From contig NIVC01000070.1 of NCBI GenBank assembly GCA_002269645.1, positions 930,001-994,000 on the forward strand: DNA of 64,000 nt, written 5' to 3'. The notes under the pieces were generated by a model that worked only from the letters and a program-made list of their open reading frames with translations, did no database searches and had not been told where the DNA came from. The position numbers and the translations under genes are program-made. The DNA comes from Macrostomum lignano (taxonomy: Eukaryota). Positions 1 to 64,000 of the stretch are shown piece by piece (the first letter of the stretch is position 1; the number at the start of each line of letters is the position of its first letter).

Positions 1-447
1 AGGGGGGAGTGGAGAGGCAGAGTCAAGCACTGAGGGAGTGGAGAGGCAGAGTCAAGCACTGAGGGAGTGGAGAGGCAGAGTCAAGCACTGAGGGGGGAGT
101 GGAGAGGCAGAGTCAAGCACTGAGGGAGTGGAGAGGCAGAGTCAAGCACTGAGGGAGTGGAGAGGCAGAGTCAAGCACTGAGGGAGTGGAGAGGCAGAGT
201 CAAGCACTGAGGGAGTGGAGAGGCAGAGTCAAGCACTGAGGGAGTGGAGAGGCAGAGTCAAGCACTGAGGGGGGAGTGGAGAGGCAGAGTCAAGCACTGA
301 GGGAGTGGAGAGGCAGAGTCAAGCACTGAGGGGGGAGTGGAGAGGCAGAGTCAAGCACTGAGGGAGTGGAGAGGCAGAGTCAAGCACTGAGGGAGTGGAG
401 ACGCAGAGTCAAGCACTGAGGGAGTGGAGACGCAGAGTCAAGCACCC
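1..447 (+). repeat. Minisatellite, 29-bp unit GAGGGAGTGGAGAGGCAGAGTCAAGCACT (32-bp variants with extra GGG), ~15 copies, truncated by window start
   Basis: Direct tandem repetition; shares GAGGGAGT...CAAGCACT with the array at 25667-26168. Confidence 0.95.
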
Positions 448-471
448 AGGAAAGTGGATTTCTATTTCCAG

Positions 472-572
472 ATACAATTGCTCAAGTTTCTAAGAAGGAA
501 TTCGTGTCATATTTGTGTCTAACGCTCCTAATTATCTTGTCTGTCACTCTATATCTTTCATATTTCTCTTGA
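472..572 (+). CDS. Possible terminal exon of an upstream gene (…TIAQVSKKEFVSYLCLTLLIILSVTLYLSYFS*; hydrophobic C-terminal tail)
   Basis: Acceptor tttctatttccag at 459-471 right after the array; open frame to TGA 570-572 encoding a TM/GPI-signal-like stretch. No homology recognised. Confidence 0.25.
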
Positions 573-835
573 TAGAATCTGTCAAGAATTTGGTTGCATT
601 TCTGGTACGTCTCATCGGATCCGAAGGATATGGATTTGTCTTAAGTCGCACGCCAGTTAATCTGGTTAGAATGGCATGGATACACATTCGCACGGTTGCA
701 TACTTCGGCAAAACTACTTTAATGCAACCGAAGCAAGAGCGATTCAGGCGTAAAGGGGTGCGACTAACTCATTCCACTGTAGAATGGTCTTATCGTTTTT
801 GTTAGAATAAATTGTCAAGTTCATTGTTTTCTTGC

Positions 836-1503
836 TATCTCCATATCAGCGTGTGCTACCCTCCATATTAGTGTGTGTGCTACCCTCCATATCAGTGTGT
901 GTGCTACCCTCCATATCAGTGTGCTATCCTCAATATCAGTTTGTGCTACCCTCCATATCAGTATGCTATCCTCAATATCAGTTTGTGCTACCCTCCATAT
1001 CAATGTGTGTGCTACCCTCCATATCAGTGTGTGTGCTACCCTCCATATCAGTGTGTGTGCTACCCTCCATATCAGTGTGTGTGCTACCCTCCATATCAGT
1101 GTGTGTGCTACCCTCCATATCAGTGTGTGCTACCCTCCATATCAGTGTGTGTGCTATACCCTCCGTGTCAGTGTGTGCTACCCTCCATATCAGTGTGTGC
1201 TACCCTCCATTTTAGTGTGTGCTACCCTCCATATCAGTGTGTGCTACCCTCCATTTTAGTGTGTGCTACCCTCCATATCAGTGTGTGTGCTACCCTCCAT
1301 ATCAGTGTGTGTGCTACCCTCCATATCAGTGTGTGCTACCCTCCATATCAGTGTGTGCTACCCTCCATATCAGTATGTGTGCTACCCTCCATATCAGTGT
1401 GTGTGCTATACCCTCCATATCAGTGTGTGTGCTATACCCTCCATATCAGTGTGTGCTACCCTCCATATCAGTGTGTGTGCTACCCTCCATATCAGTGTGT
1501 GTG
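836..1503 (+). repeat. Minisatellite, 20-24-bp unit GT(GT)nGCTACCCTCCATATCA
   Basis: Direct tandem repetition; the overlapping ORFs only translate the repeat. Confidence 0.95.
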
Positions 1504-2311
1504 CTGCGAACCATATATCAGAAAAGCTTTGAGCTTTCACGTTAAGCATCTGAATTTGTCAAGGTGTGTAGCGTAGCAAAAAATATCCCAAAAAATTCAC
1601 GCGCTTGTCGGGTGTCTGGTAAAAATGACAAATTCTCCCTCTGAATATTTCAATCAAACGCTGCAATTTTTGTATTATGGTGCAGTCTTCATTTATTATT
1701 AATAGTTTATATTTCATCATGTTTCCTATTGATGGGCGACATATCATGTTGAGCTGCATGCAATAGCATCACGGAAACCGGAGTAGGATGCTACATTCCT
1801 ACAATTTACCTTTCTTAGAAATGATTGATTCATAATATTTTGATGCTGCACCTACCGATTAAAAACTGTCAGCTCATTAAATTTTATAAAGTGAGATCTG
1901 ACGGCACGCCAGCTTCGTGCCATTCTTTGGCCAAACTGATCTGCGGTAAACTTTAAGCTGACCTGACTGCTTGATTGAGACTGATAGATGAATATGAAAT
2001 CAACTTCATTGATTCCTGCTCTCCTTGCAGTCTTTCCTTTAATTTCCTTTCTAATCGGCCCGTCTCTCACAACAGTGATTGGATTCTTTTAAGTAGGCTC
2101 CCCCTCACCTTACTGACACTTAATCCGATTCAAATGAGCCTTCAGAGTCGCGGCTCGCCCACGCTGCCTTTGTCGACCAACACTCTTTGGGTGGCAACAA
2201 TAAGAGCAGGTGCGGCCTTGATGACAAGCCTTGAACGGGACGCCACAATCAATCGGCTTGCTGAGGAACTATTTTATTAATCAGGAAAAGTACAACTCGA
2301 CCGGTTAAGCT

Positions 2312-3683
2312 AATCTCCAATCTTGCATTGCGCTACTCTCCAATCTTACATTTCGATAATCTCCAATCTTACATTGCGCTACTCTCCAATCTTACATTTC
2401 GATAATCTCCAATCTTACATTGCGCTACTCTCCAATCTTACATTGCGATAATCTCCAATCTTACATTGCGATAATCTCCAATCTTGCATTGCGATAATAT
2501 CCAATCTTGCATTGCGATAATATCCAATCTTGCATTGCGCTGATCTCCAATCTTGCATTGCGCTGATCTTCAACCTTGAATTGCGATGAACTCCAATCAT
2601 GCATTGCGCTGATCTCCAATCTTGCATTGCGATAATCTCCTATCTTGCATTGCGCTGATCTCCAACCTTGCATTGCGATGATCTCCAATCTTGCATTGCG
2701 CTGATCTCCAATCTTGCATTGCGCTGATCTCCAATCTTGCATTGCGATAATATCCAACCTTGCATTGCGATAATATCCAATCTTGCATTGCGCTGATCTC
2801 CAATCTTGCATTGCGATAATCTCCAATCTTGCATTGCGATAATATCCAACCTTGCATTGCGATAATATCCAATCTTGCATTGCGATGATCTCCAATCTTG
2901 CATTGCGCTGATCTCCAATCTTGCATTGCGCTGATCTCCAATCTTGCATTGCGCTGATCTCCAATCTTGCATTGCGATGATCTCCAATCTTGCATTGCGC
3001 TAATCTCCAATCTTGCATTGCGCTGATCTCCAATCTTGCATTGCGCTGATCTCCAATCTTGCATTGCGATGATCTCCAACCTTGCATTGCGATTATCTCC
3101 AATCTTGCATTGCGCTGATCTCCAATCTTGCATTGCGATGATCTCCAATCTTGCATTGCGCTAATCTCCAATCTTGCATTGCGCTAATCTCCAATCTTGC
3201 TACACATTGCGCTGATCTCCAATCTTGCATTGCGCTGATCTCCAATCTTGCATTGCGATGATCTCCAACCTTGCATTGCGATTATCTCCAATCTTGCATT
3301 GCGCTGATCTCCAATCTTGCATTGCGCTGATCTCCAATCTTGCATTGCGCTAATCTCCAATCTTGCATTGCGCTAATCTCCAATCTTGCTACACATTGCG
3401 CTGATCTCCAATCTTGCATTGCGCTAATCTCCAATCTTGCTACACATTGCGCTAATCTCCAATCTTGCTACACATTGCGCTAATCTCCAATCTTGCATTG
3501 CGCTAATCTCCAATCTTGCTACACATTGCGCTAATCTCCAATCTTGCTACACATTGCGCTGATCTCCAATCTTGCATTGCGCTAATCTCCAATCTTGCAT
3601 TGCGCTAATCTCCAATCTTGCTACGCATTGCGCTAATCTCCAATCTTGCATTGCGCTAATCTCCAATCTTGCATTGCGCTTAT
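2312..3683 (+). repeat. Minisatellite, 23-bp unit ATCTCCAATCTTGCATTGCG(CTG/ATA), with 28-bp CTACA-insertion variants at the 3' end
   Basis: Direct tandem repetition, period 23 (e.g. 2471 to 2494). Confidence 0.95.
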
Positions 3684-4279
3684 CTCCAAGCTTGCTACGC
3701 ATTGCGCTACGCAGTCTCCAGTTTGCACCGCACCAGCGACAGCTCGAATCGATTTGCCGGCTTTCAGCCTGCCAACAGTGCGCCATCTCTAAGAGTCTGC
3801 TGTGATCTGGCGCAACCATTTTCAGGGCATAAGACAGAAAAAAATTGAGTACAAGCTTTTGAATCCAATGTTTACCGGGCATAAACCTTCCGCCATCCCC
3901 ACCAAACACTACTGCACTATCGCGCAAGTTGCGTTATTTGGGTCGTTCGCAGTTGCCAGCAGTGTTCACCCGGTGAATCAGCATGACTAAGCCAAAGATG
4001 CAAAATCGACTGAAAATCTGAGAAAATTCACGATTGTATTTTTAGCAGCCTAAAAATAACGATTTCAAAGCGGGGAATAATTTGCATAGGGCGTGGGACA
4101 ATGACTGTCAGCGTCCCTTGTCAGATTGTGTATCAGCTGTCTTTAGCTTGTCTCAAAATAGAAAACGATTCAATGGCAACGCAAATAAAAAGGATTCGTC
4201 TTTGAATATAACACCTGTTTACACAGCGCATTTCGTGCACATTTTTTATGATTTGGGACTTTCTTCAAATGCAATGTGG

Positions 4280-7200
4280 AACACACGACACTGCAGGACA
4301 CACGGCACTGCAGGACACACGACACTGCAGGACACATCGCACTGCAGGACACACGGCACTGCAGGACACATCGCACTGCAGGACACACGGCACACACGGC
4401 ACTGCAAAACACATCGCACTGCAGGACACACGGCACTGCAGGAGACACGGCACTGCAGGACACACGACACTGCAGGACACAGGGCACTGCAGGACACAGG
4501 GCACTGCAGGACACAGGGCACTGCAGGACACACGACACTGCAGGACACATCGCACTGCAGGACACACGGCACTGCAGGACACATCGCACTGCAGGACACA
4601 CGGCACACACGGCACTGCAAGACACACGGCACTGCAGGACACACGGCACTGCAGGACACACGACACTGCAGGACACACGACACTGCAGGACACACGGCAC
4701 TGCAGGACACACGGCACTGCAGGACACATCGCACTGCAGGACACACGGCACACACGGCACTGCAAGACACCCGGCACTGCAGGACACACGGCACTGCAGG
4801 ACACACGGCACTGCAGGAGACACGGCACTGCAGGACACACGACACTGCAGGACACACGACACTGCAGGACACACGACACTGCAGGACACACGACACTGCA
4901 GGACACACGGCACTGCAGGAGACACGGCACTGCAGGAGACACGGCACTGCAGGACACACGACACTGCAGGACACACGACACTGCAGGACACACGACACTG
5001 CAGGACACACGACACTGCAGGACACACGGCACTGCAGGAGACACGGCACTGCAGGACACACGACACTGCAGGACACACGGCACACACGGCACTGCAGGAC
5101 ACACGGCACTGCAGGACACACGGCACTGCAGGACACACGGCACTGCAGGACACACGGCAATGCAGGACACATCGCACTGCAGGGACACACGGCACACACG
5201 GCACTGCAGGACACACGGCACTGCAGGACACACGACACTGCAGGACACACGGCACTGCAGGACACATCGCACTGCAGGACACACGGCACACACGGCACTG
5301 CAAGACACATCGCACTGCAGGACACACGGCACTGCAGGAGACACGGCACTGCAGGACACACGACACTGCAGGACACAGGGCACTGCAGGACACAGGGCAC
5401 TGCAGGACACAGGGCACTGCAGGACACACGACACTGCAGGACACATCGCACTGCAGGAAACACGGCACTGCAGGACACATCGCACTGCAGGACACACGGC
5501 ACACACGGCACTGCAAGACACACGGCACTGCAGGACACACGGCACTGCAGGACACACGACACTGCAGGACACACGGCACTGCAGGACACACGGCACTGCA
5601 GGACACACGACACTGCAGGACACACGGCACTGCAGGACACAGGGCACTGCAGGACACATCGCACTGCAGGACACACGGCACTGCAGGACACATCGCAGTG
5701 CAGGACACACGGCACACACGGCACTGCAGGACACACGGCACTGCAGGACACACGGCACTGCAGGACACATCGCAGTGCAGGACACACGGCACTGCAGGAC
5801 ACACGACACTGCAGGACACACGACACTGCAGGACACACGGCACTGCAGGACACAGGGCACTGCAGGACACACGACACTGTAGGACACACGGCACTGCAGG
5901 ACACATCGCACTGCAGGACACACGGCACTGCAGGACACATCGCAGTGCAGGACACACGGCACACACGGCACTGCAGGACACACGGCACTGCAGGACACAC
6001 GACACTGCAGGACACACGGCACTGCAGGACACAGGGCACTGCAGGACACATCGCACTGCAGGACACACGGCACTGCAGGACACATCGCAGTGCAGGACAC
6101 ACGGCACACACGGCACTGCAGGACACACGACACTGCAGGACACACGGCACTGCAGGACACACGGCACACACGGCACTGCAGGACACACGGCACACACGGC
6201 ACTGCAGGACACACGACACTGCAGGACACACGGCACTGCAGGACACACGACACTGCAGGACACACGGCACTGCAGGACACACGACACTGCAGGACACACG
6301 ACACTGCAGGACACACAGCACTGCAGGACACACGGCACTGCAGGACACACGGCACTGCAGGACACACGGCACTGCAGGACACACGGCACTGCAGGGACAC
6401 ACGGCACACACGGCACTGCAGGACACACGGCACTGCAGGACACACGACACTGCAGGACACACGACACTGCAGGACACACGACACTGCAGGACACACGACA
6501 CTGCAGGACACACGGCACTGCAGGGACACACGGCACACACGGCACTGCAGGACACATCGCACTGCAGGACACACGACACTGCAGGACACACGGCACTGCA
6601 GGAGACACGACACTGCAGGACACACGACACTGCAGGACACACGGCACTGCAGGACACAGGGCACTGCAGGAGACATCGCAGTGCAGGACACACGGCACAC
6701 ACGGCACTGCAGGACACACGGCACTGCAGGACACATCGCACTGCAGGACACGACACTGCAGGACACACGGCACTGCAGGACACAGGGCACTGCAGGACAC
6801 ATCGCACTGCAGGACACACGGCACTGCAGGACACACGGCACTGCAGGACACACGGCACTGCAGGACACACGGCACTGCAGGACACACGGCACTGCAGGAG
6901 ACATTGCAGTGCAGGACACACGGCACTGCAGGACACACGGCACTGCAGGACACACGGCACTGCAGGACACACGGCACTGCAGGACACACGGCACACACGG
7001 CACTGCAGGACACATGGCACACACGGCACTGCAGGACACACGGCACATACGGCACTGCAGGACACACGGCACTGCAGGACACACGGCACACACGGCACTG
7101 CAGGACACACGGCACTGCAGGACACACGGCACACACGGCACTGCAAAACACATCGCACTGCAGGACACACGGCACTGCAGGAGACACGGCACTGCAGGAC

Positions 7201-10200
7201 ACACGACACTGCAGGACACAGGGCACTGCAGGACACAGGGCACTGCAGGACACAGGGCACTGCAGGACACACGACACTGCAGGACACATCGCACTGCAGG
7301 GCACACGGCACTGCAGGACACATCGCACTGCAGGACACACGGCACACACGGCACTGCAAGACACACGGCACTGCAGGACACACGGCACTGCAGGACACAC
7401 GACACTGCAGGACACACGACACTGCAGGACACACGGCAATGCAGGACACATCGCACTGCAGGGACACACGGCACACACGGCACTGCAGGACACACGGCAC
7501 TGCAGGACACACGACACTGCAGGACACACGGCACTGCAGGACACATCGCACTGCAGGACACACGGCACACACGGCACTGCAAGACACATCGCACTGCAGG
7601 ACACACGGCACTGCAGGAGACACGGCACTGCAGGACACACGACACTGCAGGACACAGGGCACTGCAGGACACAGGGCACTGCAGGACACAGGGCACTGCA
7701 GGACACACGACACTGCAGGACACATCGCACTGCAGGAAACACGGCACTGCAGGACACATCGCACTGCAGGACACACGGCACACACGGCACTGCAAGACAC
7801 ACGGCACTGCAGGACACACGGCAATGCAGGACACACGACACTGCAGGACACACGGCACTGCAGGACACACGGCACTGCAGGACACACGACACTGCAGGAC
7901 ACACGGCACTGCAGGACACAGGGCACTGCAGGACACATCGCACTGCAGGACACACGGCACTGCAGGACACATCGCAGTGCAGGACACACGGCACACACGG
8001 CACTGCAGGACACACGGCACTGCAGGACACACGGCACTGCAGGACACATCGCAGTGCAGGACACACGGCACTGCAGGACACACGACACTGCAGGACACAC
8101 GACACTGCAGGACACACGGCACTGCAGGACACAGGGCACTGCAGGACACACGACACTGTAGGACACACGGCACTGCAGGACACATCGCACTGCAGGACAC
8201 ACGGCACTGCAGGACACATCGCAGTGCAGGACACACGGCACACACGGCACTGCAGGACACACGGCACTGCAGGACACACGACACTGCAGGACACACGGCA
8301 CTGCAGGACACAGGGCACTGCAGGACACATCGCACTGCAGGACACACGACACTGCAGGACACATCGCAGTGCAGGACACACGGCACACACGGCACTGCAG
8401 GACACACGACACTGCAGGACACACGACACTGCAGGACACACGGCACTGCAGGACACACGGCACTGCAGGACACACGGCACACACGGCACTGCAGGACACA
8501 CGGCACACACGGCACTGCAGGACACACGACACTGCAGGACACACGGCACTGCAGGACACACGACACTGCAGGACACACGGCACTGCAGGACACACGACAC
8601 TGCAGGACACACGACACTGCAGGACACACGGCACTGCAGGACACACGGCACTGCAGGACACACGGCACTGCAGGACACACGGCACTGCAGGACACACGGC
8701 ACTGCAGGGACACACGGCACACACGGCACTGCAGGACACACGGCACTGCAGGACACACGACACTGCAGGGCACACGACACTGCAGGACACACGACACTGC
8801 AGGACACACGACACTGCAGGACACACGGCACTGCAGGGACACACGGCACACACGGCACTGCAGGACACATCGCACTGCAGGACACACGACACTGCAGGAC
8901 ACACGGCACTGCAGGAGACACGACACTGCAGGACACACGACACTGCAGGACACACGGCACTGCAGGACACAGGGCACTGCAGGAGACATCGCAGTGCAGG
9001 ACACACGGCACACACGGCACTGCAGGACACACGCCACTGCAGGACACATCGCACTGCAGGACACGACACTGCAGGACACACGGCACTGCAGGACACAGGG
9101 CACTGCAGGACACATCGCACTGCAGGACACACGGCACTGCAGGACACACGGCACTGCAGGACACACGGCACTGCAGGACACACGGCACTGCAGGAGACAC
9201 GGCACTGCAGGAGACATTGCAGTGCAGGACACACGGCACTGCAGGACACACGGCACTGCAGGACACACGGCACTGCAGGACACACGGCACTGCAGGACAC
9301 ACGGCACACACGGCACTGCAGGACACATGGCACACACGGCACTGCAGGACACACGGCACATACGGCACTGCAGGACACACGGCACTGCAGGACACACGGC
9401 ACACACGGCACTGCAGGACACACGGCACTGCAGGACACACGGCACACACGGCACTGCAGGACACACGGCACTGCAGGACACACGGCACTGCAGGACACAC
9501 GGCACTGCAGGACACACGGCACACACGGCACTGCAGGACACACGGCACACACGGCACTGCAGGACACACGGCACACACGGCACTGCAGGACACATGGCAC
9601 ACACGGCACTGCAGGACACACGGCACACACGGCACTGCAGGACACACGGCACTGCAGGACACACGGCACACACGGCACTGCAGGACACACGGCACTGCAG
9701 GACACACGGCACTGCAGGAGACACGGCACTGCAGGAGACACGGCACTGCAGGACACACGACACTGCAGGACACACGACACTGCAGGACACACGGCACTGC
9801 AGGACACACGGCACACACGGCACTGCAGGACACACGGCACACACGGCACTGCAGGACACACGGCACACACGGCACTGCAGGACACACGGCACTGCAGAAC
9901 ACACGGCACTGCAGGACACACGGCACACACGGCACTGCAGGACACACGGCACTGCAGGACACACGGCACTGCAGGACACACGGCACTGCAGGACACACGG
10001 CACTGCAGGACACACGGCACTGCAGGACACACGGCACTGCAGGACACACGGCACTGCAGGACACACGGCACTGCAGGACACACGGCACACACGGCACTGC
10101 AGGACATACGGCACACACGGCACTGCAGGACACACGGCACACACGGCACTGCAGGACACACGGCACACACGGCACTGCAGGACACACGGCACACACGGCA

Positions 10201-13200
10201 CTGCAGGACACACGGCACTGCAGGACACACGGCACACACGGCACTGCAGGACACACGGCACACACGGCACTGCAGGACACACGGCACTGCAGGACACACG
10301 GCACTGCAGGACACACGGCACTGCAGGAGACACGGCACTGCAGGACACACGGCACTGCAGGACACACGACACTGCAGGACACAGGGCACTGCAGGTCACA
10401 TCGCACTGCAGGACACACGGCACTGCAGGACACACGGCACTGCAGGACACACGGCACTGCAGGACACACGGCACTGCAGGACACACGGCACTTCAGGACA
10501 CACGACACTGCAGGACACACGATACTGCAGGACACACGGCACTGCAGGACACACGGCACTGCAGGACACACGGCACACACGGCACTGCAGGACACACGGC
10601 ACACACGGCACTGCAGGACACACGGCACACACGGCACTGCAAGACACATGGCACACACGGCACTGCAGGACACACGGCACACACGGCACTGCAAGACACA
10701 TGGCACACACGGCACTGCAGGACACACGGCACTGCAGGACACACGGAACTGCAGGAGACACGGCACTGCAGGAGACACGGCACTGCAGGACACACGGCAC
10801 TGCAGGACACACGACACTGCAGGACACACGGCACTGCAGGACACACGGCACTGCAGGACACACGGCACTGCAGGACACACGGCACTTCAGGAGACACGGC
10901 ACTGCAGGACACACGACACTGCAGGACACACGGCACTTCAGGACACACGGCACTGCAGGACACACGGCACTTCAGGAGACACGGCACTGCAGGACACACG
11001 ACACTGCAGGACACACGACACTGCAGGACACACGGCACTGCAGGAGACACGGCACTGCAGGAAACTCGGCACACACGGCACTGCAGGACACACGGCACTG
11101 CAGGACACACGGCACTGCAGGACACACGGCACTGCAGGACACACGGCACTGCAGGACACACGGCACACACGGCACTGCAGGACACACGGCACACACGGCA
11201 CTGCAGGAGACACGGCACTGCAGGAGACATTGCAGTGCAGGACACACGGCACTGCAGGACACACGGCACTGCAGGACACACGGCACTGCAGGACACACGG
11301 CACTGCAGGACACACGGCACACACGGCACTGCAGGACACATGGCACACACGGCACTGCAGGACACACGGCACATACGGCACTGCAGGACACACGGCACTG
11401 CAGGACACACGGCACACACGGCACTGCAGGACACACGGCACTGCAGGACACACGGCACACACGGCACTGCAGGACACACGGCACTGCAGGACACACGGCA
11501 CTGCAGGACACACGGCACTGCAGGACACACGGCACACACGGCACTGCAGGACACACGGCACACACGGCACTGCAGGACACACGGCACACACGGCACTGCA
11601 GGACACATGGCACACACGGCACTGCAGGACACACGGCACACACGGCACTGCAGGACACACGGCACTGCAGGACACACGGCACACACGGCACTGCAGGACA
11701 CACGGCACTGCAGGACACACGGCACTGCAGGAGACACGGCACTGCAGGAGACACGGCACTGCAGGACACACGACACTGCAGGACACACGACACTGCAGGA
11801 CACACGGCACTGCAGGACACACGGCACACACGGCACTGCAGGACACACGGCACACACGGCACTGCAGGACACACGGCACACACGGCACTGCAGGACACAC
11901 GGCACTGCAGGACACACGGCACTGCAGGACACACGGCACACACGGCACTGCAGGACACACGGCACTGCAGGACACACGGCACTGCAGGACACACGGCACT
12001 GCAGGACACACGGCACTGCAGGACACACGGCACTGCAGGACACACGGCACTGCAGGACACACGGCACACACGGCACTGCAGGACATACGGCACACACGGC
12101 ACTGCAGGACACACGGCACACACGGCACTGCAGGACACACGGCACACACGGCACTGCAGGACACACGGCACACACGGCACTGCAGGACACACGGCACTGC
12201 AGGACACACGGCACACACGGCACTGCAGGACACACGGCACTGCAGGACACACGGCACTGCAGGACACACGGCACTGCAGGAGACACGGCACTGCAGGACA
12301 CACGGCACTGCAGGACACACGACACTGCAGGACACAGGGCACTGCAGGTCACATCGCACTGCAGGACACACGGCACTGCAGGACACACGGCACTGCAGGA
12401 CACACGGCACTGCAGGACACACGGCACTGCAGGACACACGGCACTTCAGGACACACGACACTGCAGGACACACGATACTGCAGGACACACGGCACTGCAG
12501 GACACACGGCACTGCAGGACACACGGCACACACGGCACTGCAGGACACACGGCACACACGGCACTGCAGGACACACGGCACACACGGCACTGCAAGACAC
12601 ATGGCACACACGGCACTGCAGGACACACGGCACACACGGCACTGCAAGACACATGGCACACACGGCACTGCAGGACACACGGCACTGCAGGACACACGGA
12701 ACTGCAGGAGACACGGCACTGCAGGAGACACGGCACTGCAGGACACACGGCACTGCAGGACACACGACACTGCAGGACACACGGCACTGCAGGACACACG
12801 GCACTGCAGGACACACGGCACTGCAGGACACACGGCACTTCAGGAGACACGGCACTGCAGGACACACGACACTGCAGGACACACGGCACTTCAGGACACA
12901 CGGCACTGCAGGACACACGGCACTTCAGGAGACACGGCACTGCAGGACACACGGCACTTCAGGAGACACGGCACTGCAGGACACACGACACTGCAGGACA
13001 CACGATACTGCAGGACACACGGCACTGCAGGACACACGGCACTGCAGGACACACGGCACACACGGCACTGCAGGACACACGGCACACACGGCACTGCAGG
13101 ACACACGGCACACACGGCACTGCAAGACACATGGCACACACGGCACTGCAGGACACACGGCACACACGGCACTGCAAGACACATGGCACACACGGCACTG

Positions 13201-16200
13201 CAGGACACACGGCACTGCAGGACACACGGAACTGCAGGAGACACGGCACTGCAGGAGACACGGCACTGCAGGACACACGGCACTGCAGGACACACGACAC
13301 TGCAGGACACACGGCACTGCAGGACACACGGCACTGCAGGACACACGGCACTGCAGGACACACGGCACTTCAGGAGACACGGCACTGCAGGACACACGAC
13401 ACTGCAGGACACACGGCACTTCAGGACACACGGCACTGCAGGACACACGGCACTTCAGGAGACACGGCACTGCAGGACACACGGCACTTCAGGAGACACG
13501 GCACTGCAGGACACACGACACTGCAGGACACACGACACTGCAGGACACACGGCACTGCAGGAGACACGGCACTGCAGGACACACGGCACTGCAGGACACA
13601 CGACACTGCAGGACACACGGCACATACGGCACTGCAGGACACACGGCACTGCAGGACACACGGCACACACGGCACTGCAGGACACACGGCACTGCAGGAC
13701 ACACGGCACTGCAGGACACACGGCACACACGGCACTGCAGGACACACGGCACACACGGCACTGCAGGACACACGGCACACACGGCACTGCAGGACACACG
13801 GCACACACGGCACTGCAGGACACACGGCACACACGGCACTGCAGGACACACGGCACTGCAGGACACACGGCACACACGGCACTGCAGGACACACGGCACT
13901 GCAGGACACACGGCACTGCAGGACACACGGCACACACGGCACTGCAGGACACACGGCACACACGGCACTGCAGGACACACGGCACTGCAGGACACACGGC
14001 ACTGCAGGACACACGGCACACACGGCACTGCAGGACACACGGCACACACGGCACTGCAGGACACACGGCACTGCAGGACACACGGCACACACGGCACTGC
14101 AGGACACACGGCACTGCAGGACACACGGCACTGCAGGACACACGGCACTGCAGGAGACACGGCACTGCAGGACACACGGCACTGCAGGACACACGACACT
14201 GCAGGACACAGGGCACTGCAGGTCACATCGCACTGCAGGACACACGGCACTGCAGGACACACGGCACTGCAGGACACACGGCACTGCAGGACACACGGCA
14301 CTGCAGGACACACGGCACTTCAGGACACACGACACTGCAGGACACACGATACTGCAGGACACACGGCACTGCAGGACACACGGCACTGCAGGACACACGG
14401 CACACACGGCACTGCAGGACACACGGCACACACGGCACTGCAGGACACACGGCACACACGGCACTGCAAGACACATGGCACACACGGCACTGCAGGACAC
14501 ACGGCACACACGGCACTGCAAGACACATGGCACACACGGCACTGCAGGACACACGGCACTGCAGGACACACGGAACTGCAGGAGACACGGCACTGCAGGA
14601 GACACGGCACTGCAGGACACACGGCACTGCAGGACACACGACACTGCAGGACACACGGCACTGCAGGACACACGGCACTGCAGGACACACGGCACTGCAG
14701 GACACACGGCACTTCAGGAGACACGGCACTGCAGGACACACGACACTGCAGGACACACGGCACTTCAGGACACACGGCACTGCAGGACACACGGCACTTC
14801 AGGAGACACGGCACTGCAGGACACACGACACTGCAGGACACACGACACTGCAGGACACACGGCACTGCAGGAGACACGGCACTGCAGGACACACGGCACA
14901 CACGGCACTGCAGGACACACGGCACTGCAGGACACACGGCACTGCAGGACACACGGCACTGCAGGACACACGGCACACACGGCACTGCAGGACACACGGC
15001 ACACACGGCACTGCAGGAGACACGGCACTGCAGGAGACATTGCAGTGCAGGACACACGGCACTGCAGGACACACGGCACTGCAGGACACACGGCACTGCA
15101 GGACACACGGCACTGCAGGACACACGGCACACACGGCACTGCAGGACACATGGCACACACGGCACTGCAGGACACACGGCACATACGGCACTGCAGGACA
15201 CACGGCACTGCAGGACACACGGCACACACGGCACTGCAGGACACACGGCACTGCAGGACACACGGCACACACGGCACTGCAGGACACACGGCACTGCAGG
15301 ACACACGGCACTGCAGGACACACGGCACTGCAGGACACACGGCACTGCAGGACACACGGCACTGCAGGACACACGGCACACACGGCACTGCAGGACACAC
15401 GGCACACACGGCACTGCAGGACACACGGCACACACGGCACTGCAGGACACATGGCACACACGGCACTGCAGGACACACGGCACACACGGCACTGCAGGAC
15501 ACACGGCACTGCAGGACACACGGCACACACGGCACTGCAGGACACACGGCACTGCAGGACACACGGCACTGCAGGAGACACGGCACTGCAGGAGACACGG
15601 CACTGCAGGACACACGACACTGCAGGACACACGACACTGCAGGACACACGGCACTGCAGGAAACACGGCACACACGGCACTGCAGGACACACGGCACACA
15701 CGGCACTGCAGGACACACGGCACACACGGCACTGCAGGACACACGGCACTGCAGGACACACGGCACTGCAGGACACACGGCACACACGGCACTGCAGGAC
15801 ACACGGCACTGCAGGACACACGGCACTGCAGGACACACGGCACTGCAGGACACACGGCACTGCAGGACACACGGCACTGCAGGACACACGGCACTGCAGG
15901 ACACACGGCACTGCAGGACACACGGCACACACGGCACTGCAGGACATACGGCACACACGGCACTGCAGGACACACGGCACACACGGCACTGCAGGACATA
16001 CGGCACACACGGCACTGCAGGACACACGGCACACACGGCACTGCAGGACACACGGCACTGCAGGACACACGGCACACACGGCACTGCAGGACACACGGCA
16101 CTGCAGGACACACGGCACTGCAGGACACACGGCACTGCAGGAGACACGGCACTGCAGGACACACGGCACTGCAGGACACACGACACTGCAGGACACAGGG

Positions 16201-19200
16201 CACTGCAGGTCACATCGCACTGCAGGACACACGGCACTGCAGGACACACGGCACTGCAGGACACACGGCACTGCAGGACACACGGCACTGCAGGACACAC
16301 GGCACTTCAGGACACACGACACTGCAGGACACACGATACTGCAGGACACACGGCACTGCAGGACACACGGCACTGCAGGACACACGGCACACACGGCACT
16401 GCAGGACACACGGCACACACGGCACTGCAGGACACACGGCACACACGGCACTGCAAGACACATGGCACACACGGCACTGCAGGACACACGGCACACACGG
16501 CACTGCAAGACACATGGCACACACGGCACTGCAGGACACACGGCACTGCAGGACACACGGAACTGCAGGAGACACGGCACTGCAGGAGACACGGCACTGC
16601 AGGACACACGGCACTGCAGGACACACGACACTGCAGGACACACGGCACTGCAGGACACACGGCACTGCAGGACACACGGCACTGCAGGACACACGGCACT
16701 GCAGGACACACGGCACTTCAGGAGACACGGCACTGCAGGACACACGACACTGCAGGACACACGGCACTTCAGGACACACGGCACTGCAGGACACACGGCA
16801 CTTCAGGAGACACGGCACTGCAGGACACACGACACTGCAGGACACACGACACTGCAGGACACACGGCACATACGGCACTGCAGGACACACGGCACTGCAG
16901 GACACACGGCACACACGGCACTGCAGGACACACGGCACTGCAGGACACACGGCACTGCAGGACACACGGCACACACGGCACTGCAGGACACACGGCACAC
17001 ACGGCACTGCAGGACACACGGCACACACGGCACTGCAGGACACACGGCACACACGGCACTGCAGGACACACGGCACACACGGCACTGCAGGACACACGGC
17101 ACACACGGCACTGCAGGACACACGGCACTGCAGGACACACGGCACTGCAGGACACACGGCACTGCAGGACACACGGCACTGCAGGACACACGGCACTGCA
17201 GGACACACGGCACTGCAGGACACACGGCACTGCAGGACACACGGCACACACGGCACTGCAGGACATACGGCACACACGGCACTGCAGGACACACGGCACA
17301 CACGGCACTGCAGGACACACGGCACACACGGCACTACAGGACACACGGCACACACGGCACTGCAGGACACACGGCACTGCAGGACACACGGCACACACGG
17401 CACTGCAGGACACACGGCACTGCAGGACACACGGCACTGCAGGACACACGGCACTGCAGGACACACGGCACTGCAGGACACACGGCACTGCAGGACACAC
17501 GGCACTGCAGGAGACACGGCACTGCAGGACACAGGGCACTGCAGGACACACGGCACTGCAGGACACACGGCACTGCAGGACACACGGCACTGCAGGACAC
17601 ACGGCACTGCAGGACACACGGCACTGCAGGAGACACGGCACTGCAGGAGACATCGCAGTGCAGGACACACGGCACTGCAGGACACACGGCACTGCTGGAC
17701 ACACGGCACTGCAGGACACACGGCACTGCAGGACACACGGCACACACGGCACTGCAGGACACATGGCACACACGGCACTGCAGGACACACGGCACATACG
17801 GCACTGCAGGACACACGGCACTGCAGGACACACGGCACACACGGCACTGCAGGACACACGGCACTGCAGGACACACGGCACACACGGCACTGCAGGACAC
17901 ACGGCACTGCAGGACACACGGCACTGCAGGACACACGGCACTGCAGGACACACGGCACACACGGCACTGCAGGACACACGGCACACACGGCACTGCAGGA
18001 CACACGGCACACACGGCACTGCAGGACACATGGCACACACGGCACTGCAGGACACACGGCACACACGGCACTGCAGGACACACGGCACTGCAGGACACAC
18101 GGCACACACGGCACTGCAGGACACACGGCACTGCAGGACACACGGCACTGCAGGAGACACGGCACTGCAGGAGACACGGCACTGCAGGACACACGACACT
18201 GCAGGACACACGACACTGCAGGACACACGGCACTGCAGGACACACGGCACACACGGCACTGCAGGACACACGGCACACACGGCACTGCAGGACACACGGC
18301 ACACACGGCACTGCAGGACACACGGCACTGCAGAACACACGGCACTGCAGGACACACGGCACACACGGCACTGCAGGACACACGGCACTGCAGGACACAC
18401 GGCACTGCAGGACACACGGCACTGCAGGACACACGGCACTGCAGGACACACGGCACTGCAGGACACACGGCACTGCAGGACACACGGCACTGCAGGACAC
18501 ACGGCACTGCAGGACACACGGCACTGCAGGACACACGGCACACACGGCACTGCAGGACATACGGCACACACGGCACTGCAGGACACACGGCACACACGGC
18601 ACTGCAGGACACACGGCACACACGGCACTGCAGGACACACGGCACACACGGCACTGCAGGACACACGGTACTGCAGGACACACGGCACACACGGCACTGC
18701 AGGACACACGGCACTGCAGGACACACGGCACTGCAGGACACACGGCACTGCAGGAGACACGGCACTGCAGGACACACGGCACTGCAGGACACACGACACT
18801 GCAGGACACAGGGCACTGCAGGACACATCGCACTGCAGGACACACGGCACTGCAGGACACACGGCACTGCAGGACACACGGCACTGCAGGACACACGGCA
18901 CTTCAGGACACACGACACTGCAGGACACACGATACTGCAGGACACACGGCACTGCAGGACACACGGCACTGCAGGACACACGGCACACACGGCACTGCAG
19001 GACACACGGCACACACGGCACTGCAGGACACACGGCACACACGGCACTGCAAGACACATGGCACACACGGCACTGCAGGACACACGGCACACACGGCACT
19101 GCAAGACACATGGCACACACGGCACTGCAGGACACACGGCACTGCAGGACACACGGCACTGCAGGAGACACGGCACTGCAGGAGACACGGCACTGCAGGA

Positions 19201-20662
19201 CACACGGCACTGCAGGACACACGACACTGCAGGACACACGGCACTGCAGGACACACGGCACTGCAGGACACACGGCACTGCAGGACACACGGCACTTCAG
19301 GAGACACGGCACTGCAGGACACACGACACTGCAGGACACACGGCACTTCAGGACACACGGCACTGCAGGACACACGGCACTTCAGGAGACACGGCACTGC
19401 AGGACACACGACACTGCAGGACACACGACACTGCAGGACACACGGCACTGCAGGAGACACGGCACTGCAGGACACACGGCACACACGGCACTGCAGGACA
19501 CACGGCACTGCAGGACACACGGAACACACGGCACTGCAGGACACACGGCACACACGGCACTGCAGGACACACGGCACACACGGCACTGCAGGACACACGG
19601 CACACACGGCACTGCAGGACACACGGCACTGCAGGACACACGGCACTGCAGGACACACGGCACTGCAGGACACACGGCACTGCAGGACACACGGCACTGC
19701 AGGACACACGGCACTGCAGGACACACGGCACACACGGCACTGCAGGACATACGGCACACACGGCACTGCAGGACACACGGCACACACGGCACTGCAGGAC
19801 ACACGGCACACACGGCACTGCAGGACACACGGCACACACGGCACTGCAGGACACACGGCACTGCAGGACACACGGCACACACGGCACTGCAGGACACACG
19901 GCACTGCAGGACACACGGCACTGCAGGACACACGGCACTGCAGGACACACGGCACTGCAGGACACACGGCACTGCAGGACACACGGCACTGCAGGACACA
20001 CGGCACTGCAGGACACACGGCACTGCAGGACACACGGCACTGCAGGACACACGGCACTGCAGGACACACGACACTGCAGGACACAGGGCACTGCAGGACA
20101 CACGGCACTTCAGGACACACGACACTGCAGGACACACGACACTGCAGGACACACGGCACTGCAGGACACACGGCACTGCAGGACACACGGCACACACGGC
20201 ACTGCAGGACACACGGCACTGCAGGACACACGGCACACACGGCACTGCAGGACACACGGCACACACGGCACTGCAGGACACACGGCACACACGGCACTGC
20301 AGGACACATGGCACTCACGGCACTGCAGGACACACGGCACACACGGCACTGCAGGACACACGGCACACACGGCACTGCAGGACACACGGCACTGCAGGAC
20401 ACACGGCACTGCAGGAGACACGGCACTGCAGGACACACGGCACTGCAGGACACACGACACTGCAGGACACACGGCACTGCAGGACACACGGCACTGCAGG
20501 ACACACGGCACTGCAGGACACACGGCACTTCAGGAGACACGGCACTGCAGGACACACGACACTGCAGGACACACGGCACTGCAGGACACACGGCACTGCA
20601 GGACACACGGCACTGCAGGAGACACGGCACTGCAGGACACACGGCACTGCAGGACACACGGC
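4280..20662 (+). repeat. 16.4-kb satellite array, 17-bp unit CACTGCAGGACACACGG (PstI site) plus 9-bp CACACACGG insertions; higher-order repeats of ~1.9-2.3 kb
   Basis: Direct tandem repetition; rare variants recur: CTGTAGG (TAG ending 5882 and 8161, period 2279) and CAGGTCACATCG (~10396, 12349, 14223, 16210). Confidence 0.98.
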
Positions 20663-20871
20663 AGTAAGGCTTGACAAATTAAAACAAAGCGAAAGAGTCT
20701 CAGGCTCATAATAGGTTGCCTCAGCATGTGCAAGGAATTGCAATCCAACAACGCCTTTACTGAAGTACGAAGTACTCGTATATTGTGTTGTAGGTAGGGG
20801 CGTGGGACAGGCTGGAGAATGATGTTAAGTCCAACAGGAAGCTGCAGGCAACAATGGGCCCTCGAAAATCT

Positions 20872-20877
20872 TTTATT
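20872..20877 (-). terminator. Candidate polyadenylation signal (AATAAA) of the NPF gene
   Basis: tttatt on + strand ~240 nt downstream of the NPF stop codon. Confidence 0.45.
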
Positions 20878-21118
20878 TGACAAAATAAGCCACTCCTGAT
20901 TTTAATATACAAGTAAACTAAACATGTGTAGGCAAACCCTTTGGGAACTTTCGCACCTGTGCCCGAATTTCACTTCAAGCGGGGCCATGTCTATTGTAGT
21001 AGGATAAAATTGGAGTGCCCAGTTTGTCAATCAACATCTGATCCATTCATTATACGATAGGCGCTGTCAGTCTCTGCCTGCCCGTCCCTCGGGTCCTCGC
21101 AGCAGGTCAAGCTGAAGC

Positions 21119-21601
21119 TTAGCGCCTCCTCTTGCCAAATCTGAAATTGGACCGTTAATTAATGCAGCAGTGAAACTTGCAATTTAATGATTGTCACGAA
21201 GCTTTATTTATCAATGTAGGAGGGAGAGAGTTGGGGGGCCAGGAGAAAAGGTTAGAAGGGATGGGGTAAAGGGAAGCGGCGCTTCTGGTGCTGGCAGCGT
21301 AGAAGAGGAATGGAGAGTTTAAGAAGGAAAATAGATATTGAGACGGGAGATAAGATAGGGAATATAGAGGCAAGATAGACAGAGAGCTGGAATGCCGAAA
21401 GAAAGCAAGGGGATTAAACCAGGCGAGAGCAACTGAGGGGAACCTGCGGCTGAGATAATCGGCTTGAGAAGTTCGAGACAAACTGAGGGGGGTGGTGGGA
21501 CGCTCTTCAACAAAACTTCCTCGCCTCCCTCGTAATGAGGATTAAATTCCCCAGAGAATCAGCCCTGGCTGGCTGCTAGCTAATTAAAAAGTTAGCAAAA
21601 T

Positions 21602-21654
<53 letters not shown>

Positions 21655-22330
21655 GGTGATTGCTATCGGAGCTGCGCTGATGAATCGGAAGAGCGGAAGG
21701 AGGGTTGCGGCGCCACCGCTGCGCCCGTTTTTAATGAAAAATTTCAAAATGAAAAATGAAAGGGGTGGCGGGGGCCGGCTACGCGATCTGAGGATCTGGG
21801 GTTTTGGAGGTTGGGAACTAAAGATCTATCATGATTCTGGCGTCTGGTACGAGTATGGGGCTTAAGGATCTTGGATATGCGATCTGAGGAACTTGATGAT
21901 GGGTCTGAGGATCTGGGGATCTGAGGATCTGGAGATCTGAGAATCTGGGGATCTGAGGATCTGGGGATCTGAGGATCTGGGGATCTGAGGATCTGAGGAT
22001 CTGGGGATCTGGGGATCTGAGGATCTGGGGATCTGAGGATCTGGTGAACTGAGATCTGGGGGTCTGAGGATCTTACCTGGGCCGGCTGACCATGGCATAG
22101 TACACCTGTAGCCTGTCCAGATAATCCTTCAAGGCTGCCTCGGATTCGAAGTCGCCGTTATCGCCGGTGGTGGCTCCGCCATCTCCCAGCTCCCTAGCCC
22201 TGTCTGAGTCCACAGCCGACTGCAGCAGTTCGGCCACTGCGGCTCGCGGCCTGGCTTCAACTTGCTGCACCAGGCAGCAAGCGACCGCGGCGAAGGTGAC
22301 GGCGAGGACAAGCAGTGCGACACTCTTCAT
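21119..22330 (-). CDS. npf: Neuropeptide F / NPY-family precursor, 91 aa; exons 22330-22077 and 21140-21119
   Basis: Signal peptide MKSVALLVLAVTFAAVACCLVQQVEA; C-terminus DYLDRLQVYYAMVSRPR|FGKRRR*; Tyr at -10 and -17 from the amidated Phe; donor CCCAG|gtaaga at 22077/22076 and acceptor ccaatttcag|A at 21141/21140 give the phase-2 intron in the penultimate Arg codon typical of NPY/NPF genes; G-KR amidation/cleavage signal. Confidence 0.93.
21605..21652 (+). repeat. (AG)n microsatellite in NPF intron
   Basis: 24 AG units. Confidence 0.95.
21880..22072 (+). repeat. GATCTGGG/GATCTGAG short-unit tandem repeat at the 5' end of the NPF intron
   Basis: Tandem repetition starting a few nt after the donor site. 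Confidence 0.85.
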
Positions 22331-22430
22331 GGCTCAGATTGTTTGCTTGGCCTGTTGTTGGCTTCGTTAGTTCGTATAGAATATTCTTCTGGCGTCTCGG
22401 CAAGCGAGGGAGATCCGCGACTGCGACGCA

Positions 22431-22485
22431 TTTATAGCCGCGGCTCCGAGACGGGGCCTCTGGGCGGGGATGTCCGGTGATTGGC
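22431..22485 (-). promoter_or_regulatory. NPF core promoter: TATA box (22431-22436), GC box (22462-22467), CCAAT box (22480-22484)
   Basis: TATAAA ~100 nt upstream of the ATG on the - strand, with GGGCGG and CCAAT at canonical distances upstream. Confidence 0.6.
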
Positions 22486-22549
22486 TGGCTGGGGGAATGC
22501 GTCTCCTCAGTAGGGCTTGGAATGATTTTAAGGAGGAATAACACGTTGG

Positions 22550-23785
22550 AGAGTGACACAGGAGTGACACGCATTTAAGACATGGAGTGACACACTGGAG
22601 AATTAGAGTGACACACTTTGAAGACAGGGAGTGACACATTGGAGACAGGGAGTGACATACTGGAGACAGGGAGTGACACATTGGAGACAGGGAGTGACAT
22701 ACTGGAGACAGGGAGTGACACATTGGAGACAGGGAGTGACATACTGGAGACAGGGAGTGACACATTGGAGACAGGGAGTGACATACTGGAGACAGGGAGT
22801 GACACATTGGAGACAGGGAGTGACATACTGGAGACAGGGAGTGACACATTAAAGACAGGGAGTGACACACATTGAAGATAAGGAGTGACACACATTTTAG
22901 ACAGGGAAGTGACATTAATAGGAGACGGAGAGTGACACATGGAAGACAGAGAGTGACACAGGGAGTGACGCACATTGGAGACGCGGGTGTCACACAGGAG
23001 ACAGGGAGTGACACATTGAAGACGGAGTGACATATCAAAGACAGGAAGAGACACGTTGGAGACAGGGAGTGAAACTCATAGGAGACAGGGAGTGACACAT
23101 CAAAGACAGGAAGAGACACATTGGAGACAGGGAGTGACACATTGAAGACAGGGAGTGACACATTGAAGACAGGGAGTGACACACATTGAAGATAAGAAGT
23201 GACACACATTGAAGATAAGAAGTGACACACATTGAAGATAAGAAGTGACACACATTGAAGACAGGGAGTGACACACATTGAAGACAGGGAGTGACACACA
23301 TTGAAGACAGGGAGTGACACACATTGAAGATAAGAAGTGACACACATTGAAGACAGGGAGTGACACACATTGAAGACAGGGAGTGACACACATTGAAGAT
23401 AAGAAGTGACACACATTGAAGACAGGGAGTGACACACATTGAAGATAAGAAGTGACACACATTGAAGACAGGGAGTGACACACATTGAAGATAAGAAGTG
23501 ACACACATTGAAGATAAGAAGTGACACACATTGAAGACAGGGAGTGACACACATTGAAGACAGGGAGTGACACACATTGAAGATAAGAAGTGACACACAT
23601 TGAATACAGGGAGTGATACACTGGAGATATTGAGTGAAACACATTTTAGACAGGGAAGTGACACAAATACGAGACGGGGAGTGACACATGGAAGACATAG
23701 AGTGACACAGGGAGTGACGCACATTGGAGACGCAGGCGTCACACAGGAGACGGAGTGACACAATAGAGAAACAGAAGTGTGACAT
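22550..23785 (+). repeat. Minisatellite, 21-23-bp unit GA(A/G)GACAGGGAGTGACACA(CA)TT / GAAGATAAGAAGTGACACACATT
   Basis: Direct tandem repetition with two sub-families; lies just upstream of the NPF promoter. Confidence 0.93.
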
Positions 23786-24364
23786 GGGAAACTGAGGTGT
23801 TCAGAGACAGCAATGGCCCGAAGGAGAATGGATCTGAATTCATCAATTCATTTGCAATGTTGCTTTGGCTATAAAAAGCTCAGAAGCGATTAGTCAGTTC
23901 CATTTCGATGTTATTGCATTATCTATACAAGGTGCTAATTGATTTAGCCATTGTCAAATATGCTTTGTTAGCATATCTGCAGTATTAGGGGCAGTACTGC
24001 GTAGTTATTGCCCAAAATTATCAGGTGCAAAGTGAAATCCATTACAGTGGCAGAATCTCATTGCAGATGGTTAGGTTTTTATAATTGCTTCGGGTTGTCA
24101 ATGTAAACAGACTGCACAGCGCGGGTGGACAGAGTTAAATGAGTTTTTTTGCATTCGCTTGAAATTTTCATCAGTTGGTTTCCATAAGGTTTCTTCGGTG
24201 ACCATTTTAAACATACTGCCAACTTCTCATTAGTGAAGTATTGATTAATTGCTTGTTGACTGATTGACACCTGCGGGACTGCCTGTTGCTGTTTGGCCAA
24301 TCCCAATGTACTTTTATATACTTCAGGTGTTCTAATGCGTTTCTACAATAATTAACTTCAGCGC

Positions 24365-24820
24365 GAATTGTGTCTTTTGGTGCTAAATTGTGTCTTTTGG
24401 GTGCCAAATTCTGTCTTATCGGTGCCAAATTGTGTCTTTTAAGTGCTAAATTGTGTCTTATGAGTGCCAAATTGTGTCTTTCGGTGCCAAATCGTGTCTT
24501 TTCGGTCCCGAATTGTGTCTTTCGGTGCCAAATTGTGTCTTTTAGGTGCCGAATTGTGTCTTATCGGTGTCGAATTGTGTCTTATCGGTGTCGAATTGTG
24601 TCTTATCGGTGTCGAATTGTGTCTAATCGGTGCCAAATTGTGTCTTATCGGTGCCGAATTGTGTCCTATCGGTGTCGAATTGTGTCTTATCGGTGTCAAA
24701 TAGTGTCTTATTGGTGCCAAATTGTGTCTTATTGGTGCCAAATTGTGTCTTATCGGTGTCAAATTGTGTCTTATCGGTGCCAAATAGTGTCTTATCGGTG
24801 CCAAATTGTGTCTTATCGGT
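24365..24820 (+). repeat. Minisatellite, 21-bp unit GGTGCCAAATTGTGTCTTATC
   Basis: Direct tandem repetition. Confidence 0.93.
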
Positions 24821-25272
24821 CGCAGGTGCGGTTGGTCGGAAATGAAATTATTCTGACTCATAGATGACCACTGGACTGTGACAGTAACCAGCTTAGCTTA
24901 GAAATGTTTACTCTGCAGACCATAGCAGTCAAAACAATTTTTTCTTACTCAGTTTACGAGTCATTAGAAAACGCCTGACTTGAAACAAAAACAAAATGCT
25001 TCGTACCTTGACTGGTGAGTCAATGAAGACAGGCAGAATGGCTGGCACAGAGAGTGGATCTAGCAGCAGGCTGGGAGTGGTTAAACACACATCTCATTGT
25101 GCCATGGACTGCTTGTTTACTGGGGTTTAACAGGAACGGAAGGGCGCAGAGGTCACGCATGGAGCAGTGTACATTGGTTACTAATAAAAAGCCTAATTCT
25201 CTGTGAGTTGAAGACTAAGAAATTAAATCCAGATTGCTTAAAACTTGACAAAAAAATTGTTTTTCTATCAAA

Positions 25273-37309
<12,037 letters not shown>

Positions 37310-37555
37310 GGATGCTGGTGCACTGATGCGGCAGCTGAGAGGCTGATTCCAGCAGTTTTTACAGCCTATATGAGTGCTTTTGAGTGTATTTTTTATTCAC
37401 TAATGTTTTGTTTTTGTATAAAAAAGATAAACTTCGATCAATATACGAGCGTAGGTCAAAGCTTTAACGAGCGGAAATGCATACCGTAAGAATCTGCATC
37501 ACTGTTCCCGAAATTTGATTTTTTTGCAATTCGTTTCCTCCTTCGATGTGCACTG

Positions 37556-39047
37556 GGTTACGCAGTTATTGGGTCATAGAGCTAGTGGGTCATGCAGTTA
37601 TTGGGTCACAGAGCTAGTGTGTCATGCAGTTATTGGGTCATAGAGCTAGTCGGTCATGGACTAGTGGGTCATGAACTATAGTGGGTCATGGACTATAGTA
37701 GGTCATATGAAAAGTGGGTCATGGACTATAATGGGCCATGGACTATAGTGGGTCAGAGACTAGCGGGTCATGCAGTTATTGGGTCATAAAGCTAGTGGGT
37801 CATGCAGTTTTTGGGTCATAGATGTAGTGGGCCATGGACTTGTGGGTCATGCAGTTATTGGGTCATAGATGTGCAATCGTGCCCTTTTTTAGCCTTACTG
37901 CCGCACCCCGGCCCTTCCAGTCTGCCCCACCCCTTTTTTTTCTCCATCAGTAATCAATGCGTACGCTGTCGCTGATCACGCCACCTTACACCTCACCTCC
38001 CATACCGTACATTTATTCTTAAGTTATATTCATGTACGCGCAGGACAAGTGAAAAAAATATACTGAATGGCCTGACGGCAGTAGCATCGCGAGTCGGCCT
38101 CATGCTGAACGCGCGGAAGACGGTAGCGGACAACGCCGAGACCTGGACCCTGACGGACGCTTTGGAGAAGCAGCTGGACGCTGCGCATGCATGCGCGCTC
38201 TACACGAGGGCACGCCTGATGCGGCCTTCTGACCTGCTGCTCGAGCGGCTGGGGGTGTGACGTTCTGAGGGCTATGGCCTAGAGACGCGCTCTCTGACTT
38301 CTCCCCCCTTTCTGAAGTACTTTGTTGTTGTTGTTGTTGTATATGATGAAGTCGCTGCCTGGTGGGCAGCCCCCTCCCCTTGCTTGCCTTTGGTCCGCCT
38401 CCGTTGGCTATTGAGCAAAACTAAGTACTTGTCTACCATGAAAAGTGCACGGCGAACTGCATCGGCTTTGTTCGTGAGCTACTGTTCTTTTCCTGCTTCT
38501 CCCTAGGGCGCGGGATGGGAGCCTTGACTGGGAACCTGGGGGGTCGCAGCTTCCCACGAGTTAGGCTGCCGGCGTCGCTCCGAAGGGGGGGGGGGCAGAA
38601 CAACGCCTAGAGCTAGTGGGTCATGAACTAGTGGGTCAAAGAATATTTGGTCATAGACTAGGGGTTCATAGACTAGTGGGTCATAGAATAGTGGGTCATG
38701 GACTAGTTGGTCATAGAATAGTGGGTCATGGACTAGTTGGTCGTAGAATAGTGGGTCATGGACTAGTTGGTCATAGAATAGTGGGTCATGGACTAGTTGG
38801 TCATAGAATAGTAGGTCATGGACTAGTTGGTCATAGAATAGTGGGTCATGGACTAGTTGGTCATAGAATAGTGGGTCATGGACTAGTTGGTCATAGAATA
38901 GTAGGTCATGGACTAGTTGGTCATAGAATAGTGGGTCATGGACTAGTTGGTCATAGAATAGTGGGTCATGGACTAGTTGGTCATAGAATAGTGGGTCATG
39001 GACTAGTTGGTCATAGAATAGTGGGTCATGGACTAGTTGGTCATAGT
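37556..39047 (+). repeat. 15/30-bp satellite GGACTAGTTGGTCATAGAATAGTGGGTCAT: degenerate part 37556-37873, homogeneous part 38608-39047, interrupted by an insertion
   Basis: Same unit family on both sides of a ~730-bp unique insert. Confidence 0.9.
37874..38607 (+). mobile_element. Insertion containing an internally deleted non-LTR retrotransposon (RTE-like) reverse-transcriptase fragment (~38057-38260) followed by a (GTT)n tract
   Basis: Frame reads ILNGLTAVASRVGLMLNARKT (post-YADD motif L..L...A..VGL.LN..KT) fused to DNAETWTLTDALEKQLDAAH (RTE C-terminal YxxETWTL-type motif); (TTG)6 at ~38322-38340. Confidence 0.6.
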
Positions 39048-39394
39048 ACAAGGGAATCAAAGAGCTCTAGTTTATTTCGTATATTTACCAAGACAAATTG
39101 GAATAATTATTTTTATGCTTCGTAAATATAAATAATCAGCAAAATAGTTTTCAATAATACATGTATATTTTATTGAGCTTTAAATAATAGTAAAATATGG
39201 CAAAATTATAGCATAATAAATCAACTTCTGCAGAAAATATTGCGTGATAAACAGACACACAAAAATTGTCACTAATAATCAACGTTTGGTAAAATAACTG
39301 CAATAAATCCAAATGGAATAAAAGTATTGATTAGTTGTTAGTGTAAAATTTATTTGTTATAGTGCGAAAATTCATTCAGGATCCACTCACATCT

Positions 39395-40075
39395 AACAAT
39401 GAGCAATTTCCATCTGTCTATGACCAACTCACATCTGTCAATGACCAACTCACTTCTGTCAATGACCAACTTATATCTGTCAATGACCAGCTCAGATCTG
39501 TCAATGACCAACTCAAATTTATCAATGACCAACTCACATCTGTCTATGACTAACCTATATTTGTCTATGACCAACTTATATCTGTCTATGACCAACTCAC
39601 ATTTATCAATGACCAACTTATATCTGTCTATGACCAACTTATATCTGTCTATGACCAACTTATATCTGTCTATGACCAAGCTCAGATCTGTCAATGACCA
39701 ACTCAGATCTGTCAATGACCAGCTCAGATCTGTCAATGACCAACTCAGATCTATCAATGACCAAATTACATCTATCAATAACCAACTCCAACTCGTATTT
39801 ATCAATGACCAACTCAGATTTATCAATGACCAAATCACATCTATCAATGACCAAATCACATCTATCAATGACCAACTTACATCTATCAGTGACAAAATCA
39901 CATCTATCAATGACCAAATCACATCTATCAATGACCAACTCCAACTCGCATTTATCAATCACCAACTCCAACTCGCATTTATCAATGACCAACTCCAACT
40001 CGCATTTATCAATGACCAACTCCAACTCGCATTTATCAATGACCAACTCCAACTCGCATTTATCAATGACCAACT
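39395..40075 (+). repeat. Minisatellite, 21-bp unit AATGACCAACTCACATCTATC (27-bp variants), downstream of the CRYM stop
   Basis: Direct tandem repetition; reverse complement of the 40620-40925 array. Confidence 0.93.
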
Positions 40076-40206
40076 GATGCCATCTTCAATGATAAATTAA
40101 CATTATACCATAGTCAACAGACCTATAAGCAACTCAATGAACTCATGAAAACAAATGAGCAATTAGCATCTACCAATAACCAATAGGCTGTCACCAATGA
40201 CCAGTT

Positions 40207-42150
40207 TCACTCCTTCATCCGGAGATCCCACACTAGCCGGGCAGTGGCGGCGTCCTCAATGCCCAGTCCAAGCGACTTGAAGACGGTGAGGCCGCCGCGG
40301 CTGGCCCGGGCCTCGCGGAACCGCTCGGGATGGGCGATGAGCTCGCCAAGCTCCGCGTGCACCGTCGCCTTGTTGACGATGACGTCGCCCGACTCACTGC
40401 TCGCCGACTCTCGACTGTCAGCGACGAGGAACGCCGCCGAGGTGACGGACTCGTCCAGCTCGCGCTGGTCCGGCCGGCAGGCGCCGACAGCGTTCACGTG
40501 ACACAGGCGGGGCAGCCAATCGGCGCGCAGCACTGGGTCACGTGACGAGGTCACCGTGCACACAATGTCTGCCTGGTCTACGGCAGCCTTGGCCGATTCG
40601 CAGTCCTCAACCTGACAGGAATTGATAAATATGAGTTGGTCATTGATAGATGCGAGTTGGTAATTGATAGATATGAGTTGGTCATTGATAGATATGAGTT
40701 GGTCATTGATAGATGAGAGTTGGTCATTGATAGATGAGAGTTGGTCATTGATAGATATGAGCTGGTCGTTGATAGATAAGAGTTGGTCATTGATAGATAA
40801 TATTTGGTCATTGATAGATATGAGTTGGTCATTGATAGATGCGAGTTGGACATTGATAGATAATATTTGGTCATTGATAGATATGAGTTGGTCATTGATA
40901 GATGCGAATTGGTCATTGATCGATAGGGGTTGCTCATTGATGGATGCGCTTGTTAAATCTCTAACCCGTCCTTTCAGCTAGATTACCTTCATGACATCCG
41001 GCTTGAATTTGGCAGACAGCATAATCTTTTCTACCAGAGCAGCTCGCTTCTCGGGGTTCCGACTGTGCACCCGGATGCATTCAATGGCGAACAGAGTGGC
41101 TATGGCCTCGAAGTGGCTGAACGCTTGGGCGCCGGAGCCCAGCAAAGCCAGGGTTCGACTTTGCGGATGAGCAAGGTGCCTTCGAGATAAAGAGGTTGGG
41201 TCAGGATAAGCAAAGTAGAGTGACGTCATATTTTTAGGCTCGATTGAGAAATGTATATCAAACGGCAAGAGCAGATAGCGTGGCGGTACATCAAAGGACA
41301 TGGGCAGATAGCGTGGCGATACATCAAAGAACATGGACAGATAGGATGGCGGTACTCGTACAACAAAGTACATGGGCAGAAAAGGTGGCGGAACATCAAA
41401 GGACATTGGCAGATAGGGTGGCGGCACTTCAAAGGACATGTGTAGATAGGGTGGCGGTACATCAAAGGACATGTGTAGATAGGGTGGCGGCACTTCAAAG
41501 GACATGTGTAGATAGGGTGGCGGTACATCAAAGGACATGTGTAGATAGGGTGGCGGTACATCAAAGGACATGGGTAGATAGGGCGGCGGCACATCAAAGG
41601 ACAGAGACAGATAGGGTGACGGCACATCGAAATGACATGGGCAGATAGGGCTGGCGGTACATCAAAGGACATGGCAGATAGGATGGCGGCACATCAAAAG
41701 ACATGGGCAGATAGGGTGGGCGGCACATCAAAGGAACTGAGAGTAGGTCCCACTGCAGGCTAACCTGGATGCCACAGCACTGGCAGCAGCAGTTCTCATA
41801 CAGGTGATCTCCTCAGCGTCCATCAGAGCTTGCAGGCTGCCACTCTCGGGGTCAAACAAGGTCACAATGCCTTGGTGACTGGGCAGGTCAGTGTTTCCAG
41901 GAAACACAGTGACCAGCTTGCAGGCGAGGGCGGAGTCGGGCGCGCTGTAGCAGGGCATGGTGAGCAGCAAGCCGGTGCTGCCGGAGTCCACTTTAGTGCG
42001 CATAGGCTGACAAAACTCGGACTTCTTAGTCGAGTAGGTGATGAGGGATCGTTCCACGGTGGGGATCAGATCCTCATAGGAGAGCAATCCTTTAATTTCT
42101 TGGCCCGAGATGAATGGGGGTGTACCGTGTTGTTGTTGAGTTGTTGCCAT
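40207..42150 (-). CDS. CRYM: Mu-crystallin / ketimine reductase (ornithine cyclodeaminase family), 327 aa; exons 42150-41765, 41179-40987, 40611-40207
   Basis: Motifs CKLVTVFP, ITCMRTAAASAVAS, LALLGSGAQA (Rossmann GxGxxA), ADIVCTVTSS, HVNAVGA…RELD, FKSLGLGIEDAATA; splice phases 2 and 0 consistent (984 nt). Confidence 0.93.
40620..40925 (+). repeat. CRYM intron 2 minisatellite, 21-bp unit GATAGATATGAGTTGGTCATT
   Basis: Direct tandem repetition; ends ~9 nt from the exon-3 acceptor. Confidence 0.93.
41262..41735 (+). repeat. CRYM intron 1 minisatellite, ~33-bp unit GTAGATAGGGTGGCGGTACATCAAAGGACATGT
   Basis: Direct tandem repetition. Confidence 0.92.
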
Positions 42151-42320
42151 GGTAACTGTAATTTTTTTCTGAATTTCTATACTGACTGCCAATGTTAATG
42201 AATCAAGTGCAGGTTCACTCACATAACTTAAATTACTTAGGTACATCAATAATAGACTATGGTATTATTTTGGACAATAAAGTGACGCATTTAGCAAAGA
42301 ATGATGCACCTGATGTGCAG

Positions 42321-42775
42321 ATGTGCCACCTCAGCGAATCATAAAAGTCCATAGCCCTTTCATGTGCCACCTCAGCGAATCATAAAAGTCCATAGCCCTT
42401 TCATGTGCCACCTCAGCGAATCATAAAAGTCCATAGCCCTTTCATGTGCCACCTCAGCGAATCATAAAAGTCCATAGCCCTTTCATGTGCCACCTCAGCG
42501 AATCATAAAAGTCCATAGCCCTTTCATGTGCCACCTCAGCGAATCATAAAAGTCCATAGCCCTTTTGACGTGCCGCCTTGGCAAATCATAAACCTTTGAT
42601 GTGCCGCCTTGGAAAATTATAACCCTTTGATGTGCCGCCTTGGCAAACTCATAACCCTTTGATGTGCCGCCTTGGCAAACTCATAACCCTTTGATGTGCC
42701 GCCTTGGCAAACTCATAACCCTTTGATGTGCCGCCTTGGCAAACTCATAACCCTTTGATGTGCCGCCTTAGCAAA
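42321..42775 (+). repeat. Compound array between the two CRYM first exons: 41-bp unit (~6 copies) then a related 32-bp unit
   Basis: Period 41 (42321/42362/42403) and 32 (42629/42661/42693); shared ATGTGCC…CATA…CCCTTT core. Confidence 0.92.
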
Positions 42776-42839
42776 CGCTGATCTTTTGATGCAGAGCAAA
42801 CGTCTAGCAAGTGGCTGGAAATGCCAAGCAAAAATCTAC

Positions 42840-43204
42840 CTGGATGCCACAGCACTGGCAGCAGCAGTTCGCATACAGGTGATCTCCTCAGCGTCCATCA
42901 GAGCTTGCAGACTGCCATTGTTGGGGTCAAACAAGGTCACAATGCCTTGGTGACTGGGCAGGTCATGGTTTCCAGGAAACACAGTGACCAGCTTGCAGGC
43001 GAGAGCAGCATCAGGCGCATTGTAGCAGGGCATGGTGGCCAAAATGCCATTGTTGCTAGTGAAAACTTTTTCTCTGAGTGGCTGGTAGAATTGGGACTTC
43101 CAGTTTGAATAAGTGACTAAAGAGCGTTCCACAACTGTGATAAGGTCCTCATAGGTTAGGAAAGCTTTAATTTCAGGACCAGTAATAAATACAGGGTTGC
43201 TCAT
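42840..43204 (-). CDS. CRYM: Second, intact copy of the CRYM first coding exon (MSNPVFITGPEIK…CMRTAAASAVASR); putative alternative first exon
   Basis: Open frame from ATG 43204; ends TCCAG|gtagat at the same codon position and phase (2) as the downstream copy; no own exons 2-3 exist between it and the shared exon 2. Confidence 0.8.
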
Positions 43205-44672
43205 TGTGCTAGAAACATAGTTTGGTTTAATAAATATTTAGCGATGGTCACGAAACGCATAGAAAATATTAGGAAATTCGAAAATATTATTAAAATGATC
43301 ATAGTGTAAACAACAAAACCTAAAATACAATTCTTGAAACTCTAATCTCAAATCTGCCTTATCTTTTCATCTTTTTCATGCATGATAAATTATGATAATG
43401 CATTATAAAAGTAAATGTTGGAGCAATTTGTATATAATAATATAATCTATTTTAGCATTGTTCATCCTAATATCAATATTCAATAACTGACTGACTGAAA
43501 ATTATTACATAGTTTAATGTCATGATTCAATACTTTTATGGCCAATAAAATCATATTTTTTGTGTGTTTCTTATACATTTAAGTATTTTATCCGATGGTT
43601 TAACGATTGAATAATTGAATGGCTAAATGGCCAAATGATTCACAGTTTTCACTTTACTTTTTACATCACCTTTGTCCCTTGCAAAGTTTGAATCTGTTTG
43701 ATTGAACTCAAACTAACATTTTTGTGATTTCAAAAGGTAGTAAGACATAAGGCATAAGGCATTTGCTTAAGACAATGATGTTCTACTTTTTTGCGTTCTC
43801 GTGCAAAATGGATTTGGCTGTAGAAAGTGATCGACAGGTATTTTTAACAGCATAAACTAATTGAAATCTTAAGCCGTTAAGGTAGCATATACTGTGGAAA
43901 CAAAATGCAATTACAGAAAACTGTCTGTCTGTATTTTTCTTCTAAGAAAAGGTAGTTCAGTCATTGACCAAAGGGTCAAAGCTGTCACTTCGTAACTAAC
44001 AACGATAATAATGGTGGAAATATATATATATTTATTAGAAATTTAGAATATTAAAATTTCAAGAGCGATAATTCTAGATCTTTTTTAAGCGGGTGAAAAA
44101 ATAAAACAGGAAAAACATAAGTTTATTTTTAAAAATGAATAGAGCTGTTTAACTAACTTATTAAATATTTAATATAAAAATTTTTCATCCTTAACAAATG
44201 AGCTACAATATACAGCATTTAAATTTGTTTCAAATAGTTTTTAGAGTCTCGTGCTACTTTTAATTCAGCAATTGAGTGTTATTTTTGCCTCTCTTGCAAA
44301 CTGCTCTATAAGAAGGAACAATAATAAATCACTTAAAGATACGCATATAGAGCTGCATCTCTATTTTTGTAGATTAGGAAACATGCACCATTGCAGCTAT
44401 GAATTGTAAACTCTAAGTCGAAAATCGCAACACTTCAAATTCACACAGAATTATAATTGTAAGTTAAGGGCCTATCAATCATATTAATTTTGACCAGTGT
44501 AGTAGGACAGTGGTTTTTTCACAATCAAGATCCGTAATTGTGCTTTTGCTATTGTAATCAGTGCTTGTTCAATTGTTCTAGAAATTTGTATAGGCCTAGG
44601 TAGGCATAGGGAGTAACAACTGAATGATTCCATGAAATTAAGCCTATTTAATGCCAATTGCCAATGAATTCG

Positions 44673-46587
44673 AAGGCCTATGGTAAGGGTCTATTTTAGT
44701 TATGCTCTCTGTAATAGGCCTATGGACCTAGTTATGGTAAAGCTGTTGAAATTTAATCTAATTTTCTATAGGGTCTAGTATACTTATCCAGACTGTCCAG
44801 ACAGTGGATTTTAGATATTATTTTCAGGTTTAGTTATATAGATTAATGATTGAACAGTGCAAGTTTCATAAAAAAGCAGTTGAGCAGTTTTTTTAAATTA
44901 ATTGCTTATCTACCTAGATAGATAGGCCTACTTATTTATACAGATTTTAGATATTATGTTTATAGTTCCTCTTTGTCTGCTTTGTTAATATAGTACTTGG
45001 CTATAGTAGCTTACCCAAGAGGGTAAGGAGGGAGGTAATTGGCCCCCTTAGTCTATATCAAGACTTTAAAAAATCAAGAAGGACAAGTGCATCTTTGCCA
45101 AAATATAGAGCTATCCTCTCTGCCTCTCTCTTGACTCTTAGATCTTTAGCCTTTAAAATCTATTTCCTTTTTCAATAAATTTCTGGGTATTCTATCTGGA
45201 CCTTAGTTTTTTAAACCTCTCAATAGTAATCTATCCTACTTAATGTTTATTTTCTTATTGATGTTTTACAATAGTCCACTCTTTGATCATATGTATCCTA
45301 ATGAGATTATCCAAGTGTGTTAGTTCTTTTCTTTAATATCTGATCTTCCCTCTTCCGTCTTTTCTTCTTTTCTTCTCTCTTTTCTCTTATCCTCTCTTCT
45401 CTTTTCCTTGATTTTTTCTTGTCTTTCCTCCACTTTCTCTTCTTTCCTCTCTTTTTTTATTCTCTTAACTTTCTTTCTTCTATCTCCTTCCTCTTCTCTA
45501 TTCCCTTTCCTATCCCCTCTTTTGGCCCACAGTTATGCTCTAGGCTGTCTATTTAGTCTAGGTCCTCAAAATTAAAAAAAGTTTGCTAACCCCTAATCTA
45601 AGTAGTTCTTTTTTCTTACTAGTAGTATTATTATTTACTAGTAGCATTCTTATTTCTAAACTAGTAGCATTCTTGTTATATACCAAAAGGTCTATTACTA
45701 ATATTTTATTTTTTGTATATATTTCTTAGAATAATTCTTCTTGGAATATATCTGCTATTTAAGAATTTAACTATCTAGTCTTTAGGTAAAACCAAGAGTA
45801 GAAAGTCATGAGTTTCTTTATACTATATATTTATCTCCAAGATCTATAAGTATGAGTATTTGTATTATATTTCTTTTATCTATTTATGAGCATTTTGCTC
45901 TTTTTAGAAATAAGAAAGTCTAAAATAGGATTCTCAATGTTTACTTGGAATACAACTATAAGTCTTACATCTTACCAAATTTTGTATTTGTTTATACTAA
46001 TTTTTTGGTTCATTTAAAGCAAAAAGTGAATGTGAATATTATTATAAAATGTGTATAAATTAAAAAATAGTAGAGTTGTATATACATTAAATTTGTACTA
46101 AATTTTTTGTTACAAAAAAGAAAGTTTTTTATATATAATATTATATATTTTATATTTTTTAAACCTATTTTTTCTAAACTACATCTTATAATATGGTCTT
46201 AGTTTAAAACTTAGGTCTATTTTCATTCTGCAGTGTATTTACTCAAGATATAGGGCCATAGCACTCTTATGATGTCACAAGGCATGCCATCTTTAGACTT
46301 TGATTATGTAAGTATTTTTAAACTAAAAACTATTTTCTTGATGATAAATTAATGTTAATGTTTTATGCAGATTTTGATACATAATATTGACACTTATGCT
46401 TGCTAATACAGAAGGTGCCATACTATTTCTAACATTACAACTTTATTTAGGCAAATTCATTCTAAATCTTTCAGAACAATTAATTCACATGCCAGAACTA
46501 TTAAAAGAAATTCTGAGGAAAAACTTCATAAACAGAGAAACAGAACAAAATTTTAATGAATCCTATGTCACAGACAGTTTTTGATCA
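44673..46587. other. AT-rich, almost CpG-free, TpA-rich island, probably heavily mutated transposon-derived DNA
   Basis: One CpG (45356) in ~1.9 kb by manual scan; the flanking AT-rich DNA at 43200-44540 has many CpGs. Confidence 0.7.
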
Positions 46588-49500
46588 CGAAGAGCTCCAT
46601 CATCTGCCCCTGCCAGCATCTTGCCACCTGCTTGAGTCAGAAATTCTTCTGCGGGTTGGTCGCCTCGCCAATGGCCAGATCATCGCCCTGACCAGCTACC
46701 GATTGCTCATCCTTGTGCACAGATTTGTCAGCTGTGACAGTGTCCCGGAGTCAAGTCTTGATCCAGTCTTTGTCCAGCCGCTGCGCTGCATCTCTCGATT
46801 AATCACGGCAGGCATTGAGTTTACCGCTATTCGAGTTGAATTTGTTTTAATTGCCTCACCGCTTGCGCTGCAGTTTGCCAGTGCGGCTGAGGCTCTGAGC
46901 TGGGCGCGGCGGCTGGACCCGTCCGCCATCGCTGCGCTGCCCCATCTGCGTTGCAGTTTGAATTCGAGCAGTCCGACCGAAGATGAAGCTGCTGATCCGA
47001 ACGAATTGATTGTTGCCATGGAAACCCGCCGGTTAGGCTTAACAGAAGCAAATGGCTGGCGGCTGAGCAAAGCGAATGATGATTACTCAGTCTGCAGCAG
47101 TTATTCCAGGTGAGGCTGAGAATTTGATCGTTTGAGAATTCTTATGGTGAGATTTTGAAAATCTAGATTTTTGTCACCGGTGAGATTTTGAAGATTTAGA
47201 TTTTTGTTGATCTAGATTCTTGTCATCGGTGAGATTTTGAGGATCTAGATTCTGTCAAGGGTGTCTAGATTCTGTCAAGGGTGAGATTTTGAAGATCTAG
47301 ATTCTTGCCAAGGGTAAGATTTTGAGGATCTCGATTCTTGCCAAGGGTAAGATTTTGAGGATCTCGATTTTTGTTAAGGGTGAGATTTTTAATACCAGAA
47401 TTTCTTTAAGTTAAGATTTTGCAGATTAGAGAGGGGTTCTGAGGGTGAGCATTTAAAATGCTGAGATTCTGTCACCAAACGATTGGTTGATAAGGTGAGA
47501 TTTGAGGATACAAATTCCGTTCCTTGAAGATTCGAACCCTAACCAACTACAGACGTCACGTGACGCCAACGAAGCTGTCAGACGCGGAGCTCATCGCCTC
47601 AAGCAAATATCGGTCTCGCGGTCGGTTTCCCAGCATTGTTTGGCGTTGTCAAGGCAACGGCGCCGTTTTAGCGCGCTCCGGCCAGCCGCTGGTGGCGCTG
47701 CTTGGCTGGCGTTGCGAGGCCGACGAGAAATTGCTGGCCCTGATTGGCAACTCGGGCAGGGGCAGACTGCTCATTGCCGACGCCAGGACTTACAGGTATG
47801 ACCTGCATGACTGGCTGTATGACCTGCATGACTGGCTGTATGACCTGCAGGACTGACTGATATGACCTGCATGACTGGCTGTATGACCTGCAGGACTGAC
47901 TGATATGACCTGCATGACTGGCTGTATGACCTGCATGACTGGCTGTATGACCTTCATGACTGGCTGTATGACCTGCATGACTGACTGTATGACCTGCATG
48001 ACTGGCTGTACCACCTGCATGACTGGCTGTATGACCTGCATGACTGGCTGTATGACCTGCATGACTGGCTGTATGACCTTCATGACTGGCTGTATGACCT
48101 GCATGACTGACTGTATGACCTGCATGACTGGCTGTACCACCTGCATGACTGGCTGTATGACCTGCATGACTGGCTGTATGACCTGCATGACTGGCTGTAT
48201 GACCTTCATGACTGGCTGTATGACCTGCATGACTGACTGTATGACCTGCATGACTGGCTGTACCACCTGCATGACTGGCTGTATGACCTGCATGACTGGC
48301 TGTATGACCTGCATGACTGGCTGTATGACCTGCAGGACTGACTGATATGACCTGCATGACTGGCTGTATGACCTTCATGACTGGCTGTATGACCTGCATT
48401 ACTGACTGTATGACCTGCATGACTGGCTGTATCACCTGCATGACTGGCTGTATGACCTGCATGACTGGCTGTATGATCCAAACGACTTGAACTGTACGAC
48501 TCGAATGAGTGGCTCTATGACCGAAAGTACAACCTCATCCTCAGCAACTTCATAGCGTTTTTTCCAAACGGAGCAAAACTGCTGTGCTGAACTAATCCAG
48601 GACCTGCTTCCCAAGGGAAATGTCTTATTATAGCTAATTTAACCTGTAGCCGTTCATACTTCGCCGTGCCCGGCCTATAATAAGCCCGGCTAATTTCTGC
48701 CCAATTATTATTGCCGAAACTGTCGCAAACTGTTCGAATCTATTTTTAGCTTGTACAGATAGCTTCTACCATTCCCTACCCCTCCCGTCTGGCCGTGCGG
48801 CCGTGCAATTAACTGATAAGCAAAGCCGGCTAGGCGTGTTTATTACAGCATGCCACGTGACGGCTTTGCCTTAGGACTCAAAAACTCAACCTAAAATAGG
48901 TGTTGCATAAATGCACGCTTGTTCCATTATACCCGCTATTATCTGGTTTCTTTATCTAGACTAGCGTGAGCCAGTTTGAGTCGCGTGACCAGTACTTGCT
49001 GGTGGTGTGAGCGACTCGATAATACTGTTGCAGGTGCTGCGTGTTATGCGTGTCGTACAATTATATGATATAAAATATTATGCACTTTATTTTCGCTGTC
49101 TGTATAGCACCAGTTGCGCGACATACTAACACTCCAGTGACTCTCCTGACACTACAGTGACTCTCCTGATACTCCAGTGACTCTCCTGACACTACAGTGA
49201 CTCTCCTGACACTCCAGTGACTCTCCTGACACTACAGTGACTCTCCTGACACTTCAGTGACTCTCCTGACACTACAGTGACTCTCCTGACACTCCAGTGA
49301 CTCTCCTGACACTACAGTGACTCTCCTGATACTCCAGTGACTCTCCTGACACTCCAGTGACTCTCCTGACACTACAGTGACTCTCCTGACACTTCAGTGA
49401 CTCTCCTGACACTACAGTGACTCTTCTGACACTCCAGTGACTCTCCTGACACTACAGTGACTCTCCTGATACTCCAGTGACTCTCCTGACACTCTAGTGA

Positions 49501-52500
49501 CTCTCCTGATACTCCAGTGACTCTCCTGACACTACAGTGACTCTCCTGATACTCCAGTGACTCTCCTGACACTCCAGTGACTCTCCTGACACTACAGTGA
49601 CTCTCCTGACACTACAGTGACTCTCCTGACACTCCAGTGACTCTCCTGACACTACAGTGACTCTCCTGACACTTCAGTGACTCTCCTGACACTACAGTGA
49701 CTCTCCTGACACTCCAGTGACTCTCCTGACACTACAGTGACTCTACTGATACTCCAGTGACTCTCCTGACACTCTAGTGACTCTCCTGATACTCCAGTGA
49801 CTCTCCTGACACTACAGTGACTCTCCTGATACTCCAGTGACTCTCCTGACACTCCAGTGACTCTCCTGACACTACAGTGACTCTCCTGACACTACAGTGA
49901 CTCTCCTGACACTCCAGTGACTCTCCTGATACTCCAGTGACTCTCCTGACACTACAGTGACTCTCCTGACACTCCAGTGACTCTCCTGACACTACAGTGA
50001 CTCTCCTGACACTCCAGTGACTCTCCTGACACTACAGTGACTCTCCTGACACTCCAGTGACTCTCCTGACACTACAGTGACTCTCCTGATACTCCAGTGA
50101 CTCTCCTGACACTCCAGTGACTCTCCTGACACTACAGTGACTCTCCTGACACTTCAGTGACTCTCCTGACACTACAGTGACTCTCCTGACACTCCAGTGA
50201 CTCTCCTGACACTACAGTGACTCTCCTGATACTCCAGTGACTCTCCTGACACTCTAGTGACTCTCCTGATACTCCAGTGACTCTCCTGACACTACAGTGA
50301 CTCTCCTGATACTCCAGTGACTCTCCTGACACTCCAGTGACTCTCCTGACACTACAGTGACTCTCCTGACACTTCAGTGACTCTCCTGACACTACAGTGA
50401 CTCTCCTGACACTCCAGTGACTCTCCTGACACTACAGTGACTCTCCTGATACTCCAGTGACTCTCCTGACACTACAGTGACTCTCCTGACACTCCAGTGA
50501 CTCTCCTGACACTACAGTGACTCTCCTGACACTCCAGTGACTCTCAAAACACTCTAGTGACTCTCATGACACTCCAGTGACTCTTCCGACACTCAAGTGA
50601 CTCTCCTGACACTCCAGTGACTCTCATGACCCTCTAGTGACTCTCAAAACACTCTAGTGACTCTCATGACACTCCAGTGACTCTTCCGACACTCAAGTGA
50701 CTCTCCCGACGCTCCAGTGACTCTCATGACACTCCATTAAACTCTCCTAACACGGCTATGACTGTTTCGACAAGCCATTAACTGTTTTGACATTCCATTG
50801 ACTCTCCGGACCCTCATTGACTGTTCTGATACCTCCTAACAGTTTATTGACTCTCCTAACACCTCACAGACACTGTGACACCTCATTGACTCTTCTTATA
50901 CTCGATCAATCGTTCTGACACCACATCCGCTACCTTTTTGAGTTCTGACCGAATTTCGAGCTTTGCCAGCACGGCAGCCCTACAAATTTGCAACCCGCCA
51001 ATCCGCAGAAGCGCCCTGGCCAACCGCACAGTTGGTGGCGGCTTTGAAAACGGCAGCTACTATTCGAACTCTGAGATCGCCTTCCTTGAGCTGCCGAATT
51101 TGCATTCGATTCGGCAGAGCTTCCTTGCTATGCAGCAGAGAGCCTTGGCTCCGGACGCGGATTTTGCTGAGCTGGCAGACGCTGGCGGAGCGTGCCTTCT
51201 CGGCGAGCTGGAGAAGTCCCGCTGGCTGCAGCTTGTCTCGGCTCTGATGGGGCACGCCACGAGGCTGGCAGCCGCCCTTGTTGTTGATGGTGAGCTGGAT
51301 TTGTGTTGACTTGGATTGTTGATCTATCCGATGGATTGGTAATCTATCCCATGGATTGCTAATCTATTCCATGGATTGCTAATCTATCCCATGGATTGCT
51401 AATCTATCCCATGGATTGCTAATCTATCCCATGGATTGCTAATATATCCCATGGATTGCTAATCCATCTCTCCCAAACTACTCGCAGGCCGATCAGTTCT
51501 GGTCCACTGCTCGGACGGCTGGGATCGGACTCCCCAGCTCACCTGCCTGACTCTGTTGCTAAGCGACCCGCACTATCGCAGTTTGGCCGGCTTTCGAACT
51601 CTGCTAGACCGCGAGTGGCTGCAGTTCGGGCACAAGTTCGCCAGCCGCTGCGGCCCCGCTGAGCCCAACGAATGGTCGCCAATATTTGTGCAGTTTCTGG
51701 ACTGCCTTCATCAGTTAATTAGCCAGTTTCCAAGCGAGTTTGAGTTCACGGATCTGCTGCTGCGCAGGCTGGCAACGCACTGCTATAGCGGCCTGTTCGG
51801 GCAGCTGAGCTGCAACTCTGATGCGGAGCGTTCGGCTGTTGCTATGACAACTCAGCAGCGGTGGAGTCTGTGGAGCCTGTTCGAGCTGCAGGGAGTTCGG
51901 AATCTGTTCTATCAGCCCAGCCGCGAGGTGCTGTCCCCGGACATCGGGCTGGCTAGCCTGAGCATCTGGTCCGAGCTCTACGTTCAGGGCAGTCGGATGG
52001 CTCCGGACAGTGTCCGATGCGACCTGGACGGACTGCCGGTTGAGATTGAGCCGCCACAGGTGAATTTCTGTGTGGTTTCTATTCTAGCAGGATTGGCTAG
52101 AGATTTTGTTGTGGGATTTAGGATGTATAGAGGATCAATGATTTGGGATTCAGAGACTGGGATTATTGATTATGGATTCAGAGACTGGGATTATTGATTT
52201 TGGATTCAGAGACTGGGATTATTGATTATGGATTTAGAGACTGGGATTATTGATTATGGATTTAGAGACTGGGATTATTGATTATGGATTCAGAGACTGG
52301 GATTATTGATTATGGATTCAGAGACTGGGATTATTGATTATGGATTCAGAGACTGGGATTATTGATTATGGATTCAGAGACTGGGATTATTGATTATGGA
52401 TTCAGAGACTGGGATTATTGATTATGGATTCAGAGACTGGGATTATTGATTATGGATTCAGAGACTGGGATTATTGATTATGGATTCAGAGATTGGGATT

Positions 52501-53392
52501 ATTGATTATGGATTCAGAGACTGGGATTATTGATTATGGATTCAGAGATTGGGATTATTGATTATGGATTCAGAGACTGGGATTATTGATTATGGATTCA
52601 GAGATTGGGATTATTGATTATGGATTCAGAGACTGGGATTATTGATTATGGATTCAGAGACTGGGATCATCAATGATTTGGGATTCAGAGACTGGGATCT
52701 AGGATGTGAGATTCAGATCGAGAATGTGCCACTTTGAGCTTTGAAGTCTTAGACTCAACTCAGTAATAAAATCTTCATCTTCAATTTCTCACCTTCAGGC
52801 GCAGCTTCTCTCCCTCATCAACCAGCTGGAGACGACTCGCATTCAAGCGCGCCAACTGCAGGACCAGCTGAACTCTTCTCAGCTGGCATCAACATCGCCA
52901 GTTGTAGAATCACCAACCTTGGCCGCCTCTCTGCAGCAGCAGCCACCGAAGTCCTCTCTGCCCAGCATTGAAGTTGTTGACGGGGCCGACGCTCGCCGCT
53001 GCTTCACCCACTGGGTGCCCGACCACCAGCGAAGCAGGTGCGCCGGCTGCGCTGCGACATTCTGGAAAGCAATCAGGCGTCGGCATCATTGCCGCGCCTG
53101 TGGCGACGTGTTCTGCCACGCCTGCTGCTGCGAGTACGTGCAGCTGCCCAGCCAGCTGCTGTCGGGCCCCAGCCGGGTCTGCAGGCCCTGCGCCACCGCG
53201 GTCAGGAATGTCGTTCAGCAGGTCGAGTTTGGCGGCGGCAGCAGCGGCGACGGCGGCAACGATGATACCGCCGCTCTGACGGCAGCGGCAGCGGCGGCCG
53301 CTGCGGCGGCTGCAGTTCTTACTACACAGCAGGTGCCGGCGCCTTCGATATCGATTACGTCATCGGACAGCCAGATTACCGTGAAATCTTAA
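46556..53392 (+). CDS. MTMR3: Myotubularin-related phosphoinositide phosphatase with C-terminal FYVE domain (MTMR3/MTMR4 type), 747 aa; exons 46556-47109, 47553-47795, 51009-51289, 51488-52059, 52799-53392
   Basis: PH-GRAM IIALTSYRL; WRLSKANDDYSVCSSY; YRSRGRFPSIVW; DARTYRSALANRTVGGG; catalytic VLVHCSDGWDRTPQ; REWLQFGHKF; FVQFLDCLHQLISQFPSEFEF; FYVE WVPD…RRRHHCRACG…RVC; phases consistent (2244 nt). Start could be ATG 46565. Confidence 0.92.
47140..47400 (+). repeat. MTMR intron 1 degenerate ~33-bp repeat (GAGATTTTGAAGATCTAGATTCTTG…)
   Basis: Imperfect tandem repetition. Confidence 0.75.
47796..48478 (+). repeat. MTMR intron 2 minisatellite, 21-bp unit GTATGACCTGCATGACTGGCT
   Basis: Direct tandem repetition starting at intron position +1. 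Confidence 0.95.
49129..50750 (+). repeat. MTMR intron 2 minisatellite, 20-bp unit ACT(C/A)CAGTGACTCTCCTGA(C/T), ~80 copies
   Basis: Direct tandem repetition, degenerating at the 3' end. Confidence 0.97.
51318..51465 (+). repeat. MTMR intron 3 minisatellite, 20-bp unit ATCTATCCCATGGATTGCTA
   Basis: Direct tandem repetition filling most of a 198-bp intron. Confidence 0.9.
52140..52700 (+). repeat. MTMR intron 4 minisatellite, 28-bp unit GGATTCAGAGACTGGGATTATTGATTAT
   Basis: Direct tandem repetition. Confidence 0.95.
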
Positions 53393-54654
53393 TTGATTCC
53401 TGTGGATTCTATTTTGCAAAACAATGATGTTCAACAATATATAGCTGGTAATTTCTAATCAGTAGCAAGTAAAGAAAGCTGTAAGTGTTTTGTTAGAATA
53501 GCTAGATAATTAAGATCAATTTCTTTCGATCAGTTCAGTAGTTAGGACGCTAAACCCGAGGCAGAAGTAATTTACATTTGCACTGAGCAAAGCGCAAGCG
53601 GGGCAGATAAATGTACATATAAATTTAAGCCCCGTCCCGACGCTGGAGGATTAAGTCCGTAAAAATAAAGAAAAGATTTTATTGCCAACCGATTTTATTG
53701 AAGCGAATCACGTGACACGCCTTCGGGGCCTACATGTACATTTGCGTTAACTAGCTCAGTTGATAATGTACACTGCTGCATAACCCGCCTAGTCAATTAA
53801 AAAATCAGGGATTGATTTTATTCCATGCCATGACCCCACCCTGTTTTACTCATATTGAGGGGTAGAGGAGGGGCAGAAATCACGTGACGCTGATTCCTCC
53901 GGTCTAATGTACATTATTACCAGGCTAAACCCCCAGGACGCGAGAGAGCAATAAAATTTGCGAAGCAGCTTTGCGTGTTGATAAATAGGAAGAACTGGCT
54001 ACTGGCCTACTGATTTGGAAGTAGCTTAGAAGCATATTCGCTGGTTAATCAGATTTTTTATCGTTTTATGTAAATAAGTATTGCTCATCTGTCATTTTTC
54101 AATTTTAGTTTTTTGACACTATAAAGCTGTAAAAATTTATACGTCAAGTGTTTTTAATACCATCATTTGTATTACCTTTGCATGCGTCAATTAACTTTTT
54201 CGTGTCTCCTAATTGTGATAAAATCAAATTATCTGTATATCGCTCTATTTTTATAAGCTAAGAGTCTAGCATACTGTTAGTGTTTTATTAAATTGAACTC
54301 AAGTTTTCTTTACGTGCCTAATCGCTTAAGTGTTTAGAAATTCTTTTTCAAAAATTGTTTTTAAGGGTTTCATTAATTCCACTGGCTTACGTAAGAAGTT
54401 CATATCAAACTCGTGCATGCATTGCCTGCTCATAAATAACCCCCCGGCGAGTGCCAGGGAAATGTCTAACCAAATTCTAATAATAAACGGTGGATTTCAA
54501 AGTTTGTAACTAAACCTCACGTTCGACAACACTGTATAGGTAGGTGTATTGTGCAAGTCAACTTTTTCTATTTAAATTATGCGGTGTATTGTTTTGTGCA
54601 TAAGTTCAAGTTCAAGCGTCATTTTATCTAATTATAACATATGTAATTATCTAC

Positions 54655-55360
54655 AACCCGGGTGTACACTGGTCCCTATCAACACCCACCAGCAGTGTAC
54701 ACTGGTCCCTATCAACACCCACCAGCAGTGTACACTGGTCCCTATCAACACCCACCAGCAGTGTACACTGCTCCCTATCAACACCCACCAGCAGTGTACA
54801 CTGATCCCTATCAACACCCACCACCCCGCAGTATACACTGGCCCCTATCAACACCCACCGCGGCACCGCCCCGCAGTGTACACTGGTCCCTATCAACACC
54901 CACCAGCAGTGTACACTGATCCCTATCAACACCCACCACCCCGCAGTATACACTGATCCCTATCAAAACCTACCTACCCGCAGTATACACTGGTCCCTAT
55001 CAACACCCACCACCCCGCACTGTACACTTGACCCTATTAACACCCACCACCCTGCAGTGTACACTGATCCCTATCAACACCCACCACCCCGCAGTATACA
55101 CTGGTCCCTATCAACACCCACCACCCCGCAGTGTACACTGATCCCTATCAAAACCTACCTACCCGCAGTATACACTGGTCCCTATCAACACCCACCACCC
55201 CGCAGTGTACACTGATCCCTATCAAAACCTACCTACCCGCAGTATACTCTGGTCCCTATCAACACCCACCACCCCGCACTGTACACTTGACCCTATTAAC
55301 ACCCACCACCCTGCAGTGTACACTGGTCCCTATCAACACCCACCACCCCGCAGCGTACAC
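54655..55360 (+). repeat. Intergenic minisatellite, 33-36-bp unit CAGTGTACACTGGTCCCTATCAACACCCACCA(CCCC)G
   Basis: Direct tandem repetition between the convergent MTMR and PSME4 3' ends. Confidence 0.93.
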
Positions 55361-56028
55361 TTAACGTCACCAATGTATCTAATTCTAAGCGTTTCTTATG
55401 TAGTGACTATTTTTATTTATCGCACCCGTACGTTACTCTAGTAACTCTGTAAAATCGTTTTACATTAACTTTGGCATCAATATATCATTAGAAATCGCCC
55501 CACACCGGAAATGTGTTTCAATCGTCAGATTTTTAAGTAAAAATTCAGCAGATCCAACGAGTATGACTTATTCATTTCATTTCAAATTCAAAGCTTCAAG
55601 ACTGGCGAAACGGCATAAAATGGTTCATATTTTAATAATACGCACTGCCCACCGAAGGCCAAGGAGACACGCCGGCAATATCAACTAAAGGAACATAAGA
55701 GCCAGAACTGAGAGAAGTGTTCTTTCTGACGAAAATAGAATCAATAGCAGCGATGATGGTAGGGTAAATCCGGGAGTTGGGACTGTCGGACTGACTGACT
55801 GAATGGCAGCAAGATAAAAAAACGCAAATCTATCGCTCTGAACTAGTCAAAGTACTTGCAGTAGTAAACTGTTGTTAAGTTTTGTCACCAGGAGAGCAAA
55901 CAGAAGACAAACAAGTTAATTCGGGGGCTTGGAAGACCTACTCGATCGCTCACTGTCACACAGGAGGAGGGGGGGGGCTAAAAAATCAATTCCGCTATTT
56001 GAGTAACCCAGTCCGAGGGCCAAGCAGG

Positions 56029-59000
56029 TCAGGCATAGTAGTTAGGCGACACCAGCAGGTCCGTGAGCACTAGCAGCTGCTCCTCGGTGAACATGTCCTT
56101 GTCGGCGTGCCAGGTCTCCTGGTGAGTCCGCTTGAAGCTGGCCAGGGTGCTGCGAACCGAGCTTTTTATTGGCTCGGGGTCGTTCACGTGCTGGCACAGC
56201 TGCATCAGCACAGGCGGCAGGTGCGCCGGGACATCGTAGGGCGCCGATTCAACTATGGAGCAGAGGCCGAGCACCCCGCTATGCCTGGCGTTCACCTGGC
56301 CGAGCTCCGGGCCGCTGCCGCCCGGCTGCCGCTTCCTCAGGCGGGTGCGGCACAGGCGCTGCAGGTCGGGCAGCAGCTGGGCTCCGTCATCGGTCAGTCG
56401 GAGGTAGCCGCAGCGCAGCAGGCCCGACAGCGTCCCCGAGGCCGCCTTGCGCACGTCCAGACTGTCGTCCTGCAGCAGGCGGAGCACCAGGCGGCGAACT
56501 CGGGAGGGCAGGTCGCCTGGGGATGTCAGGAGAAAATGATCGGTAAAGACATTGAGCTGTTCCGGGAGATGATCTAAGCTTAAGGAGTCAGGAGAGCACT
56601 GAGGTGTCAGGAGACTAGAGGAGAGACATGGAGGTGTCAGGGAAGGCATGGAGGTGTCAGGAGAGACACTGAGGTGTCAGGAGAGCACTGAGGTGTCAGG
56701 AGAGACATGGAGGTGTCAGGGAAGGCATGGAGGTGTCAGGAGAGACACTGAGGTGTCAGGGAAGGCATGGAGGTGTCAGGAGAGACACTGAGGTGTCAGG
56801 GAAGACATGGGGGTGTCAGGGAAGGCATGGAGGTGTCAGGAGAGACACTGAGGTGTCAGGGAAGACATGGAGGTGTCAGGGAAGGCATGGAGGTGTCAGG
56901 AGAGACACCGAGGTGTCAGGAAAGCCACTTAGGTGTCAGGAAGGACATGAAGGTGTCAGGAGAGACACTGAGGTGTCAGGAAAGCCAGTTAGGTGTCAGG
57001 AAGGACATGAAGGTGTCAGGAGAGACACTGAGGTGTCAGGAAAGCCATTTAGGTGTCAGGAAGGACATGAAGGTGTCAGGAGAGACACTGAGGTGTCAGG
57101 AAAGCCATTTAGGTGTCAGGAAGGACATGAGGGAGTGTCAGGAGAGACACTGAGGTGTCAGGAAAGCCACTTAGGTGTCAGGAAGGACATGAAGGTGTCA
57201 GGAGAGACACTGAGGTGTCAGGAAAGCCATTTAGGTGTCAGGAAGGACATGGAGGTGTCAGGAGAGACACTGAGGTGTAAAAAGACAGAAGATTCCAGAT
57301 GCAGGCCACTCACCAGCGGCCATGACAAACAGGTTGAAGAACACGCAACACTGCAGCAGCCTGAGCAGGCATTCCCGCGACTTCCAGGAAATCAAGCTGG
57401 TCGATAGCTGTTCAAAACGGTCGACAAGCTGCGGCGCCACCTCAGAAGTGACGGGGAGCACGGCGAACGTGTCCAAAGCCGCTTGCAAGTCTTTGTCCAG
57501 CATCAGATCGAAGCTGGAGATCTGCAGCAGTTCGAGCATCGGTGGCAGCAGCAGCCAGATGGACTCATTCGGCTGGGTTGATGCCGAGTAGCCAGCCTGG
57601 TTAACTGCAGTGCAGATGCTGCGGATGGTGAACACGGCGTCGCTCTTGCGCTGCTGCGTCTCAGTTGCGTCCGGCGAGGCGACCGAGCTGGAAATTGCGT
57701 CATTTATCATTTGACCTTAAGTAACGGCCGCAATAGTATTCGGAAATCGAAATAACCTCTAAATGACCCCGACTGATCTCAGAACAGCACTGGGATGACC
57801 AAACAACCTCAAATTACCTTGAATTTATATGACGTCACACTAAACCGGAATAAAAAACGCGGATTACAAGGAGCAATTCAGATTAGACCGACTTAAACGA
57901 GCCAAAAAACAGCACAACATATTTAACTGCTCACGAAGACTGCTGCGACATTTCCACGTCCTCCAGGTCATCCTCCTCGGTCTCTCCGCTGCGCTCGTCG
58001 ACAATGCGAACGCTGGCCGAGCTGGAGCTTGCGGCCCCGGCCACCGCCGCCGCTACCGAGCCGTCCTCGCTGGCAACAACCTGGCCGGGGTGGCCGGGCA
58101 GCGGCAGCGACACCGGCTCCAGGCCGGTTGCGACAACCAGCGAGCGGCGAGCGGCGACCCGAATGGTTGCGCCGGACAGTCTGGTGGACGCGGCCGTCTG
58201 GTGCATCGCCGACTGCGCTCGGGCGGCCTGCAAGTCGTGGGCGGATCGCACCGGAGTCAGCGCCGAGGGACCGCCGTTGTCGGCGCACATGGACATGAGG
58301 ATGTCGCGAGACTGGGTGAGCTTCGGCACTAGCATGTCGGCGATGATGGCGGAGGCGGTGAACGGCAGCCTGGAAGGTCGGGGGGGCGATGAGAATTAAG
58401 TATGTATTTTATTTTTAGACAGATTGCAGACACAATAGACACTGGAAGTGACGCCAATACAGATTCGTCACACTGCAGAGAATGAAGGAGAGAGACATCA
58501 AATTACAGATACCAGAACAGACAGCACTGAGACAGACAGATGACAGACACTGAAACAGACAGGTGACAGACAACTGAAACAGACAGGTGACAGACAACTG
58601 AAGCAGACAGGTGACAGACAAGTGAAACAGACAGATGACAGACACTGAAACAGACAGATGGCAGGCAATGAGACAGACAGATGACAGGCAATGAAACAGA
58701 CAGATGATAGGCACTGAAACAGACAGATGACAGACACTGAAACAGATTACAGACAGCAAAACAGTCATATGTACGGACACTGAAGCAGTGAAAAAAACAC
58801 AGACAACGATAAACCAGCGCCAGACTGGCAATTCCTACCTGTCTACATTGAATCCCTGGGTCTGGTAGTCCATGTCAGACAGAAATGCGCTGAGCACGGA
58901 TGCCGCTGTTGACCGTAGCCGGGTATCGTGCCTCGCCAGGTTGTCCAGCACATACGGCAGAATCTGCTGCTGCAGTTCTATACCCCGCCAGTGCAAGGAC

Positions 59001-61505
59001 AGCAGACAGATGCACAGCATTTTCAATCGGACGCACTCTTTAAAAGCGGAACCGTTGGTCAGGTGCTTTCTTAGAAATTCAAATAGCGGAGTCAGTCGAT
59101 AGGGACTCAGTGTGCAGTCGTTCCACAGGTAAGCCAGGGCCTCCACCCAATAGGTGAGCGAGCTCTCGCTGACTGTGGCCACCGCAGCCTCGAGTAACTG
59201 AAGAACCCATTGCCACATCTGCTGGTAGTCCTTGAGGCCCCACGACTTGGAGCCGCGTAATAGGCCACCAACTACGGCTGAGCGGCGGGTTGGTGAAGGG
59301 TTGGATCGGTGAGTCGCGTCATTTAAGTTGCATATTTCATATATATGCATGCAATTTATATTTCATTTTCAGCATCAATTATAATCTGTAAACATGGAGT
59401 CTGCAGAATTCTGCAAATTCTGTAGGCTAGAGGCCCAACAGTGAAAAGGTAGGGATGAGATGCTGCTGCTAGATCTCAAATGACCCATATGACTAACCTT
59501 AAATGACCCATATGACTGACCTCAAATGACCCATATGACTGACCTCAAATGACCCATATGACTGACCTCAAATGACCCATATGACTGACCTCAGATGACC
59601 CATATGACTGACCTCAAATGACCCATATGACTGATCTCAAATGACTCATATGACTGACCTCAAATGACCCATATGACTGACCTCAAATGACCCATATGAC
59701 TGACCTCAAATGACCCATACGACTGATCTCAAATGACCCATACGACTGACCTCAAATGACCCATATAACTAACCTCAAATGACCCATACGACTGACCTCA
59801 AATGACCCATATAACTAACCTCAAATGACCCATATGACTAACCTCAAATGACCCATATAACTAACCTCAAATGACCCATATAACTGACCTTAAATGACCC
59901 ATATGACTGACCCCGAATGACCCATACGACTGACCTCAAATGACCCAGATGACTGACCTCAGATGACCCAGATGACTGACCTCAAATGACCCAGATGACT
60001 GACCTCAAATGACCCAGATGACTGACCTCAGATGACTCAGATGACTGACCTCAAATGACCCAGATGACAAATGCGATCCCCCTAACCAGACCACAGCTTA
60101 CCAGCAGCAGATTTATGAATGACGTCTTCCTTATCGTGCCCACTGCAGCCTTCCAGCAGCTGTCGCATGGAGTCGATAAAGCATTCCCCGCTCTTCGCGT
60201 CAGTGAAGACATTCGGACCGTAGATTTTCGCCAGCAGGGAGACCATGTTCTCAGTGGGGAATTTGTCCATATCCTCCAGATCGTCCAGCCCGTCCATGGT
60301 GTCGCTTTGCTTGTCCTTCTCGTACAGCGAGGTCATGCAGCTGGTGAGCAGGAACTGCCAGGTGTCCCCGGCGGTGAAGAACTGTCTAACCAGCTGGCCG
60401 CACTCGTCCAGCTGCCGGTCAGCCGGCAGGTAATCGGCCGGATCGCGGATTCGAACCACCGGCGGCCAATAGGTGAATCCCATTGTCTCTTTGTCAACGC
60501 GGGGAAATTTCTCCCAAGTGGCCTGATCCGAGTAGGCGTCTCGTTGGCTGGAGAACACCAGGAAGTCGTTGTCTGGCCGGGGCCCGGGCACGCGGCATTC
60601 GGCCAGGTTGGCCGGGTGCGGCGTCAGGCAGATCCGCCTGGCAACAAAGCGCTTGCTGTACATCACGGCATCGAGTAGGTGGCAGGCGTTCGACCTGATA
60701 GAGGGCACCGAGCTCTTCATGTGGTGCAGGATGAAGCGGACTGTGCTGACCTGCGCGATGGGAGGATTCGGTGGAGATTTTAATGCGCTGTCGATTCAGA
60801 TCAGCTCGATTAGGATGTCACCAGCGCACAAAGCCCCCCCTTCCCATGGGGGCATTTAAATTCATAATATTTGACCCAGCACTTTCAAAGCGATTTTTTA
60901 TCGCAAGGTTTTCTGTATTTGGCAGTTTTGTATTTTTTGATACATATCGGCTTTATTTCTCCGCCAGACGGTTCTCGAAAAAATCAGATGCACAGACAGA
61001 GACAAACAGCGCAAAATTAAAACATAGATCTGATTTCAACTCACGGGAATGGGCACATCGTACTGCCCGGGCATCAGGTCCATGATGAGGCGAACGATCT
61101 GCCAGCTGGACTCGTTCCTGCCGGCCGCATCCAGCAGCCAGTCCGTGCTGCTGTGGAACAGTTTCCATCGGTTTGAGAAATCTTCGGCCAGCAGCGACTC
61201 GGCAGAGAGGCGCTCCGACTCCGTGGGCGCCGCTTTGGCGCCCTGCTCGGCCAGAAGGCGCTCGGCGAGGCTGCGCAGGGCGTCCGGGGTTGCTGGCCGA
61301 GCGATGTTGAGCGTGTTGAGCGACTCCAGCACGCACAGCTCCAGCTCGTCCACCTGGCATTTTGGAGCACATTGTTGTAATGGGGATTCAGAGGCAATAG
61401 GAGAGGCAATCGGATACTGTGCGCTGCAGACAGACAGACAGGCAGACACAGACAGACAGACAGACAGATAGACAGACATACATACAGACAGACAGACAGA
61501 CAGAC

Positions 61506-61574
<69 letters not shown>

Positions 61575-61581
61575 GGCAGAC

Positions 61582-61616
<35 letters not shown>

Positions 61617-61623
61617 GGCAGAC

Positions 61624-61674
<51 letters not shown>

Positions 61675-61769
61675 GGCAGACAGACAGACATGCAGACAGA
61701 CAGATAGACAGACATACAGACAGACAGACATGCATACAGACAGAGTCACAGAGAGACAGACAAACAGAC

Positions 61770-61816
<47 letters not shown>

Positions 61817-63344
61817 GCCCCATGAGTTAAACCTTCTTATCCACGTTGCCCTCCAGCAGGAAGGGGCTGAGCTTGGCCTGCACCAGGGCCTGGCCAACCA
61901 GAGGCACAACGCTGTAGACGGTGCTACCGAAATCCGGGTAGAACTCTCGCAGCACCTCCAGCAGGCCTTCAAATTCGTGTCGTTTCATGTCGCCGCCGCC
62001 GGCTTCCAACTGTTGGCAGGCTTTAGGCAGAAATAGCTGAGGCGACTGCCTGAAGCGGTAGAAGAACTCCAGCAGGTAGTTCCGGGCTACAGATCTCACT
62101 CGCTCGTACGGCGACTGCACGGCGGTTCGGTAGAGCAGCCAGCCGATCTCCAGGGCCGACGAGTCCATGCGGCGCGAATTGGACATGAGGCGGGTGCAGT
62201 GGCAGACGCAGACGCGGAGGAAATGATAAACGGGCAGATGATACTCTTTGCCCAGCAGGGAGTTGCGGCAGAATATCACGATATTGTTGATCCATTTGGT
62301 GAGCACCTGGGCGCGGGTTGCGATTGGGGAGGTTTGTTTATTTTAAGATCGTGCCAGTCACTCCAAAATGTCACTCTTTAGAAAGTGACTCTTTAAAATT
62401 GTCACTCTTTAGAAAGTGACTCTTTGAAATGTCACTCTTGAGAAAGTGACTCTTTGAAATTGTCACTCTTTAGAAAGTGACTCTTTTGAAATTGTCACTC
62501 CTTAGAAAGTGACTCTTTTGAAATTGTCACTCTTTAGAAAGTGACTCTTTGAAATTGTCACTCTTTGGAAAGTGACTCTTTGAAATGTCACTCTTGAGAA
62601 AGTGACTCTTTGAAATTGTCACTCTTGAGAAAGTGACTCTTTGAAATGTCACTCTTGAGAAAGTGACTCTTTGAAATGTCACTCCTTAGAAAGTGACTAT
62701 TTTGAAATGTCACTCTTGAGAAAGTGACTCTTTGAAATTGTCACTCTTTAGAAAGTGACTCTTGAAATTGTCACTCTTTAGAAAGTGACTCTTGAAATTG
62801 TCACTCCTTAGAAAGAGACTCTTTGAATTGTCACTATTTAGAAAGTGACTCTTTGAAATTTCAAACTTTAGGGAGTGACTCTTTGAAATTGTCACTCTAT
62901 ATGGGAGTGACCATTTGAAATGTCACTCTTTAGGGGGTGACTCTTTGGAATGTAACTTGCTATGCATAAATTGGTACTTATTGAGTCACTGTTTAAGTCA
63001 ACTATTTAAGACTTTTTAGGAGTAAGGAGTGAAAAAATTATGATTAATAAACTGCTCACTTTCTTAATAGCCGAATAATCCAGAAAGGGGAACAGCAGCG
63101 AATTGAACAGCAGAATGAGCTCCTCAAGCGACTGCGTGTCGTCTTCGCACTTCTCAGTGAGATGTTGAAACAGTCTGATTGCCAGCTTGCGCAACTCGCA
63201 GCGCAAATTCTTGCCGGACCAGGTGATCTCGAAGCTGTCTAAGCGGTAGACAAATTTGGACACTTCAGTCGGGGCGCTGATCTCGGCCACTGGTAGCAGC
63301 GGCACCAGCTCGTCCTGCCACATGGGGGTCACGTGCTCCACGCC
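56029..63344 (-). CDS. PSME4: Proteasome activator complex subunit 4 (PA200/Blm10), 3' portion (~1150 aa); exons 63344-63060, 62306-61833, 61353-61045, 60750-60102, 59277-58839, 58369-57935, 57687-57314, 56516-56029; 5' exons lie beyond the window
   Basis: C-terminus RHSGVLGLCSIVESAPYDVP…LASFKRTHQETW…EQLLVLTDLLVSPNYYA* (HbYX motif); GGLLRGSKSW; TWEKFPRVDKETMGFTYWP; LQDDSLDVRKAASGTLSGLL; all phases consistent (3453 nt). Confidence 0.92.
56585..57278 (+). repeat. PSME4 last-intron minisatellite, 20-bp GAGGTGTCAGG-core units in a 60-bp higher-order arrangement
   Basis: Direct tandem repetition of three alternating variants. Confidence 0.93.
58490..58760 (+). repeat. PSME4 intron minisatellite, ~23-bp unit ACAGACAGATGACAGACACTGAA
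   Basis: Imperfect tandem repetition. Confidence 0.85.
59475..60068 (+). repeat. PSME4 intron minisatellite, 23-bp unit ATGACCCATATGACTGACCTCAA
   Basis: Period 23 (59521 to 59544). Confidence 0.95.
61428..61817 (+). repeat. (GACA)n microsatellite in PSME4 intron
   Basis: Direct tandem repetition. Confidence 0.95.
62362..62950 (+). repeat. PSME4 intron minisatellite, ~30-bp unit AAATTGTCACTCTTTAGAAAGTGACTCTTTG with internal inverted repeat
   Basis: Direct tandem repetition; GTCACT…AGTGAC in each unit. Confidence 0.93.
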
Positions 63345-63454
63345 CTGCGGAGTTGGCAAGGAGATTAGTAAGTAAAATAGCATGTACATTTCGTCACATA
63401 CATGTACGAGCGTACGAGTATTCAGCGGGAATATGGCGAAAAAGATTCTGTCAG

Positions 63455-64000
63455 GAGGAGCGCCGAAATGACGTCAGAATTGGCGCCACGTCAAAAATGG
63501 CGCCAAAAAGATGTCAGAAATCTATAATATACGTTATGCGTTAATTTTACGTTATACGTGAAATATGCGTTAAAATGCTGCTAAATAGACGTTAACTAAG
63601 CACCAAAGAGACGTCAGAAATTGCGCCCAACTAGACGTCAAACATGGCGCCAATACATACGTCAGAAATGGTGCTAAATAGATGTTTAATAGACGTTAAA
63701 TAGTTAGTTAAAAGGCGTTAACTAAGCGCCAAAAATGTCAAAAATGGCGCCAAGAAAAGGTCAGAAACAGCGCCAAAGTATATGTCAGAAATTGCGCCAA
63801 AATACGTCAGAAATGGCGCCAAAATATACGATAGAAATGGCGCTAAATAGACGTCAACTTAGCGCCAAAAAAGACGGCAGAAATGGCGCCAACATAGACG
63901 TCAAACACGGCGCCAAAATAGATGTCAGAAACGGCGCCAAACTAGACGTCAGAAATGGCGCCAAAACATACTTCAGAAAGGGCGCCAAAAAATTAGCAGC
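63455..64000 (+). repeat. Degenerate ~30-bp repeat built from GGCGCCAAAA and GACGTCAGAAAT modules (PSME4 intron)
   Basis: Imperfect tandem repetition to the window end. Confidence 0.8.

What the first reader, a model, noticed from the sequence alone, without database searches (positions are those of the whole stretch)
40207..43204. CRYM/ketimine reductase with two interchangeable N-terminal exons spliced to one shared NAD(P)H-binding half
Seen: two intact copies of coding exon 1 (43204-42840 and 42150-41765) end at the same codon (…AVASR) with phase-2 GT donors, but exons 2-3 exist only once. Splicing copy B into copy A's upstream AG (42156/42155) gives a frameshift with a TAA about 20 codons later, so the two must be mutually exclusive. 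Known: in the OCD/mu-crystallin family the N-terminal half carries dimerisation and substrate-binding residues (CKLV Lys, RTAA Arg), while the Rossmann domain is C-terminal. Inference: a modular two-isoform imine reductase whose substrate/dimer module is swapped by promoter or splice choice, possibly forming heterodimers.
Basis: partly seen in the sequence, partly recalled or inferred. Interest (0 to 1): 0.75.

Follow-up and report, generated by a model that had tools for sequence, protein, structure and literature searches.

The report
Flatworm CRYM with duplicated first exon
The ketimine-reductase (CRYM) gene of the flatworm Macrostomum lignano has two old, intact copies of its first coding exon ahead of one set of later exons, much like the variable first exons of UGT1A, but no accessible data show that the upstream copy is ever spliced into an mRNA.

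Summary
The window is Macrostomum lignano (Mlig_3_7, NIVC01000070.1). On the minus strand there is a CRYM/ketimine-reductase gene with two homologous first coding exons: A at 43204-42840 and B at 42150-41765. Each has its own ATG and a phase-2 GT donor, and exons 2 and 3 occur once.

New findings:
- **Mosaic exons.** The 5' 200 nt are 64% identical with saturated synonymous sites. The 3' 165 nt are 96% identical.
- **Gene conversion.** A second genomic copy shows A and B changing together.
- **Constraint on exon A.** Its replacement-site rate equals that of exon B and of a related species' transcript. It keeps every family-invariant residue and gives a confident model when joined to exons 2-3.
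- **Exon B is a true first exon.** It has no pyrimidine tract before its upstream AG.
- **Intron complementarity.** Minisatellites in the two introns flanking exon B are complementary and could loop it out.

The RNA-seq-guided public annotation supports only the exon-B start. I could reach no transcript joining A to exon 2. Substrate-pocket residues are the same in A and B, apart from one Ile/Leu change, so "swapped substrate module" overstates the case.

Best reading: UGT1A/protocadherin-style alternative first exons. This is a new member of a known kind, of moderate interest.

The parts
42840..43204 (-). Exon A: upstream copy of coding exon 1 (ATG 43204, 365 nt, phase-2 donor CAG|GTAGAT). 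Encodes residues 1-121 plus 2 nt of isoA.
   Evidence: Unannotated in Mlig_3_7. Present in fused UniProt models P0122 and P0001.
43003..43204 (-). A-specific diverged 5' part of exon A. It is 64% identical to exon B over 201 aligned nt. Synonymous sites are saturated (pS 0.76), pN is 0.24, and GC3 is 0.46.
42840..43002 (-). Gene-converted 3' part of exon A. It is 96% identical to 41765-41927 of exon B (pS 0.05) and carries the CKLV Lys and RTAA Arg.
   Evidence: Co-variation of A and B in a second genomic copy.
42321..42776 (-). Intron A minisatellites: a 32-mer x7 at 42555-42776 and a 41-mer x6.6 at 42321-42592. In the RNA they carry 12 copies of GGCGGCACAUCAAAGG or GGUGGCACAUGAAAGG.
42151..42320 (-). 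Unique A/T-rich stretch just upstream of exon B, probably its 5' UTR or promoter. It contains the in-frame ATG (42246) used as start by the public model PAA91884.1, a TATAGAAA motif, and TTACAG|TTACC (AG 42157/42156). That AG has a purine-rich upstream tract.
   Evidence: The trans-splice acceptor motif YTNCAG comes from PMC8629364.
41765..42150 (-). Exon B: downstream copy of coding exon 1 (ATG 42150 in ACCATGG, 386 nt, phase-2 donor CAG|GTTAGC). Its N-terminus resembles that of the related-species transcript.
41253..41735 (-). Intron B minisatellite (33-mer x14.4). In the RNA it carries 12 copies of CCUUUGAUGURCCGCC, complementary to the intron A arrays.
40987..41179 (-). Shared exon 2. It completes the Arg codon and encodes HLAHPQSRTLALLGSGAQA..., the start of the Rossmann fold. 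Acceptor AG is at 41181/41180 and the donor is AAG|GTAATC.
40621..40945 (-). Intron 2 minisatellite (21-mer x15.5). It is an inverted copy of the arrays downstream of the gene.
40207..40611 (-). Shared exon 3, running to the TGA stop at 40209-40207.
39385..40075 (-). Arrays downstream of the stop codon (21/42/63-mer and 27-mer). They are 78-88% complementary to the intron 2 array over 150-310 nt, so exon 3 is also bracketed by inverted arrays.

Best explanation
**What it is.** This is the single CRYM (ketimine reductase / mu-crystallin) gene of Macrostomum lignano. Its first coding exon was duplicated in tandem long ago, roughly as long ago as the split from the Macrostomum-like species behind SRR30276804, whose protein is 71% identical.

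**What has happened since.** Both copies have stayed protein-coding. Their 5' ~200 nt diverged to synonymous saturation under purifying selection. Their 3' ~165 nt, which encode the catalytic Lys and Arg and the splice donor, are kept nearly identical by recurrent gene conversion in both directions.

**Most likely mechanism (inferred, not shown).** The gene works as UGT1A, protocadherin and Drosophila hydra variable first exons do. Transcription starts either upstream of exon A or inside intron A, just upstream of exon B. Each first exon has a start codon and a 5' splice site but no usable 3' splice site. The cap-proximal donor is therefore joined to the one acceptor of exon 2.

**Products.** Two 320/327-aa enzymes result. 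They share residues from ~70 onward, including the substrate-pocket residues apart from one Ile/Leu position and the whole NAD(P)H domain. They differ at 26 of the first 67 aligned residues, at 3 further positions, and by a 7-residue N-terminal extension in B.

**A possible aid to splicing (inferred).** In transcripts started at A, the complementary minisatellite arrays in introns A and B could zip together. That would loop out exon B and its donor and bring the A donor next to the exon 2 acceptor.
For: **Anatomy and family**
- Exon structure and reading frames.
- Family assignment.
- Organism and locus.

**Old duplication plus constraint on A**
- In the 5' half, A versus B has pS 0.76 and pN 0.24 (Fisher 2e-10).
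- dN(A,O) is 0.27 and dN(B,O) is 0.29, where O is the related-species transcript.
- Lineage-specific changes at codon positions 1+2 number 15 for A, 12 for B and 12 for O (A versus B, p=0.70).
- A's own changes are biased to third positions (p=0.008).
- Seventy-two random substitutions would leave the frame open only 11% of the time. They would give about 42 amino-acid changes, against 26 observed; 0 of 20,000 simulations reached 26 or fewer.
- A keeps all family-invariant residues of its diverged part: L16, P42, R44, M58, P59.
- A's identity to ten other animal CRYMs is 33%, similar to B at 37% and O at 35%.
- IsoA gives a confident AlphaFold model, with mean pLDDT 93.9 and N-terminal blocks at 81-97.

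**Gene conversion**
- The 3' half has pS 0.05 between A and B, against 0.61 to the ortholog.
- In a second genomic copy (P0001), A and B both carry L and I where both carry M and M in the window. B there has A's NN.

**Exon B as a first exon**
- The RNA-seq-guided model PAA91884.1 starts in intron A.
- The upstream AG lacks a pyrimidine tract.
- The related-species transcript has a B-like N-terminus and an unspliced 61-nt leader.

**RNA zipper**
- There are 12+12 copies of a 16-nt core in opposite orientation on the two sides of exon B, against 0.08 expected.
- The minimum-free-energy fold of the pre-mRNA has 280 intron A-intron B pairs, running from 42804/41222 to 42355/41735.
- The cofold gain is -144.6 kcal/mol, against -26.9 when intron B is reverse-complemented.

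**Precedent**
- UGT1A and hydra variable first exons (PMC9013439).
Against: - No transcript or protein record joins exon A to exon 2. The exact isoA sequence is absent from the 15-billion-protein collection.
- Exon A is not in the RNA-seq-guided Mlig_3_7 annotation.
- The two transcripts from the related species are B-like only.
- Exon A's diverged part has drifted to AT-rich codons, with GC3 0.46 against 0.68 for B and 0.77 for exons 2-3.
- A has more third-position changes than B, 18 against 6 (p=0.02).
- Between the two M. lignano genomic copies, A's 5' part differs at 3 of 67 residues. B's 5' part plus the constant part differ at 1 of 272 (p=0.03). This hints at weaker recent constraint on A.
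- The intact 3' half of A, including its donor, could be maintained by conversion from B alone.
- Inverted orientation of two related arrays has a prior of about one half. Related arrays are common in this window. The zipper could therefore be incidental.
- AlphaFold confidence is expected for any homologous sequence.
Confidence: 0.55

Rival explanations
1. Exon A is an unexpressed relic of a partial tandem duplication. Only exon B is used. A looks intact because its 3' half is continually overwritten by conversion from B and its 5' half has escaped a stop by luck.
For: - Only B-start models rest on RNA-seq.
- IsoA is absent from sequence collections.
- A has AT-shifted third positions.
- A's 5' half has 3 of 67 residue differences between genomic copies, against 1 of 272 elsewhere.
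- An open frame would survive 72 random hits 11% of the time.
Against: - Synonymous sites between A and B are saturated while replacement sites are not (pS 0.76, pN 0.24; 2e-10).
- A's replacement-position changes equal those of the expressed B and O lineages (15, 12 and 12).
- A neutral A lineage of that age should show about 42 or more amino-acid changes and loss of the invariant residues. All are kept.
- The ATG and the GT donor are intact in two genomic copies.
Confidence: 0.2
2. There is one promoter and two kinds of splicing. All transcription starts upstream of exon A. IsoA arises by cis-splicing of A to exon 2. IsoB arises when the spliced leader is trans-spliced onto the AG at 42157/42156, and exon A is discarded as part of the outron.
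For: - TTACAG|TTACC matches the M. lignano SL acceptor motif YTNCAG, and 30-39% of genes are trans-spliced (PMC8629364; PMC5730564).
- An acceptor with no productive cis partner is the textbook situation for trans-splicing.
Against: - The public CDS begins at 42246, upstream of that AG, so the assembled transcript reads through it unspliced.
- The tract before the AG is purine-rich, with pyrimidine fraction 0.32.
- An upstream cis donor (A's) normally suppresses trans-splicing (statement in PMC8629364).
- The SL ends in ATG, which would be out of frame with B's ATG (sequence, frame read).
- The related species' transcript has a genomic leader, not an SL.
Confidence: 0.12
3. Exon A is expressed but not as part of a full enzyme. 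Read-through of its donor stops at once (AGG TAG). This would give a 122-aa stand-alone N-terminal domain, or an upstream ORF that regulates translation of exon B in a long intron-retaining leader.
For: - A TAG follows the Arg codon directly when the donor is not used.
- The public transcript model extends into intron A for an unknown distance.
- Coding constraint on A says it is translated but does not say with what it is joined.
Against: - The same phase and an identical exon end and donor context are kept in A and B.
- The N-terminal domain of the OCD fold is completed by the C-terminal helix, which a 122-aa product would lack (my knowledge of OCD/CRYM structures; secondary structure).
- No canonical AATAAA lies in intron A (read).
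Confidence: 0.08
4. The tandem arrangement is an assembly artefact that stacks two alleles or homeologous copies.
For: M. lignano is a hidden polyploid with a redundant assembly that is hard to resolve (PMC5730564).
Against: - The 5' halves differ at saturated synonymous sites, far beyond allelic or homeolog divergence, which is about 98% protein identity.
- No separate gene with an A-type N-terminus exists among M. lignano proteins.
- A+B in tandem is seen in models from the ML2-based proteome, in two distinct copies.
Confidence: 0.02

Closest known systems
UGT1A, clustered protocadherin and Drosophila hydra variable first exons
   Same: Homologous first exons produced by tandem duplication lie upstream of one set of constant exons. 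Each has its own start codon and 5' splice site and no 3' splice site. The variable exon encodes the N-terminal domain and the constant exons encode the cofactor-binding or common part (PMC9013439).
   Different: There are only two variable exons. The family is an OCD/mu-crystallin imine reductase. The 3' 45% of the two exons is homogenised by gene conversion, so the substrate-contact residues do not vary, apart from one Ile/Leu position. Separate promoters and use of exon A are not demonstrated.
Mutually exclusive tandem-duplicated internal exons controlled by RNA pairing (Dscam, 14-3-3, srp, ATE1)
   Same: The exons are tandem-duplicated, similar in length and identical in phase. Including both would shift the frame. 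There is long-range complementarity between the flanking introns (PMC6071210; PMC7797038).
   Different: These are first exons, not internal ones. There is no docking site with competing selectors, only one long zipper made of minisatellite arrays on either side of exon B. That zipper would act by looping out, as described for inverted Alu pairs (PMC11263572).
Vertebrate CRYM / ketimine reductase (PDB 4bv8, 2i99)
   Same: Both isoforms match Pfam OCD_Mu_crystall over the full length, and isoB aligns end to end with the CRYM structures (7e-64). The GSGAQA Rossmann motif is present, and the Arg/Lys/Arg substrate triad is conserved.
   Different: Identity is about 44%. Three pocket positions of mouse CRYM differ: F58 becomes Ile or Leu, F79 becomes Val, and V49 becomes Lys. 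Thyroid-hormone binding therefore cannot be assumed. I found no report of a duplicated first exon in CRYM of other animals.

Membership tests
OCD/mu-crystallin family (Pfam PF02423) | Full-length match to the family profile above the curated cut-off | tested here: met
   IsoA scores 219.9 bits and isoB 220.6 bits against a cut-off of 24, over profile positions 9/10-308 of 314.
OCD/mu-crystallin family (Pfam PF02423) | Rossmann dinucleotide motif and the conserved Arg/Lys/Arg that hold the substrate carboxylate | tested here: met
   GSGAQA is in exon 2. R44, K71 and R112 (isoA numbering) are invariant columns in alignments A1 and A2, and both A and B keep them.
OCD/mu-crystallin family (Pfam PF02423) | NAD(P)H-dependent imine reductase or cyclodeaminase activity | not testable with these tools
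   Needs recombinant protein and enzyme assays.
Animal CRYM / ketimine reductase orthologs | Closest relatives outside the genus are proteins annotated as animal ketimine reductase mu-crystallin | tested here: met
   The best non-Macrostomum hits include Aplysia, Mytilus, fish, Ptychodera and Lingula CRYM at 39-48% identity. Bacterial OCD-family proteins score almost as well.
Animal CRYM / ketimine reductase orthologs | T3-pocket residues of mouse CRYM (R47, V49, F58, K75, F79, R118; PMC9202446) | tested here: inconclusive
   R47, K75 and R118 are kept. V49 becomes Lys, F79 becomes Val, and F58 becomes Ile (A) or Leu (B), from the alignment and residue numbering counted by hand.
Tandem-duplicated alternative first exons (UGT1A / Pcdh type) | Homologous variable exons in tandem upstream of a single set of constant exons | tested here: met
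Tandem-duplicated alternative first exons (UGT1A / Pcdh type) | Each variable exon has a start codon and a 5' splice site but no functional 3' splice site | tested here: met
   Sequence level only. Both have an ATG and CAG|GT. The AG before exon B has pyrimidine fraction 0.32, and its use gives a premature stop. Exon A is preceded by tttctAG|CACAATG (0.60), so an upstream non-coding exon or a spliced leader cannot be excluded.
Tandem-duplicated alternative first exons (UGT1A / Pcdh type) | Each variable exon has its own promoter or transcription start | not testable with these tools
   There is an indirect hint for B only: the RNA-seq-guided CDS begins within intron A.
Tandem-duplicated alternative first exons (UGT1A / Pcdh type) | Transcripts join each variable exon directly to the first constant exon | tested here: inconclusive
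   B->exon 2 is in the RNA-seq-guided model PAA91884.1. For A->exon 2 there is no record, but no M. lignano read data were reachable.
Docking/selector-controlled mutually exclusive exons (Dscam type) | Internal exons with both splice sites, plus one docking site competed for by several selector sequences | tested here: not met
   Both are first exons. The complementarity is one array against one array flanking exon B.

The most novel reading that the evidence does not exclude
The complementary minisatellite arrays in introns A and B act as a splicing device. They have 12 copies each of a 16-nt core and about 280 predicted base pairs. In transcripts started at exon A they would zip the two introns together. 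That would hide exon B and its donor in a loop and place the A donor 35 nt, and the exon 2 acceptor 42 nt, from the base of the stem. Transcripts started at exon B lack the upstream arm and splice normally. On this reading, fast-evolving tandem repeats rather than a conserved docking site would enforce the choice between duplicated first exons. The same logic might apply to exon 3, which is also bracketed by inverted arrays.
Probability: 0.2. Interest if true: 0.6.

Novelty: new member of a known kind. Interest (0 to 1): 0.4.

Why it matters
If both first exons are used, this would be the first case I know of in which an OCD/mu-crystallin enzyme gains two N-terminal variants from one gene. It would also be a clean natural example of three things:
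- a tandem exon duplicate kept for a very long time;
- gene conversion confined to the part that carries the catalytic residues, while the rest is free to diverge;
- repeat-built intron complementarity that could steer splice choice.

M. lignano supports transgenesis and RNAi, so the model can be tested directly.

It also corrects public gene models. The 483- and 487-aa UniProt entries A0A1I8HNF4 and A0A1I8GHK4 fuse both exons and are almost certainly artefacts. The 32-residue N-terminal extension of PAA91884.1 is probably 5' UTR.

If exon A proves unused, the locus is an ordinary partial duplication.

Tried and rejected
- **Exact look-up of isoA and isoB** in the 15-billion-protein collection: neither is present, only annotation-derived models.
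- **Homolog search with the exon A peptide alone:** only 7 candidates and 3 weak hits. It did not even recover P0001, so the negative result carries little weight.
- **Look-up of the 122-aa read-through ORF of exon A:** not on record.
- **Literature searches** for Mlig023944 and for Macrostomum + mu-crystallin: nothing.
- **P0123,** a 49-aa member of the P0001 cluster, turned out to be an unrelated phage-like metagenome ORF, that is, a mis-clustering.
- **Rooting the A/B/O trichotomy** with other animal CRYMs: 1:1:1 informative sites, unresolved.
- **Rfam, tRNA and spliced-leader scans** of the window: nothing.
- **Retroposed origin of exon A:** rejected, because similarity stops exactly at the donor GT and does not run on into exon 2 sequence.
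- **Intron arrays as part of the original duplication:** rejected, because they are inverted rather than direct, and no other flanking similarity survives.
- **The fused 483/487-aa models as real proteins:** rejected, because they would carry two N-terminal half-domains in tandem, joined through minisatellite-derived peptide.
Full report
**1. What is in the sequence.**

I read 39800-43800 on the minus strand and assembled the pieces with a script.

- Exon A runs 43204-42840 (365 nt).
- Exon B runs 42150-41765 (386 nt).
- Each starts with an ATG and ends ...GCA TCC AG|GT. Both lengths are 2 mod 3.
- The single exon 2 (41179-40987) supplies the G that completes the Arg codon. It continues HLAHPQSRTLALLGSGAQA.
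- Exon 3 (40611-40207) ends in TGA.

The two possible products are 320 aa (isoA) and 327 aa (isoB). Both match Pfam OCD_Mu_crystall over essentially the whole profile, at 5e-65 and 3e-65. IsoB, the isoform I searched, aligns end to end with the mouse and human CRYM structures 4bv8 and 2i99, at 7e-64 and 1e-60.

tblastn against the whole window finds exon 1 twice and exons 2 and 3 once, with nothing else CRYM-like. Joining A to the AG in front of B's ATG shifts the frame and stops after 21 codons.

**2. Organism and existing annotation.**

The closest database proteins are from Macrostomum lignano. The locus is NIVC01000070.1 of assembly Mlig_3_7.

Three public models cover it:
- **PAA91884.1 (359 aa).** This is exon B + exon 2 + exon 3. 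The ORF is extended to an upstream in-frame ATG at 42246, inside intron A.
- **A0A1I8GHK4 (487 aa) and A0A1I8HNF4 (483 aa).** These string exon A, a piece of intron A minisatellite and exon B together in one frame.

The Mlig_3_7 annotation is RNA-seq-guided, using StringTie/TACO/TBONE (PMC5730564). Use of exon B as a 5' exon therefore has transcript support. Exon A is not part of any gene in that annotation.

The fused models would encode two N-terminal half-domains in tandem, and I regard them as prediction artefacts. They are still useful. A0A1I8GHK4 is identical to the window, and A0A1I8HNF4 comes from a second, 98% identical genomic copy. The A+B arrangement is therefore present in at least two copies of the locus and is not a mis-join.

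The next annotated gene is a myotubularin/FYVE gene. It is transcribed divergently, with its CDS starting at 46556 on the plus strand. That leaves 3.35 kb of AT-rich unique sequence upstream of exon A.

**3. The two exons are mosaics.**

Similarity between A and B is confined to the coding sequence. It stops exactly at the donor GT, and no flanking similarity survives.

| Part of exon 1 | Aligned length | Nucleotide identity | pS | pN |
|---|---|---|---|---|
| 5' part | 67 codons | 64% | 0.76 (saturated) | 0.24 |
| 3' part | 55 codons | 96% | 0.05 | 0.04 |

Against the related-species transcript, the same 3' part has pS 0.61.

The near-identity of the 3' part is therefore not selection on the protein. 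It is recent homogenisation. The second genomic copy shows this directly:
- Where the window has M and M in both A and B (LMDAEEITCMR), that copy has L and I in both A and B.
- Its exon B carries exon A's NN in place of ES.

Conversion has acted after the genomic copies separated, and in both directions. The converted tract is about 43002-42840 in A and 41927-41765 in B. It contains the CKLV Lys, the RTAA Arg and the donor.

**4. Is exon A a living exon?**

No read data were reachable, so I used evolution. Two Logan transcript contigs from a related species give an outgroup I call O (SRR30276804 and SRR30276812; protein 71% identical, with a B-like N-terminus and a 61-nt genomic leader without spliced leader).

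In the diverged 5' half:
- dN(A,O) is 0.27 and dN(B,O) is 0.29.
- Lineage-specific changes at codon positions 1+2 number 15 (A), 12 (B) and 12 (O). A versus B gives p=0.70.
- A's own changes are biased to third positions, 18 of 67 against 15 of 134 (p=0.008).
- Rooting with other animals is unresolved. The duplication is therefore about as old as the split from O.

A sequence decaying neutrally over that span would behave differently. With the observed 72 substitutions placed at random, the frame stays open in 11% of trials. The mean number of amino-acid changes is 42, against 26 observed, and none of 20,000 trials reached 26 or fewer.

Further support:
- Exon A keeps every invariant or nearly invariant family residue in its diverged part: L16, P42, R44, M58 and P59.
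- It is as similar to other animals' CRYM as B and O are, at 33%, 37% and 35%.
- Spliced to exons 2-3 it gives a confident AlphaFold model (mean pLDDT 93.9, pTM 0.93). This is weak evidence, because any homolog would do so.

Caveats:
- A's third positions have shifted to A/T (GC3 0.46, against 0.68 in B and 0.77 in exons 2-3).
- Between the two M. lignano copies, A's 5' part has 3 of 67 residue differences. The rest of the protein outside the converted tract has 1 of 272 (p=0.03).
- Constraint on A may therefore be weaker at present.

My conclusion is that exon A has been translated for most of its history. Nothing else CRYM-like is nearby, so the only way it can make a complete OCD fold is by splicing to exon 2.

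**5. How the choice is probably made.**

Exon B has no credible 3' splice site. The 25 nt before its AG are 32% pyrimidine, against 72% for exon 2 and 68% for exon 3. The public transcript model also reads through that AG. B therefore behaves as a first exon.

That is the UGT1A / protocadherin / hydra design (PMC9013439). Several homologous first exons each have a start codon and a donor, and the cap-proximal donor joins to the one constant acceptor. That rule is my knowledge of those systems.

The hexamer TTACAG in front of B does match the M. lignano trans-splice acceptor motif YTNCAG (PMC8629364). I therefore keep a one-promoter rival in which cis-splicing A->2 competes with SL trans-splicing onto B. 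The purine-rich tract, the read-through model and the out-of-frame ATG of the spliced leader speak against it.

**6. An unexpected feature: complementary intron arrays.**

Intron A holds two minisatellites, a 32-mer x7 and a 41-mer x6.6. Intron B holds one, a 33-mer x14. The three units differ but share a 16-nt core, CCTTTGATGTRCCGCC.

The core occurs 24 times in the window, against 0.08 expected. Twelve copies lie on one strand in intron A and twelve on the other strand in intron B. It occurs nowhere else in the window.

Folding the pre-mRNA from exon A's end to exon 2's start gives 280 intron A-intron B base pairs in about a dozen blocks. They run from 42804/41222 to 42355/41735:
- The outer end of the stem sits 35 nt from A's donor and 42 nt from exon 2's acceptor.
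- The inner loop holds exon B with its leader and its donor.

The cofolding gain is -144.6 kcal/mol, against -26.9 when intron B is reverse-complemented. Transcripts that start at B would lack the upstream arm.

This fits a looping-out aid to A->2 splicing, as seen for inverted Alu pairs and in RNA-pairing models of mutually exclusive exons (PMC11263572; PMC6071210). It may also be incidental:
- Tandem arrays cover 58.5% of this window.
- Related arrays in either orientation are common here.
- The prior for inverted orientation is one half.
- Exon 3 is likewise bracketed by inverted arrays.

**7. What the two isoforms would differ in.**

The exon-1 residues that line the T3/substrate pocket of mouse CRYM are R47, V49, F58, K75, F79 and R118 (Borel et al. 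as cited in PMC9202446). Mapped through the alignment, only the F58 position differs, as Ile in A and Leu in B.

The differences lie elsewhere:
- 26 of the first 67 aligned residues;
- 3 further positions;
- a 7-residue extension in B.

These fall in the N-terminal strand, the two helices and the first strands of the N-terminal domain. A change in dimer contacts, stability or partners is possible, and so is no functional difference beyond separate expression control. A swap of substrate specificity is not indicated by the sequence.

**8. Verdict.**

- The architecture and the long-term coding constraint on both exons favour two alternative first exons.
- Use of exon A is inferred, not shown.
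- The "substrate module" claim is overstated.

The kind of system is known (variable first exons from tandem exon duplication). The family in which it occurs, the half-exon gene conversion and the minisatellite zipper are the new details. I rate interest at 0.4.

Noticed in passing
window 4281-20663: A 16.4-kb satellite of about 996 copies of a 17-mer (ACACACGGCACTGCAGG). GC is 0.63 and AT skew about +0.67. It fills a quarter of the window.
   Followed up: no
whole window: Tandem arrays with periods of 4-60 nt cover 58.5% of the 64 kb, against about 15% for simple and tandem repeats genome-wide in M. lignano (PMC5730564). Most long 'ORFs' in the window are repeat artefacts.
   Followed up: partly
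window 39370-40075 and 40621-40946: Exon 3 of the CRYM gene is bracketed by inverted copies of one 21-nt minisatellite family, 78-88% complementary over 150-310 nt. One lies in intron 2 and the other just downstream of the stop codon, possibly in the 3' UTR. I did not explore effects on splicing, dsRNA formation or DNA stability.
   Followed up: partly
window 41253-41735, 42321-42592, 42555-42776: Three minisatellites with different unit lengths (33, 41 and 32 nt) and different spacers share one 16-nt core, CCTTTGATGTRCCGCC. The core occurs nowhere else in the window. The origin of a shared core in otherwise unrelated units is unexplained; it could be a transposon subterminal repeat or a protein-binding site.
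   Followed up: partly
window 42151-42246; UniProt A0A1I8GHK4 and A0A1I8HNF4; GenBank PAA91884.1: Public gene models for this locus look wrong. Two fuse exon A, minisatellite-derived peptide and exon B into 483/487-aa proteins. One adds 32 residues (MYLSNLSYVSEPALDSLTLAVSIEIQKKITVT) upstream of the conserved start, and the related species' protein lacks them.
   Followed up: yes
window 46556 onward, + strand: A myotubularin-related/FYVE-domain gene is transcribed divergently from CRYM. The 3.35 kb between its start and exon A is unusually AT-rich unique sequence (GC about 0.30) and could hold a shared bidirectional promoter region.
   Followed up: no
window 43003-43204 versus 41928-42150: The diverged part of exon A has GC3 0.46, while exon B has 0.68 and exons 2-3 have 0.77. 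The related species has 0.84. This is a marked codon-composition shift within one gene.
   Followed up: partly
window 28735-30082 and 61427-61817: Long tetranucleotide microsatellites: (CTAT) about 340 copies and (CAGA) about 100 copies.
   Followed up: no
L004 (ENA ERZ15610157 NODE_31029): A 49-aa ORF from a phage-like metagenome contig (neighbours include SpoVS, Sipho_Gp157 and AAA_24) is filed in the same 90% cluster as the M. lignano CRYM model. This looks like a clustering error in the protein collection.
   Followed up: yes
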